From a virus (taxonomy: Duplodnaviria; Caudoviricetes): 64,000 nt of DNA. The stretch is taken from IMG/VR virus record IMGVR_UViG_3300020414_000008, positions 32,001-96,000 of that record; one strand, 5' to 3'. The notes under the pieces were generated by a model, which did not search any database, was not told where the DNA came from, and saw only the letters and a list, made by a program, of their open reading frames with translations. A program made the translations under genes and the position numbers. The first letter of the stretch is position 1. Each line of letters begins with the position of its first letter. This document shows, piece after piece, positions 1-64,000 of the stretch.

Positions 1-279
1 AAAGCTGAAAACTTTTTAGCAAAATATATACCAACAGCACAAGGACATCTTTCTATACATCATGATAGAGCAGATATTACTTGTTTGATACAATTATCGG
101 ACTTAAATGAGTATGAAGGTGGTGGTACTTGGTTCAGACGACAAAAGAAATTAATTAAGAATGATATCGGTTATGCAACCCTACATCCTGGCAACATAAC
201 TCACAAGCATGGGGCAAGAGCAGTGACAAAAGGGACACGTTATATAATAGTTTCGTTTATGGAAAATGGGGAAAGGTAA
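1..279 (+). CDS. C-terminal part of a 2OG-Fe(II) dioxygenase, procollagen lysyl-hydroxylase (PLOD)-like; starts upstream of the window
   Basis: Frame 1 is open from base 1: NFLAKYIPTAQGHLSIHHD...YEGGGTWF...LHPGNITHKHGARAVTKGTRYIIVSF, with HxD...H and R-x-x-x-x-S. It closely resembles the PLOD catalytic domain. Confidence 0.8.
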   Translation, partial: KAENFLAKYIPTAQGHLSIHHDRADITCLIQLSDLNEYEGGGTWFRRQKKLIKNDIGYATLHPGNITHKHGARAVTKGTRYIIVSFMENGER

Positions 280-288
280 GTTTGTCCA

Positions 289-296
289 TATTTATA
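289..296 (+). promoter_or_regulatory. Putative late promoter TATTTATA
   Basis: Recurrent intergenic motif upstream of structural genes. Confidence 0.6.
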
Positions 297-315
297 TACA
301 TAAAGGGGATTTAAA

Positions 316-1479
316 ATGGCAGTAAATATACCAATATGGCCTGGTTCAGGTTCGTTTTCAAGTGGTTCTTCTACTCCTTTCGGATACTTTGATGGTGATA
401 CAACATTTCAAAGTGACGCACCGAAAGTAGCAGAATGGTGTGCTAAAAGATTAGGATATCCAATCGTAGATGTCGAATTACAAGATATAAACTTTTTCGC
501 GTGTTTAGAAGAAGCAGCAAATGAATATTCTTCACAAGTAAATCAATATAGAGCTAAAGAAAACTTACTATCTTTAAAAGGTAATTCATTAGATTTAGAT
601 TTAAAAGATACTGAAATCGCTACTAACTTAGGTGGAGTAGTAAATATTGCAAAAGATTATGGTACTGAAGCGGGAAGTGGTGGTAGAGTAACTGTATATA
701 CAGGTTCCTTTGAAATGGTTGGTGGTCAACAAATATATGACTTAGGTGATGATAATGTTGTTAACTTAGAAAGTGGTTCAGTATCAAACGGGATTACACT
801 AAGAAAAGTATTCCATACACAACCACCAGCAATAATAAGATATTTTGACCCGTTTGTAGGAACAGGTCTTGGTTCTCAACAAATGTTAAATACATTTGGA
901 TGGGGAGCGTATTCGCCAGGTGTATCGTTTATGATGCAACCGATGTTCGATGACTTGTTAAGATTACAGGCGATTGAATTTAATGATTACATAAGAAAAT
1001 CATCATTTGGATTTCATGTAGATGGACAAAGAGTAAAATTATTCCCTGTTCCTGCAACAGGTGACGCAGGTGCAAAAGTATATTTTAATTATACATTAGA
1101 AAGTGAAACAAAATCACCGATTGCAAATTCAAATGTTGTAAGTGATTTATCAAACGCACCATTTGGAAGATTAACATATACAAATATTAATAGTGCGGGT
1201 AAACAGTGGATTGCAAGATATTCATTAGCATTAGCAAAAGAAATGTTAGGAGCAATCAGGTCTAAGTTCAGTAACATTCCAATTCCTGGCTCTGAAATAA
1301 CACTTGACGGTGGTGATTTACGAAGTGAAGCAGCAGCGGAAAGAGAAACACTAATCACTGAATTAAAAGAAATGTTAGAAGCAACTTCACGAAGAGCATT
1401 AATGGAAGCGAAAAAAGAAGAATCTGAATTCTTAGAGGAAACTTTAAACAGAGTTCCAAGACCAATTTTTATAGGATAA
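316..1479 (+). CDS. Neck/head-tail adaptor protein (T4 gp13-like)
   Basis: RLGYPIVDVEL motif; WIARYSLALAKEMLGAIRSKF...TLDG; first gene of the neck-tail block. Confidence 0.75.
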   Translation: MAVNIPIWPGSGSFSSGSSTPFGYFDGDTTFQSDAPKVAEWCAKRLGYPIVDVELQDINFFACLEEAANEYSSQVNQYRAKENLLSLKGNSLDLDLKDTEIATNLGGVVNIAKDYGTEAGSGGRVTVYTGSFEMVGGQQIYDLGDDNVVNLESGSVSNGITLRKVFHTQPPAIIRYFDPFVGTGLGSQQMLNTFGWGAYSPGVSFMMQPMFDDLLRLQAIEFNDYIRKSSFGFHVDGQRVKLFPVPATGDAGAKVYFNYTLESETKSPIANSNVVSDLSNAPFGRLTYTNINSAGKQWIARYSLALAKEMLGAIRSKFSNIPIPGSEITLDGGDLRSEAAAERETLITELKEMLEATSRRALMEAKKEESEFLEETLNRVPRPIFIG

Positions 1480-1482
1480 CAA

Positions 1483-2010
1483 ATGGCATTGTTTGGTGGA
1501 CAAAGAGATATGGACTTGTTCAATAAGGTGAACAAGGAACTTATTACCGATATCGTAGATACGGAAGTGTACTATTATATGTTAGTAGTAACTGATACAA
1601 AAGCGAACTTATACGGTGAAGGGAAAAATAAAGTATTTCACAATCCAATAAAAGTACCCGCGTTAGTAGAAAGAAATCAAGCATCACAAATATCTGATGA
1701 CTTTGGTCAATCATATAGTCGTGAGGTTCAATTTAGATTTCTAAGACAGCAGTTAGTTGATAGAGAGTTGGTACCCGAAGTTGGTGATATTATACAATGG
1801 AATAATGAATATCATTTAATAGACGCAGCATATTCATATCAGTATTTTGCAGGAAAGAATCCTAAATATTGGGATGGTGGTGATACTCAAGGTTTAAATG
1901 TATCTATTATATGTGATACTCACGTTTCAAGACAAACAAGTATTAAATTAGCAGAAACAAGATTTGGTAATTCAAATCAAAATGATAACGAAGTACCAAT
2001 AGGACTATAA
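1483..2010 (+). CDS. Neck/head-closure protein (gp14-like)
   Basis: Synteny; LYGE and PEVGDII motifs. Confidence 0.6.
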   Translation: MALFGGQRDMDLFNKVNKELITDIVDTEVYYYMLVVTDTKANLYGEGKNKVFHNPIKVPALVERNQASQISDDFGQSYSREVQFRFLRQQLVDRELVPEVGDIIQWNNEYHLIDAAYSYQYFAGKNPKYWDGGDTQGLNVSIICDTHVSRQTSIKLAETRFGNSNQNDNEVPIGL

Positions 2011-2011
2011 G

Positions 2012-2854
2012 ATGGCAACAAAATATAGAAACGAAGACAAATCGAAACCGAATATAATTCAGACTCAATCGTCTACGTCACTTGATAAAAAGTTAAATAA
2101 AGCAAAACAAGTTCGTAGAGATAAAGATAAGATGAAGAATTTTTCTGTCGGTATTTACGACATTGATTCTGCATTTAAAAACTTTTTAGAGAAAGATGTA
2201 AAACCAACGGTTGAAGACGATGGAAGATTTTACCCCGTACCTGTAATGTACGCTTCACCTGAGAAATGGTCAAGTGCACAACGAGATGGTTTTATGAAAG
2301 ATGAAAACGGGATGATGTTAACACCCGTTATTGTATTTAAAAGAAATAGTCTTTCTATAAACACTGATATGATGAAGTTAAAAGTAGCAGAAGGTGGTGA
2401 AGACGCATATCAAGTTTTTGAAAGAAAATATACAAACGTAAACAAATACGACCAATTCTCAGTTTTAACAGGTGAAAATCCTAAAAAAGAATTTATGTCT
2501 GTTGAAAGACCCGACTATGTAAACTTAGAGTATGAAGTGATAGTTTGGTGTGATTATATGGAACAGGTCAACAAAGTGGTAGAACAAATTGTATTCTTCC
2601 AAGGTCGTTCTTTTGGTGATAGGTATAAGTTTGTAATAAAAGGTGATTCTTACTCATTCGAAACAATGTCAGAAATGGGTCAAGATAGAATTACTAAAGC
2701 AAATATTACACTACAAACAAAAGCATATATTGTACCCGAATATGTGGGTAATAAAAACAATACAACAAGACGAATTTCAGTTGGAAAAGTGTCTTGGGGT
2801 GAAGATAGTTCATTATCTGGCACTAATTCTATCAAAATTGGTGGTAATGAATAA
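2012..2854 (+). CDS. Tail terminator/sheath stabiliser (gp15-like)
   Basis: VPVMYASPEKW and PDYVNLEYEVIVW motifs; position before the sheath gene. Confidence 0.6.
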   Translation: MATKYRNEDKSKPNIIQTQSSTSLDKKLNKAKQVRRDKDKMKNFSVGIYDIDSAFKNFLEKDVKPTVEDDGRFYPVPVMYASPEKWSSAQRDGFMKDENGMMLTPVIVFKRNSLSINTDMMKLKVAEGGEDAYQVFERKYTNVNKYDQFSVLTGENPKKEFMSVERPDYVNLEYEVIVWCDYMEQVNKVVEQIVFFQGRSFGDRYKFVIKGDSYSFETMSEMGQDRITKANITLQTKAYIVPEYVGNKNNTTRRISVGKVSWGEDSSLSGTNSIKIGGNE

Positions 2855-2862
2855 TTTTTACA

Positions 2863-2870
2863 TATTTATA
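2863..2870 (+). promoter_or_regulatory. Putative late promoter TATTTATA
   Basis: Recurrent motif, intergenic. Confidence 0.55.
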
Positions 2871-2900
2871 TAATGTAAGTTAAAATTAAAGTAAATTGTT

Positions 2901-3182
2901 ATGGCAGAAAAAGTTGTTAAAGAATTCTCTCAAGAAGAGAAAAATAAAATTGAAAATATTCAGACTAAGGTTTTACAAATAACTGCAAGATTGGGTGAGA
3001 TAGAAATTGACGTTAATACCCTCGAAACGCAGTTCTCAAATTTAAAAGATGAGAAGATAAATCTTATGAAATCTTATTCTGAATTAAGGGTAGAAGAACA
3101 AACGTTAGCAGGTGAACTAAGAGAAAAATATGGTGAGGGGACTTACGATATTACAACAAATCAGTTCACACCTAACAAATAA
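2901..3182 (+). CDS. Small coiled-coil hypothetical protein
   Basis: Heptad-rich 93 aa ORF in the tail block. Confidence 0.7.
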   Translation: MAEKVVKEFSQEEKNKIENIQTKVLQITARLGEIEIDVNTLETQFSNLKDEKINLMKSYSELRVEEQTLAGELREKYGEGTYDITTNQFTPNK

Positions 3183-3207
3183 GTATTCGTTTTGGAAATT
3201 TTTGGGG

Positions 3208-3215
3208 TATTTATA
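3208..3215 (+). promoter_or_regulatory. Putative late promoter TATTTATA
   Basis: Upstream of the sheath gene, followed by an AGGAG RBS. Confidence 0.6.
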
Positions 3216-3252
3216 TAAAGGTAAACCAAAGATTTTAATTTAGGAGAAAATA

Positions 3253-5667
3253 ATGGCAGAAAGAATTGTTAGTCCAGGCGTATTCACAAGAGAGAAAGAC
3301 CTCTCGTTTTTACCTCAAGGTATAGGTGAAATAGGTGCAGCGTTAGTAGGACAAAGTATTAAAGGTCCTGCATTCGTACCAACGAAGGTGGAATCATTTC
3401 AAGAATTTCAACAAGTATTTGGTGGTTTAACTGAAGAATCATACTTACCATATACAGCACAATCTTATTTAGAAGAGGCAGGAACTGCAACAATCGTAAG
3501 AGTTTTAGGTTCAAGTGGATATACAGTAGAAACACTAAACTTAATTGTATCATCTTCAGCAGGTCAAAAAGTAGCAGCGGTATTACACCCAACTACTAAA
3601 GTACTACACGCAGATAATGCAAACTCAATTAACTCACTCGACAACTCAGTAGTAGTTAATCTTAACGAGTCAGCAGCAGCAGGTGGAACAGCAGCATCAG
3701 CATCTATCTTCGCACTACATTTAAGTGCAAGTGGGGCAATACCTGTGTTATCAGCATCAGCACAGTTAGCAGTACCAACAGGTTCGATGAATCCAACAGC
3801 TAACAATTATATAGTAAATACCTTCGGTTACTCTCCTAAAAACGATGGTCAATACGCATACGTCTACCAAGAATTTAGTACATTCGCATCACAATCATTC
3901 GCAACGGGTGAAACTGTGACTGTATCAGTAAATACTTCAAGTGTAGATTATACAAAAGCATATTCTCACGCAACAACACCTTATATTATATCACAAGATG
4001 TATCAGGTGTTACTAAAAACCTATTTAGATTCCATACGTTATCACACGGTAACCCAACAAACTATGAATTTAAAATAGGTATTAGAGATATCAAACCAGC
4101 ATCAGAGGTGCCTGGTTCTGAATACGGTACTTTTACGGTATTAGTAAGAAGAGTAGATACTTCTAAGATTCCTAACTCTGTATTTGGTCAAACTGTACAA
4201 GACAGTGATACAAGACCAAGTATCATAGAAGAGTTCTCAGGTGTAAACTTAGACCCTAACTCACCAAACTATATCAAGAGAGTTATCGGTGATAAAGATA
4301 TTCAAATAGACGCAAATGGAAAAGTAATCTTAAACGGTGACTATCCAAACGCATCTAAACATATTAGAGTAGAGGTTGACAGTGATGTAGATTCAGGTGC
4401 AAACAATTCAACTCTTGTACCATTTGGATTTGCAAAACTAACATCACCACTACCAAGTGGAGTAACTCTACCAGCACCATCATATAATGTATCACAATCG
4501 ATAAGTAATGAATACAATAAGAGAGCATTCTTAGGATATTCATATGACTTCTCAACTACAGATAACTTAAACTACTTAAGTCCAACTCCTGACTCAGTCA
4601 CGACTACAGTTGGTGATAAGTTCTTATTGAGTAACTGTGAATCAAATGGTGCAGCAATCGCATTAAATGATGGATTGATAGATAACAAAAAATTCTTAGT
4701 ACCATTCCAAGGTGGATTTGACGGATTCCAACCAAACAGAAAAGTATTTGTTGGTTCTTCAATTGTAGCAGGAAACTCTCAGGGACTTGATATGTCAAGT
4801 GCAACTGCAGGTGGAACTGTAGCATATAGAAAAGCAATAAACGCTTTATCAAATCCTGATGAGTATGATATGAATATGTTAGTGTTGCCAGGTGTTATCA
4901 ACAGATTACACTCTTCAGTAACTACATTCGCAAAGGATATGGTAGAAGATAGACAAGACGCATTCTATTTAATGGACGCGGGAGCATATCAAGATTCAAT
5001 CGCAACAGTAGTTAACTCACTAACTTCATTTGACTCAAACTACGTTGGTACTTATCACCCATGGGTTAAAATCCTTGACACTGATAAGAACAAACCAATT
5101 TGGGTACCACCAAGTGTTGTTATCCCTGGCGTTATAGCATTTAATGACGCAGTTGCAGAACCATGGTTCGCACCAGCAGGTCTTAACAGAGGTGGATTAC
5201 CAAATGTAATCGAAGTTAAAACAAGATTAACTCACACTGAAAGAGATACGTTATACGAAAATAGAATTAACCCAATCGCAACATTTCCTGGCCAAGGAGC
5301 AACGGTATTTGGACAAAAAACACTCCAAGCAAAACCAAGTGCACTTGACAGAATCAATGTAAGAAGATTGTTAATAGCATTGAAGAAGTTCATCGCATCA
5401 TCTTCAAGATATCTAATTTTCGAAAACAATACGGCAGCGACAAGAAACAGATTCTTAAGTATCGTTAACCCATACTTAGAATCAGTACAACAAAGACAAG
5501 GTCTTTTCGCATTCCGTGTAATTATGGATGAATCAAACAATACACCTGACGTGATTGATAGAAACATCTTAAAAGGAGAGATTTTTATACAACCAGCGAA
5601 AACTGCAGAGTTCATAGTACTTGATTTCAATGTACTACCAACAGGTGCAGCGTTCCCTGAAGGATAA
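3253..5667 (+). CDS. Contractile tail sheath protein (gp18-like)
   Basis: SPGVFTREKD N-terminus; WFAPAGLNRG; FGQKTL...RINVRRLL; IQPAKTAEFIVLDF. Confidence 0.95.
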   Translation: MAERIVSPGVFTREKDLSFLPQGIGEIGAALVGQSIKGPAFVPTKVESFQEFQQVFGGLTEESYLPYTAQSYLEEAGTATIVRVLGSSGYTVETLNLIVSSSAGQKVAAVLHPTTKVLHADNANSINSLDNSVVVNLNESAAAGGTAASASIFALHLSASGAIPVLSASAQLAVPTGSMNPTANNYIVNTFGYSPKNDGQYAYVYQEFSTFASQSFATGETVTVSVNTSSVDYTKAYSHATTPYIISQDVSGVTKNLFRFHTLSHGNPTNYEFKIGIRDIKPASEVPGSEYGTFTVLVRRVDTSKIPNSVFGQTVQDSDTRPSIIEEFSGVNLDPNSPNYIKRVIGDKDIQIDANGKVILNGDYPNASKHIRVEVDSDVDSGANNSTLVPFGFAKLTSPLPSGVTLPAPSYNVSQSISNEYNKRAFLGYSYDFSTTDNLNYLSPTPDSVTTTVGDKFLLSNCESNGAAIALNDGLIDNKKFLVPFQGGFDGFQPNRKVFVGSSIVAGNSQGLDMSSATAGGTVAYRKAINALSNPDEYDMNMLVLPGVINRLHSSVTTFAKDMVEDRQDAFYLMDAGAYQDSIATVVNSLTSFDSNYVGTYHPWVKILDTDKNKPIWVPPSVVIPGVIAFNDAVAEPWFAPAGLNRGGLPNVIEVKTRLTHTERDTLYENRINPIATFPGQGATVFGQKTLQAKPSALDRINVRRLLIALKKFIASSSRYLIFENNTAATRNRFLSIVNPYLESVQQRQGLFAFRVIMDESNNTPDVIDRNILKGEIFIQPAKTAEFIVLDFNVLPTGAAFPEG

Positions 5668-5683
5668 AAAATAAAAAAAAGAC

Positions 5684-5691
5684 TATTTATT
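5684..5691 (+). promoter_or_regulatory. Putative late promoter TATTTATT
   Basis: Upstream of the tube gene. Confidence 0.55.
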
Positions 5692-5715
5692 AGAAAGAGA
5701 TAATAGGAGACATAA

Positions 5716-6204
5716 ATGGCACAATTATTAGACCCAACAGAAATTATGTTCACGAACTTTGAACCTAAAATGTCAAATAGGTTCATCATGTACATCGAAG
5801 GAATACCTGCGTACTTAATCAAAACGTCAGCAAGACCTGAGATTCAGAACGGTAAAGTGACAATCGACCACATTAACGTAAGAAGATATGTTAAAGGTCG
5901 TTCAGAATGGCAAGACTTAGCAATCACTCTATATGACCCTGTAGTACCATCAGCGGCACAAGCAGTAATGGAGTGGGTAAGACTACATCATGAATCAGTA
6001 ACAGGTAGAGATGGATACTCTGACTTCTACAAAAAAGACATCACATTTAACAGTTTGGGTCCTGTTGGTGATAAAGTAGAAGAGTGGACATTAAAAGGTG
6101 CCTACATTCAATCAGCAAACTTCTCAGATATGGACTATACAGGAGAAGACTTAGCGACAGTAGAAATGACACTTACATACGATTACGCAATTTTACAATA
6201 CTAA
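5716..6204 (+). CDS. Tail tube protein (gp19-like)
   Basis: Follows the sheath; GRSEWQDLAITLYD, EEWTLKGAY, LTYDY motifs. Confidence 0.9.
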   Translation: MAQLLDPTEIMFTNFEPKMSNRFIMYIEGIPAYLIKTSARPEIQNGKVTIDHINVRRYVKGRSEWQDLAITLYDPVVPSAAQAVMEWVRLHHESVTGRDGYSDFYKKDITFNSLGPVGDKVEEWTLKGAYIQSANFSDMDYTGEDLATVEMTLTYDYAILQY

Positions 6205-6233
6205 TCATAATGTTACTTTAATATTAAAAATTG

Positions 6234-6259
6234 AAACCCACCAACTCGGTGGGTTTTTT
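6234..6259 (+). terminator. Rho-independent terminator
   Basis: AAACCCACC-aactc-GGTGGGTTT followed by a T run. Confidence 0.85.
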
Positions 6260-6321
6260 ACTTTTAGTTATATACTTATTAGTGTATACAAAGTAATGGT
6301 TAACCAATATAGGAGTTTAAA

Positions 6322-6585
6322 ATGGCATACAATTTAGTAAGACGTAAAGAAGATAACGTTGTAGAATGGTTCGGTCACGGTTATACTTGGGTAGACAAAG
6401 ATAACGGTGGTGAAGCAGCAACTCACTTTACTATTTCGGAAGAAACTGAAGAGATGAACTTACCAACTGACGGATGGGATTATATCGGAAGAGATAAAAT
6501 CACTATGGATGACGCAGATGTACCTGAAGATAAAGAAGCAGGAGCAATCTTAAACGGTTCAGACGGAAATTATACTTGGGCATAA
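6322..6585 (+). CDS. Small acidic hypothetical protein in its own transcription unit
   Basis: AGGAG RBS, TACTTATT at 6273, terminators on both sides. Confidence 0.75.
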   Translation: MAYNLVRRKEDNVVEWFGHGYTWVDKDNGGEAATHFTISEETEEMNLPTDGWDYIGRDKITMDDADVPEDKEAGAILNGSDGNYTWA

Positions 6586-6608
6586 GTTCAAAATCTTCAA
6601 AAAACACT

Positions 6609-6634
6609 AACCCCCATCTTTTTGGGGGTTTTTT
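6609..6634 (+). terminator. Rho-independent terminator
   Basis: AACCCCCA-tctttt-TGGGGGTT followed by TTTT. Confidence 0.85.
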
Positions 6635-6706
6635 GTATTAATTAATCTGCTGTTTCATATATATTATAGTACAGTACATTAAAAAAGATATAAAACGAGT
6701 TTTATT

Positions 6707-7585
6707 ATGGCAAATCAAAAATTAACTGACGACTACCCTCTTTCTAACGAAGAGTTGGTAGAAAAAGTCAAAAAGGACCATGAATCACAACAAGTTCGTG
6801 ATTACAAGTTCCCCACAGAGATTATAGATTTACCTTCCAATGGTTTAATCTATCCAAAAGATAATCCTCTCTCAACAGGTAAAGTAGAAATGAAATACAT
6901 GACCGCAAAAGAGGAAGATATCTTAACTACCCAATCATATATCAAAGACGGAACGGTTTTAGACAGATTGTTTAAATCGTTAATCGTAGGTAATGATAAG
7001 GGTCAATCAATCAATTATACAGATTTAGTAACAGGTGACAAGAACGCGATTATGATTGCAGCAAGAGTTCTTGGGTATGGAAAAGACTACAAAGTAGAAG
7101 TAGAAGACCCAACATCGCCAGGAACTAAACAAAAAGAAACTATTGATTTAACACAGTTTGAAAACAAACCATATGACGGGTCTAATCAATTAGAACCAAA
7201 TAAAAATGAGTTTGAGTTCACTTTACCACAATCAAAGAGAAAAATTACTTTTATGGCTATGACTGAGTCAAAAGAAAGAAAAGTAAAACATCAAGTAGAT
7301 GGTATTAAGAAGGCAAATCGTAAGATTAAAGATATGACTTCAAGAGAACTGACTACAAGATTAAAAAATACAATTTTATCAATAGATGGTTCTGATGAAC
7401 AAAAAGACATCAACCATTTTGTGGACAACGAGTTATTTGCAGTAGATTCAAGAGCACTCAGAGCGCATATAGCAAAAGTTATTCCCGATATTGATTTAAC
7501 ATATGAGTTTATTTCTGAGGAGAGCGGGGAAGGGAGTGAAATGCAACTGCCTATGGATGTTGGGTTTTTTTGGCCTAACGATTAA
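6707..7585 (+). CDS. Baseplate hub/tail assembly chaperone (T4 gp26-like)
   Basis: IDLPSNG, MKYMTAKEEDIL, GDKNAIMIAARVLGYG motifs; FFWP near the C-terminus. Confidence 0.75.
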   Translation: MANQKLTDDYPLSNEELVEKVKKDHESQQVRDYKFPTEIIDLPSNGLIYPKDNPLSTGKVEMKYMTAKEEDILTTQSYIKDGTVLDRLFKSLIVGNDKGQSINYTDLVTGDKNAIMIAARVLGYGKDYKVEVEDPTSPGTKQKETIDLTQFENKPYDGSNQLEPNKNEFEFTLPQSKRKITFMAMTESKERKVKHQVDGIKKANRKIKDMTSRELTTRLKNTILSIDGSDEQKDINHFVDNELFAVDSRALRAHIAKVIPDIDLTYEFISEESGEGSEMQLPMDVGFFWPND

Positions 7586-7784
7586 CTATAGACAACAGTT
7601 ACATTCTCAAATCTTCGACCTTATATATCATGGAAATGGTGGGTTCAATTTTACCGATGTGTATAATTTTCCTATTTGGGTACGAGAGTTTTATATACAG
7701 AAAATAATCGACTTCAAACAAGAAGAAAAGAAACATCATGATAAAGAAATGAGGAAAGCAAAAGCAAGAACTCCAAGAAGATAG
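7557..7784 (+). CDS. gp51-like chaperone domain, probably a frameshift extension of 6707..7585
   Basis: QIFDLIYHGNGGFNFTDVYNFPIWVREFY; overlaps the upstream gene at GGGTTTTTTT (7562-7571). Confidence 0.65.
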   Translation: MLGFFGLTINYRQQLHSQIFDLIYHGNGGFNFTDVYNFPIWVREFYIQKIIDFKQEEKKHHDKEMRKAKARTPRR

Positions 7785-7789
7785 TAGAG

Positions 7790-7813
7790 ACCCAACGTAA
7801 ATGTTGGGTTTTT
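7790..7813 (+). terminator. Rho-independent terminator
   Basis: ACCCAACGT-aa-ATGTTGGGT followed by TTTT. Confidence 0.8.
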
Positions 7814-7816
7814 ACA

Positions 7817-7824
7817 TATTTATA
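7817..7824 (+). promoter_or_regulatory. Putative late promoter TATTTATA
   Basis: Directly after the terminator, before the tape-measure operon. Confidence 0.6.
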
Positions 7825-7846
7825 CTATATGAACAGAGGAATTCCT

Positions 7847-8071
7847 ATGAAAACTATTAAAGAATCAGATTTAAAAAAAATATTTGACGCGTATGGTTTA
7901 GATGAAGGTATCTTTGATATCTTTACAAAAATGAGACTAAAAAAGAATATCAAAGCAATTGATAATGAAATAGACTCAAAAATAGAAAAAGTAAAAAACC
8001 CTAAACAACGAGACGCAATACGACAACTACAAAAAGCTCTTAGAAAAGCACATTCATTGGATGCTATATAA
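7847..8071 (+). CDS. Small hypothetical protein
   Basis: GAGGA RBS before the ATG at 7847; basic helical protein. Confidence 0.65.
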   Translation: MKTIKESDLKKIFDAYGLDEGIFDIFTKMRLKKNIKAIDNEIDSKIEKVKNPKQRDAIRQLQKALRKAHSLDAI

Positions 8072-8084
8072 TTAGAGGAGTACA

Positions 8085-10421
8085 ATGGCAGAGTCTAACG
8101 AACAAAAAAAACAGGCGTATATTGAACAAATAAACCTTGCTGAAAGGTTAAAAGGTATTGTTCAAGAAACGAATATTGAAAGCGACAATGCTTTGAATAT
8201 CGCCGTTGATTTGGAAGAAAAACTGAAAGACCGAATCAAATCTGCAGAAGGTGTTAAAGCGTTAGACGAAGCAATCAGTGAATTATTACTTGAACAGGCA
8301 AGAACTAAGTCTGATATAAATCAAGAAATGATTGATGAACTTACAACTACAAGAGACATTTTAAAACTTGAAGAAGAACGAAAAGACTTAATGGATGGTC
8401 TCAACGACAAATTAAAAGACGCCGCAGGACTAAATAATGACTTTGTTAAAGGATTTATGCAAGGTGGTGGTATTGGAGTTGGTATTGTCGTAGCAACAAA
8501 AGCATTAGAACAATTCCAAAAACTAATGGATAGTACAGTAGGTCTTGCTAAAGACTTATATATTGAAACAGGTGCATCTGCAGCAGAATCAGGAAGAATG
8601 GCAGGTGAAGTATTTAAAGCAGGATTTAGTATAGAAGGTCTGTTATACGGATTTGATGGACTTGCCTCAGCAGCAAAAGAATCATCTGAGTATTTTGGAA
8701 CAACTCGTGGAATCACATCCGAAATGAATAAAAATGTTGCAGAATTAACAGCACTAACAGGTGACGCAGCATCTTCAGTAAAATTAAACGCAATATTCAA
8801 TGAAGCATCAGGTTCAGCAGCAGACATGACTGATGAAATAAGAGCGATAGCAACAAAAGAAGGTGTTAACGCTAATGCCTTATTTAAACAAATGGCAGGT
8901 TCGGCAGGAATATTAGTTGGAGCATCAGCAGAACAACTAAAGAATCTTGCGAAAGCAACTGCGGAATTACAAAAACAAGGTGTTTCAATGCAAATGATGG
9001 AAGAGATTTCAGGAAACGTATTAAACATAGAAAGTTCTTTACAAGCAGAAATGAAAGCAAGAGCATTGGGTCTTGATGATATGGCAGGTTCTGCAAATGA
9101 ATTAAGAGCAGCAGCAATGGAGTTCCAATTCGGAGATGAAGCAACAGGTATGCAAATGATGGGAGACGCACTCGCATCAGCAAATCTTAATATGGAATCG
9201 TTTGGTGAGATGACTCGAGCAGAAAAAGAAGCATCCGCAGCATTGATGGGTACCACGGTTGATGGTTTATCTGATATGATAATAAAACAGGACCAATTCC
9301 AAAAATTAAGAGAAAAGAATCCTGATTTAAGTATGGAAGAACTAAAAGCCATACAAGAACAACAAGAGGAGATGGAAGCATTTAAACAAAGTGGTATAAG
9401 TGCAATGAGTTCCATCGGAGCAGCGATTGGACCACTTATTGGTCAATTTTTGGTAATGAAAAAGGTTCAGACAGGAAGTATGTTTGGTGGTGGAAAAGGT
9501 CCTAATGTAGGTAAAATGGAAGCACCTGAAACACCTAAAAATATGGACGCTAAAAAATCAAAAGGTATTAAGGGATTCTTAAAAGGACTCAGAGATGGAT
9601 TACAGTCATTTGCAAAAGGTGCAGGTAAAACACTATTAGGTGCCGCCGTTTTAGCAGGGGTTGTAGCAATATTAGGTGTTGGATTTAAAGTAGCGATGGA
9701 AATATTGGGTGATGTTGACCCTGTGGGAATGTTAGCATTTTCAGTATCAATAGGGATATTAGGAGCAGCACTCGCTCTGATGGGAGCAATAGGTGGAAAC
9801 GTAATTATGGGTGCAGCAGCACTTGCGATTGTAGCAGTCGCGTTGATACCAGCAGCATTCGCATTTAGTTTATTAGAAAATGTAGACATAGGTAAAATGA
9901 TTGCCTTCTCTATAATGTTACCTCTACTTGCATTAGCAGCAGCCGGACTTGGATTTATTGCTCCATTTGTCATGGCAGGGGCAGCAGCATTAATGGTATT
10001 AGGATTAGCAATAATACCAGCAGCAATAGCGTTTGGGATGTTAAGTGACTCAAACATGGAAGGTATAGTTGATAAACTTGCGACATTAGGTCAAGTAGCA
10101 GGTCCATTACTAATGGTTGGTGCAGGATTAGTTTCAATCGCAGCAGGATTGGCATTGATGGGATATATGGGAATGGGAGCATTACCTATATTAGGAATGA
10201 TGTTAGCATTGTCGGCAGCAGCACCCGCTCTACTCGCGATGGGGTCAATGTTTGGACTCGGTGGTGGTGGAGATGATAGTGGTGCAGAAGAAAGTGACCC
10301 AATCAACTACGATAAATTGGCAACAGCATTAGCAAGTCAACCAATGCAAATAGTTATTGATGGTAAGGTTGTTAGTGAATTTTCAAGAATTCAAAACGTA
10401 AGACAAAGTAAAAAATATTAA
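8085..10421 (+). CDS. Tail tape measure protein
   Basis: Follows the chaperone; helical Ala/Gly-rich with a long hydrophobic repetitive C-terminal half; ends IVIDGKVV. Confidence 0.85.
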   Translation: MAESNEQKKQAYIEQINLAERLKGIVQETNIESDNALNIAVDLEEKLKDRIKSAEGVKALDEAISELLLEQARTKSDINQEMIDELTTTRDILKLEEERKDLMDGLNDKLKDAAGLNNDFVKGFMQGGGIGVGIVVATKALEQFQKLMDSTVGLAKDLYIETGASAAESGRMAGEVFKAGFSIEGLLYGFDGLASAAKESSEYFGTTRGITSEMNKNVAELTALTGDAASSVKLNAIFNEASGSAADMTDEIRAIATKEGVNANALFKQMAGSAGILVGASAEQLKNLAKATAELQKQGVSMQMMEEISGNVLNIESSLQAEMKARALGLDDMAGSANELRAAAMEFQFGDEATGMQMMGDALASANLNMESFGEMTRAEKEASAALMGTTVDGLSDMIIKQDQFQKLREKNPDLSMEELKAIQEQQEEMEAFKQSGISAMSSIGAAIGPLIGQFLVMKKVQTGSMFGGGKGPNVGKMEAPETPKNMDAKKSKGIKGFLKGLRDGLQSFAKGAGKTLLGAAVLAGVVAILGVGFKVAMEILGDVDPVGMLAFSVSIGILGAALALMGAIGGNVIMGAAALAIVAVALIPAAFAFSLLENVDIGKMIAFSIMLPLLALAAAGLGFIAPFVMAGAAALMVLGLAIIPAAIAFGMLSDSNMEGIVDKLATLGQVAGPLLMVGAGLVSIAAGLALMGYMGMGALPILGMMLALSAAAPALLAMGSMFGLGGGGDDSGAEESDPINYDKLATALASQPMQIVIDGKVVSEFSRIQNVRQSKKY

Positions 10422-10431
10422 GGGATAGAGA

Positions 10432-13104
10432 ATGGCACTAAAAGATTTAAAATCTAATTTATCTGACTTTAGAAAACCTAAATCAGAACCATTGACTAAA
10501 AAGGAAAGACCAAAACCAACGTCTTTCAGTACTACCCCTTTGTCTGATAAGATACAAGATAAAAAAGTACAATCACCAAAACAAACTCCTGAAAAAGTTG
10601 GTACAACACCATCAGAAGTAAAACAAGGTGATAAATTCAAAGGTGAAACTTCACCAACAGTAGTAAACCAAACTGAAAAGTTTAAAGGTGAGACAGATAC
10701 TAAACCGATGAGTTTAGAAGAAAGATTCTTAGGTCAAACAGACCCAACATTAGTAAACCAAACTGAAAAGTTCAAAGGTGAAACTACACCTACTGAAGCA
10801 AACCAAACTGAAAAGTTCAAAGGTGAAACAACTCCTACTGAAGCAAATCAGTCTGAGAAATTTAAAGGTGAAACAACTCCTACTGAAGTAAATCAGTCTG
10901 AAAAGTTTAAAGGTGAAACAACACCATCAGATTTTAAATTTACACAACAGTTCTTAGGTGAAACAACACCGTCTGATTTTAAATTCGTACAACAGTTCTT
11001 AGGTGAAACAACTCCTAATCTATCGGACAGGTCTTCTAAGTTCTTAGGTGAGACTGAACCTGTAGAATCAGACAGGTCTTCTAAGTTCTTAGGTGAGACA
11101 ACACCAAATCCATCAGATAGGTCTTCTAAGTTCTTAGGTGAAACAACTCCTGTAGAATCAGATAGGTCTTCTAAGTTCTTAGGTGAAACAACACCAAAAA
11201 ACTTTACATTTAGTGGACAGTTAGAAAATCAAGGACTTGAAGTAGGTCAAAAAGTCAATTTCTTTACAGATGATAAAGCACTTGGATTCTCACCATTTAT
11301 GACAGGTGTTGATGATACTAAGTTTGTTGGTATTGACCCACAAAATACTAAATTTGATGGTGCAAGTTCTTTGATTGGTAATATCAATGATACACAATAT
11401 CCTGTAAGGTTAGACAACGACTCAGGATTGGGTAAATTCTATACAGATAAAATATTAAAAGAAACATACAATAAATTTAATCTTAAAGAAGACGCATTTA
11501 ATAGGTCAACAATCAAACAACCATTTGATTTAAGAGGTATTCAACGTAAAAAAGGTGAACCTCAAGTAAGTGGTATAGGTTCTACATCTCTTATTAGAGG
11601 TGGTGCAGAAACATCAGTAGAAAGAGGGTTAACTGACGCAGCCAGATTGAGTCAATTTTTATTAACACCTCGTGGTATCATTTGGGCAGTAAAACAAGTC
11701 GGATTACAGAAGAGTCAAAAATTTGCGACTGAGTGGAAACCTGATAATCTATTAGCAACAGTAGCGGGTTCAGGGACGGGATTACATCCTGAACGAGGTG
11801 GTAATTCACTTATTAATAAACTCTCACATTATGTAACAACAGGTGAAGAACTTACAGATAGTAAATTCGTTAGTTTCAAAGACAAAGATGGATTAAGAGC
11901 ACTATACGACACGGTAGAAAAAAAATGGGATGGTGCAAATCCTGAACTAAAATTACAGGAATATAATGGTGGATTTGGTTCAGTATATGGTCTTGGATTA
12001 ACTTCTATTACTCGAGTGATGAATACTCGTGTAAAAGGAACAGTTTGGGGAGAGTTTACACAAAAAGGAACTACAAAAACATATACACTTCAAAAGTTTA
12101 ATCCATTTAAGAACAAAAATAGTGATATAGCGTTTGAAGAAACATATGGTAAGTCAGTTCCACCAGCAAAATCAACAGATGAAAGAAATAAATTTGGGTT
12201 AGCACCTCAAGCTCTTAAAGAAGAAAATACAAAAAAATTAGATGAAAATCTAACACTTAGCTCTGAAGGGTTCAAAACAGGAACTCAACCTGATATAGCA
12301 GACTATTCAAGAATATCGATGGGAATAATGTCGAAGATATCTAAAGATAGACATAAGAGTCCAACTAAACTAACAGACTTTAGACAAGAACAAGATGTTA
12401 AACCTGACAAAACATGGGGTGATAACAATGATGAGAAGATAGAAACTAAATTTGGATTCCCTGATTCAGGTCAACTAAGACAAAAAGATAATAAAACTCG
12501 TTCTCAAAAAAATCAGTGGGGTGATGGTGTAGAAGCATGGCAGGCAGCGGACCCAATACAAAGTTTAGATATTGGTAGTGTTGATACTGATTTAGTAAAT
12601 ATGATATTCCAACAAGGAACAGAGGGTAGTAGAATACAATTTAGAGGAACAATATCAGGTTTAGCAGAAAACTTCTCACCAACTTATACTGAAATAAAAT
12701 ATAGTGGTAGAGCAGAACCTGTATATGTTTATGATACATTTAAAAGAGATATCAGTTTTAACTTTAAAGTTTACCCAACTTCAAGAGCGGAAATGAAACC
12801 GATTTGGAAAAAATTAGAAAGACTATCTACTTATACAATGCCTGATTATCTTGATAATGGTTACACTGCGCCGGGTGAAGATGGTAATAGGGAGTTATTA
12901 CTAACAATTGGTTACTTGTATCAACAAACACCAATGATATTAACTGCATTATCTTACACATACTCCGATGACACTCCTTGGGATATAGATTATGGATTAC
13001 CTATGGGAATCGATATTCAGGTTAGTTGTACAATCCTTGGAAACGAATTACACAAATACGATAGTGAAAAAGTATTTTCATTTAGTACAGATATTAGAAG
13101 TTAA
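10432..13104 (+). CDS. Baseplate/tail-tube initiator-like protein with an N-terminal repeat region
   Basis: C-terminal tube-like domain (FRGTISGLAENFSP...GRAEPVYVY...RDISFNF); lies between the tape measure and LysM genes. Confidence 0.6.
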   Translation: MALKDLKSNLSDFRKPKSEPLTKKERPKPTSFSTTPLSDKIQDKKVQSPKQTPEKVGTTPSEVKQGDKFKGETSPTVVNQTEKFKGETDTKPMSLEERFLGQTDPTLVNQTEKFKGETTPTEANQTEKFKGETTPTEANQSEKFKGETTPTEVNQSEKFKGETTPSDFKFTQQFLGETTPSDFKFVQQFLGETTPNLSDRSSKFLGETEPVESDRSSKFLGETTPNPSDRSSKFLGETTPVESDRSSKFLGETTPKNFTFSGQLENQGLEVGQKVNFFTDDKALGFSPFMTGVDDTKFVGIDPQNTKFDGASSLIGNINDTQYPVRLDNDSGLGKFYTDKILKETYNKFNLKEDAFNRSTIKQPFDLRGIQRKKGEPQVSGIGSTSLIRGGAETSVERGLTDAARLSQFLLTPRGIIWAVKQVGLQKSQKFATEWKPDNLLATVAGSGTGLHPERGGNSLINKLSHYVTTGEELTDSKFVSFKDKDGLRALYDTVEKKWDGANPELKLQEYNGGFGSVYGLGLTSITRVMNTRVKGTVWGEFTQKGTTKTYTLQKFNPFKNKNSDIAFEETYGKSVPPAKSTDERNKFGLAPQALKEENTKKLDENLTLSSEGFKTGTQPDIADYSRISMGIMSKISKDRHKSPTKLTDFRQEQDVKPDKTWGDNNDEKIETKFGFPDSGQLRQKDNKTRSQKNQWGDGVEAWQAADPIQSLDIGSVDTDLVNMIFQQGTEGSRIQFRGTISGLAENFSPTYTEIKYSGRAEPVYVYDTFKRDISFNFKVYPTSRAEMKPIWKKLERLSTYTMPDYLDNGYTAPGEDGNRELLLTIGYLYQQTPMILTALSYTYSDDTPWDIDYGLPMGIDIQVSCTILGNELHKYDSEKVFSFSTDIRS
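10636..11200 (+). repeat. 13 in-frame 45-nt tandem repeats (F[K/L]GETTP...)
   Basis: tt(c/t)(aaa/tta)ggt recurs every 45 nt from 10636 to 11176. Confidence 0.9.
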
Positions 13105-13106
13105 CT

Positions 13107-13412
13107 ATGAAAAGATATAGTAAAATAGATATTATTAAAAAAGAAGGTCAAAGACGTTTTACTGAAACGGTAAGATACCCATTAATACCACCAAGTATTG
13201 GTGATACATATATTGTTGCTATGCAAGGTGATAGACTTGACAACCTTGCGTATGAATATTACAAAGACCCATCACTTTGGTGGATACTTGCAAGGGCTAA
13301 CAAAATTGGTTTAGGAACTTTAAATATAGAATCAGGAAAACAAATCAGAATTCCTGAAAATCCACAAACAATCATAGATGAATACAATCGTATAAATAAA
13401 AAACAGGAGTAA
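13107..13412 (+). CDS. LysM/gpX-like baseplate protein
   Basis: GDRLDNLAYEYYKDPSLWWILARAN...G.QIRIP. Confidence 0.85.
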   Translation: MKRYSKIDIIKKEGQRRFTETVRYPLIPPSIGDTYIVAMQGDRLDNLAYEYYKDPSLWWILARANKIGLGTLNIESGKQIRIPENPQTIIDEYNRINKKQE

Positions 13413-13415
13413 GTT

Positions 13416-15218
13416 ATGGGATTAACGCTAGGAAACAGAGCACTACCATTACCTTCTGATTTTATGGAAACCCCTACCTCAAGAATAGGTAAAGGTGTTG
13501 GAGTTCACAAAAGAGCATACGCAAAACTAAGATATATTGGTCGAAGTAATAAAGAAGGATATGTTATAGGATGTCCAAATGACGCGGTAAAAACCATTGA
13601 AAGTAATGTTCAACAAACTCATTCTAATTTATTAAGTTCAGAAGGTGGTAGATTAACACCAAGACCTGTTTTAGAATCTGTATCTATGGCAAACGATGGT
13701 GGACAAGACCTTTCAGACGCAATGTTATTTGAACTAAGTGTAAGTTGTAAAGTATATAATAAAAATGATTTTGACGCGATAGACCAAACTTTCTTTACGC
13801 CAGGACATAGATGTGCAGTTGATATAGGATGGGTCGGTGGTGAAGCAGTTACTGTTAAAGGCGATATTTGTGGTTTTGACTTTTCAATCAATCAAGATTT
13901 ATCTTATGACGTTACCATAAAAATAGGTGGTATGACAGATGGTGTTAAAGGAGCAGACTTGATTTTTGGTAAAGGTATTTCTTTTGGTAGTCTTACCTAC
14001 ACAGACCCCGAAGATGATTCAAAAGAAATTACTCCAACAGATATAATAAGTGCATTAACAGCAGCATCTACTTTAAATAAGTCTCAAGCATTAGCAGGTA
14101 CAGCAAGACAGTATAAAAACAATATATTAAATTCTCAATTTGTTACAGTAAAACATATACAAGATGAAGGTGGTTGGTCAAACTTTTGGGGAACCAACAG
14201 AGAATCTATGGATTATATAAATCTTAAAAGTTTAGTTTCACTAATAAATAGAAATGTAAAAGACGGTAAAGTTTTTGGTGATAATCCATTTGAGTTCGAC
14301 ATACAATACGGTAAGAATAATAAAATGGACAAAAATATATTTTCGGCAGACCCGTATACGATGTTACTATCTCATAGTACAAGTGCACTTGAATATGGTC
14401 CAAAAGCAAAGTTAACAGGTGCACCACAGGGGTCAACACCTGAAAGTAACATATATTTGTCAATAGCGTATTTACAAACTCAATACGACCAACTGAAAAA
14501 CCCACCAACAATGGGTGAAGACGGTGGAGAAAATAAAGAAAAAGCAGTATCTACTGTGAAATACTTACAAACTATATTTAATAAAATAAAAGATTGTTCG
14601 GGTGGTTACATTCGTTTGTATTTTTATTCAGACCCCGACCAAGAGGGACAGTTAATTATTTGTAATAGAGGAAATAATGTAAGTAATAACTTCACTAAAA
14701 TATCTATGACGAATGGATTTGAAAAGGGTATTAGAGATGTTAACTTAACGTCTAATTTAGATTCAGATATGATTGGACTTGCTACCAACGCAGCAATGTC
14801 AGGAAAATATAGTAGTCAATTAGGAAAACTATATCCCGACTGTTACAGAAAACCCGATGATAGTCAAAAAAACGATACAGGTCCCTCTGCAGAGGAAAGA
14901 TTAGACGAAGCAAAAACGGGTCTTGGTGATAGAATTAGTGAAGACGATGTTACAACAGCAAAATCTGCATTAAAAACATATGTCATGGGATTAAATGAAA
15001 TTCCAACTTTAACATACAGTTTAGAAGCAACTGTAAAATTTGACGGATATGCAAGTCCTGATGGTGGTCCTAAGTATGGTGACGCATTTCAAATAGATAG
15101 ATTACCCGCAAGAATGAATACTTCTAATATATTCTTCGTAGTAACAAAGATAGCAAACGATTACAGTGCAGGTGATTGGACAACAACTGTAACAGGTTTA
15201 ATGATGGTAGGTAAATAA
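13416..15218 (+). CDS. Baseplate hub protein (gp27-like)
   Basis: Position; IGW motif; C-terminal FFVVTKIANDYSAGDWTTTVTG typical of hub proteins. Confidence 0.6.
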   Translation: MGLTLGNRALPLPSDFMETPTSRIGKGVGVHKRAYAKLRYIGRSNKEGYVIGCPNDAVKTIESNVQQTHSNLLSSEGGRLTPRPVLESVSMANDGGQDLSDAMLFELSVSCKVYNKNDFDAIDQTFFTPGHRCAVDIGWVGGEAVTVKGDICGFDFSINQDLSYDVTIKIGGMTDGVKGADLIFGKGISFGSLTYTDPEDDSKEITPTDIISALTAASTLNKSQALAGTARQYKNNILNSQFVTVKHIQDEGGWSNFWGTNRESMDYINLKSLVSLINRNVKDGKVFGDNPFEFDIQYGKNNKMDKNIFSADPYTMLLSHSTSALEYGPKAKLTGAPQGSTPESNIYLSIAYLQTQYDQLKNPPTMGEDGGENKEKAVSTVKYLQTIFNKIKDCSGGYIRLYFYSDPDQEGQLIICNRGNNVSNNFTKISMTNGFEKGIRDVNLTSNLDSDMIGLATNAAMSGKYSSQLGKLYPDCYRKPDDSQKNDTGPSAEERLDEAKTGLGDRISEDDVTTAKSALKTYVMGLNEIPTLTYSLEATVKFDGYASPDGGPKYGDAFQIDRLPARMNTSNIFFVVTKIANDYSAGDWTTTVTGLMMVGK

Positions 15219-15790
15219 TGGGAAGACAACGAATATATTATCCAAGAGGAGCACAGAGACAAGGTCTTTACACATCAGGTGGACAGTGGATGTCTGAAGA
15301 TGGTGCAGAGTGGGTTGGTCAATATCATATTTACACGAACACAGGTGAAGTATTCACAGAACCCGAATATGTAAAAGGTAAATCTGTAAAATTAATACCT
15401 TACGCAAATTTGGGTGAAGAAAATCAAAGAAGAACTTTTCAATATAACAAAATCAAAAAAATAGATGATTACGAACCTACTGTAACACTACCTGACCCAT
15501 ACTTTCCACAACCAACGGGGGAAGATTACGATACGGGATACGTTGTTAGATACTTTCTTCAAAAAAAGGGAAGTAGAGTTATATTCGAGGTTAGTAAAGA
15601 TGGATTTAGTTTTGAAGACCCTAATTACCATAAATGTGAATTAAAGTGGAAGATATCAGGTCCACTAAACGACTTAAACGGTATAAGTGGTATCATAGAC
15701 ACAAATCAGAGAACTGTACTCTTAAAAAGAAAAGAAATGCCTTTCATAGATTCTTATTTAACCGACCTTACTCAGTTGGCAAAAAATTAA
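15218..15790 (+). CDS. Hypothetical protein, probably baseplate-associated
   Basis: Translationally coupled to the hub gene (TAATG). Confidence 0.65.
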   Translation: MGRQRIYYPRGAQRQGLYTSGGQWMSEDGAEWVGQYHIYTNTGEVFTEPEYVKGKSVKLIPYANLGEENQRRTFQYNKIKKIDDYEPTVTLPDPYFPQPTGEDYDTGYVVRYFLQKKGSRVIFEVSKDGFSFEDPNYHKCELKWKISGPLNDLNGISGIIDTNQRTVLLKRKEMPFIDSYLTDLTQLAKN

Positions 15791-15852
15791 CAAAATTTAA
15801 CATAAATTTAACATTAGAAATTTGGATATCTCGGCAAATTGTCGTACTTTAG
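15787..15852 (+). promoter_or_regulatory. Host-type (Bacteroidota-like) promoter with three upstream TTAACA boxes
   Basis: TTTG(15821)-N20-TACTTTAG(15845); TTAACA at 15787, 15797 and 15808. Confidence 0.7.
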
Positions 15853-15871
15853 TAGTGTAAGATTAAGAGAT

Positions 15872-16090
15872 ATGATAAAATCAAAAGAAAACAAAAAAGT
15901 AGGAATCGAAATCGATTTAACAGGACCCGATGGTAATGCTTATGCAATCTTAGGTTTAGCTAAAAGATTATGTAGAGAATTTGATATTCCATTCAACCCA
16001 CTAATGAAAAAAATGACAAGTGGTGATTATGAGAATCTAATCAAAGTATTCGATGATAAGTTCGGTTCTTTTGTAACAATGTACAGATAA
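15872..16090 (+). CDS. Conserved phage hypothetical protein (LTGPDGNAY family)
   Basis: IDLTGPDGNAYAILG...MTSGDYENL; ATG just after the promoter. Confidence 0.75.
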   Translation: MIKSKENKKVGIEIDLTGPDGNAYAILGLAKRLCREFDIPFNPLMKKMTSGDYENLIKVFDDKFGSFVTMYR

Positions 16091-16100
16091 AATAAAAATT

Positions 16101-16421
16101 ATGATTAAATACGGAATAAAAATTACAAAACCTTGGTCAAAAGAAATGTATGACCATAATGACTTAGTTTCAGATACGATGAAACATAACATTGTTGAGT
16201 CAATTGTTAAATACCAAAACGATTTTGATAAACTTAATGACCTGATGGTTCTTTGTGGTGGTATCAAGTACGGTGATGGTTATAGTATCGATGAACTTTA
16301 CGCAGATGTTCACGATGAAGTTTACAATGTTCAAAACTATTGGTTACATCAAGAGTATCCTTACTATGTTGAAAAAGGGTTAGTTGAAAAAGTTGATTTA
16401 GAATTTATAGGATATGAATAA
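16101..16421 (+). CDS. Hypothetical protein
   Basis: ORF in the early operon. Confidence 0.7.
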   Translation: MIKYGIKITKPWSKEMYDHNDLVSDTMKHNIVESIVKYQNDFDKLNDLMVLCGGIKYGDGYSIDELYADVHDEVYNVQNYWLHQEYPYYVEKGLVEKVDLEFIGYE

Positions 16422-16641
16422 AATAGGATTTGAAAAATTAGAAAAAATTAAAGACGAACTCGGAGATTTTGAAATCGGACAAGTGTGGGGTGGTGGAAAT
16501 CCACTCTACTTACGATTTGGATATTGGTTTCAAAAAGACGTGAATAAAATCCAAGAAATTATAGGTAATAGTGCAAAAGTGATTGAGAGTGAAATCTACG
16601 ATGATGATTGTGGATGGAAGTACTCTTATCATTTAACATAA
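16414..16641 (+). CDS. Hypothetical protein
   Basis: Overlapping ORF in the early operon. Confidence 0.65.
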   Translation: MNKIGFEKLEKIKDELGDFEIGQVWGGGNPLYLRFGYWFQKDVNKIQEIIGNSAKVIESEIYDDDCGWKYSYHLT

Positions 16642-16677
16642 TAAATTTGGATAATTCATAAAAGTTTCGTATATTAG
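16633..16677 (+). promoter_or_regulatory. Host-type promoter with a TTAACA box
   Basis: TTAACA(16633)-N7-TTTG(16646)-N20-TATATTAG(16670). Confidence 0.7.
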
Positions 16678-16683
16678 TTACGC

Positions 16684-17907
16684 ATGAAGATTGTAGATAG
16701 TCCAAAACAGTTAAGGAAACATATATCCCAACTTAACAGGGAGAAAATACTCGTATACCCTATTTTAACGAGTTTAGAGAAACATTCTACCCTGTCAAGG
16801 ATATCTTCTATCATTTTATCAGATGGTGTCTTAGACCTCTTCATAAACTACAATAATATAGACTCAGACAATGTAAAGGAAAAAGTTGATTTTAGTCAAT
16901 TTAAAGAAGTATGGGTTGTTGGTCTAAAAGAATTCTTATATCATTATGATTTTTTACCAAATATGTACGATGTTGAAATGTCACTGTTTTGGCAAGACAA
17001 AGATTTCGAAGTAGAAGAGAAACGTATATATACTGTATTCAGACGAAGGAACGCACCGAGAGCAAATGACTTGATTCCTATATGGAAACATTATGAACAG
17101 TTCAAAGAGTGGAAGAAATTTTACGGTGATGTAAAAATTTCTAAATTCTCACAACTTTATCCAAAAGGATTACAATGGATAGAAAAGAATGGATTGTCAA
17201 CTGAATCAGGTTTAGAATATACTCAATACAATTCACTTACAACAACATCAAGACCTTCAAATACATTTGGTGGGATTAATTACGCAGCGTTGAAAAAAGA
17301 TGGTGGAGTAAGAGACCGATTTGTATCACGATTTGATGGGGGTAAACTATACCAACTTGACTTTGATGGATATCATATTAGGTTGATTGGAAAATTGATT
17401 GGAGTTGACATACCATTAGATGTGAAAGCACACAAATGGTTAGCAGACCAATATGGGGCAGATATCAAAGACGCAAAAGCAATCACATTTAGACAGTTGT
17501 ATGGTGGGGTTGAAGATGAGTATTATCATATTCCGTTCTTTCAAAAGACATCTGAGTATATAAACTCACTATGGATGGACTTTTTAAGGAATCGACTCAC
17601 AAATACACCAATTATGAGTCGATTAATTAAAATAAACGACTCACTAAATAAAAATAAACTATTTAATTATATCCTACAGTCGGTTGAGACAGAAAGAAAC
17701 ATACTTATATTAGATAAACTGAGTAGACTTGATATGGGTCAAAAAACAATACCTATATTATACACATACGATTCTATTCTATTCGATGGTCATGAGGATG
17801 ATATTGAATATATCAAAGAAGTTAAACGAATAATGGAGAAAGACGGGTTTCCAACTGAGGTTGAATCAGGAAATAATTACGGAAACATGGTTACTACAAA
17901 TATTTAG
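16684..17907 (+). CDS. Compact divergent family A DNA polymerase
   Basis: TTTSRPS; motif A DFDGYHIR; motif B KAITFRQLYG; NYILQS; motif C YTYDSILFD. Confidence 0.75.
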   Translation: MKIVDSPKQLRKHISQLNREKILVYPILTSLEKHSTLSRISSIILSDGVLDLFINYNNIDSDNVKEKVDFSQFKEVWVVGLKEFLYHYDFLPNMYDVEMSLFWQDKDFEVEEKRIYTVFRRRNAPRANDLIPIWKHYEQFKEWKKFYGDVKISKFSQLYPKGLQWIEKNGLSTESGLEYTQYNSLTTTSRPSNTFGGINYAALKKDGGVRDRFVSRFDGGKLYQLDFDGYHIRLIGKLIGVDIPLDVKAHKWLADQYGADIKDAKAITFRQLYGGVEDEYYHIPFFQKTSEYINSLWMDFLRNRLTNTPIMSRLIKINDSLNKNKLFNYILQSVETERNILILDKLSRLDMGQKTIPILYTYDSILFDGHEDDIEYIKEVKRIMEKDGFPTEVESGNNYGNMVTTNI

Positions 17908-17919
17908 ATATTTATTGTT

Positions 17920-19947
17920 ATGAGAAACACCCATTCTAAATTCATAGATAAAATATTAAAAGAAATTTGGTCAGATATAGATACAAAAATGAACGATGGT
18001 ATCTATACCGAAGAGTTTCTTACGTCATTATACAACAAACTATCAGAATATGTTGATGAAGAATTTGCGAGAGAGTTCTTACGAGAGATTGAAACTACAT
18101 CAGGTGAAGAAAAACCTGAAACAGGTGATGAGAAAGAACTTGATAGTGACGAAAAGTATGATATGATGACTCAAGCAGAGAGAGATAAACTTAAACAATC
18201 AAAAGAAACAGATGATGAATTAGCCAAATCAACAAACGAAGGGTTTATCAATGAAGCAGGGTTTACATACACTGAACTAACAAAATCAGGTGGTAAATAT
18301 CAACCACCATTTTTAGCACATATACAGAATGGAAAAGAATTTGATTTAGATGGTGACTATGAAGGTGAAAAAGATGTCTTAGTAAAAAACAATTTAGATT
18401 TAACAGGATTTGGTGATAAATCGTTATTACAAATACTAAGTGGTGGGACTAAAGAAGAGGCGAAAGAATTTTTCAAATCAAACTCAGAACCGATACTTGT
18501 TGGTAAAAGTGGTAGAAAGTATTCTTTAAATCAGATATCAAAATCTACATTTACAGGTCAAGGTGGTGGAACTAAACCAACTGACGCCGCATATTATGAA
18601 ATGGGTATTTCGGTAGAGTACAATAAACTAAAAGGAATGAACACAAAAACTGCAAAAGAAAAAGCAGAAGTTGATTTCAAAAAATATAGTAAATACGAAA
18701 GTTATTTAACAGAAGTTTGTGGTAAAGTTGCAAAAAACTTACCTGATGTTGGACCATATCTAAGACAAACAGGTGGTGATAGATTTTCTCCATCTAAAGA
18801 ATGGCCTTCATCTGATGGAACTCCAAAAACAGATATATTTGGTGGGTCAAACAACAGAATCAGTGTAAAGAAAGTTGGTGGTTCACAATTAGTAAGTGGT
18901 AAAGGTGGTGACGCCAAAGGTGTATTTAAAGGTGGTTTGTCTTTCTATGACAAATATGATTCAAAAGATGGTCAGTCACATATAAAGTATGTAATTGATA
19001 ATATAGAAAAAGATTTTAAAACATACAACTCAGATAATCAAGTTGGTGATATCAGAAAACAAGCAGGTGAGGCATTTGTAAAGTGGAGAGTTTCACAAAT
19101 AAAATCAAAAGCAAAACCATCTGATATAGAAAAACACGCAAAAGCAGAAGCGATTGGTGCAGGTATTATTGGAGCAAGAGGTAAATGGAATACATGGTTC
19201 GTTGATGATGTAAAACCATTGGATGACAAAGCAGTACTAAAATGGTTTAGTGGATATTGGAAATCATTGGGTAATGAAGTATTACAAGGTGAGATGAAGA
19301 ATGTAATCGAGATGGCAATTGACCATAAAAGAATTGACGCAAACTTCAAACAAGCATTCCAAAATGATAGTTTCAAAAAATGGTGTGTATATGAAGCATC
19401 TGCAGGAACATATAAATTTACAGGTGTCGCGGATACAGCAGCATCAAATGACGCAGTCGCAAATAAAATATTAGTATTCGGTGAGGATGGTAAAGTAAAA
19501 GTCAAAGAAATAACACCATCATGGGCGAGCGGGTACGCATCAAATGTTACTCCTATCGTAGCATTCAAATCTTCAGGTCGTTCTAAATTTACGGCGTTTA
19601 GATTAATGCAAGAAGGATATAATCCTTACAAATCAGGATTTGAAAATGATTTGAATACAATCATAAAAGAAGAAACAGGTAAAATAGACACCTTAATAAC
19701 TGAATCAGTAGAACAAATGGATTTACTCCTAAATGAAATCAGTGTAAAGGGTATTTTAAAAAGTATTGGTAGAATAGCAAAAAAATTATTGAAAAAGATA
19801 ACAGACTCTATCAAAAACTTTTATGAAAGAGTTATTAAGAAAGTTTTAAAGAAGTTGAGAGAGTTTGCAAAATCAGGTATCGAAAAATTCTGTGATTATT
19901 TAGGAATAGAGATTAACGGGTCAGCAAATGTAGTAATCAACTTTTAA
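17920..19947 (+). CDS. Large hypothetical protein, possibly with a restriction-endonuclease-like (PD-D/ExK) domain
   Basis: PKTD...RISVK motif; TATTTATT at 17909; several I/L-x-E sites. Confidence 0.5.
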   Translation: MRNTHSKFIDKILKEIWSDIDTKMNDGIYTEEFLTSLYNKLSEYVDEEFAREFLREIETTSGEEKPETGDEKELDSDEKYDMMTQAERDKLKQSKETDDELAKSTNEGFINEAGFTYTELTKSGGKYQPPFLAHIQNGKEFDLDGDYEGEKDVLVKNNLDLTGFGDKSLLQILSGGTKEEAKEFFKSNSEPILVGKSGRKYSLNQISKSTFTGQGGGTKPTDAAYYEMGISVEYNKLKGMNTKTAKEKAEVDFKKYSKYESYLTEVCGKVAKNLPDVGPYLRQTGGDRFSPSKEWPSSDGTPKTDIFGGSNNRISVKKVGGSQLVSGKGGDAKGVFKGGLSFYDKYDSKDGQSHIKYVIDNIEKDFKTYNSDNQVGDIRKQAGEAFVKWRVSQIKSKAKPSDIEKHAKAEAIGAGIIGARGKWNTWFVDDVKPLDDKAVLKWFSGYWKSLGNEVLQGEMKNVIEMAIDHKRIDANFKQAFQNDSFKKWCVYEASAGTYKFTGVADTAASNDAVANKILVFGEDGKVKVKEITPSWASGYASNVTPIVAFKSSGRSKFTAFRLMQEGYNPYKSGFENDLNTIIKEETGKIDTLITESVEQMDLLLNEISVKGILKSIGRIAKKLLKKITDSIKNFYERVIKKVLKKLREFAKSGIEKFCDYLGIEINGSANVVINF

Positions 19948-19960
19948 TTGGAGAGAATGA

Positions 19961-20350
19961 GTGAGAACGCAATTATTATGTACATTTACTAATGAATTTG
20001 AGTTTGAGAACATTCTTGAATCAGTTAATAATTCATTTGAACTATACAGTAGAAAAATATTTATATTAAAATTAAGTCCATCAAAAGAATTAGTTGTGAG
20101 TTACAATATTATACCAAATCCAAACAACAAGTTTTTACCTAATACGATATTAACCCATCGTAAAAAGGAATCAAACACGTTGTACACGATAAACGCACTA
20201 AACAGGTTGATTGCAGACTTGAACGGTGGTGTTGTCGATAAAAGTTATATGGTAAATTGGGAAGATTATAGAAACTCTATGATTTTAACAGACGCAGATG
20301 GATATAAAATATTAAAGACAAGTTTATTTAGAATAGTTAACGTAAACTAA
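19961..20350 (+). CDS. Hypothetical protein
   Basis: GTG start with GGAGA upstream; intact ORF. Confidence 0.75.
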   Translation: MRTQLLCTFTNEFEFENILESVNNSFELYSRKIFILKLSPSKELVVSYNIIPNPNNKFLPNTILTHRKKESNTLYTINALNRLIADLNGGVVDKSYMVNWEDYRNSMILTDADGYKILKTSLFRIVNVN

Positions 20351-20356
20351 CAAGTT

Positions 20357-21178
20357 ATGAATGAAAATTCTGAGAATGTAGAGTGGAAACACGTCTACAC
20401 TATTAAGGAAATGACCCCTATTCAGGGATTAGAAAAAGGTCTAACTAACTTCACACCAAGACCCGTTGGTGGAAGAGGTAGTGATTTCAACGACCCAAAA
20501 TTAGTAAATCCAAAAAAATATAGTTTAAGATACAACCCACCAAAAGATTGGCAGGGTATTAAGTACAACAATCATTGGTTTGGTTTAGTTCACTTATTAG
20601 AACAAACCCATCATCATTTCAATATACAAGATTTTTTCCAAAAAGGAGCAGGTCCATATGAATACCAACGGAAATTACCAAGACGTAGAAGAGCATTAGA
20701 AATAGGTTCATATATGGGTGAATCAGCAAGAATGATGATGGCATCGGGTATATTTGATGAATTACATATTATTGACCCATGGATTGGTGATGAAGAAGCA
20801 AATACGGCGTTTGATGAAACTTGGGATAGTGTAAAACACAAGTGTAAACAGAACATCTCACAATTCGGTGATAAAATTTTTATATACGAAGGATTTAGTC
20901 ATGAGGTATATGGTCAATTTATCGATAACAGTTTTGATTTTGTTTACATAGACGCAGCACATGATTATGAATCTGTTAAAAAAGATATAATACTATATAA
21001 TCGTAAATTAAAACACGGTGGAATTATGGCAGGTAACGATTACTACAACACTTCAGGTCATCACAAAGGAGTTGGTAAGGCAGTAGATGAGATGTGGGGT
21101 AAAAAAAATGTAGAGAGGTTCATAGACAGTAGTTGGTGGACTGTAAAACCAAGACTAAAACACACCACTCCAAAATAG
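20357..21178 (+). CDS. Class I SAM-dependent methyltransferase (Methyltransf_24-like)
   Basis: LEIGSYMGES; FDFVYIDAAHDYESV; KLKHGGIMAGNDY. Confidence 0.85.
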   Translation: MNENSENVEWKHVYTIKEMTPIQGLEKGLTNFTPRPVGGRGSDFNDPKLVNPKKYSLRYNPPKDWQGIKYNNHWFGLVHLLEQTHHHFNIQDFFQKGAGPYEYQRKLPRRRRALEIGSYMGESARMMMASGIFDELHIIDPWIGDEEANTAFDETWDSVKHKCKQNISQFGDKIFIYEGFSHEVYGQFIDNSFDFVYIDAAHDYESVKKDIILYNRKLKHGGIMAGNDYYNTSGHHKGVGKAVDEMWGKKNVERFIDSSWWTVKPRLKHTTPK

Positions 21179-21198
21179 GTTTTTTAATTATATTTTGC

Positions 21199-21277
21199 TA
21201 TTTATATAAGTAGAATTGAAAGATTTAAAAAAAAATGAAAAAACATTTGGAATTGTCAACCAAATGTTGTATATTAG
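21199..21277 (+). promoter_or_regulatory. Tandem late-type and host-type promoters for the SSB operon
   Basis: TATTTATA(21199); TTTG(21246)-N20-TATATTAG(21270). Confidence 0.65.
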
Positions 21278-21316
21278 TGACAGTTTAACAATTAATAATA
21301 AATAAAAAGGTAAATT

Positions 21317-22078
21317 ATGGCAATTGATTTAGATGCAATTAGAAACCGTTTGAACTCGCTTCAAACAAAAGTTACAAAAACCGATAATCTGTGGAAACCA
21401 CAGCCAGGTAAACAACAAGTAAGGATTCTCCCTTACGTTCACAATCCCTCTAACCCGTTCATTGAACTTTATTTCCATTTTGGATTTGGTGGTAAGAACA
21501 TTATCTCTCCAAGTTCACATGGTGAAGCAGACCCTCTATTAGAGTTTGCAGAAAAACTAAGGTCAACAGGGAACAGAGACGACTATCAACTTTCAAGAAA
21601 ACTTACTCCAAAGATGAGAACTTACGTTCCTGTCTTAGTAAGAGGTGAGGAATCAGAAGGTGTTAAGTTTTGGGGATTCGGTAAGAATGTATACCAAGAA
21701 CTTCTTGGATTCTTCGCTGACCCTGATTATGGTGATTTAACTGACCCTGTAAATGGTAGAGATATCACTGTTGAATTCAAAACAGCAGCAGAGTTAGGAA
21801 AAACTTATCCTGAAACTTACATCAGAGTAAAACCTAATACAACTCCTATCTCAGAAGATAAGAATGTATTAGAAACTGCTAAAGACCAAATTGAACTTCC
21901 TTCATTATTCAAAAAAGTTTCTTATGAGGAAATGGAAGGAATGTTGAAAGAATGGTTAGATACAGGTGAAGTTACTGATAAGAAACAAGAACCTAAAGTA
22001 GAAGTTACTGAGAAAACTGAAGCAACCTCTCCTGCGAGTAATGTAAAAGAGGCATTTGACGACTTATTTAACGACTAA
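21317..22078 (+). CDS. Single-stranded DNA-binding protein (gp32-like)
   Basis: WKPQPG..VRILP, GVKFWGFGK, GRDITV motifs; acidic tail ending AFDDLFND. Confidence 0.8.
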   Translation: MAIDLDAIRNRLNSLQTKVTKTDNLWKPQPGKQQVRILPYVHNPSNPFIELYFHFGFGGKNIISPSSHGEADPLLEFAEKLRSTGNRDDYQLSRKLTPKMRTYVPVLVRGEESEGVKFWGFGKNVYQELLGFFADPDYGDLTDPVNGRDITVEFKTAAELGKTYPETYIRVKPNTTPISEDKNVLETAKDQIELPSLFKKVSYEEMEGMLKEWLDTGEVTDKKQEPKVEVTEKTEATSPASNVKEAFDDLFND

Positions 22079-22080
22079 AT

Positions 22081-23208
22081 ATGGCAAAGAAAAAGAATGT
22101 TCGTGATGAACTATCTTCAATCTTGGCTGACAACCTGAACAAAAAGTTTAAATCCAACCACAAAGTTGCATACTTTTTAGATGGGGATGAACAGACACCC
22201 ACCGACCTTGACGGGTGGGTGTCCTCAGGTTCTCCGATGTTAGACCTTGCGATTTCAAACAGACCAAATGGTGGATTACCTGTTGGTAGAATTACTGAAA
22301 TTACAGGATTAGAAGGAAGTGGTAAATCTTTATTAGCAGCACATGCAATAGCAGACACTCAAAAACAAGGTGGTCTTGGTGTTTACATAGATACTGAGAA
22401 CGCATGTAATATGGAGTTTTTAGAAGCGATTGGTGTTGATATTAAAACGATGTTATACGTCCCTCTTGAAACAGTTGAAGATATTTTCGAAGCCATTGAT
22501 TCTATTATAGAGTCGGTGAGGTCTTCAGACAAAAAGAAATTAGTTACGATAGTTGTAGATTCAGTCGCAGGGGCGTCAACTAAAGTAGAAATCTCAGCAG
22601 ACTATGACCAAGCAGGTTACGCAACTCAAAAAGCAATCATTATATCGAAAGCAATGAGGAAGGTAACTAACTTGATTGGTAGAGAGAGAATTTCTTTAAT
22701 TTTTACAAACCAACTAAGAACAAGATTAGGTGTTTCATTCGGTGACCCTTGGACTACAAGTGGTGGTAAAGCAATCGCATTCCACTCGTCTTGTAGAATT
22801 AGGTTAAAATCAATGGGACAACTTAAATCTAAAATAGGTGGAGTAGACCAAGTAGTTGGTATCAAAACAAGAGCACAAGTGATAAAGAACAGAATGGGTC
22901 CACCATTACGTTCAGTTGATTTTGATATCTACTTTGATAGTGGTATCGACAATTATGGTTCATGGTTACAAATGATGAAAACATATAAGTTGGTAACTCA
23001 AAGTGGTGCGTGGTATACCTATGTAGATAAAGAAACAGGTGAGGAACTAAAGTTCCAAGCAAAAACTTGGGATGACTTATTAGATAGTAGACCTGAGTTG
23101 AAAGATAGTATCTACAATGAAATTTGTAATTCATATATTATGGCTTACAAAGAATCGAGTGCAGAAGCAAATATTGATAACGTTGAAGTAACAAGTTTTG
23201 ATGAATAA
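22081..23208 (+). CDS. recA: RecA/UvsX recombinase
   Basis: GLEGSGKS Walker A; YIDTE; IVVDSVA; FTNQLR; TSGGKAIAF; IKNRMGPP. Confidence 0.95.
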   Translation: MAKKKNVRDELSSILADNLNKKFKSNHKVAYFLDGDEQTPTDLDGWVSSGSPMLDLAISNRPNGGLPVGRITEITGLEGSGKSLLAAHAIADTQKQGGLGVYIDTENACNMEFLEAIGVDIKTMLYVPLETVEDIFEAIDSIIESVRSSDKKKLVTIVVDSVAGASTKVEISADYDQAGYATQKAIIISKAMRKVTNLIGRERISLIFTNQLRTRLGVSFGDPWTTSGGKAIAFHSSCRIRLKSMGQLKSKIGGVDQVVGIKTRAQVIKNRMGPPLRSVDFDIYFDSGIDNYGSWLQMMKTYKLVTQSGAWYTYVDKETGEELKFQAKTWDDLLDSRPELKDSIYNEICNSYIMAYKESSAEANIDNVEVTSFDE

Positions 23209-24253
23209 CAGATATAAGGAACTCCTTAAACAAGTAAGTATAGAACATAACGAAGTAAAAGATGAATCTTTAAACGACAGAGTTTTGATACTCGATGGAC
23301 TCAATCAGTTCATTAGATGTTTTGGAGCAGTTCCTGCACTCAATGATGACGGTGAACATTGTGGTGGTGTGACAGGTTTTCTCCTGTCCACTGCCTCAAT
23401 AATCCGTACATTAAAACCCACTCGTGTTGTCGTGGTATTTGACGGTAAGGGTGGTTCAAATAGAAGAAAACAATTACACAAGGGATATAAAGAAGGTAGA
23501 AAGGGTTTAACCAAACTAAATAGATTAGCAGGATACGAAGACTTAGAAGACCAAGAAGTGTCGATGAGAAAACAATTTAGTAGACTGATTGAATATTTAC
23601 AAATCCTACCTTTATCACTAACATATATAGATTATGTTGAAGCAGACGATATAATCGCATATCTTTCTAATCATTATTTCAAGAATGAAGTTACAATCTG
23701 TTCGTCAGATAAGGATTTCTTACAATTAGTAAATGATAGAGTTTCTGTCTACGCACTTACTAAGAAAAAACTATATACTCCTGAAATGGTGAAAGAAGAA
23801 TATGGAGTCACTCCTCAAAATCTAATATTTTACAGATGTTTGATGGGTGATAAATCAGATAATATAGGTGGTGTAAATGGTGTTGGACTAAAAACTATTC
23901 AGAATAAAATGACCTTTTTAGGTAAAAATGAACTTTCTTTAGACACATTCATTGAGAAATGTTCTTCAGAGTGTGATGATAAGTTGTCACAAAAACTTAT
24001 TGAAAATGTTGATACTATAAAACTAAATCATAAGTTAATGCAACTACATGACCCTGAAATATCTTCTTCTATAAAATCAAACGTAAGAGAAATCATGGAT
24101 TCCGAAGGAAATAGATTGGATATGATAGAGTTTAAAAAAATGTTTATGTATGATAAGTTATATACAGCATTTGCAAATGTCGACTCTTGGTTACGAAACT
24201 CTTTTACTTCTTTGGAAACAAATCTAAAAAATAATTTTGATATTAAGAAATAA
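23201..24253 (+). CDS. 5'-3' exonuclease/flap endonuclease (T4 RNase H-like)
   Basis: ILDGLN; VFDG; VEADDIIA; SSDKDFLQL; LMGDKSDNIGGV. Confidence 0.9.
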   Translation: MNNRYKELLKQVSIEHNEVKDESLNDRVLILDGLNQFIRCFGAVPALNDDGEHCGGVTGFLLSTASIIRTLKPTRVVVVFDGKGGSNRRKQLHKGYKEGRKGLTKLNRLAGYEDLEDQEVSMRKQFSRLIEYLQILPLSLTYIDYVEADDIIAYLSNHYFKNEVTICSSDKDFLQLVNDRVSVYALTKKKLYTPEMVKEEYGVTPQNLIFYRCLMGDKSDNIGGVNGVGLKTIQNKMTFLGKNELSLDTFIEKCSSECDDKLSQKLIENVDTIKLNHKLMQLHDPEISSSIKSNVREIMDSEGNRLDMIEFKKMFMYDKLYTAFANVDSWLRNSFTSLETNLKNNFDIKK

Positions 24254-24266
24254 TTTCGTATATTAT
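24236..24266 (+). promoter_or_regulatory. Host-type promoter
   Basis: TTTG(24236)-N19-TATATTAT(24259). Confidence 0.5.
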
Positions 24267-24271
24267 AGTCT

Positions 24272-25630
24272 ATGGAAAAATTAGGGTCAAGGTTTAGTAC
24301 ATCATTTCAGAATAAAGTAATATCGGCAATATTATCAGACAGGTCTTTCACAAGACAAATATATGATATTATCAAACCCGAGTATTTTGATTCTGAAGCA
24401 GCAGAGTGGTTAGTTAGAACCATTCTAAATTATATGAATGAGTTTGAGAAAATGCCTACTTTGGATGTTCTCAAGGTCAAAATCAATTCTATTGAAAGAG
24501 ATGTATTACAAACTTCAGTAATTGATACCCTAAAGTTCGCATGGAACCACTTAGAGAGTGAAGATTTAGAATTCGTAAAAGAACAAGTTCTTGACTTTTG
24601 TAAAAATCAATCTATCAAGAACGCAATCTTAGATTCAGTACCTTTATTAGAAAGTGGTAAGTATGACATGATAAAAAAGAACATTGATACTGCAATGAAA
24701 GCAGGTCAAGATTCTGACATTGGTCATGAATACAAATCCATGATAACTGAAAGATACGAAGATACTGTTAGAAACGTTGTTTCAACAGGATGGCAAGTTA
24801 TTGATGAGATTACACAAGGTGGTTTTGGGAAGGGTGAATTAATTTTATTCGCAGCACCGCCAGGTATTGGTAAATCGTGGTCGTTAGTAAACATTGGAGT
24901 AAATGCAATGAAAAAGGGTAAAACTGTCGCACATTATACCCTTGAATTAAACGAAGGTTATGTTGGTCAGAGATATGATGCTGTATTAAGTGGAGTTGCA
25001 GTTGCAAATCTAAAATACAATATGGAAGACGTGACCAAAGCAGTTAAATCTGTATCAGGTGATTTAGTTGTAAAACACTATCCAACCAAAACCGCCAGTG
25101 TAACTTCTCTAAAAGCACATATGGACAAAATGATACTACAGAATAAAAAACCTGATGTAGTAATAGTTGACTATGCAGATTTGTTGAGAGGTCCTAACAA
25201 AGAAAAAAGACACGAAGAGTTAGAAGAAATTATCGAAGACCTTCGTGGTATGGCAGGTGAGTATGAAGTCCCTGTTTATACAGCATCACAAATTAATAGA
25301 AGTGGTGCAGAAGATGACATAATTACAGGTACTAAGATTGCAGGTTCATTTTCAAAGATGATGACAGCAGACTTTGTTGTATCACTTTCTCGTAAAATAG
25401 AAGATAAACTCGCAGGTACAGGTAGGTGGCATGTTATCAAAAACAGATTTGGTCCCGATGGTATGACATTTCCATCGAAAGCTAATTTTTCCACGGGACA
25501 GATTCACATTTACAACGATGATTCCATTGATGGTAGAAAGACTACAAGTCAGATGAAACAGGGGGAGAGTTTAGTAAGAAAAGAATTAGCGCAAAAATAT
25601 AAGGAAATGTCGGGTGATATTGATTTTTAA
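24272..25630 (+). CDS. Replicative DnaB-like helicase (gp41-like)
   Basis: APPGIGKS; YTLE; IVDYADL; TASQINR; IKNRFGPDG. Confidence 0.92.
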   Translation: MEKLGSRFSTSFQNKVISAILSDRSFTRQIYDIIKPEYFDSEAAEWLVRTILNYMNEFEKMPTLDVLKVKINSIERDVLQTSVIDTLKFAWNHLESEDLEFVKEQVLDFCKNQSIKNAILDSVPLLESGKYDMIKKNIDTAMKAGQDSDIGHEYKSMITERYEDTVRNVVSTGWQVIDEITQGGFGKGELILFAAPPGIGKSWSLVNIGVNAMKKGKTVAHYTLELNEGYVGQRYDAVLSGVAVANLKYNMEDVTKAVKSVSGDLVVKHYPTKTASVTSLKAHMDKMILQNKKPDVVIVDYADLLRGPNKEKRHEELEEIIEDLRGMAGEYEVPVYTASQINRSGAEDDIITGTKIAGSFSKMMTADFVVSLSRKIEDKLAGTGRWHVIKNRFGPDGMTFPSKANFSTGQIHIYNDDSIDGRKTTSQMKQGESLVRKELAQKYKEMSGDIDF

Positions 25631-25690
25631 TCATATATATTATCACCGACTAAAACATTTGTATAACTAAAAAATTAAGTTTTAATAATT

Positions 25691-26686
25691 ATGGGATTAT
25701 TTGACAATCGTATACCGTTCAAACCATTTGAATATCCCGAATACTATACAGAAGGTTGGTTAAAACAAGCACAAGCATTTTGGTTACATACTGAAATCCC
25801 AATGCAAGGTGACATCAAAGATTGGAATGAAAATTTGTCAGTCGAAGAGAAACACTTAGTTGGTAATATTCTGCTTGGATTTGCTCAAACTGAATGTGCA
25901 GTATCGGATTATTGGACAACCATGGTAACAAATTGGTTTCCAAAACATGAGATAAAACAAATGGCAATGATGTTTGGTTCACAAGAGACCATTCACGCAA
26001 CTGCATATTCATATCTTAACGAATCATTAGGTTTAGAAGATTTTGAAGCATTTTTACATGAACCTGCAACTGCCGATAGATTTGAAGCATTAGCAGAAGT
26101 ATCATCAAATTATACATACGAAGACTTAAAGAATAATCCTAAAGCAAGACAAGAAGTAGCAAGGTCACTCGCTATCTTTAGTGCATTCGCAGAAGGAGTG
26201 GCACTTTATTCTTCTTTCGCAGTACTTTATTCATTCCAAATGAGGAATAGACTTAAAGGTATTGGACAACAAATGAAATGGAGTGTAAGAGACGAATCTT
26301 TACATTCTAAAATGGGTATCCAACTATTCAGACATATGTGTCAGGAATATCCTGAACTAATAGAAGACGCAAAACCTGTAATTAGAGAGGCAGCGGAAAC
26401 CATGTTAGAGTTGGAACTAAAATTTATTGATAAAATGTTTGAAAAAGGTGATTTAGAAAATCTGAAAAAAGAAGACCTAAAAAACTTTATCAAAAGAAGA
26501 ATCAATGAAAAATACAAAGAGTTAGGTTATTCAGAATCTATAACTTCCTATGATGAAGAATCAGCATCGGAATTAGATTGGTTCTACCACTTAACAGGTG
26601 GACAAACACATACGGACTTCTTCGCTATCAGACCTACTGACTACAGTAAAGCAAATGAGGGTGAAGATTGGGACGACATATTTTAA
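25691..26686 (+). CDS. nrdB: Ribonucleotide reductase class I beta subunit
   Basis: FWLHTEI; ETIHATAY; AEGVALYSSF; RDESLH; TDFF. Confidence 0.95.
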   Translation: MGLFDNRIPFKPFEYPEYYTEGWLKQAQAFWLHTEIPMQGDIKDWNENLSVEEKHLVGNILLGFAQTECAVSDYWTTMVTNWFPKHEIKQMAMMFGSQETIHATAYSYLNESLGLEDFEAFLHEPATADRFEALAEVSSNYTYEDLKNNPKARQEVARSLAIFSAFAEGVALYSSFAVLYSFQMRNRLKGIGQQMKWSVRDESLHSKMGIQLFRHMCQEYPELIEDAKPVIREAAETMLELELKFIDKMFEKGDLENLKKEDLKNFIKRRINEKYKELGYSESITSYDEESASELDWFYHLTGGQTHTDFFAIRPTDYSKANEGEDWDDIF

Positions 26687-26698
26687 GAAAAATCAGTT

Positions 26699-28483
26699 AT
26701 GAAAAATCACGCAGAAAATTTAGGTTGGGAAGTTGGTGTTGATTTTCCTGTTTGGGCAAACACGGAAATCTATGTAAAGACGATATCAAAAGGTTACTTA
26801 CTTCCTGACGAAAAACCAAAAGACGCATATTGGAGAGTATCTACAGCAGTCGCAAGAAGACTGAACAAACCACAACTTGCTTCAAAGTTTTTTGATTATA
26901 TATGGAAAGGTTGGTTAAATCTCGCGTCACCTGTATTATCCAATACGGGAACGGACAGAGGTCTACCAATCAGTTGTTTTGGTATCGATGTAGGAGATTC
27001 AATCCAAGAAATCGGTCACAAAAACTTAGAGATGATGTTACTTGCTAAACACGGTGGTGGAGTAGGTATCGGAGTAAATATGATTAGACCAGCAGGTTCT
27101 AATATTACACAAAACGGAACATCAGATGGTGTTGTACCATTTTGTAAAATTTATGATTCTACAATCCTTGCTACAAACCAAGGTGCAGTTAGAAGAGGAG
27201 CAGCATCTGTAAACTTAAACATCGAACACGATGATTTTGATGAGTGGATTGAAATCAGAGAACCAAAAGGTGATGTAAACAGACAATGTATGAACTTACA
27301 TCAATGTGTTGTTGTTGGTAATAAGTTTATGAGAAAATTAGAAGATGGTGAATCTGAAGCAAGAAGAAGATGGGGTAAGTTACTTCAGAAGAGAAAAGCA
27401 ACAGGTGAACCGTATATCATGTTTAAAGGTAACGTAAACAACGCAAACCCACCAATGTATAAAGATAATGGATTGAAAGTTTTTATGACTAATATCTGTT
27501 CTGAAATCGTATTACATACAGACGAAAATCACTCATTTGTTTGTTGTCTGTCTTCACTTAACTTAGCAAAGTATGATGAGTGGAAAGATACTGATTTAAT
27601 TTATACAGCAACTTGGTTCTTGGATGGAGTTCTTTCAGAGTTCATTCAAAAAGCAAAGAACATGAGAGGATTTGAGAATTCAGTTCGTTCAGCAGAAAAA
27701 GGTAGAGCATTAGGATTAGGTGTTCTTGGATGGCATACTTACTTACAAAGAAAAGGTATTTCGTTTGAAGGACTACCTTCTCAATTTGAAACTCGTAAAA
27801 TCTTTTCTCAAATCAAGATTGAATCAGAAAGAGCAAGTAGAGATATGGCAACTGAGTTAGGTGAACCGTTGTGGTGTAAAGATAGTGGGTTTAGAAATAC
27901 TCACTTAAGAGCAATCGCACCAACTGTTTCTAATTCTAAGTTAAGTGGTAATGTGTCAGCAGGTATTGAACCATGGCCATCAAATGTATTTACGGAACAA
28001 ACTGCAAAAGGTACGTTTATCCGTAAGAATCTTGAATTAGAAAAAGTTCTTAGAAAAGTTGGTATCAACAAAAAATCAACTTGGGACAAAATCTTAGAAG
28101 ATGGTGGTTCAGTTCAAGACATAAAAGAATTAGATGATTGGGGATATGTAGATGGAAAACTCCTAAAAAGAGAAGACATTCCTCAAGAGGCATTTGATAA
28201 AGAACAAGTTTTTTGGGTAAAAGACGTATTTAAGACCTTCAAAGAAATTAATCAGTTAGAATTAATCAGACAAGCAGGTGTTAGACAACAATATATTGAC
28301 CAATCAGTTTCGTTGAATCTGGCGTTCCCATCTGAAGCAACTCCTAAATGGATTAATCAAGTTACTTTAGAAGCGTGGAAACAAGGAATTAAAACTTTAT
28401 ATTATATGAGAACAGAGTCCGTCCTTCGTGGTGATATCGCAGCACGAGCATTGGACCCTGATTGTGTATCCTGTGATGGTTAA
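26699..28483 (+). CDS. nrdA: Ribonucleotide reductase class I alpha subunit, no ATP-cone
   Basis: PISCF; TNICSEI; VCCLSSLN; AIAPT; IDQSVSLN; KTLYY; C-terminal CVSCDG. Confidence 0.95.
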   Translation: MKNHAENLGWEVGVDFPVWANTEIYVKTISKGYLLPDEKPKDAYWRVSTAVARRLNKPQLASKFFDYIWKGWLNLASPVLSNTGTDRGLPISCFGIDVGDSIQEIGHKNLEMMLLAKHGGGVGIGVNMIRPAGSNITQNGTSDGVVPFCKIYDSTILATNQGAVRRGAASVNLNIEHDDFDEWIEIREPKGDVNRQCMNLHQCVVVGNKFMRKLEDGESEARRRWGKLLQKRKATGEPYIMFKGNVNNANPPMYKDNGLKVFMTNICSEIVLHTDENHSFVCCLSSLNLAKYDEWKDTDLIYTATWFLDGVLSEFIQKAKNMRGFENSVRSAEKGRALGLGVLGWHTYLQRKGISFEGLPSQFETRKIFSQIKIESERASRDMATELGEPLWCKDSGFRNTHLRAIAPTVSNSKLSGNVSAGIEPWPSNVFTEQTAKGTFIRKNLELEKVLRKVGINKKSTWDKILEDGGSVQDIKELDDWGYVDGKLLKREDIPQEAFDKEQVFWVKDVFKTFKEINQLELIRQAGVRQQYIDQSVSLNLAFPSEATPKWINQVTLEAWKQGIKTLYYMRTESVLRGDIAARALDPDCVSCDG

Positions 28484-28497
28484 ATGAAGGTAAGAAA

Positions 28498-28734
28498 ATG
28501 AAAGAATATTTGTATTTTTCAGCAGCGTGGTGTCAACCATGTAAAACGTTGAGTCCTGTAATGGAACAAGTCGGTAATACGATTCCCGTAAAAAAAATAA
28601 ATGTGGATGAACAATCCGACTTAGCACAGAGATACGGTATAAGGAGTGTTCCAACTGTAGTTTTGTTAGAGAATCAAATCGAAGTAAAAAGAATTATCGG
28701 TGTAAAACCAATGAACGAGTACTTATCGATATAA
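28498..28734 (+). CDS. Thioredoxin
   Basis: WCQPC; IRSVPT; adjacent to the RNR genes. Confidence 0.92.
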   Translation: MKEYLYFSAAWCQPCKTLSPVMEQVGNTIPVKKINVDEQSDLAQRYGIRSVPTVVLLENQIEVKRIIGVKPMNEYLSI

Positions 28735-28747
28735 AATTAAAAAAGTT

Positions 28748-29836
28748 ATGAAACAAACAAAGATTTGTTTGAATGCTATGGTAGCAAACGAATCTAACAC
28801 TATTCTTAGAATGTTAGAGTCGTGTTATCAGTACATTGACTATTGGGTGATTCAAGATAATGGGTCAACTGATGGAACTCAACAAATAATTCGTGATTTT
28901 TTTGAAGAAAAGGGAATTGACGGATTTCTTTATGAAACAGAATGGAAGTTTCCTGGCTACAATAGAGACCATACTTTACAAAAGTGTCTAAGTTCTAATC
29001 ATGGATGTGATTGGATTCTTAGAATGGACGCGGATGAACAATTAAAAGTAGATGATAATTTTGATTGGTCGGTATTCAACGACACTTCTATCGATTCTTT
29101 TAATATCCCCGTAGAAACAACTGATAGTTACTATTATAGAACTTGGTTATGGAACGCAAACAGACCGTGGTATTTCAAACACTCAAAAAGACACGAAACA
29201 ATACATTTACCTGATGTGGATGAAGACTTTGTTAGATTTGATTTAGATAAATCATTTAGACACATCGTAACAAATGACGGACAAACTTGGACTGTAGACA
29301 ATAAGTTTATTACAGACGCACTAACACTTGAGTTAGAAAATGTACCAACTAAAAAAGTATTAGAAGATGACTATCATTTATGGTATATTGGAAAATCATA
29401 TTACGATGGTTATTGGAAAACAGAAGAGTTACCATTTGGTGAACTACATTCATATGAATACGCAAGAAGAGCAATATTTTATTTTGAAATGTATCTAAAA
29501 AACGTTCACGGTGAAAATCCTCATTGGGATGAAATGGGATATTACGCATGTTTATTGTTAGGTAGATTGTATGCATTTTTAGGTGAACCATATGATGGAT
29601 TACAAAAGTGGGAAGAGGCGGAAAAATACTGTCAAGGAAGAAATGAACATTTGATTGATTTAGCATACTATTATAGAGACAATGGATTTTGGGAACAGAT
29701 GTTAGAAGTTTGTACTAAAATTATGAAAAACAAGAATCCGTTTCCTAATTCTACGTTTTTTATAGATAATCAATCATACCCTGATACAGGAACAAGGTGT
29801 AAAGAATTATTAGAAGTTGCAAAAAGAAATGTATAA
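28748..29836 (+). CDS. GT2-family glycosyltransferase with a TPR-like C-terminus
   Basis: DNGSTDGT; MDADE; HE motif; helical Tyr-rich tail. Confidence 0.8.
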   Translation: MKQTKICLNAMVANESNTILRMLESCYQYIDYWVIQDNGSTDGTQQIIRDFFEEKGIDGFLYETEWKFPGYNRDHTLQKCLSSNHGCDWILRMDADEQLKVDDNFDWSVFNDTSIDSFNIPVETTDSYYYRTWLWNANRPWYFKHSKRHETIHLPDVDEDFVRFDLDKSFRHIVTNDGQTWTVDNKFITDALTLELENVPTKKVLEDDYHLWYIGKSYYDGYWKTEELPFGELHSYEYARRAIFYFEMYLKNVHGENPHWDEMGYYACLLLGRLYAFLGEPYDGLQKWEEAEKYCQGRNEHLIDLAYYYRDNGFWEQMLEVCTKIMKNKNPFPNSTFFIDNQSYPDTGTRCKELLEVAKRNV

Positions 29837-30926
29837 ATACGATTATTTAATTGTCGGTTCAGGGTTTTATGGAGCAGTTTGTGCATATGAACTGAAAGAA
29901 GCAGGTAAAAAAGTTTGTGTTATTGAAAAAAGAGACCACATTGGTGGTAACTGTTATACGGAAGAGGTAGATAAAATTCATGTACACAAATATGGACCTC
30001 ATATATTTCATACAAACAGTGAGAAGGTGTGGCATTGGATAAATCAGTTTGTAGACTTTAATCAGTTTCAACTAAATCCAATAGCAAACTATAAAGGTGA
30101 GATATACCCACTACCTTTCAATATGTATACATTTAACAAAATGTGGGGTGTTAGAACACCTGAGGGTGCAAAAGAAAAGATTGAATCACAGAGGTTTAAA
30201 GGTAATCCTACTAACTTAGAAGAACAAGCACAAGCTCTTGTTGGTAAAGATATTTATCAAAAATTAATAAAAGGTTACACTGAAAAACAGTGGATGAAAC
30301 CTTGTATGTTGTTACCAAAATCAATCATCAAAAGATTACCTGTTAGATTCACTTACAATAACAACTATTTTAATGACAAATATCAAGGAATACCAATCGG
30401 TGGATACACTCAGATATTTGAAACGTTGTTAGAAGACATTGAAGTATTTACAGAAACAGATTATTTTGACAAAAAGGACTTTTGGGATGGTTTAGGTGAG
30501 ACAGTAATATACACAGGACCAATTGATAAATACTACGATTACAAATATGGTGATTTGGAATACAAATCTGTACATTGGATGAATAAGATGTATAAATCAA
30601 AGGATAACTATCAAGGATGTGCAGTTATGAACTACACTGATTCAGAAACACCATATACACGAATCATTGAACATAAACACTTTGATAATCAAAATCAAGA
30701 AGGAACTTATGTTAGTTGGGAATACCCACAACCATATGAACGGGGAGTTGAACCATTTTATCCTGTAAATGATAAAGTAAACAACGAAAAGTATAACAAG
30801 TATAAAAAATTGTCACAACAACAAGACAAGGTGATATTTGGTGGTAGATTAGCAGAATATAAGTATTACGATATGCACCAAGTAATCGCAGCAGCATTAA
30901 AGAAAGTAGAAACATTACTATGGTAG
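29829..30926 (+). CDS. glf: UDP-galactopyranose mutase
   Basis: IVGSGFYG; HIGGNCY; HKYGPHIFHT; GYTEKQW; GRLAEYKYYDMH. Confidence 0.95.
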   Translation: MYKYDYLIVGSGFYGAVCAYELKEAGKKVCVIEKRDHIGGNCYTEEVDKIHVHKYGPHIFHTNSEKVWHWINQFVDFNQFQLNPIANYKGEIYPLPFNMYTFNKMWGVRTPEGAKEKIESQRFKGNPTNLEEQAQALVGKDIYQKLIKGYTEKQWMKPCMLLPKSIIKRLPVRFTYNNNYFNDKYQGIPIGGYTQIFETLLEDIEVFTETDYFDKKDFWDGLGETVIYTGPIDKYYDYKYGDLEYKSVHWMNKMYKSKDNYQGCAVMNYTDSETPYTRIIEHKHFDNQNQEGTYVSWEYPQPYERGVEPFYPVNDKVNNEKYNKYKKLSQQQDKVIFGGRLAEYKYYDMHQVIAAALKKVETLLW

Positions 30927-31477
30927 TAATTGATGATTTTATTAAAGACGAAGACCTTTTAAATCGACTCAAAGAGGATAATACTTTTTGGGATGATAAG
31001 GGTTACTATTGGTGGAACGGGTGGTGGAATACACCAACCAACACACTTAAGAAAGAGTTAATACAGTATATTTGGGGTGAAAACTCCCCATACCCATCTG
31101 TAAACGTTTCAGGGTTTGAATATTGGACAGGTGTTTATTCTCAAGACGAGGAACGAGATGAACTACCATTTCATTTTGATAAAGATGAATATATATGGGA
31201 TACTGAAAAAAGAATAGTTAGACCCGTAATAGGAACAGTTTTCTATCCGTGGGAAAACGATATCGATGGTGGATATCTTGAAATATATCCTGACGGAATG
31301 GAAGGTGAACCTGAAAGATTAGAACCCAAATACAATAGATTAGTTATCTTTCCTGCAGGTCACCATCCACATAGAGTTACTAAAGTTACTCGTGGGACAC
31401 GAAGAGCCATCGCAATAAACCTATGGGACGTAGAACCATCAGGTGTAAAAAATGGTGAAATGTATTTGGAAAATTAA
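30920..31477 (+). CDS. 2OG-Fe(II) oxygenase
   Basis: HFDKD; GGYLEI; NRLVIF; HRVT..TRRAIAIN. Confidence 0.85.
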   Translation: MVVIDDFIKDEDLLNRLKEDNTFWDDKGYYWWNGWWNTPTNTLKKELIQYIWGENSPYPSVNVSGFEYWTGVYSQDEERDELPFHFDKDEYIWDTEKRIVRPVIGTVFYPWENDIDGGYLEIYPDGMEGEPERLEPKYNRLVIFPAGHHPHRVTKVTRGTRRAIAINLWDVEPSGVKNGEMYLEN

Positions 31478-31496
31478 TAAAAATTTTGTATATTAG
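31465..31496 (+). promoter_or_regulatory. Host-type promoter for the PolB operon
   Basis: TTTG(31465)-N20-TATATTAG(31489). Confidence 0.7.
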
Positions 31497-31510
31497 TGAA
31501 AAGATTTAAA

Positions 31511-31714
31511 ATGAGGTTACGAGGTGAATCACATCCACAACATAAATTAACAGAAGGACAAGTGAAGTCTATCAGAAAATTATGGTCTGTGGGTCATCGT
31601 AATATAAGAGTATTAGCAAGAAATAACGGAGTATCTCCTGCGAATATTAGAAAAATAGTAAAAGGGGAAACTTGGACTCACCTACTTTTTGGTGAATTTA
31701 ACGATTATCAATAA
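31511..31714 (+). CDS. Stand-alone HTH protein resembling the C-terminal DNA-binding domain of HNH endonucleases
   Basis: GESHPQHKLTEGQV..IR...LARNNGVS...I..IVKGETW. Confidence 0.7.
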   Translation: MRLRGESHPQHKLTEGQVKSIRKLWSVGHRNIRVLARNNGVSPANIRKIVKGETWTHLLFGEFNDYQ

Positions 31715-31717
31715 TAT

Positions 31718-34234
31718 ATGTATCAAAACGTATACTACGAAAAAGAAAAGAATATCATACACTGTTGGGATGATGAAAAAGGTTACTATACATCAAAGTA
31801 TCGTAGATACGCATATGTAAGAGACGGTAATGGAGCACATCAATCAATTCACGGTGAACGTTTAAAGAAACTTACTTGGTGGAAAGCAGAAGATGATTTA
31901 CAATTATATGAATCAGATGTAAACGAAGTTACAAGATTCTTAATTGACAACTATGGTGACTCAGATGAATCATCAGTTGGACATACAGTTCTTACTTTTG
32001 ATATAGAGGTAGAAATGCTTAGTGGTCTTCCTGACATTGATAAAGCAGATAACGAAATTACTGCGATTGCAGGACATGATAGTGTTACAAATGATTATTT
32101 TGTTTACGTTGTTAATAAAGGTGAGAAGATTAATAAAACAATCAAAGGTGCACAGGTAGAATCATTTGACTCAGAAGATGAACTACTTACAGCATTCTTA
32201 AACAAGTGGCAAGAAATAAATCCATCAATTGTAACAGGATGGAATATTGATTATTTTGATGTCACATACTTGTACAACAGATTAAAGAATAGATTTGGTG
32301 AAAGATTAGCAAACAAACTATCACCGATTGGTAAAGTTCATTGGAACAAATATCGTAAAAGATACATTATCGCAGGTGTATCAGCATTAGATTATCTTGC
32401 GTTATACAAATGTTACACATACACTGAACTTCCAAACTATAGATTAGACACGGTAGCAACAACTGAATTGGGTAGAGGAAAGATTGAGTATGAAGGAAAC
32501 CTTGACCAACTATTCAGAGATGATATAGAGAAGTTTATTGAGTATAACTTAGTTGATGTAGAGTTGGTTGTTGATATGGATAAGAAACTTCAGTTTATTG
32601 ATTTAGCAAGAGCAATATGTCATACAGGTCATGTGTTCTATGAAGATTACTTATTTTCATCAAAATGGTTAGAGGGTGCAATGTTGACATTCCTTAGAAG
32701 GAGTGGTAGAGTCGCACCAAATAAAGCAAGACGAGTTCCAAGAAACGAAGATGGTTCAGATGGTGAATCTAAGTTTACAGGAGCGTATGTAAAAGAACCA
32801 AAGCCAGGATTGTATAAATGGGTTTATGATTTAGATTTGACTTCACTATATCCATCAATCATTATGAGTATCAATATTTCACCTGAGACAAAGATTGGTA
32901 AGTTGAAAGATTATTCTGCTGAAGACCATATGAAAGGTAGATTAGAAACTTATACTATTATGGACGTTGATGGAAATGAGTTTCCTACTTTACCAAAAGA
33001 TAAGTTCAAAGCATTTATAGATAAAAACAAATATTCAGTCGCATCAAACGGAGTCCTTTATAGAACAGATAAAGTTGGTATTATTCCTGAAATATTAAAT
33101 GTTTGGTTTAACAAAAGAGTTGAATACAAAGATTTGATGAAAAAGTATGGTAAAGAAGGTAATGACGAACAATACAAGTTTTACGGTAAACGACAGTTAG
33201 TACAAAAGATTATGTTAAACTCTTTGTATGGAGTTTTAGGATTACCATCATTCAGATTCTATGATATTGACAATGCAGAAGCAACTACGATTACAGGTCA
33301 AACTGTAATTAAAACAACTGAGTTGATTGCAAATCAATACTACTCAAAAGTGATAGGAAAAGAGGCAGACTATAACGTGTATACTGATACTGATTCTGTA
33401 TTCTATCAAGCAGCACCGTTGGTAAAAGCACGTAATCCTGAACTCAATGAAGAGTCGGATGAAGAAATGATTCCTGCGATTCTATCCGCAGCAAAAGAGG
33501 TAGAACAACACATTAATGGAATGTACGATGTTATGGCAAAAAAGTTATTTAACATTGATACACATAGATTTGATATCAAACAAGAAACAATCGCAAAGGG
33601 TGGTTTTTGGGTATCAAAGAAACGATACGCTCAATGGATTATCAACGACAATACTGTTGATTGTGATAAATTGGACGTAAAAGGATTGGATGTAAAACGT
33701 AGTTCGTTTCCAACTTACTTTAAAGAAGTTATGAAAACAGTTCTTTTAGATATTCTAAAATCAACTGATAAAACAGAGATAGACCAAAAAATATTAGATT
33801 ACAAAGATGGTATGGTCGATAGGAACTTTATAGACATTGCAAAAAATACGTCAGTAAAAGAACTGTCAAAATATATGACAAAGAGTCAGGTGTTGGGTGA
33901 GTTCAAAAAAGGAACTCCTGCTCACGTTAAATCTGCATTGACATATAATCAATTACTTGCGTTCTATAAAGTACCTTACAAATATGAACCAATGAGAGAC
34001 GGTGACAAGGTTAAGTGGGTTTATTTAAAAAACAATCCACTTGGATTAGATTCAACCGCGTTAAAAGGTCATAACGACCCACCACAGATTCTAAAGTTTG
34101 TTGAACAATATATTGACTATGATAAAATATGGGAAAAGGAGTTAGAAAACAAACTTGGAGATTTCTATGAAGCGATGGATTGGGAAAAACCTAATTCTAA
34201 TTTACAGAAAGCATCACAATTTTTTGGATTTTAA
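31718..34234 (+). CDS. Family B DNA polymerase (gp43-like)
   Basis: FDIE exo I; GWNIDYFD; DLTSLYPSII; KIMLNSLYG; YTDTDS; KKRY. Confidence 0.97.
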   Translation: MYQNVYYEKEKNIIHCWDDEKGYYTSKYRRYAYVRDGNGAHQSIHGERLKKLTWWKAEDDLQLYESDVNEVTRFLIDNYGDSDESSVGHTVLTFDIEVEMLSGLPDIDKADNEITAIAGHDSVTNDYFVYVVNKGEKINKTIKGAQVESFDSEDELLTAFLNKWQEINPSIVTGWNIDYFDVTYLYNRLKNRFGERLANKLSPIGKVHWNKYRKRYIIAGVSALDYLALYKCYTYTELPNYRLDTVATTELGRGKIEYEGNLDQLFRDDIEKFIEYNLVDVELVVDMDKKLQFIDLARAICHTGHVFYEDYLFSSKWLEGAMLTFLRRSGRVAPNKARRVPRNEDGSDGESKFTGAYVKEPKPGLYKWVYDLDLTSLYPSIIMSINISPETKIGKLKDYSAEDHMKGRLETYTIMDVDGNEFPTLPKDKFKAFIDKNKYSVASNGVLYRTDKVGIIPEILNVWFNKRVEYKDLMKKYGKEGNDEQYKFYGKRQLVQKIMLNSLYGVLGLPSFRFYDIDNAEATTITGQTVIKTTELIANQYYSKVIGKEADYNVYTDTDSVFYQAAPLVKARNPELNEESDEEMIPAILSAAKEVEQHINGMYDVMAKKLFNIDTHRFDIKQETIAKGGFWVSKKRYAQWIINDNTVDCDKLDVKGLDVKRSSFPTYFKEVMKTVLLDILKSTDKTEIDQKILDYKDGMVDRNFIDIAKNTSVKELSKYMTKSQVLGEFKKGTPAHVKSALTYNQLLAFYKVPYKYEPMRDGDKVKWVYLKNNPLGLDSTALKGHNDPPQILKFVEQYIDYDKIWEKELENKLGDFYEAMDWEKPNSNLQKASQFFGF

Positions 34235-34258
34235 ATATTAATTAATTAGGAATATATT

Positions 34259-34882
34259 ATGTTAGATGTATCAACACATAAAAATGTAGAAAATGTTATC
34301 AGATATTTTCTTTTATACTTACCACCAAGAGGAGCAGAATCCATATTAGACGTGGGTGGTGGGTGTACAGCACCTTACAAAGGTGTTCTACAAACAAGAT
34401 GTGAGGAATACAGAAATCTTGATATAAGAAGTGGCCCAGGCGTTGATTATGTTCAAGATATTGTAGAGGGAACTGACTTTGAAGACAAACAGTGGGATTG
34501 GACATGGTGTTCAGAAACACTTGAACACATTCCACAAAAGTATATGAAGACATTTGTTGATGAAGTTTGTCGTATAAGTAAGAACGTAGTTTGGACGTTC
34601 CCGTTACCACACTCTGAGCCGTTTCCTTTAGACCCTGGCCATAGTGAAGTAATTGTAGATATGGAATCATATTCAAAAGACTTTCATGTATTTGATAAAA
34701 CTACCAAATCAGGTAGGGGTATTTGGATTTTCGCAAGAAAAGACAGAAAGGTAGAAGTAACCAATAAAGGTATCATTCAAGAAGGATACTCCGCTGATAA
34801 CTTATCGTTTGATGTGGTTAACAATAAAAAACGTCTAAAAGCAAATCCTGTCACTGTAAATAAATTTTTTAGTTTTGATTAG
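34259..34882 (+). CDS. Class I SAM-dependent methyltransferase inside the replisome operon
   Basis: ILDVGGG; DWTWCSETLEHI; C-terminal NKFFSFD. Confidence 0.75.
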   Translation: MLDVSTHKNVENVIRYFLLYLPPRGAESILDVGGGCTAPYKGVLQTRCEEYRNLDIRSGPGVDYVQDIVEGTDFEDKQWDWTWCSETLEHIPQKYMKTFVDEVCRISKNVVWTFPLPHSEPFPLDPGHSEVIVDMESYSKDFHVFDKTTKSGRGIWIFARKDRKVEVTNKGIIQEGYSADNLSFDVVNNKKRLKANPVTVNKFFSFD

Positions 34883-34910
34883 GAATTGTCAATTAAATTT
34901 TGTATATTAG
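34879..34910 (+). promoter_or_regulatory. Host-type promoter
   Basis: TTAG(34879)-N20-TATATTAG(34903). Confidence 0.55.
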
Positions 34911-34930
34911 TAACAAACTTAAAATAAATT

Positions 34931-35626
34931 ATGAAGAAAAACTCGTTTGAAGGTTTCATTTCCCGATATAATCTCGGTGGTGAAGTCGAATCGGTTAAGA
35001 TTAACTCAACCGATGAAGGTATGTCTGTAAGTTTTATTTCAGACGACAAGACACTCTTAGGGAGTGTTCAAAGTGAAAACAAAGAATTCCCAAATGGAGA
35101 GTTCGGTATTTACACAACATCACAACTTAAAGGGTTGTTAGGTGTTTTAGATTCTTCTATTGATATTACTGAAGGTGAAGCATCTTTAGTATTCTCAGAC
35201 AAGAAGACATCAGTTAATTATATGTTAGCAGATTTATCTGTTATTCCTGTAGTTCCTGATTTAAAACAACTACCTGACTTTAATGGTGAAATTACATTAG
35301 ATGATGAATTTATTTCAACATTCGTAAAGTCAAAAGGAGCGTTAAGTGAATCAGATACATTTACTTTCTCTTGTAAGGGTAACAAAGGTTCTGTTGTGTT
35401 AGGTTATCAAAAAATTAATTCTAATAGAATTTCTATGAATGTAAACTGTAAATGTGATGGTGACATCGAACCAATCTCATTCTCAGCAAAATACTTAAAA
35501 GAAATTCTTAATGCAAACAAAGGTGCAAAATCATCTTCTCTAAAAGTTTCAAGTCAAGGACTTGCATTCGCAACATTTGAAAAAGATGGTTTCACTTCTA
35601 ACTACTACTTAGTAGAAATAAAGTAA
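34931..35626 (+). CDS. Sliding clamp (gp45/PCNA-like)
   Basis: 231 aa; FGIY; FSAKYL; ends NYYLVEIK; lies between the polymerase and clamp loader. Confidence 0.8.
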   Translation: MKKNSFEGFISRYNLGGEVESVKINSTDEGMSVSFISDDKTLLGSVQSENKEFPNGEFGIYTTSQLKGLLGVLDSSIDITEGEASLVFSDKKTSVNYMLADLSVIPVVPDLKQLPDFNGEITLDDEFISTFVKSKGALSESDTFTFSCKGNKGSVVLGYQKINSNRISMNVNCKCDGDIEPISFSAKYLKEILNANKGAKSSSLKVSSQGLAFATFEKDGFTSNYYLVEIK

Positions 35627-35635
35627 GGAGCAAAT

Positions 35636-37126
35636 ATGACTAAAGATTACAACCATCCACTGTACGGTAGACGAGTTCTACACATCATGTCACCTGTTAG
35701 GTGGAGTGGTCCTAAATTTCAACATCACGGTGATTCTAACTATAAAGTTATGGTTAAGACTATCAAGTTTTTACCAATGTGTCACCATACAATATTGGTC
35801 CCTACCAATAACACGATTCCTGATTTAGGTCCAAACGTAACATTAGTACCATTTGATTATACTCAATCTGTTTTATCAAATAGAGCATACTTTAACGGTA
35901 AACTCTTAAACAAACTTACAGATTGGAGAGGTCAAGATTTTGACTTTATATTTAATCACCAACCTGAACTTTTATATAATGTTGTAAATTCAATCATGTC
36001 TTCAAGATATGGTCTTACAGTAGAATGTTTCAATTTCTTCCATTGGGTTGACTGTACAAAGAGTAGAGTTACAGATGGATACCCTGAAGGATTCTATAGA
36101 CAACTTGAAGCAATTAATTGGTCTTACAAATCATATTTCCACTGTCCTGTATCAAAAGATTATATGAAATCTAATTGGGACAAAAAGGACTATATAGTTC
36201 AAGGTATCAATGACGAAGTCATGGATGAAAAGATTAACTACTTTCCATTAGGAGTAGGACAGTTCCCTGATTCGGAACCATTCCCTAATCCTGCACGAGG
36301 TAAAAAGATATTGTTATTCAATCATAGATGGAACAATTCAACAGGTATCAATAAACTTATTGAATATACTGAAGACCTTGATAGGGATGAGTGGTTAGTT
36401 TGGGTTACTGATGAAAATGCAAAAAAACCTCAAGCAGGTAAACCTGCACCAAAATGGATGTATGTTAAGAATTTACCAAGTGGTGGAGCATATCGTAATT
36501 TGATTGAACAGTCTCATGCCACTTTGTGTTTTGTTGACAACTACATGACTTGGAACTTATCAGTACAAGACGCAGTTAGGTTGAAGAAACCAAGTTTAGC
36601 GTTCAAACACCCAACATATGAATATGTCTTGGGTAAAGATTATCCATTATACTTCTCAGATAAAGAGGAGTTCTTAGATGTAATAAATAAAATTCCTGAA
36701 GGTAAGAAATTTGATTGGGAATTACCACCACATGATGAAGACTTTAAAAATAATCTTGTTGGTGATTTAATACATTGTTTAGAAAACAGTAAGAAGAAAC
36801 ATACATCCAAAACCAAATACGGTGTGGAGTGGTTATATCATATCTTACAGGGTAATGGATATAAAAAGAACATCTTGTATAATAGTCACCCGTCATTACA
36901 TAAAAGTAATGCGTGGGAAGGTATTAGACAGTGGTGTTTAGAAAGAGGTGTAAAAGATACACCGAATGAAGTTTATACTAAACTTTGGATTCCTGAAGAA
37001 AACATCGATGATATTAAGAAAATTATTGATGAAGCAGGAAACGTAGATTACAAAGGTGACCCATTAGATGAGTCTAAGAGAGACCCTAAATGGTCACAAA
37101 ACTTTACATCAAATAAATTCTTTTAA
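35636..37126 (+). CDS. GT-B glycosyltransferase, candidate DNA glycosyltransferase
   Basis: LLFNHRW; TWNLSVQDA; YPLYF; sits between clamp and clamp loader; C-terminal SNKFF. Confidence 0.6.
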   Translation: MTKDYNHPLYGRRVLHIMSPVRWSGPKFQHHGDSNYKVMVKTIKFLPMCHHTILVPTNNTIPDLGPNVTLVPFDYTQSVLSNRAYFNGKLLNKLTDWRGQDFDFIFNHQPELLYNVVNSIMSSRYGLTVECFNFFHWVDCTKSRVTDGYPEGFYRQLEAINWSYKSYFHCPVSKDYMKSNWDKKDYIVQGINDEVMDEKINYFPLGVGQFPDSEPFPNPARGKKILLFNHRWNNSTGINKLIEYTEDLDRDEWLVWVTDENAKKPQAGKPAPKWMYVKNLPSGGAYRNLIEQSHATLCFVDNYMTWNLSVQDAVRLKKPSLAFKHPTYEYVLGKDYPLYFSDKEEFLDVINKIPEGKKFDWELPPHDEDFKNNLVGDLIHCLENSKKKHTSKTKYGVEWLYHILQGNGYKKNILYNSHPSLHKSNAWEGIRQWCLERGVKDTPNEVYTKLWIPEENIDDIKKIIDEAGNVDYKGDPLDESKRDPKWSQNFTSNKFF

Positions 37127-37127
37127 T

Positions 37128-38048
37128 ATGAGTAATTCACTATGGGTTGAAAAATACAGACCCGATACATTAGAGGGATATGTTGGTAATGAACATATCT
37201 TAGAAAAAGTAAAAATATACATTGAGAATGAGGATGTACCACACTTGTTACTTTATGGAGTAGCAGGTACAGGTAAGACTACCCTCGCAAAGATAATCAC
37301 TAATCAGATTGATTGTGATGTTATGTACATAAACGCCTCTGATGAAAACTCTGTTGACGCAGTTCGTGATAAGATTCGTGGATTCGCATCATCAATGGGT
37401 TTCAGAAAGTGGAAGGTTATCATATTAGATGAAGCAGATTATTTGACACCAAACGCACAAGCAGCACTTAGAAACTTAATGGAAACTTTTTCAAAGTCTA
37501 CAAGATTTATTTTAACTTGTAACTATGTAGAAAAAGTTATTGACCCGATTCAATCTCGTTGTCAGACATTCGCAATAACACCACCTTCAAAGAAGGAAGT
37601 AGCGAAAAGATTGTTTGATATATTAAACGAGGAAGAGGTTAAGTTTCAAAAAGAAGACCTTGCAGTATTAGTGAATGGTGGGTATCCTGACATTCGTAGA
37701 GTTCTAAATGCAGCACAGAGACAAGTTGTCAAAGGTGAATTGAAAATAGATACAACATCTACAGTTCAAGCAAACTATGTTGACAATGTAATTGAAGTGA
37801 TGAAATCAGGTGGTGAGATGAAAAAACAATTCAATCAAATCAGACAGATTATTGCTGATTCAAAAGTGAAAGATTTTCAACCACTATACAGAGCACTATA
37901 TGATGAAGTAGATGAATACGCATCGGGTAAAGTTGGACAGACTATTTTAAACATCGCAGATGGTCAGTACAAAGATTCAATGGTTGTTGATAAAGAAATC
38001 AACATTATGGCGATGATTTTAAATATTTTAGTAACAATAGGAAAGTAG
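37128..38048 (+). CDS. Clamp loader AAA+ subunit (gp44/RFC-like)
   Basis: WVEKYRP; GVAGTGKTT; NASDE; ILDEAD; FILTCN; IQSRC. Confidence 0.95.
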   Translation: MSNSLWVEKYRPDTLEGYVGNEHILEKVKIYIENEDVPHLLLYGVAGTGKTTLAKIITNQIDCDVMYINASDENSVDAVRDKIRGFASSMGFRKWKVIILDEADYLTPNAQAALRNLMETFSKSTRFILTCNYVEKVIDPIQSRCQTFAITPPSKKEVAKRLFDILNEEEVKFQKEDLAVLVNGGYPDIRRVLNAAQRQVVKGELKIDTTSTVQANYVDNVIEVMKSGGEMKKQFNQIRQIIADSKVKDFQPLYRALYDEVDEYASGKVGQTILNIADGQYKDSMVVDKEINIMAMILNILVTIGK

Positions 38049-38050
38049 TT

Positions 38051-38329
38051 ATGGCAAAAAAAGGAAAAGTTGTAGACTTAGGGGGACAGCAGAATAAACA
38101 ACAGGTAGGTCTAAAATTAGACCCAAGAAAGTTACCTACTGTAGATTGTCCCGAATGTGGTGGTATCTTCTTTGACGAAGTAACAATGTATAAAGAAGTA
38201 CCAGCAGTACAATCACCAAACGGTGTAGCATCGATGTTACCAATACCCGTTGTATTATGTAACAACTGTGGTACAGTTCATCCAAAATTTACACCAAAAG
38301 AACTGATTAATGGTGAAAAAGAAGACTAA
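38051..38329 (+). CDS. Zinc-ribbon protein
   Basis: CPEC...CNNC. Confidence 0.7.
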   Translation: MAKKGKVVDLGGQQNKQQVGLKLDPRKLPTVDCPECGGIFFDEVTMYKEVPAVQSPNGVASMLPIPVVLCNNCGTVHPKFTPKELINGEKED

Positions 38330-38747
38330 AACAATATTTGAACATATTTCGGGAATCAAAGAGAAAAAGGTTCCTTGGAATACTCTATCCGATATGGATA
38401 AGAAAACATTCTCACCATTTATAGTAAATAGATGGTTGTCAATGAATCTTAATCTTATTGAGTTGGTAAACGAGTTACAAAAACATACCATAGGTCAACT
38501 CAAACCCCGAGATGTGTACAAATTATATTTTGACGTTCTTCCACAGAAAAAGACATGGGATAAGTACATAAAAGGTAAAAAAGAAAGTAAGTACAATGAA
38601 AATGTCTTAAAGTACTTGTCAAAATACTATGAAGTATCTCAGAGAGAAGTCATAGGATATCTTGACATACTAACAAAAGATGAAATTACCGAAATAATAA
38701 AAAAATACGGTATAGAAGATAAAGAAATAAAGAAATGGCTGAAGTAA
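38310..38747 (+). CDS. Clamp loader small subunit (gp62-like)
   Basis: FSPFIVNRWLSM; YLSKYYEVS..E; position. Confidence 0.75.
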   Translation: MVKKKTKTIFEHISGIKEKKVPWNTLSDMDKKTFSPFIVNRWLSMNLNLIELVNELQKHTIGQLKPRDVYKLYFDVLPQKKTWDKYIKGKKESKYNENVLKYLSKYYEVSQREVIGYLDILTKDEITEIIKKYGIEDKEIKKWLK

Positions 38748-39145
38748 TAAAAGAAAGAAAAAACAAAGTTAAGTGGAATGGTGAAAAACAAGTGAAGAGA
38801 AATGTAGAGGAATCCGCAATAGAATATTGTGAAAGACTATATCCAAACACGACAACTGAGTTTAAAAAGATTCAAGAAGAAATGTATGAAACATTCTGTA
38901 AAAAACAAAGAAATTACGGACCCGATAACATTTCAGTTGGTTCTAACTTAGAAACTGATGATGAAATAAAGATATCACTAACAGGTTTATGGTTCAGAAT
39001 GAATGATAAAATCCAAAGACTAAAACAATTAGTAGTTTTAGGTCAACCTGATGAAGTTGGTGAAAACATCCAAGATACATACGAAGATATGAGTGTTTAT
39101 GGAGTTATAGCACAGATAGTCCAAAGAAAGAAGTGGGCTAAGTAA
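38735..39145 (+). CDS. Nucleotide-modification-associated domain protein (DUF1599/Nmad1-like, all-alpha NTP-PPase-like)
   Basis: KKQRNYG; RMNDKIQRL; E.IQDTYEDMSVYGVIA. Confidence 0.75.
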   Translation: MAEVIKERKNKVKWNGEKQVKRNVEESAIEYCERLYPNTTTEFKKIQEEMYETFCKKQRNYGPDNISVGSNLETDDEIKISLTGLWFRMNDKIQRLKQLVVLGQPDEVGENIQDTYEDMSVYGVIAQIVQRKKWAK

Positions 39146-39148
39146 AAT

Positions 39149-39204
39149 TTAACAATTATTTAACATAAAAGATTTGGTAATTCCAAGTCTTTTTCTTATC
39201 TTTA
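39149..39204 (+). promoter_or_regulatory. Host-type promoter with two TTAACA boxes
   Basis: TTAACA at 39149 and 39160; TTTG(39173)-N20-TATCTTTA(39197). Confidence 0.7.
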
Positions 39205-39209
39205 TGTAG

Positions 39210-40151
39210 ATGAAAAAATCAATGGTATCCAATATATTCAATTTTCCCGTACACAAAGAAGGGAAAGATGATAAGAAGGTTTCCTATTCACAGTATACAA
39301 TGTGGGCAAACTGTCCTAAACAGTGGAAACTAACCTATATGGATGGTCACAAAGACTTCGACCCATCCATACACTTATTATTCGGTACCGCAATGCATGA
39401 GACTATACAATCTTGGTTACAAGTTATGTATAATGACTCTGCAACAAAAGCAAATGAAATGGACCTTAATGGACTCTTGTTAGAAGAAATGACTAAAGAG
39501 TACAAAAAGACCATGGCAATATACGGAATTAAGTTTACCAATCGTAGTGAAATGAATGAGTTCTACGATGATGGTATACAAATACTCGATTTCTTGAAAA
39601 AGAATCGGTCTGCATACTTTTCAACTCGTAATATGAAACTTGTTGGTGTAGAATTACCTATTTATTATCCCGTATCAGATGATAGTCAAATCATGATGAA
39701 AGGTTTCCTTGACTTGGTATTTGAAGACAGTGATGGAAATATTGAAATATGGGATATCAAAACATCAACAAAAGGTTGGAACAAGTGGCAGAAAGCGGAT
39801 AAAACAAAAACCGCACAATTAGTTTTATACAAAAAGTTTTTCTCAGAACAATATGGTTATCCATTAGATAGAATACAAGTAAGGTATTTTATTGTAAAAA
39901 GAAAGTTGTGGGAAGAGGCAATGTTTGCACAAAAGAGGGTACAAGAGTTTGTACCACCTCACGGTAAACCTACCTTAAATAAAATAGTAAAGAATTTTAA
40001 CCAATTTATTGAAAGTAGTTTTAACGATGATGGAACATACAATACAGTTGGTGAGTTCCCTGCATTAGCAGGTAAGAACAACAAGAACTGTAGATGGTGT
40101 CCTTTCAAAGATAGTGAATTGTGTAACAAAAAGGAACGTATAAAATCTTAA
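39210..40151 (+). CDS. PD-(D/E)xK exonuclease, RecB/Cas4-like
   Basis: SYSQ...CP; GTAMH; GFLDL; WDIKT; QLVLY; CRWCPF...C. Confidence 0.88.
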   Translation: MKKSMVSNIFNFPVHKEGKDDKKVSYSQYTMWANCPKQWKLTYMDGHKDFDPSIHLLFGTAMHETIQSWLQVMYNDSATKANEMDLNGLLLEEMTKEYKKTMAIYGIKFTNRSEMNEFYDDGIQILDFLKKNRSAYFSTRNMKLVGVELPIYYPVSDDSQIMMKGFLDLVFEDSDGNIEIWDIKTSTKGWNKWQKADKTKTAQLVLYKKFFSEQYGYPLDRIQVRYFIVKRKLWEEAMFAQKRVQEFVPPHGKPTLNKIVKNFNQFIESSFNDDGTYNTVGEFPALAGKNNKNCRWCPFKDSELCNKKERIKS

Positions 40152-40152
40152 T

Positions 40153-40683
40153 ATGAGAACTTTATTTATATGGGTTTCTTTACTTTTAGTTAGTTCAAGT
40201 AAAGTAGAAAATCCAAGGGTAGAACCAATTACGGTTCTTGAACCTAAACCAATAAAAGAACTAACGGTGGAAACAACACCAATGATTCTAAAAATACCTG
40301 ATAGAGATATTTCAGACTTAGTAGGAGCGATGATACAGGTAGAATCACAAGGAGACCCAAGTGCATTTGCTAAAGGAGAGAATGCAGCAGGTATCTTACA
40401 AATAAGACCAATAATGGTCAATGAAGTAAATAGACTACTTCATAAATTTGATTCTGAAAAATTCTATACATTAGATGACAGATGGGATGAGAAGAAGTCT
40501 ATAGAAATGTTTTATATAATTTACAATTATTACCACAAAGATAGTTCATATGAAGAAATTGCAAGGTGTTGGAATGGTGGTCCGAAAGGATTACAGAAAA
40601 AACAAACTAAAAGGTATTGGAAAAAGGTACAAAAAGAATTGGTCAAGTATGAGAGTAGCGTTGATAGGTCACGAGACGTATGA
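40153..40683 (+). CDS. Exported lysozyme-fold muramidase/lytic transglycosylase
   Basis: Hydrophobic N-terminus; IQVES.G; AAGILQI; ARCWNGGP. Confidence 0.75.
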   Translation: MRTLFIWVSLLLVSSSKVENPRVEPITVLEPKPIKELTVETTPMILKIPDRDISDLVGAMIQVESQGDPSAFAKGENAAGILQIRPIMVNEVNRLLHKFDSEKFYTLDDRWDEKKSIEMFYIIYNYYHKDSSYEEIARCWNGGPKGLQKKQTKRYWKKVQKELVKYESSVDRSRDV

Positions 40684-41044
40684 AAATAGAGGAGAAATAA
40701 AAGAGTTAATCTTTAACTTAAAGAAAAAGTTTGGTGACGACCTAATCATAGTTACACGAGGTAAAAAAAATGGTATTGAAAAGTGGGTTAGAAAGTACTC
40801 GTTAGAAATGAGTGTAAAGTATATCGAATATAATCCTGCACATACATCTGTAACGTTGTATAGTGGAATGGAAGATGACTATTACGATAAACCATATCAC
40901 CCAACACAACCACTTCACCAATATGATTGTATCGTACATAACTCAGATAAGATAGTTTATTTTGGGGAGATACAAAGGAATGAATTTAATCATTTCAACA
41001 GATTGTTAAATAGATGGAAAAAGAAAGCAAGTTTCGTACAATGA
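40649..41044 (+). CDS. SLOG/YspA-like (DUF2493-like) protein
   Basis: MRVALIG...IVTRG..NGIEKW...IVHNSDKIVYF. Confidence 0.55.
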   Translation: MRVALIGHETYENRGEIKELIFNLKKKFGDDLIIVTRGKKNGIEKWVRKYSLEMSVKYIEYNPAHTSVTLYSGMEDDYYDKPYHPTQPLHQYDCIVHNSDKIVYFGEIQRNEFNHFNRLLNRWKKKASFVQ

Positions 41045-41385
41045 ATGAAATAGAATATAGACCTTGGGGTAGATACGAGGTATTGTTAGATGACCCCACT
41101 ACAAAAGTAAAAAGAATTACAGTAGAACCTCACAGAAAGTTGTCGTACCAATATCACCACAAAAGACAGGAATGTTGGACCGTGATAAAGGGTGAGTTGA
41201 CAATTGTTTTAGATGACGAAAAAGTATTCAGAAAGTATGGTGAGACCATCAGAATACCATTAGGAGCAAAACACAGAGCATGGAATGAGACAGATGAACC
41301 CGTTGAGTTTATAGAAGTTCAAACAGGTACATATTTTGGTGAAGATGATATTGTTAGAATTTCTGATGAATATAATAGGATTTAA
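41041..41385 (+). CDS. Cupin, mannose-6-phosphate isomerase type II C-terminal domain
   Basis: RPWG; LSYQYH..RQECW; HRAWN; IEVQTGTYFGEDDIVR. Confidence 0.9.
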   Translation: MNEIEYRPWGRYEVLLDDPTTKVKRITVEPHRKLSYQYHHKRQECWTVIKGELTIVLDDEKVFRKYGETIRIPLGAKHRAWNETDEPVEFIEVQTGTYFGEDDIVRISDEYNRI

Positions 41386-41400
41386 TTAATTTTTTTTGTA

Positions 41401-41408
41401 TATTTATA
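41401..41408 (+). promoter_or_regulatory. Putative late promoter heading the glycosylation island
   Basis: TATTTATA, intergenic. Confidence 0.55.
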
Positions 41409-41434
41409 GTTAAATAAAAAAGAAGAAGTTACAC

Positions 41435-42859
41435 ATGAGTATAGAACTACCAAAACTAAAGAAGGTATCTAAGGACAAAGTAAAGAAACCAAAGATACTT
41501 TTACTTTCCGATGATTTACGATTACATAGTGGAATCGCAACACAATCAAAAGAAATTGTATTGTCAACAGTACACAAATATGATTGGGTACAGTTGGGTG
41601 CAGCATTAAAACACCCTGAATCAGGTAAAACACTTATCTTAGACGCCGATGTTCAAAAAGAAACAGGAGTCAAAGACGCAAGTGTAAAAATATATTGTAA
41701 TACAGGTTACGGTAATCCCGATATACTAAGACAATTAATAAACATAGAAAAACCTGACGCAATCTTACACTTTACAGACCCAAGATTTTGGAGATGGTTG
41801 TATGAGATGGAAAATGAAATTAGACAGATTTGTCCAATCATGTATTACAACATTTGGGATTCACTTCCTGACCCACTATGGAACGCACCATTTTACGCAA
41901 GTTGTGACTTACTATTAGGTATATCAAAACAAACCTATGGTATCAATAAAAGAACACTTGAAAAAACAGGGATGTCAAAAGAAGATTGGAATCACAAGTA
42001 TATTCCTCACGGTGTAACTAAACTATTTAAACCATTATCGGATATGGACCCAAAATTAGTTGAGTTCAAACAGAAGTTTAAATTAGACAAATACGACTTT
42101 ATTGTAGGTTGGAATAACAGAAACATTCGTAGAAAAGTGCCAGGTGATGTAGTTGAAGCATTTAGTAGATTCGCAGAAATGAATCCTGATAAAAAAATGT
42201 TATTGTTTTTACATACCTCTCCGAGTGACCCGAATGGTACAGACATTCCTGAGGTTATCAAACATTGTGGTAAATTTGGTGAATACAAGTTTACACAATC
42301 AGGACCGAAGACACAAGCATTTCCAACAGACGTATTAAACTTATATTACAATTCATGTGATGTAGTTTTAAATGTCGCATCTAATGAAGGGTTTGGATTA
42401 GGTTCTTGTGAAGCAATGAGAGCAGGTACTCCAATCATCGTAAATGTCACAGGTGGACTACAAGACCAATGTGGATTCAGAAAAGATGGTAAACTACTTA
42501 CAGCAGAAGATTATGTTGAAATAGGTTCACTTCATCAGTGGAGAAAATGGAAAGGTAAATTAGAACATGGTGAGTGGGTTAAACCTGTATGGCCAACAAA
42601 TTTATCATTACAGGGGTCACCTGTTACTCCTTATATCTATGATGATAGATGTGATGCTATCGATATCGCGGAAAACCTTAATGAGTTTTTCAAAATGGGT
42701 AGAGAAGAATGTGAAAGAGTTGGTATGTTAGGTCATGAGTTTGTAGTAGGTGAAGGTGATATGGCATCAGAAACAATGGGTGAAAAGTTTATTGAAGCAA
42801 TTGATACTTGTTTTGAAAATTGGAAACCAAGAAAAAGATTTGACTTATGGAAAGTATAA
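41435..42859 (+). CDS. GT4-like glycosyltransferase
   Basis: NRNIRRK; YNSCD...SNEGFGL..CEAM.AGTPII. Confidence 0.88.
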   Translation: MSIELPKLKKVSKDKVKKPKILLLSDDLRLHSGIATQSKEIVLSTVHKYDWVQLGAALKHPESGKTLILDADVQKETGVKDASVKIYCNTGYGNPDILRQLINIEKPDAILHFTDPRFWRWLYEMENEIRQICPIMYYNIWDSLPDPLWNAPFYASCDLLLGISKQTYGINKRTLEKTGMSKEDWNHKYIPHGVTKLFKPLSDMDPKLVEFKQKFKLDKYDFIVGWNNRNIRRKVPGDVVEAFSRFAEMNPDKKMLLFLHTSPSDPNGTDIPEVIKHCGKFGEYKFTQSGPKTQAFPTDVLNLYYNSCDVVLNVASNEGFGLGSCEAMRAGTPIIVNVTGGLQDQCGFRKDGKLLTAEDYVEIGSLHQWRKWKGKLEHGEWVKPVWPTNLSLQGSPVTPYIYDDRCDAIDIAENLNEFFKMGREECERVGMLGHEFVVGEGDMASETMGEKFIEAIDTCFENWKPRKRFDLWKV

Positions 42860-44139
42860 AAAAGTTATGTGTAGTTAGTTGTCCAATCGCCACAAGAAGT
42901 GGTTATGGGGCAAGAAGTAGAGATTTTGTAAGAGCACTTATTGAACAAAAAGGTGATGAGTGGGATATCAAAATCCTTTCTCAAAGATGGGGTGATTTGA
43001 GTATGAACGCATTGACTCCCGATGATAAAGATTTGACTTCAAGGATGATTAATAAGTTAGAACAGAAACCTGATGTATGGTTTCAGATAACTATTCCAAA
43101 TGAGTTTACTCCTGTTGGTCATTTTAATGTTGGTGTATCCGCAGTTATTGAAACATCAGACGCAACTGCAGAATTTATCGAGGGTTGTAATAGAATGGAC
43201 TTGACTATAGTATCATCAGAACATTCAAAGAAGACTCTATCAGCAGTATATGATAAACTAAACGAACAAACAAAAGAAAAAGTAGGTGAACTAAAAATAG
43301 AAAAACCTGTTGAAGTTTTGTTTGAAGGATATGACACGAAAATATATGACCATAAAAAACCAATATCAAAAACAATAGAAAAAACATTATCAGAGATTCC
43401 TGAACAATTTTGTTTCTTATTTGTAGGACATTGGTTACAGGGTGATTTAGGTGAGGACAGAAAAGGTATCGCAGCATTAGTACACTCATTTTTGACGACA
43501 TTTAAGACAAATAGTTTTAATAAAAAATCACAACCAGCATTGATACTAAAAACATCTGTTGGTAAATCATCTATAACAAGTGTTCACGATGTAAAAAAGA
43601 AAATTGAAAAAATCAAAGAAATGGATGGTATGAATGGAATACTTCCAAACATATACATTCTTGATGGTGATATGACAGATGAAGAAATGAATTCATTGTA
43701 TAATCATCCTAAAGTAAAATCTCATATATCATTTACTCATGGTGAGGGATTTGGTAGACCATTACTTGAAGCATGTGTTAGTGGTAAACCTATTATCGCA
43801 TCAGGGTGGAGTGGTCACTTAGACTTTTTACATCCTCAATACAACTTTTTACTTGGTGGTGAATTAGTAGAAATCCATCCATCAGCCAGAAATAAGTGGT
43901 TCCAAGAAGGGAGTAAATGGTTTAAAGTAAATTATTCTCAAGGTTCAGGTACTATGAAAGCGGTATTTGATAAGTATAAGAAAGCATTAGAACAGTCCCG
44001 AAAGAATAGACAGTATGTAAAGAGTAATTTTACAAAAGAACATATGTCAACTAAATTGGGTGAAATATTCGACCAATATAAAGTAGGTGAAGGACCACAA
44101 CAAGTTACTTTAAAATTACCTAAGTTGAAGAAGAAATAA
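42847..44139 (+). CDS. GT4-like glycosyltransferase
   Basis: SGYG; FLFVG; DRKG; GEGFGRPLLEA..SGKPII. Confidence 0.88.
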   Translation: MESIKKLCVVSCPIATRSGYGARSRDFVRALIEQKGDEWDIKILSQRWGDLSMNALTPDDKDLTSRMINKLEQKPDVWFQITIPNEFTPVGHFNVGVSAVIETSDATAEFIEGCNRMDLTIVSSEHSKKTLSAVYDKLNEQTKEKVGELKIEKPVEVLFEGYDTKIYDHKKPISKTIEKTLSEIPEQFCFLFVGHWLQGDLGEDRKGIAALVHSFLTTFKTNSFNKKSQPALILKTSVGKSSITSVHDVKKKIEKIKEMDGMNGILPNIYILDGDMTDEEMNSLYNHPKVKSHISFTHGEGFGRPLLEACVSGKPIIASGWSGHLDFLHPQYNFLLGGELVEIHPSARNKWFQEGSKWFKVNYSQGSGTMKAVFDKYKKALEQSRKNRQYVKSNFTKEHMSTKLGEIFDQYKVGEGPQQVTLKLPKLKKK

Positions 44140-44654
44140 TGACAGACTTTACAAGTAGACATAGAAGTAATATGAAAGACCCGACTAAGATTAGTAAATC
44201 TAAGTTGGAAAGAGGAATGGTTGCAAAAATCAGATACAAAAAGGTAGATGGTAAACAACGAGATTACTTTGTGTTTGTTTTACAACCTGATTTTAAATTA
44301 AAATTCCATTGTTTAGATTTGAAACATTGTTCACCACAGAGTTTTATCAAATTAGCAGAAGATTTAGATGAGGTGTTTAGTACAACAAAGGGGATTAGAA
44401 AATTAGATTTAACTAAATTAAGAATCGAAGAAAACTCTAAACAGTTTTATACGGGAGTTATTAGAAGTAAAAAACTTCAAGTAGGTTACAGAACTTTAGT
44501 TGAAAAAAATGTAGGTTCAGTTTTGGTCTATAATTACGATTATGGTAACTATGACAAAGTTCCACCAGCAACAGTAAGAAGACAACAAGAACAAGTAAGA
44601 AAAGATGACACGGATTTGGAGACAACACAAGATACTCCACCCGTAGGACTATAA
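44139..44654 (+). CDS. Hypothetical protein
   Basis: Translationally coupled ORF; only a weak likeness to DNA end-protector proteins. Confidence 0.6.
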   Translation: MTDFTSRHRSNMKDPTKISKSKLERGMVAKIRYKKVDGKQRDYFVFVLQPDFKLKFHCLDLKHCSPQSFIKLAEDLDEVFSTTKGIRKLDLTKLRIEENSKQFYTGVIRSKKLQVGYRTLVEKNVGSVLVYNYDYGNYDKVPPATVRRQQEQVRKDDTDLETTQDTPPVGL

Positions 44655-44663
44655 AATTAAATT

Positions 44664-45287
44664 ATGAAAATTAGTTACGCAATAACAGTATGTAATGAGT
44701 TTGTAGAATTACAATCACTTTTACCTCACATCTTAAAATACAAAAGAAGAGAAGATGAGGTTGTAATATTATTTGACGAATCAAAAGGTGATGAGGGGAT
44801 AGAGGAGTTTTTAAGAGCGAAATCTGTCAACAACGCATTCGCATGGCATAAAGATAAATTTGATGGTCACTTCGGTGATTGGAAAAACAAGTTGACTGAT
44901 TTATGTAACGGTGATTACATTTTTCAGATTGACGCAGACGAAATACCAAGTAAGGTATTATTACAGAGTATACCCGATATTCTAACAATGAACAACGTTG
45001 ATGTAGTTCTTGTTCCAAGAATAAATACGGTAGAAGGTTTGACCCAAGAACATATCCAAAAGTGGGGATGGAGAGTTGATGAAAAAGGTTGGATTAATTG
45101 GCCAGACCCTCAGTGGAGAATATATAGAAAATCAGATACCATTCGTTGGGTAAACAAGGTACACGAGAAAATCGAAGGATACGAGACTATCTCTAACTTA
45201 CCTTCTTTAGAAGAGTTCGCATTGTTACACCCAAAAGATATCAAAAGACAAGAAAAACAAAATGAGTATTACGATACCCTTGTGTAA
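44664..45287 (+). CDS. GT2-family glycosyltransferase
   Basis: ISYAITVCNE; IFQIDADE; VHE. Confidence 0.85.
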   Translation: MKISYAITVCNEFVELQSLLPHILKYKRREDEVVILFDESKGDEGIEEFLRAKSVNNAFAWHKDKFDGHFGDWKNKLTDLCNGDYIFQIDADEIPSKVLLQSIPDILTMNNVDVVLVPRINTVEGLTQEHIQKWGWRVDEKGWINWPDPQWRIYRKSDTIRWVNKVHEKIEGYETISNLPSLEEFALLHPKDIKRQEKQNEYYDTLV

Positions 45288-45338
45288 TCGCGTTTTTGGA
45301 AACGATATGTGTGTCAAAAGAAAATTTAACAATTTCCT

Positions 45339-47036
45339 ATGTTATTAGATTGTACATTAAGAGACGGTGGTTACTATACTAATTGGGACTTTGATACCCA
45401 AATGGTCAAAGACCTTATTAGCGCATGTGATTTATCGGGGGTTGACGTAATCGAGTTAGGTTACAAGTCGCCAGTAAAGGGTGGTAAGTATCGTAAATGT
45501 AACGATAGGTTTATTTGGGACGTATTAGATTATAGACTTCCCGTAAACGTAAAACTTGCGTTTATGATTGACGCGAAAGATTTCATCAAAGATGGTGGAG
45601 TAGACTTTTCATTGATTGACGATTGTATAAATCCGTTTGGTGATTCACCATTTGAGATTTGTAGACTTGCAATCAAACATTCCGAGATTGAATTATCAAA
45701 ACAAATCGGTGAATACATAAACAAAAAAGGATATCGATTAGTAATCAATCTTATGGGTATCTCGTTATTGAGTGATTCTGAAATAAAAGAATTTGGAACA
45801 CTAAACGAGTTAAAACCTGAAGCATTATATTTTGCGGATTCCTACGGAAATCTTACACCTGATAGAACAACTGAATTAGTAAAGTTGTTTAGTGAGTTTG
45901 GTTGTGAGGTCGGGGTTCACACACACGACAATCTTGGTCTTGCTTTTGCAAACTGTTTATCGGCAGAGAAAGAAGGAGCAACTTGGATTGATGGGACTCT
46001 TCTTGGAATGGGTAGAGGTGTCGGGAATGTCAAAACAGAACAACTCGTCACATATTATCAGTACGGTGAGGGAAACAAAACGTATAACTGTAAACCTCTT
46101 CAAGAGGTGATTAGAAAGTGGATGACCCCGTTGATGGAAACACACAAGTGGGGATTCACACACAATTATATGGTTAGTGGATTAAAACACATCCACCCAC
46201 TGTATCCACAGAATCTACAACAGTCACATCTGAACCCTAATAGAATCGAAGATATTTTATTGGACATACCTGATTCCCTTAGGTTTGATTCTGAAAAGAT
46301 TGAAGAGGTGATTGAACCAAAAGTTGCGGTGGTTATACCTGCGAGATACAAATCAAGTAGATTTCCTGGCAAACCACTCGCCAAGATTCTTGGGACCGAG
46401 ATGATTATTTGGGTCGCCGGGATTGCAGAAAATGCTGTTGGTAAAGACAATGTTTATATCGCAACAGAAAATGAAGAAATTGTAGACTTAGTAAAAAGTC
46501 ACGGATACAAAGTAGTGTTAACATCAGACTCTTGTCCGACAGGAACAGACAGAGTAGCAGAAGCAGCATTAGAGATTGACGCAGATTTTATTATCAATAT
46601 CCAAGGTGATGAACCAATGTTAAATTCTAATGACATACAAAAGGTGATAGACAAAATGATAGAGAATCCAAATCATGTCATAAATTGTATGGCACCTTTG
46701 AACAAACACGAAAATGTAGAAGATAAGAAAATACCAAAAGTAATAACAAATCTAAAAGACGAGTTAATTTGGTGTTCAAGAAACCCACTTCCTGGCTTAA
46801 AGGAAGGTCTTCCAACTAATCCAATGAAACAAGTTTGTATCTATGGATTCAATAGAGACCACTTAAAAGCATTTTGGAGTTATGGAAAGAAAACCCCACT
46901 TGAGTTTCAAGAAGATATCGAGATTGATAGATTCATAGAAATGGGGTATAAAATTAAAATGGTTAGATTGGATGGAAGTACAGTAGCAGTTGACTATCCT
47001 GAAGATATAGAATTAGTAGAGAAATTATTAGCATGA
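45339..47036 (+). CDS. Fusion of a DRE-TIM (HOA-like) aldolase and a CMP-Kdo synthetase (KdsB-like) cytidylyltransferase
   Basis: N-terminal: LDCTLRDGGY, FADSYG, HTHDNLG, GMGRGVGN. C-terminal: IPARYKSSRFPGKPL, GTDR, NIQGDEP, AVDYPED. Confidence 0.88.
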   Translation: MLLDCTLRDGGYYTNWDFDTQMVKDLISACDLSGVDVIELGYKSPVKGGKYRKCNDRFIWDVLDYRLPVNVKLAFMIDAKDFIKDGGVDFSLIDDCINPFGDSPFEICRLAIKHSEIELSKQIGEYINKKGYRLVINLMGISLLSDSEIKEFGTLNELKPEALYFADSYGNLTPDRTTELVKLFSEFGCEVGVHTHDNLGLAFANCLSAEKEGATWIDGTLLGMGRGVGNVKTEQLVTYYQYGEGNKTYNCKPLQEVIRKWMTPLMETHKWGFTHNYMVSGLKHIHPLYPQNLQQSHLNPNRIEDILLDIPDSLRFDSEKIEEVIEPKVAVVIPARYKSSRFPGKPLAKILGTEMIIWVAGIAENAVGKDNVYIATENEEIVDLVKSHGYKVVLTSDSCPTGTDRVAEAALEIDADFIINIQGDEPMLNSNDIQKVIDKMIENPNHVINCMAPLNKHENVEDKKIPKVITNLKDELIWCSRNPLPGLKEGLPTNPMKQVCIYGFNRDHLKAFWSYGKKTPLEFQEDIEIDRFIEMGYKIKMVRLDGSTVAVDYPEDIELVEKLLA

Positions 47037-47716
47037 ACGGAATTAGAATAGTACACGCAGGTGGTGTTGGTGATGGACTAATGATGTCATCAGTCATAAA
47101 AGAAAAATACTGTAAAGAATACGACATGGTCTACTTAGACGTTCAAAAAGGTAGACTTAATTGGTTGTTTAAAAAACTGTATAATGATACACCAAACATT
47201 CAGTTTGGTACAGGAGCAAAAGATAACACTATTAAATTAGGTTTTGCATCTGCGGTAGAGGGTCCAAAGTGGAGAGAGTTGTCTTGGAATCGAGACCTTG
47301 AAGAAGAGGATAGATTGTATCAGGATTTAGTAAATGAGGTTGGTGAGGATTATATCATAGTCCACGAAAGAGGTCAAGATAATGTTTTCAGGAAGATGTA
47401 TCCTATAAACAGAAACTACTTTGAGAATGACCAACTACCTGTAATCAATGTTCACGCAAGGGAAGGACATATATTAGATTACAGTAAAGTACTACAAAAC
47501 GCAAAAGAGATTCATGTTTACGAGGGAAGTTTTATGAACCTTGCTGATGCAGTCGTAGATGGGTCTAAAGTGCCTTTGTATGGTCATTTGTATTGTAAAC
47601 AACACTACTTTGACCCACATTTGGTACACAATCAAATCATACAATATATAAAAGCCGGAAAATGGCACAAAAACAATTGGAATTATTTATGGGAAATATC
47701 GGAAACACTAATATGA
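47033..47716 (+). CDS. Putative glycosyltransferase (GT9/GT11-like signature)
   Basis: GGVGD at the N-terminus; IIVHER; located in the glycosylation island. Confidence 0.45.
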   Translation: MNGIRIVHAGGVGDGLMMSSVIKEKYCKEYDMVYLDVQKGRLNWLFKKLYNDTPNIQFGTGAKDNTIKLGFASAVEGPKWRELSWNRDLEEEDRLYQDLVNEVGEDYIIVHERGQDNVFRKMYPINRNYFENDQLPVINVHAREGHILDYSKVLQNAKEIHVYEGSFMNLADAVVDGSKVPLYGHLYCKQHYFDPHLVHNQIIQYIKAGKWHKNNWNYLWEISETLI

Positions 47717-48516
47717 AATTAGGAGTTATAGGAATAGGAGCAGTTGGTTCTGCGATATCAAAGGGATTTGAATACATCGGACACGAAGTTGTCGGATATG
47801 ATATCAAAATACCTGAGACTTCAATAGAAGATACATTAGATACAGAAATTAACTTTATCACAGTTGGAACTCCTACAGGTCCAAATCAAGAATGTGATTT
47901 AACAGCAGTAAATTCTGTGATAGAACAACTTAGTAAATTAGAATATAAAGGTCTTGTTGCACTTAAGAGTACAATAGAACCTGGCACTACACAAAGATTG
48001 ATGAGTGAATATCCAAATCTTAATATGTGTTTTGTACCTGAGTTCCTGAGAGAAAGATGTGCATATGAAGACTTCGTATACAATAACAATATCTTAGTTG
48101 TTGGTACTGATAGTGATGAAAACTATGATTTGATTGTAAAAGCACACGGTTCACTACCATTCCATAAAGTTAAGATGTCAATCATAGAATCAGAACTTAT
48201 GAAGTATTTTTCAAATACATACAAGGCGATGAGAATCACATTTGCAAATTCATTCCATAAAGTAGCAGAACATTTTGGTGCAAACTACGATGCAATCAAA
48301 GACGCGTTTTTATTCCACGGTGTCGGTGAAGGTCACTACTTAAATGTAAATAAAGAGTTTGGTGGTTATGGTGGAATGTGTCTTCCTAAAGATACAAAAG
48401 CAATGAAAGTACTCTGTAAGAAATATAACATTGACGTGGATATTTTCAGATTCATTGATGAGGAAAATGATAAGTTTGTAAAAACAGTACCAAAAGGAAT
48501 GAGATACGACATATGA
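47713..48516 (+). CDS. UDP-glucose/GDP-mannose 6-dehydrogenase family, short form
   Basis: GIGAVG; VGTP; KSTIEPGT; PEFLRE; KYFSN; GYGGMCLPKD. Confidence 0.88.
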   Translation: MKLGVIGIGAVGSAISKGFEYIGHEVVGYDIKIPETSIEDTLDTEINFITVGTPTGPNQECDLTAVNSVIEQLSKLEYKGLVALKSTIEPGTTQRLMSEYPNLNMCFVPEFLRERCAYEDFVYNNNILVVGTDSDENYDLIVKAHGSLPFHKVKMSIIESELMKYFSNTYKAMRITFANSFHKVAEHFGANYDAIKDAFLFHGVGEGHYLNVNKEFGGYGGMCLPKDTKAMKVLCKKYNIDVDIFRFIDEENDKFVKTVPKGMRYDI

Positions 48517-49448
48517 AAATATTAGTAACAGGAGCAGCAGGATTTTTAGGTTCACATCTTTGTGATTCATTATTAGATGGTGGTCACGAAGTCGTTGGAG
48601 TAGATAACTTTTTCAGAGGAAAGGTAAGTAACTTACCAACTCATGAAAACTTTACATTCAAAGAGTTAGACTTAGTTTATAGTGAACCAATAAAAGAATT
48701 TATGTTAGAACATCAGTTCGATGTAGTTGTTCACTACGCAGCAATAAATGGAACAAGATATTTTTATGATATTCCATTTAAAGTCTGTAATCATAATATC
48801 TTAATGACTCAGAATGTATTGAACGCATGTACACCTTCAGTAACAAAAGTAGTATACGCGTCATCATCTGAAATTTATGGACCATCACCAATTGTTCCAA
48901 CTGAAGAAACAGAACCTATGATTTTACATCCATCTGCAAATAGAGACTCTTACGCGTCTTCAAAAGGTATGGGTGAGTTCTTAGTAAGATTATGGGCAGA
49001 TGAAAAAAGAAAAGAGTATTTGATAGTTAGACCTTTTAACACTTATGGTCCAAGAATGGCAACAGGTGGTTATGGTCAAGTGATTCCTGAGTTTATTGAA
49101 AGAATCAAATCAGATGAGGACTTTTACTTATATGGTGATGGAAATCAAACAAGGTCTTTTTGTTATGTTACAGACCATGCTAATATTGTTTCTGATTTAA
49201 TTTTGAAAACATCTAACGAAATAGTAAATGTTGGATTTGATGAAGAGATTACTATTCATGATTTGGCGATGGTTATACATCAAATAATGGATAAAGAATT
49301 TAAAGTAGAGTATAAACCTGCGTGGTCTAACGATACAAAATGGAGAAAACCATCACTTTCTAAGTTAAAAAGTTGTATAGGTTATGAAAATTTTGTATGT
49401 TTAGAAGACGGAATAAATAAAATGTTAAAATATGGCGATAGAAATTAA
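48513..49448 (+). CDS. NAD-dependent epimerase/dehydratase (UDP-glucuronate decarboxylase-like)
   Basis: GAAGFLG; ASSSEIYG; YASSK; RPFNTYGPRM; GDGNQTRSFCYV. Confidence 0.85.
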   Translation: MKILVTGAAGFLGSHLCDSLLDGGHEVVGVDNFFRGKVSNLPTHENFTFKELDLVYSEPIKEFMLEHQFDVVVHYAAINGTRYFYDIPFKVCNHNILMTQNVLNACTPSVTKVVYASSSEIYGPSPIVPTEETEPMILHPSANRDSYASSKGMGEFLVRLWADEKRKEYLIVRPFNTYGPRMATGGYGQVIPEFIERIKSDEDFYLYGDGNQTRSFCYVTDHANIVSDLILKTSNEIVNVGFDEEITIHDLAMVIHQIMDKEFKVEYKPAWSNDTKWRKPSLSKLKSCIGYENFVCLEDGINKMLKYGDRN

Positions 49449-49824
49449 AACACCGATTGGTGACGCATTCGATAAGTTATCAATCCTTGAAATAAAACTT
49501 GAAAATGTAAAAGATGAAGTTCAAAGAGAAAATATTCAAAATGAACTTAATTATTTACAAGACAAATTGAAACCATTTTGGGATAATGGTGGAGACGAAC
49601 TAAAAGAAATCTACAGTAGACTCAAAAAGACAAACGGTCAAATGTGGGTTATTGAAGATTCTGTTAGGTTATTAGAAAAAGATAAATTGTTTAATGAAGA
49701 ATTCATTGAATACGCAAGAGCGGTTTATTACACAAATGATAGAAGAGCAGCAGAGAAGAAAGAAATAAATCATTTACTGAATTCAGAATTCTTCGAGGAG
49801 AAGATATACCAAAAATATGATTAA
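49432..49824 (+). CDS. DUF6165-like protein
   Basis: GDAFDKLSILEIK; WVIED; ARAVYYTNDRR; EEK.Y. Confidence 0.75.
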   Translation: MAIEIKTPIGDAFDKLSILEIKLENVKDEVQRENIQNELNYLQDKLKPFWDNGGDELKEIYSRLKKTNGQMWVIEDSVRLLEKDKLFNEEFIEYARAVYYTNDRRAAEKKEINHLLNSEFFEEKIYQKYD

Positions 49825-50503
49825 TTTTAGTGAAGGAAATTCTACCGACTATCCATTTCCTATTATAGAAGTGGAAAACTGTTTTGATGAAGAAACACTT
49901 GAGAACCTTATACAAGAGTTCCCTGATGTATCTTCAGAAGGAACCGTTATGGGTGGTAGAAAAAAGATGAATTCAGGTAGTCCTAAGTTTGACGAGTGGT
50001 TACAAACTGCACCTACTTGGAAAAAGTTTTACGAATATCTAAATGATGATGAAGTATTCCATAGTTTTGTAAACTATTATGATAATGAGTTGAAAGATTG
50101 GGATAGTGTTATTACAACTGATAGTTCGTTAAAGACAGATAGTTTCTTACACATCGATTGGTCCTCTGCGACTGATGGTTATGTTAGAGAAATACATAGA
50201 GATACAAATAAAAGGATTTGGAACTTTCTAATATTCTTTAATGATAAAGATTGGGAAGGTGGTGACTTCTTGATTCATTCATCTGATAATCTAAATAAAT
50301 TAGACCAACAGATATGGGACTTAAACGCATTACCTGTACACAAAACAGTCGAAGCGAAGAAGAATAAAGGAGTATTCTTTTTGTCAACACCCGATTCTTA
50401 TCATTCAGTATCTAAACAGTTTAACACAAACTCACCAAGAAAGTTTATATATGGTTCTTACTCATATAGAGATGGTGATGTATTTAATAAGAGACATCGA
50501 TAA
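49817..50503 (+). CDS. 2OG-Fe(II) oxygenase
   Basis: HRD; WEGGDF; SYHSV...RKFIY. Confidence 0.8.
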   Translation: MINFSEGNSTDYPFPIIEVENCFDEETLENLIQEFPDVSSEGTVMGGRKKMNSGSPKFDEWLQTAPTWKKFYEYLNDDEVFHSFVNYYDNELKDWDSVITTDSSLKTDSFLHIDWSSATDGYVREIHRDTNKRIWNFLIFFNDKDWEGGDFLIHSSDNLNKLDQQIWDLNALPVHKTVEAKKNKGVFFLSTPDSYHSVSKQFNTNSPRKFIYGSYSYRDGDVFNKRHR

Positions 50504-50799
50504 TGTATAGACCATTACCTAAAGGTTTAAACATTATGAAAAGTAACATAGATGGAATGGGTTTATTCGCAACAATGGATATTCCATCTGATTATGACTT
50601 TGGTATAAGTCATGTCCCAAACTCTAAGTTTGAGAACGGATACATTAGAACACCCTTAGGTGGATTTATCAATCATAGTGATAATCCAAATTGTAAAGTG
50701 GTGACGGATGTAGACGGTAATTACAGATTAGTGTCAACTCAGTTTCTTTCGATTGGAGACGAGATTACACTAAAATATAATTTATATAAAATAAAATGA
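50503..50799 (+). CDS. Minimal SET-domain protein
   Basis: SNIDGMGLFA; FINHSDNPNC; GDEITLKY. Confidence 0.88.
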   Translation: MYRPLPKGLNIMKSNIDGMGLFATMDIPSDYDFGISHVPNSKFENGYIRTPLGGFINHSDNPNCKVVTDVDGNYRLVSTQFLSIGDEITLKYNLYKIK

Positions 50800-51197
50800 A
50801 CATAGACGAATATGACAAAATGCAACACCACGAAAACAACTATCAAGTTGCGATAGACTTTGATGGTGTTGTCCATGGTAATTCAAAAGGATTCCATGAT
50901 GGAACTGTATACGACCCACCTATTGAGGGTTCTTTAGACGCAATCAAGTGGTTTAAGTCTCAAGGGTACGATATAGTTTTATTTACCGCAAAAGTAAAAC
51001 CCGATAGACCACTTGTAAATGGTAAAACAGGTGAAGAGTTGATTTGGGAGTGGTTAACTAAATATGAGATTGATACTTATATAAAAGAAATAACTTGTGA
51101 AAAACCAAGAGCAATCTGTTACATAGATGACAGAGGTATCAGGTTTGAATCATGGGAACAGACGTTAAAACAATTTAATGAAATCACAAACAAGTAA
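50796..51197 (+). CDS. HAD-superfamily phosphatase, capless
   Basis: DFDGV; LFTA; KP...YIDDRG. Confidence 0.8.
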   Translation: MNIDEYDKMQHHENNYQVAIDFDGVVHGNSKGFHDGTVYDPPIEGSLDAIKWFKSQGYDIVLFTAKVKPDRPLVNGKTGEELIWEWLTKYEIDTYIKEITCEKPRAICYIDDRGIRFESWEQTLKQFNEITNK

Positions 51198-51999
51198 GTT
51201 ACGAGAAGAACTTCTAAAATTAGAAGAACCTGAAGACAGACTAAAAGTATTAAAGAATCAGTATGAAGGTGAAACTGCATATATAATCGCAGGTGGACCG
51301 TCATTGAACAGATATACGAAAGAAGAACTTAGAGATTTTCTAAGAGATAAGTTATGTTTACCAATCAAACAATCATATAACTTTCTAAAAGAAGTAGCAG
51401 ACTTCCATTTACTAAATTGGTGTAACTTTGCACCGTATGATTGGTCAAATAATAAATCAATCATAACGTGGGCAATATTTGAACAGTTCCATCCTCAAAT
51501 GATATTTGAAAATAATTTAGAGAATGATTTATTCATTCCTATATTTAGAAACAATCCAAATACAGGTGGTGGAGTTGGTCCTAATAAAATGATTCACTCA
51601 TTATCAGAACGAGAGGATTGGGACACTATGAAGTTAGACCACCCCGAATATGGATTTAACCAACCTTGGGGGCCTGGTATTATGTACGAAATGGCACTTC
51701 CATTAGCAATGTATTTAGGTTGTAAAAAAATAGTAACTATTGGTTGGGATATTGGTGATTTATCATCGTTTGACAAAGGAACTGAAGACGATACACAAAG
51801 AGTATTTCAAGAACACTTTTATGGTGATGAACACGAAAAGATTGTATATGCAAAAACATCAATGGGTCCAAGAGAAATACTATCAGTAGCAAAAGCAACA
51901 AAAGGTATTTACTATTGGATGAAAGAACAAGGTGTTGAATGGGAAATAAATTCAGATAGAAATCCTGGCTACGAAGGAATTCCAAGAGTAGAGATATGA
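51178..51999 (+). CDS. Maf/DUF115-like (sialyltransferase-like) protein
   Basis: YIIAGGPSL; LAMYLGCKKIVTIGWD; HFY. Confidence 0.7.
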   Translation: MKSQTSKLREELLKLEEPEDRLKVLKNQYEGETAYIIAGGPSLNRYTKEELRDFLRDKLCLPIKQSYNFLKEVADFHLLNWCNFAPYDWSNNKSIITWAIFEQFHPQMIFENNLENDLFIPIFRNNPNTGGGVGPNKMIHSLSEREDWDTMKLDHPEYGFNQPWGPGIMYEMALPLAMYLGCKKIVTIGWDIGDLSSFDKGTEDDTQRVFQEHFYGDEHEKIVYAKTSMGPREILSVAKATKGIYYWMKEQGVEWEINSDRNPGYEGIPRVEI

Positions 52000-52940
52000 T
52001 AGCAACAGGTTGTTTAGTACAATGGTATGAGATTGATATGTTTGAGGAATATGTAGATTCTCTTAAACTATCAATTGGTAATCAAAAAGATAAAGTACTG
52101 ATTGATTTATGTTTAGTAACAAATCAGGAATTAGAAAAATCCACCAAGGATTTGTACGACATAAAAAAGGAATTCATAAGAGTCTGTGATAGTTTAGAAA
52201 GTAATGGGTATGAGTTGGACTATGATATAACTCAAGACTTATATACAATCGCAGATTACAGAAGAGATTTTAACGAAAAGTATTGTGAACTTGTAGATGT
52301 ATTGTTTTGGGGTGAATCTGATATGTTAGTACCATCACAGGCGATTGAAACTATTTTATCATTACATGAGGCAGTAAAAGAACAAACACCAAAATGGTTA
52401 GGGTTCTTCGCTACTTGTAAAATGTGGGACGATTCATGGAAACCATTAGAACATCCAAAACTCACTGATTTACCAAGAGACGCACACGCGTGGTATGGAA
52501 CGAGATGTTATATGGATTATGATAAAATGGAAGAGATAAACTCTGATACTGAATCACCACATATAGAATCAACTTACAACTATAAATTCAATGGTTGTGG
52601 GTTAGTAATGTCATCAGAACTTGTAAGAAGTGGAGTAAATATACCAAAATGTGTATTTTTTACCCATGAAGACACAGCATTGATGAATAAAATGTTAACT
52701 TTATTTGGAAATAACCAAATTCCTTTGTATATTGTAAAGAATATATTGTTAGTTCATAATAGAGAACACCCAAGAAAGAGAAAATATGTACAGGATGAAG
52801 TCGGGAGTGATATTAATGAACAAAGAAAATCAAATGATTGGTATAAAGTAGCGAGTGAAATGTCAAAGTTGAACGCGTATAACTTTATGAAACAAGGAAG
52901 AAACTTTAATTGGAAAGACGTATGGAAAGAAGTCCTGTAA
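51996..52940 (+). CDS. Putative GT-A glycosyltransferase
   Basis: ESD motif; NGCGLV; HED; located in the glycosylation island. Confidence 0.55.
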   Translation: MIATGCLVQWYEIDMFEEYVDSLKLSIGNQKDKVLIDLCLVTNQELEKSTKDLYDIKKEFIRVCDSLESNGYELDYDITQDLYTIADYRRDFNEKYCELVDVLFWGESDMLVPSQAIETILSLHEAVKEQTPKWLGFFATCKMWDDSWKPLEHPKLTDLPRDAHAWYGTRCYMDYDKMEEINSDTESPHIESTYNYKFNGCGLVMSSELVRSGVNIPKCVFFTHEDTALMNKMLTLFGNNQIPLYIVKNILLVHNREHPRKRKYVQDEVGSDINEQRKSNDWYKVASEMSKLNAYNFMKQGRNFNWKDVWKEVL

Positions 52941-53821
52941 CAACTTGTATATCTACAAACAATAATCTTGATTATGTAAAACTTGCTTACGAATCCGTAA
53001 GAAAGAATGCATATTACAAGGACCAACCGATTGTGATTCACGCAGAGAATTGTACTGATGGTACAGATGAGTGGTTACTTAATCTAATGCAAGAGGATAA
53101 GAATCTAAAAGGTTTTATAGAACATAACGATACACCAAGAGGAATTGGTGGTGGTATGGACTTTTGTGTTGACAAATCAGAAACCGAGTATGTAAATATA
53201 ATCCACTCTGATATGTGGATATCACCAAATCAAGATTTAGAGTTACAAAAGATTGTAGAAGAGGGTGATGGGGTTGATAGAATTATTGCGTCATCATTTA
53301 GAATCCAACCTAAGATATTTCCAAATGACCCTGATTATAGGCCAGGAACTGTATTTGTATCAACTGATGAGTTTGGTGAATTCCATCATAACTTTGATAA
53401 GGAGTGGTTTGATGATTGGTCTCAGAAACTTTCATCAATGGATGAGACTCGTGTAAGAAAAGGTGGTGGTGCAGGATTCTTCTGTAAAAAAGAAGACTAT
53501 GTTTGGATTGGTGGTAACGACCCACTATTCGCACCCGCGTCATACGATGATATGGATTTGTTTATTAGAATGCAATTAGAAGGGTACAAGTTTATTATGT
53601 CATCTAAGTCAGTTGTATATCATTTTTCAGCAAGAGGTTCTCATTTTAGAGATGAAGCAAAAGATATATTGAATTCCAAATCAAAAAGACAACAAGAATC
53701 AGAATCAAACAACGCAAGAAAGTTTATTAATAAGTGGGGTAGATTACCTGAACACGATGACCAAACTTTTGTAAAACCAATAGAAGGAACAAGTAACCCA
53801 AATAGGATACCATTATTATGA
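52922..53821 (+). CDS. GT2-family glycosyltransferase
   Basis: CTDGT; IHSDM; IGGNDPLF...DDMDLF; VYHF. Confidence 0.85.
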   Translation: MERSPVTTCISTNNNLDYVKLAYESVRKNAYYKDQPIVIHAENCTDGTDEWLLNLMQEDKNLKGFIEHNDTPRGIGGGMDFCVDKSETEYVNIIHSDMWISPNQDLELQKIVEEGDGVDRIIASSFRIQPKIFPNDPDYRPGTVFVSTDEFGEFHHNFDKEWFDDWSQKLSSMDETRVRKGGGAGFFCKKEDYVWIGGNDPLFAPASYDDMDLFIRMQLEGYKFIMSSKSVVYHFSARGSHFRDEAKDILNSKSKRQQESESNNARKFINKWGRLPEHDDQTFVKPIEGTSNPNRIPLL

Positions 53822-54690
53822 GAATATTAGTTACAGGTGGAGCAGGATTTGTTGGTACAAATCTAATTAAAAGATTAGTTACAAACGGACATGACGTAGT
53901 ATCAGTCGATGACTATTCTACAGGAGATAAAGAAAATCATGTAGAAGGTTGTAAATATGTAGAAATGTCTGTTGTAGACTTTGACAGGTATCACGAACTT
54001 GAGTTTTCAGAGTTTGATTTAATTTATCATTTAGCAGGTTTGTCAAGAATCCAACCATCTTTTAAGAATCCAACACATACATTCAATGTAAACACAGGTG
54101 GTACTCAGAAGATTTTGGAGTTCGCAAGAAAGACAAATACAAAAGTAATTTACGCAGGTTCATCTTCAAAACATCATGACCCATATCAATCACCATATGC
54201 AACTTGTAAGTATCTTGGTGAAGAGATTTGTAAAATGTACAAAAGAACTTACAATATGGATATTGAGATTTGTAGATTCTATAATGTTTATGGACCACAT
54301 GAAGTTATCGAAGGTGATTGGGCAGCCGTGATTGGTATTTGGAGAAGACAAATTAGAGATAACCAACCGATTACAATTGTTGGTGATGGTGAACAAAGAA
54401 GAGACTTTACTCATGTACACGATATTGTTGACGCATTATTAGAACTACAAACTGTAAAAACTTCATTAGACATATTAGACGCGTGGGAATTAGGAACGGG
54501 TATGAATTACTCAATCAATCAGGTAGCAGATATGTTTGTAAAATATAGTGGATGTAAAAAAGAATACATTGATGACCAATATGGAAATTACAGAGAAACA
54601 CTCAGAGAGTCTGATGAAGCATTGAAATTATTAAAATGGTTTCCAAAAGATAGATTAGAAAGTTATATAAAAGGATTATATGAAGTTTGA
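53818..54690 (+). CDS. NAD-dependent epimerase/dehydratase
   Basis: GGAGFVG; YATCK; RFYNVYGP; GDGEQRRDFTHV. Confidence 0.88.
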   Translation: MRILVTGGAGFVGTNLIKRLVTNGHDVVSVDDYSTGDKENHVEGCKYVEMSVVDFDRYHELEFSEFDLIYHLAGLSRIQPSFKNPTHTFNVNTGGTQKILEFARKTNTKVIYAGSSSKHHDPYQSPYATCKYLGEEICKMYKRTYNMDIEICRFYNVYGPHEVIEGDWAAVIGIWRRQIRDNQPITIVGDGEQRRDFTHVHDIVDALLELQTVKTSLDILDAWELGTGMNYSINQVADMFVKYSGCKKEYIDDQYGNYRETLRESDEALKLLKWFPKDRLESYIKGLYEV

Positions 54691-55504
54691 AATTAGTGGT
54701 GAATTTGGTTACGAGTTGTTCGCAGGATTACCTTTAGTAAATTGGTATAAAGAACAGGGACATGATGTTGAAGTCATATCATCTAAAGGTTCCTCTATAT
54801 TATATCCAAATATAAAAGTAACTGAAAAATATAGTAATAGACATAGTTTTTTTCAATTAGACATTGATGGTGAATCTTACTACAGACCACATAATCATGT
54901 AGCAGGTGTTTTTTCAAAACCTGTTGTTGGTGATAAACTAATGTGGGAAGACAAATGGTCACCACCTGATTTGAAATCATATTATTTAGAACAATTCCAA
55001 ATAAAAACAGATAAACCATTTTTAGTCGTTTCAAATAAAATTCAAAATGAATGGGGACGTGGTCCTGTAAACTATCTTAGTGTCGATGTACTAAGACAGA
55101 TATTTGAATTATGTAAAGATAAATTTAATATTGTTTACAATAGACCAAATGTAAACGACATAGTAAATGATGATACACTACAAGAGAAATTCGGAGATAG
55201 AGAATTGGTAAGAGAGATGAGTATTCCGACCATGCAAAATTACGCAGAAGAATATGACTTAGATTACAACACCACACAAATGGCAGTAATGTCAAATTGT
55301 AATCACTTTATATCAACTCAAGGTGGTAACTCTGCCTTGAGTGCGTATTTTGGTGGAAGAGGTATTATTTATGGTGTCGAGGGTTACGAGGTAAAACATT
55401 ACGCATATAGAAGATTCTTCCCTAAACTATCAAGTCAGGCAATATGGCCTGTACAAACATACGATGATTTAATCAGTAAAGTAAAAAGTAGTATATTATG
55501 TTAA
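54680..55504 (+). CDS. Putative glycosyltransferase
   Basis: GEFGYEL; FISTQGG; located in the glycosylation island. Confidence 0.45.
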   Translation: MKFEISGEFGYELFAGLPLVNWYKEQGHDVEVISSKGSSILYPNIKVTEKYSNRHSFFQLDIDGESYYRPHNHVAGVFSKPVVGDKLMWEDKWSPPDLKSYYLEQFQIKTDKPFLVVSNKIQNEWGRGPVNYLSVDVLRQIFELCKDKFNIVYNRPNVNDIVNDDTLQEKFGDRELVREMSIPTMQNYAEEYDLDYNTTQMAVMSNCNHFISTQGGNSALSAYFGGRGIIYGVEGYEVKHYAYRRFFPKLSSQAIWPVQTYDDLISKVKSSILC

Positions 55505-56676
55505 GTAAAAAAGATATTAGTTTTATTCAACCATCAAGAGATAATTTAAAGTATCTTAAATGGTCATATGAATCAATTAGAAAAAATGGTGGTCCTGAAC
55601 CACATATTTGTGTAGCAGATGATTTCAGTTCTGATGGAACTTGGGAATGGTGTCAAGAAAGAATGAAAGAAGACCCAAACTTCAAAGCAATTAGAAACGA
55701 AGGACCAACAAGATTAGGACATACAATCTTATATGATAGATTGATTAATGAAGTAGCAACTACAAAAGTGGTTGGAATCTATCACGCAGATATGTATCTT
55801 TGTCCAGGCGCATTAGAATCATTGATAAAGAATCTAAAACCAAAAACAGTAGTATCTTGGACTCGTATCGAACCACCATTACATCCTGATGGTCCTGAAA
55901 AGATTCTTTGGGATGGTAAAACTGAACCCGAGGATTTCTTAGAAGAAGAACTTCTTGTAGAGATTCCTAAGTTTGCAAACAAAGATAAAATTACAAAAGG
56001 TATATTCGCACCTTGGTTTTTATATAAAGAAGACTTTACATCAATCGGTGGACACGACCCTTTGTATGCACCACAATCAAAAGAGGACTCTGATATATTT
56101 AACAGATTTTTACTAAATGGATATGATTTGATTCAAGTTTGGGACGGGTTTGTATATCACATGACTTGTAGAGGGTCAAGATTCAATCCAACATTAACTG
56201 AAGTAGGTAAAGAATCAGATGAATGGTTAAAACAAAATCAGAGGTCAACAAGGAATTTTATCAGAAAATGGGGTCATTTTGTAAAACATGATGAATTTAT
56301 GTTACCTCAAATTCCACATAAATACGATATTCAGTTTAATGTAGAGAACTGTAATTCACAAATGTTAAATATTTTAGAACCTTGGTGTGATAGAATTGTT
56401 ACAGATTTACCAAAAGATATCATTGAGAGTTATATAAAATTGGAACAACCAAATACTCAGTTTGATTTAACTAAAAGAATAAATGTAGATATTGATTCAG
56501 ATATTGAGATAAGTTTTGACGCAAATAGACTTTCAAATCAATCATTTACATACATCCAAAAGTGGGCAGAAATCTTTGATTCTAACGAAATTGAAATCGG
56601 AGAGTTTGAATTAGACATATTTAATATAAAGGTTAATAAAATAAAATACTACGAAAGTGAGTTGATAAATCTATGA
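55498..56676 (+). CDS. GT2-family glycosyltransferase
   Basis: DDFSSDGT; YHADM; IGGHDPLY...EDSD; paralog of 52922..53821. Confidence 0.85.
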   Translation: MLSKKDISFIQPSRDNLKYLKWSYESIRKNGGPEPHICVADDFSSDGTWEWCQERMKEDPNFKAIRNEGPTRLGHTILYDRLINEVATTKVVGIYHADMYLCPGALESLIKNLKPKTVVSWTRIEPPLHPDGPEKILWDGKTEPEDFLEEELLVEIPKFANKDKITKGIFAPWFLYKEDFTSIGGHDPLYAPQSKEDSDIFNRFLLNGYDLIQVWDGFVYHMTCRGSRFNPTLTEVGKESDEWLKQNQRSTRNFIRKWGHFVKHDEFMLPQIPHKYDIQFNVENCNSQMLNILEPWCDRIVTDLPKDIIESYIKLEQPNTQFDLTKRINVDIDSDIEISFDANRLSNQSFTYIQKWAEIFDSNEIEIGEFELDIFNIKVNKIKYYESELINL

Positions 56677-56918
56677 GATACTTCATACTACTGCCAGAGG
56701 ATTCAGAAGAAGATGTTGACTATTCAACAAACATCTTAGGTGAGATTTCATTCAAAAACTTTTGGACTGAAGAGGGATTTGAAATCCTTATTAGATTGGT
56801 AGAAAAGTATCCTGACACTTTAGAACAAGTGACAATAAAAGACGAACAAAACAAAAATTATTCTGTAGAACAATTCTTAGATAAAATCAAAAATTTAAAG
56901 GTAATTAAAAATGGGTAA
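56673..56918 (+). CDS. Hypothetical protein
   Basis: ATGA-coupled ORF. Confidence 0.65.
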   Translation: MRYFILLPEDSEEDVDYSTNILGEISFKNFWTEEGFEILIRLVEKYPDTLEQVTIKDEQNKNYSVEQFLDKIKNLKVIKNG

Positions 56919-57111
56919 GATTGATATTCGAAGTATTGACTTCGATGATGACGAATATTATGAAAACGAACACTATGAAAACATTAAAAGAAAACGTAGG
57001 AAAAAAAATAATAATGACAAAGACTTTCTCGAATTTCAGGGGGAGTCTCGTAGAGGGAGAGAAAGTGACTCTTATATCACTCAACGAACAAAAGGGCGAA
57101 GTAGACGTTAA
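56911..57111 (+). CDS. Small charged hypothetical protein
   Basis: Overlaps the upstream stop; acidic then basic blocks. Confidence 0.45.
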   Translation: MGKIDIRSIDFDDDEYYENEHYENIKRKRRKKNNNDKDFLEFQGESRRGRESDSYITQRTKGRSRR

Positions 57112-57166
57112 TGACCCTTTTGGTACTAAATGGACCATTCCTTTAGAATTTGTCCATATTTATTAG
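56975..57166 (+). CDS. Small beta-rich (SH3-like) hypothetical protein overlapping 56911..57111
   Basis: GEKVTLISL...VDVNDPFGTKWTIP. Confidence 0.5.
   Translation: MKTLKENVGKKIIMTKTFSNFRGSLVEGEKVTLISLNEQKGEVDVNDPFGTKWTIPLEFVHIY
57157..57164 (+). promoter_or_regulatory. Putative late promoter TATTTATT
   Basis: Shares the 15-mer tttgtccatatttat with 281-295. Confidence 0.6.
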
Positions 57167-57178
57167 TAAGGAGATTTT

Positions 57179-57499
57179 ATGCCGTCAACAAGTAAACAAC
57201 AACAAAAGTACATGGGTCTTGTATACGCCTTGAAAAAAGGTGATGTAAAACCATCAGATGTTTCTAAAGATGTTAGAGATACGGCGAAAAGAATGTCCAA
57301 AGCAGATATTAAAAAATACGCTTCAACTAAACATAAAGGACTTCCAAGTAAAAAAGAATCCTTGTATAAACAGTTAGAAGAACTCATCAAAAAGATTGAT
57401 GAGACTTGGTCAGATAAGTATAAAAAATCAATCGACTGTAACAATCCAAAAGGGTTTTCTCAGAAAGCACATTGTGCAGGTCGTAAAAAAAGGAAATAG
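57179..57499 (+). CDS. Basic two-module protein (DUF3008-like N-terminus plus SIDCxNPKGFSQKAHC module), probably head-internal
   Basis: AAGGAG RBS; Lys-rich. Confidence 0.65.
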   Translation: MPSTSKQQQKYMGLVYALKKGDVKPSDVSKDVRDTAKRMSKADIKKYASTKHKGLPSKKESLYKQLEELIKKIDETWSDKYKKSIDCNNPKGFSQKAHCAGRKKRK

Positions 57500-57500
57500 A

Positions 57501-64000: not shown

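What the first reader, a model, noticed from the sequence alone, without database searches (positions are those of the whole stretch)
31718..39145. Candidate clamp-tethered DNA hypermodification cassette inside the replisome operon
Seen: the order is PolB, methyltransferase, sliding clamp, GT-B glycosyltransferase, clamp loader, Zn ribbon, loader small subunit, Nmad1/DUF1599. Three proteins end in similar tails: PolB ...KASQFFGF, methyltransferase ...TVNKFFSFD, glycosyltransferase ...TSNKFF. Known: gp45/PCNA partners dock through short C-terminal peptides with aromatic residues; T-even DNA glucosyltransferases are GT-B; Nmad1 domains occur in base-modification loci. Inference: both enzymes ride the clamp to glycosylate and then methylate nascent DNA. 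The methyltransferase looks like a small-molecule type (no PC or DPPY motif), so it may methylate the sugar, giving an unusual methyl-glycosyl base. This fits the GpC footprint.
Basis: partly seen in the sequence, partly recalled or inferred. Interest (0 to 1): 0.82.

Follow-up and report, generated by a model that had tools for sequence, protein, structure and literature searches.

The report
Clamp-tailed sugar and methyl transferases
In an uncultured marine T4-like phage, a sugar-adding enzyme and a sugar-methylating type of enzyme sit inside the DNA-replication operon and end in the same short peptide as the phage's DNA polymerase, so they probably ride the sliding clamp and modify newly made DNA, though what they modify is not shown.

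Summary
Gene order and the three tails (PolB ..SQFFGF, MT ..KFFSFD, GT ..NKFF) are as described.

**What supports clamp docking**
- 102 of 113 full-length GT homologues (down to about 40% identity) end in an [FW][FW] pair, against 12 of 227 ORFs of this genome.
- The tail tends to resemble the PolB tail of the same genome.
- In related phage contigs, N6/N4 DNA methyltransferase relatives and Mom relatives carry tails of the same kind.
- A clamp-trimer/tail co-fold gave only weak support.

**What the enzymes are**
- The GT has no Pfam hit but folds as a GT4-like GT-B enzyme.
- The MT is a HEN1/UbiG-like O-methyltransferase that keeps the ExxEH...H metal site. Its nearest other relatives are GT4::MT fusions, so it looks like a sugar methylase.
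- The MT gene is a clean 647-bp presence/absence variant in 96%-identical phages.

**What is not supported**
- The genome has no hydroxymethylase, TET/JBP or DNA methyltransferase.
- GATC is absent from the genome, which argues against blanket hypermodification.
- The GpC footprint is real but does not track the GT or the MT.
- The Zn ribbon and DUF1599 are core operon genes, not part of the module.

T4 alpha-GT binding gp45 is a known precedent, and this scan has noted clamp-tailed DNA modifiers on other genomes. Verdict: a new variant of a known kind, with the acceptor unknown.

The parts
31718..34234 (+). T4-type family B DNA polymerase (gp43-like), 838 aa. Its C-terminal peptide ..LQKASQFFGF (nt 34214-34231 = SQFFGF) is the reference clamp-docking tail.
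   Evidence: PF00136 and PF03104, phrog_262 E 4.6e-190. 49% identical to PolB of Microcystis phage Mel-JY01, whose tail is ..SKFFNFK.
34259..34882 (+). 207-aa class I SAM methyltransferase, HEN1/UbiG-like. Invariant E86, E89, H90 (nt 34514-34528) and H128 (nt 34640-34642). A flexible tail ends ..NKFFSFD (nt 34862-34879 = KFFSFD).
   Evidence: Pfam Methyltransf_11/25, weak. AF2 model pLDDT 87.8 with residues 199-206 disordered. Foldseek best matches are small-molecule MTs, with the human HEN1 MT domain 5wy0 at rank 4. UbiG aligns CSETLEHIP to CMEMLEHVP. The HEN1 metal ligands are ExxEH...H (PMC10781085). The tetrad is kept in 65/74 relatives.
34244..34890 (+). 647-bp segment holding the whole MT gene. 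It is absent from 92-96%-identical relatives, where PolB runs straight into the clamp gene. This is a presence/absence cassette.
   Evidence: blastn of window 31000-40000 against L015 and L024. Alignments break at 34243 and resume at 34891, with 9 nt shared at the joint. The gene tables of L015 and L024 lack the MT.
34931..35626 (+). gp45-like sliding clamp, 231 aa, pI 4.8. It is the proposed docking platform.
   Evidence: phrog_223 E 9e-12. 2518 relatives at E<=1e-5 in public metagenomes. Alignment A3.
35636..37126 (+). 496-aa divergent GT-B (GT4-like) glycosyltransferase. It has an extra helical C-terminal domain (about 390-470), a conserved ..DPxF/W.. element and a disordered tail ending ..TSNKFF (nt 37112-37123 = NKFF).
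   Evidence: No Pfam, PHROG or NCBIfam hit. AF2 pLDDT 92, residues 491-496 below 50. Foldseek and VIA-align place it in GT-B. At least 159 homologue clusters. Tail statistics.
37128..38048 (+). gp44-like clamp-loader large subunit. The probable start, ATG 37128, lies one base after the GT stop codon. Core operon gene.
   Evidence: phrog_168 E 1e-84, with the match starting at residue 18 of the longer ORF. Translation.
38051..38329 (+). 92-aa Zn-ribbon protein. Core operon gene, not part of the modification module.
   Evidence: Weak Zn-ribbon Pfam hits. Small Zn-ribbon ORFs stand at the same position in L001, L009 and Mel-JY01.
38310..38747 (+). gp62-like clamp-loader small subunit.
   Evidence: PF16790 at 30.1 bits, phrog_225 E 2.4e-19.
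38735..39145 (+). DUF1599 (Nmad1)-like protein, 136 aa. Core operon gene that is also present without GT and MT.
   Evidence: PF07659 at 23.5 bits, under the 25-bit cut-off; phrog_1485 E 3.8e-13. 52% identical to the Mel-JY01 ORF at the same position.
39167..39193 (+). Terminator-like hairpin followed by a T run. Probable end of the replisome transcription unit.
   Evidence: It is the only + strand terminator-like site in 28000-42000.
28748..31477 (+). Upstream neighbours of PolB: a GT2-like protein (28748-29836), UDP-galactopyranose mutase Glf (29829-30926) and a small 2OG-Fe(II) oxygenase (30920-31477). Glf is a possible sugar-donor supply. The link to the GT is not shown.
   Evidence: TIGR00031 UDP-GALP_mutase at 401 bits against a cut-off of 304. 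phrog_13126 and phrog_61. Sugar-activating genes also stand beside the GT in relatives: NTP_transferase in L006 and PfkB in L011 and 4kbGYg8Q.

Best explanation
Two accessory enzymes are inserted into the conserved replisome operon PolB-clamp-gp44-Zn ribbon-gp62-DUF1599. One is a divergent GT4-like GT-B glycosyltransferase. The other is a small HEN1/UbiG-like, probably metal-dependent, O-methyltransferase.

Each carries a disordered C-terminal extension that ends in the same K/Q-F-F peptide as the phage's own DNA polymerase. The most likely mechanism has four steps.

1. The peptide docks each enzyme on the gp45-like sliding clamp, as gp43 does in T4/RB69. This is inferred from conservation, from likeness to PolB's tail and from a weak co-fold.
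2. The clamp-held GT transfers a sugar from an NDP-sugar to newly replicated phage DNA, as T4 alpha-GT does while bound to gp45. This is inferred by analogy and from the company the tail keeps.
3. Where the strain-variable MT is present, it O-methylates a hydroxyl of a vicinal diol on that sugar. This is inferred from its HEN1-like metal site, its fusion to GT4 domains in relatives and its adjacency to the GT.
4. The acceptor atom on DNA is unknown. No hydroxymethylase, TET/JBP or DNA methyltransferase is encoded. The modification is therefore either partial or site-limited on an unrecognised acceptor, or uses new chemistry.

My odds for each step:

| Step | Odds |
|---|---|
| Clamp docking | about 0.8 |
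| Active glycosyltransferase | about 0.8 |
| DNA is the acceptor | about 0.55 |
| MT methylates the sugar | about 0.35 |
For: **Tails**
- The three tails read as described. They lie in disordered ends of confident models.
- Strict [FW][FW] in the last 8 residues occurs in 102/113 GT homologues and 12/33 MT homologues, against 12/227 ORFs of the genome.

**Likeness of PolB and GT tails within one genome**

| PolB tail | GT tail |
|---|---|
| KKFAEFFDF | KKFSEFFT |
| NENAWF | DDSWF |
| NKFFEL | NKFF, and paralogue NKFFDLE |
| AEKFFSF | DNKFF |

**Company the tail keeps**
- N6_N4 DNA methyltransferase relatives: 13 of 14 distinct tails are aromatic (SKWW, EKFL, LEDFYG..).
- Mom relatives: 36 of 45 distinct tails are aromatic (TLExFF). 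The L010 Mom tail STLDKFYN resembles the PolB tail STLEDFFG of the same contig.

**Co-fold**
- For the clamp trimer with GT residues 455-496 the verdict was weak support. The score was 0.49 and the best of 3 controls 0.00.
- That mark was reached by 58 of 80 solved complexes and 2 of 110 mismatched pairs. At 0.60 or under it was reached by only 7 of the 80, and by both mismatches that passed.
- The runs agree in at least 8% of contacts, and the partner's pLDDT is at least 38.

**Synteny**
- The GT stands next to PolB or the clamp in most lineages sampled.
- Genes are tightly packed, with one terminator-like site after DUF1599.

**GT**
- AF2 pLDDT 92. GT-B fold with Z 22.3, rmsd 3.7 A, 345 aligned to a GT4-type enzyme.
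- The phage HY126 glycosyltransferase 9iqz scores Z 16.6. HY126 DNA carries arabinosylated 5-hydroxycytosine (PMC13326640).
- T4 alpha-GT 1y6f scores Z 14.7.

**MT**
- Invariant E86, E89 and H90 lie in a short helix after strand 4, and H128 after strand 5. These are the same places as the HEN1 metal ligands (PMC10781085).
- The HEN1 MT domain ranks 4th in Foldseek.
- GT4::MT fusions are its nearest other relatives.

**Precedent**
- T4 alpha-GT co-purifies with gp45 (PMC13216743, citing Sommer 2004).
Against: - No enzyme that could make an acceptor base was found. The one ThyA homologue passes the thymidylate synthase equivalog TIGR03284 and keeps the uracil-specifying Asn in LPFNI. It is 42-49% identical to T4 and T5-like thymidylate synthases.
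- The genome has no ThyX, TET/JBP, C5, N6/N4 or Dam methyltransferase, no DNMK and no TGT.
- Five other GT-bearing contigs, two of them 78% and 91% complete, have no ThyA-family or TET/JBP gene.
- GATC occurs 0 times against 671 expected, and CYRG 209 times against 1222 expected. Such avoidance is not expected if the DNA were fully hypermodified.
- The GT's closest folds are GT4 enzymes for small molecules, lipids and glycans. Its closest viral matches by length and shape are Arthrobacter phage glycosyltransferases of unknown target.
- The genome holds a large sugar island at 41-56 kb, so other acceptors are on hand. Other first-stage notes also describe collagen-like fibre genes with hydroxylases and glycosyltransferases.
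- In some lineages (tails ..NKWW and ..NQWW) the GT is not beside replication genes.
- The aromatic pair is not strictly matched to PolB's. Examples are ERFF with a WF tail on the GT and a WW tail on the MTase.
- MT tails are less conserved than GT tails (12/33 strict).
- Binding to the clamp has not been measured.
Confidence: 0.5

Rival explanations
1. The tails do dock on the clamp, but the acceptor is not a DNA base. It could be something else at the primer-template junction. One candidate is the 2'-OH of the 3'-terminal ribonucleotide of an RNA primer, which is the kind of end HEN1 methylates. Another is a replisome or DNA-bound protein, modified by O-glycosylation as OGT-type GT-B enzymes do.
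For: The MT keeps the HEN1 metal tetrad, which in HEN1 binds the 2' and 3' hydroxyls of a terminal ribose. Clamps are loaded at primer 3' ends (established knowledge of clamp loaders). No base-activating enzyme is encoded. Site avoidance argues against blanket base modification.
Against: MT relatives are fused to GT4 glycosyltransferases, and the MT neighbours the GT, which points to a sugar rather than RNA. The MT has no RNA-binding domain, being 207 aa in all. The other tail-bearing enzymes in related phages belong to families that modify DNA bases. No benefit of a methylated primer end is known.
Confidence: 0.15
2. The GT and MT belong to the phage's general glycan machinery, which would glycosylate virion proteins, collagen-like fibres or host surface molecules. 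Their place in the replisome operon would then be incidental. The aromatic C-terminal dipeptide would serve another purpose, such as membrane or partner binding or stability.
For: The nearest folds are GT4 enzymes, and about 500-aa Arthrobacter phage glycosyltransferases match with TM about 0.6. MT relatives are fused to GT4 domains that resemble the window's other GT4 at 41435-42859, not P0004. A large sugar island lies at 41-56 kb, and a GT_PLOD gene stands next to the GT in L006. In the WW lineages the GT is not beside replication genes.
Against: The tail is nearly universal in the family and resembles PolB's tail in the same genome, including extended motifs. The GT4::MT fusions lack the extension and tail, so the tail looks like a specific addition to the replisome-linked forms. 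The GT stands next to PolB or the clamp in most lineages sampled. DNA methyltransferase and Mom relatives have tails of the same kind. The co-fold exceeds its controls, weakly.
Confidence: 0.2
3. The shared tails are a chance resemblance with no common function.
For: Short motif. 21% of the genome's ORFs have a loose aromatic-hydrophobic pair in the last 8 residues. Clustering within this one genome is only P about 0.0065.
Against: 102/113 GT homologues against 12/227 ORFs for the strict motif. Fisher P 2e-39 for the loose motif. The tail is conserved down to about 40% identity and across changes of gene order.
Confidence: 0.03

Closest known systems
T4 alpha-glucosyltransferase bound to the gp45 sliding clamp (Sommer et al. 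2004; re-tested in PMC13216743)
   Same: A GT-B fold enzyme of a T4-like phage that is associated with the phage sliding clamp. It is proposed to act on DNA during replication. The fold match to 1y6f is Z 14.7, rmsd 4.3 A, 310 aligned.
   Different: There is no sequence membership in PF11440, since Pfam gave no hit. T4 supplies 5-hydroxymethylcytosine through gp42, whereas this genome has no such route. Here the link to the clamp is an explicit PolB-like C-terminal peptide that is conserved across a large family. The gene also lies inside the replisome operon. The T4 work concluded that clamp binding is not what sets the alpha/beta glucosylation ratio.
C-terminal gp45-binding peptides of T4/RB69 gp43, gp55 and gp33 (own knowledge of the RB69 clamp-peptide structure; not re-checked here)
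   Same: A short hydrophobic or aromatic peptide at the very C-terminus, after a flexible linker, shared by several clients of one clamp.
   Different: The clients here are a glycosyltransferase and an O-methyltransferase. Binding is inferred, not measured, and the co-fold is only weak support.
HEN1 / bacterial Hen1 3'-terminal RNA 2'-O-methyltransferases and UbiG-type O-methyltransferases
   Same: Class I MT fold. CxExxEH in a short helix after strand 4 and a His after strand 5, which match the HEN1 metal ligands.
   Different: Only 207 aa, with no RNA-binding domains. About 19% identity over the structural match. Relatives are fused to GT4 glycosyltransferases. It carries a clamp-type tail. 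It works like these enzymes but is not shown to be a member.
Phage DNA glycosylation pathways with a base-activating partner: TET/JBP or 5mYOX plus GT (PMC13229309), and 5-hydroxycytosine arabinosylation in RB69/HY126 (PMC13326640)
   Same: A phage GT-B acts on DNA after replication. Sugar-activating genes lie beside the GT in relatives. The HY126 glycosyltransferase structure 9iqz is among the better PDB matches.
   Different: No dioxygenase of the TET/JBP family, no thymidylate-synthase-like hydroxylase and no DNA methyltransferase was found here or in five related contigs.
DNMT1-PCNA (eukaryotic maintenance methyltransferase docked on the clamp by a PIP box; own knowledge)
   Same: A DNA-modifying enzyme recruited to the fork by a short clamp-binding peptide.
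   Different: Unrelated proteins. The phage tails are C-terminal, and the substrates differ.

Membership tests
Clients of the T4-type gp45 clamp (C-terminal docking peptide) | Short hydrophobic/aromatic peptide at the extreme C-terminus, after a flexible linker | tested here: met
   GT residues 491-496 and MT residues 199-206 have pLDDT under 50 at the end of confident models. The tails are NKFF and KFFSFD.
Clients of the T4-type gp45 clamp (C-terminal docking peptide) | Peptide resembles that of the phage's own polymerase and is conserved in homologues | tested here: met
   PolB ends SQFFGF. 102/113 GT homologues have the strict motif against 12/227 ORFs, and 12/33 MT homologues do. Tails are paired by lineage, for example KKFAEFFDF with KKFSEFFT and NENAWF with DDSWF.
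Clients of the T4-type gp45 clamp (C-terminal docking peptide) | Physical binding to the clamp | tested here: inconclusive
   Complex prediction gave weak support: score 0.49, best of 3 controls 0.00. The mark was reached by 58 of 80 solved complexes and 2 of 110 mismatches. At 0.60 or under it was reached by only 7 of the 80 and by both mismatches. Contact agreement at least 8%, partner pLDDT at least 38.
GT-B fold glycosyltransferases (GT4-like) | Two Rossmann-like domains with the GT-B topology | tested here: met
   AF2 pLDDT 92. VIA-align Z 22.3 (rmsd 3.7, 345 aligned) to 6kih and Z 20.9 to BshA. Foldseek probability 1.00 to SenB and OtsA.
GT-B fold glycosyltransferases (GT4-like) | Sequence membership in Pfam Glycos_transf_1 / Glyco_transf_4 and the E-x7-E donor motif | tested here: not met
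   No Pfam hit at E<=0.1, and no hit of profile A1 to PDB sequences at E<=1. At the expected place the family has invariant Y303, T305, W306, N307 and D312 instead. That is my reading of alignment A1 and was not checked in 3D.
T4 DNA alpha-/beta-glucosyltransferases (PF11440, PF09198) | Sequence membership | tested here: not met
   No Pfam hit for P0004. Only a fold-level match to T4 AGT 1y6f (Z 14.7).
T4 DNA alpha-/beta-glucosyltransferases (PF11440, PF09198) | Co-occurring 5-hydroxymethylcytosine supply (dCMP hydroxymethylase) | tested here: not met
   There is a single ThyA homologue, of thymidylate-synthase type, with Asn at the base-specifying site. None was found in five related contigs.
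TET/JBP (5mYOX) plus GT hypermodification pathway | A TET/JBP-family dioxygenase, and for cytosine a C5 methyltransferase, in the genome | tested here: not met
   Six-frame searches of the 94%-complete genome with PF12851 and PF00145 found nothing at E<=1. PF12851 is also absent from five related contigs.
HEN1-type metal-dependent O-methyltransferases | Class I MT fold with ExxEH after strand 4 and a His after strand 5 (the metal ligands) | tested here: met
   E86, E89, H90 and H128 are invariant in A2 and placed as in HEN1. Kept in 65/74 relatives. 5wy0 is at Foldseek rank 4. Superposition of the side chains was not checked.
HEN1-type metal-dependent O-methyltransferases | RNA-binding modules and activity on RNA 3' ends | tested here: not met
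   The protein is 207 aa: an MT core, a small beta extension and the tail. No RNA-binding domain was hit. Activity is not testable here.
Nmad1 / DUF1599 as a marker of a base-modification locus | Membership in PF07659 and linkage to the modification enzymes | tested here: inconclusive
   PF07659 scores 23.5 bits, under the cut-off of 25. A 52%-identical orthologue sits at the same operon position in Mel-JY01, which lacks the GT and MT.

The most novel reading that the evidence does not exclude
The clamp-held GT glycosylates phage DNA at the fork without any of the known activated bases. It would act either directly on a canonical base or on a base made by an unrecognised enzyme, probably at a limited set of sites. 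The HEN1-like MT would then O-methylate the sugar, giving a methyl-glycosyl DNA base not described so far. More broadly, a PolB-like C-terminal peptide would be a general device by which this abundant group of marine T4-like phages hooks DNA-modifying enzymes (GT, O-MT, N6/N4 methyltransferase, Mom) to the replication clamp.
Probability: 0.2. Interest if true: 0.85.

Novelty: new variant of a known kind. Interest (0 to 1): 0.62.

Why it matters
If the tails bind the clamp, DNA modification in a very abundant group of uncultured marine myophages is physically coupled to replication. The clamp family alone has 2518 relatives in public metagenomes. The device would be a simple, portable peptide.

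This gives a sequence rule, a PolB-like C-terminal tail, for spotting DNA-modifying enzymes that have no recognisable family. It also points to a GT-plus-O-methyltransferase pair whose product is unknown, because none of the known routes to an acceptor base is present.

The pair is directly testable with recombinant clamp, loader, GT and MT. The strain-variable MT cassette suggests an arms race with host defences that read the sugar.

Tried and rejected
**GT family assignment**
- Pfam, PHROGs and NCBIfam on the GT gave nothing.
- tblastn of the GT against 50,697 cultured phage records gave no match.
- The GT profile against PDB sequences gave nothing.
- The protein atlas returned only unnamed viral clusters and GT1-type clusters.

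**MT as a DNA C5 methyltransferase, with C84 standing in for the PC motif**
- Rejected. UbiG and the GT4::MT fusions have the same C/S-x-E-x-x-E-H context. All fold matches are small-molecule or RNA-end methyltransferases.

**A hidden acceptor pathway**
- Searched without result for ThyX, TET/JBP, C5, N6/N4 and Dam methyltransferases, DNMK and TGT.
- tblastn with relatives' N6/N4 methyltransferase, Dam, C5 methyltransferase, QueC, DNMK, MazG, GT_PLOD and NTP-transferase against the genome matched none of them.

**Linking the GpC/CYRG footprint to the MT or GT**
- Rejected. The MT-less close relatives L015 and L024 keep it: 9 CYRG against 158 expected, and all 9 are GpC-flanked.
- The MT-bearing L020 and L080 do not show it. 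Lineage B, with an 82%-identical GT, avoids CYRG without the GpC rescue.

**Strict co-variation of the aromatic pair**
- Only partly true. ERFF polymerases go with WF glycosyltransferases and WW methyltransferases.
- PolB of the WW-tail GT lineages could not be found on the available fragments.

**Other checks that led nowhere**
- The T4 late-promoter word TATAAATA is not enriched.
- Sigma-70-like sites are below shuffle expectation.
- Other tail-bearing small ORFs of the genome (116, 65, 198 and 93 aa) have no useful PHROG match. No gp33 or gp55 control could be named.
- The DUF1599 literature search gave nothing useful.

Full report
**Where the window lies.** The window is bases 32001-96000 of a single 180,769-bp viral contig, estimated 94% complete. 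Nearly all genes are on the + strand and G+C is about 34%. The genome encodes UvsX, a gp32-like SSB, DnaB, RNR, a T4-type PolB, gp45, gp44 and gp62. The nearest cultured phage is Microcystis phage Mel-JY01, with PolB 49% identical. The clamp alone has 2518 relatives in public metagenomes, many from Tara samples and on contigs of up to about 177 kb. This is therefore an abundant, uncultured marine T4-like lineage.

**The observation.**
- The ORFs are at the stated coordinates and the translations end as quoted: PolB ..KASQFFGF, MT ..TVNKFFSFD, GT ..TSNKFF.
- Family searches confirm PolB, clamp, gp44 and gp62. The MT is supported only weakly and DUF1599 falls just under the Pfam cut-off.
- gp44 most likely starts at 37128, one base after the GT stop.
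- Intergenic gaps are 1-48 nt. The only + strand terminator-like hairpin between 28 and 42 kb is at 39167-39193, right after DUF1599. This looks like one transcription unit.
- Within this genome, 6 of 227 ORFs have FF in the last five residues. Three of them lie in four consecutive genes (P about 0.0065).

**The glycosyltransferase.**
- P0004 has no Pfam, PHROG or NCBIfam hit and no match in cultured phages. It has at least 159 homologue clusters in metagenomes.
- An AlphaFold2 model built on 49 homologues is confident (pLDDT 92, pTM 0.91). Only residues 491-496 are disordered.
- It is a GT-B fold. The best VIA-align match is Z 22.3 (rmsd 3.7 A, 345 aligned) to a GT4-type sucrose-phosphate synthase, followed by BshA, PimA and PglA.
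- The phage HY126 glycosyltransferase scores Z 16.6 and T4 alpha-GT Z 14.7. HY126 DNA carries arabinosylated 5-hydroxycytosine (PMC13326640).
- In BFVD the best full-length matches are about 500-aa Arthrobacter phage glycosyltransferases of unknown target.
- The fold therefore confirms 'GT-B' but does not say what the acceptor is. The N-terminal (acceptor) domain holds many invariant residues, which suggests one defined acceptor.

**The methyltransferase.**
- P0002's model (pLDDT 87.8) is a class I MT with a small beta extension and a disordered end.
- Its fold matches are small-molecule methyltransferases and the HEN1 MT domain, with 5wy0 at rank 4. UbiG aligns at CSETLEHIP/CMEMLEHVP.
- E86, E89 and H90 lie in a short helix after strand 4, and H128 lies after strand 5. 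All are invariant. They sit where plant and human HEN1 place the four metal ligands, which hold the 2' and 3' hydroxyls of the terminal ribose (PMC10781085).
- A profile search of 1.84 billion representatives found 1159 relatives. Beyond the orthologues, the nearest are 510-545-aa proteins with an N-terminal GT4 glycosyltransferase and a C-terminal MT domain. Some carry inteins. 65 of 74 family members keep ExxEH...H.
- These fusions stop right after the MT core and have no tail.
It rests on active-site likeness, the domain fusions and gene adjacency, not on an assay.

**The tails.**
- Strict [FW][FW] in the last 8 residues occurs in 102 of 113 full-length GT homologues and 12 of 33 MT homologues, against 12 of 227 ORFs of this genome. 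With the looser motif the counts are 105/113, 21/33 and 48/227.
- I read 79 further loci from IMG/VR plus loci from other metagenomes. There the GT tail tends to resemble the PolB tail of the same genome.

| PolB tail | GT tail |
|---|---|
| SQFFGF | NKFF |
| AEKFFSF | DNKFF |
| NKFFEL | NKFF and NKFFDLE |
| KKFAEFFDF | KKFSEFFT |
| NENAWF / SENSWF | DDSWF / EEDSWF |

- The match is not strict. ERFF polymerases go with ..HxWF glycosyltransferases and ..SKWW methyltransferases.
- Two enzyme families that act on DNA carry tails of the same kind in related contigs. An N6/N4 methyltransferase has 13 of 14 distinct tails aromatic. Mom relatives have 36 of 45, with consensus TLExFF, next to a PolB ending STLEDFFG.
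- A co-fold of the clamp trimer with GT residues 455-496 gave weak support. The score was 0.49 and the best of three controls 0.00.
- That mark was reached by 58 of 80 solved complexes and 2 of 110 mismatches, but at 0.60 or under by only 7 of the 80 and by both mismatches. Contact agreement was at least 8% and partner pLDDT at least 38.

**What belongs to the module.**
- Mel-JY01 has PolB-clamp-gp44-small ORF-gp62-DUF1599 without MT or GT. Its DUF1599 protein is 52% identical to the window's. The Zn ribbon and DUF1599 are therefore core operon genes.
- The GT moves about but stays beside PolB or the clamp in most lineages. Some genomes have two paralogues (L006, L014, L020).
- MT and GT are adjacent in L009 and in contig 4kbGYg8Q.
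- The MT gene is a clean 647-bp presence/absence difference (window 34244-34890) against relatives that are 92-96% identical in DNA. It is an optional add-on to the GT.
- Sugar-activating genes stand beside the GT in several lineages: Glf here, NTP_transferase in L006, and PfkB in L011 and 4kbGYg8Q.

**Is DNA the acceptor?**
- In favour: the clamp tail itself, the DNA-modifying company it keeps, the operon position, and the T4 precedent. T4 alpha-GT, but not beta-GT, co-purifies with gp45 (PMC13216743).
- Against: no way to make an acceptor base is visible. The one ThyA homologue is of thymidylate-synthase type. ThyX, TET/JBP, C5, N6/N4 and Dam methyltransferases, DNMK and TGT were not found. 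Five other GT-bearing contigs have neither ThyA-family nor TET/JBP genes.
- Also against: the genome has 0 GATC against 671 expected, and only 209 CYRG against 1222 expected. GATC is near-absent in most related lineages too. This is hard to reconcile with a blanket hypermodification.
- If DNA is modified, the modification is partial or site-limited, or it does not block the enzymes that select against those sites.

**The GpC footprint.**
- It is real. 84% of surviving CYRG sites are GCYRG or CYRGC, against 16-22% for control tetramers. The GpC odds ratio is 0.62.
- It does not track the enzymes. It is kept in MT-less close relatives and is absent in MT-bearing L020/L080. In a lineage with an 82%-identical GT, CYRG is avoided without the GpC rescue.
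- I therefore do not count it as support.

**Verdict.**
- The best reading is a replisome-tethered GT-B plus an optional HEN1-like sugar O-methyltransferase. It most likely acts on nascent DNA, with the acceptor unknown.
- Clamp-associated DNA glycosylation is known from T4, and this scan has already noted clamp-tailed DNA modifiers on other genomes. Those are AI notes and not independent evidence. This is therefore a new variant of a known kind.
- What is new here is the pairing with a diol O-methyltransferase, the lack of any known base-activating partner, and the breadth of the tail rule.

Noticed in passing
whole genome G000 (window included): Extreme word avoidance: GATC 0 against 671 expected, CTAG 17/365, CCGG 13/90, CTGG 76/367, CCAG 103/401. 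84% of the surviving CYRG sites are flanked as GCYRG or CYRGC, against 16-22% for control tetramers. The GpC odds ratio is 0.62. No DNA methyltransferase gene was found that could explain a GpC-linked protection.
   Followed up: partly
window 41014-56676: Large sugar island: mannose-6-P isomerase-type cupin, two GT4, two GT2, an HMGL-like::cytidylyltransferase fusion, UDP-glucose dehydrogenase, two NAD epimerase/dehydratases, a 2OG-Fe(II) oxygenase and an MptE-like protein. The target glycan is unknown.
   Followed up: partly
window 28748-31477: A GT2-like protein, a full-length UDP-galactopyranose mutase (TIGR00031, 401 bits) and a small 2OG-Fe(II) oxygenase lie directly upstream of PolB. UDP-galactofuranose could therefore be made early, together with the replisome.
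   Followed up: partly
G000:C1:116763-117875 (L004 178-1290), just upstream of the ThyA homologue: Two small ORFs (155 and 200 aa) have D...E-x-K-like motifs suggestive of PD-(D/E)XK nucleases. The second ends ..YEKFWK, a tail of the clamp type. If it is a phage nuclease aimed at host DNA, that could bear on the site avoidance. There is no family hit.
   Followed up: partly
L010 2754-3587 and 80 related IMG/VR loci (L129-L208): Mom-family proteins of marine T4-like phages end in a conserved (S/T)LExFF-type tail like their polymerase (STLEDFFG in L010). N6/N4 DNA methyltransferase relatives (L094-L128) end in SKWW, EKFL or LEDFYG-type tails.
   Followed up: yes
L073 7451-8266 and L054 7457-8230: In lineages where the GT (tail ..NQWW or ..NKWW) is not beside replication genes, the next gene encodes a 257-271-aa protein ending ..DLFDELFGDK(K). 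This is another T4-like clamp-type tail on an unidentified protein.
   Followed up: no
L009 10831-13232 and 15093-17451; L010 6712-10004; proteins P0330, P0334: Inteins or split genes interrupt PolB and gp44 in relatives. Inteins also interrupt GT4::MT fusion proteins related to the MT.
   Followed up: no
L016 / L042 against the window: Mosaicism: the GT is 97% identical to the window's, but the adjacent PolB is only 63% identical and there is no MT. This indicates recombination inside the replisome operon.
   Followed up: no
window 21317-22078: The gp32-like SSB ends in an acidic-aromatic tail ..EAFDDLFND. The RNR small subunit (25691-26686) ends ..EDWDDIF, the usual kind of tail for binding the large subunit. 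These are reminders that C-terminal aromatic tails serve several partners.
   Followed up: no
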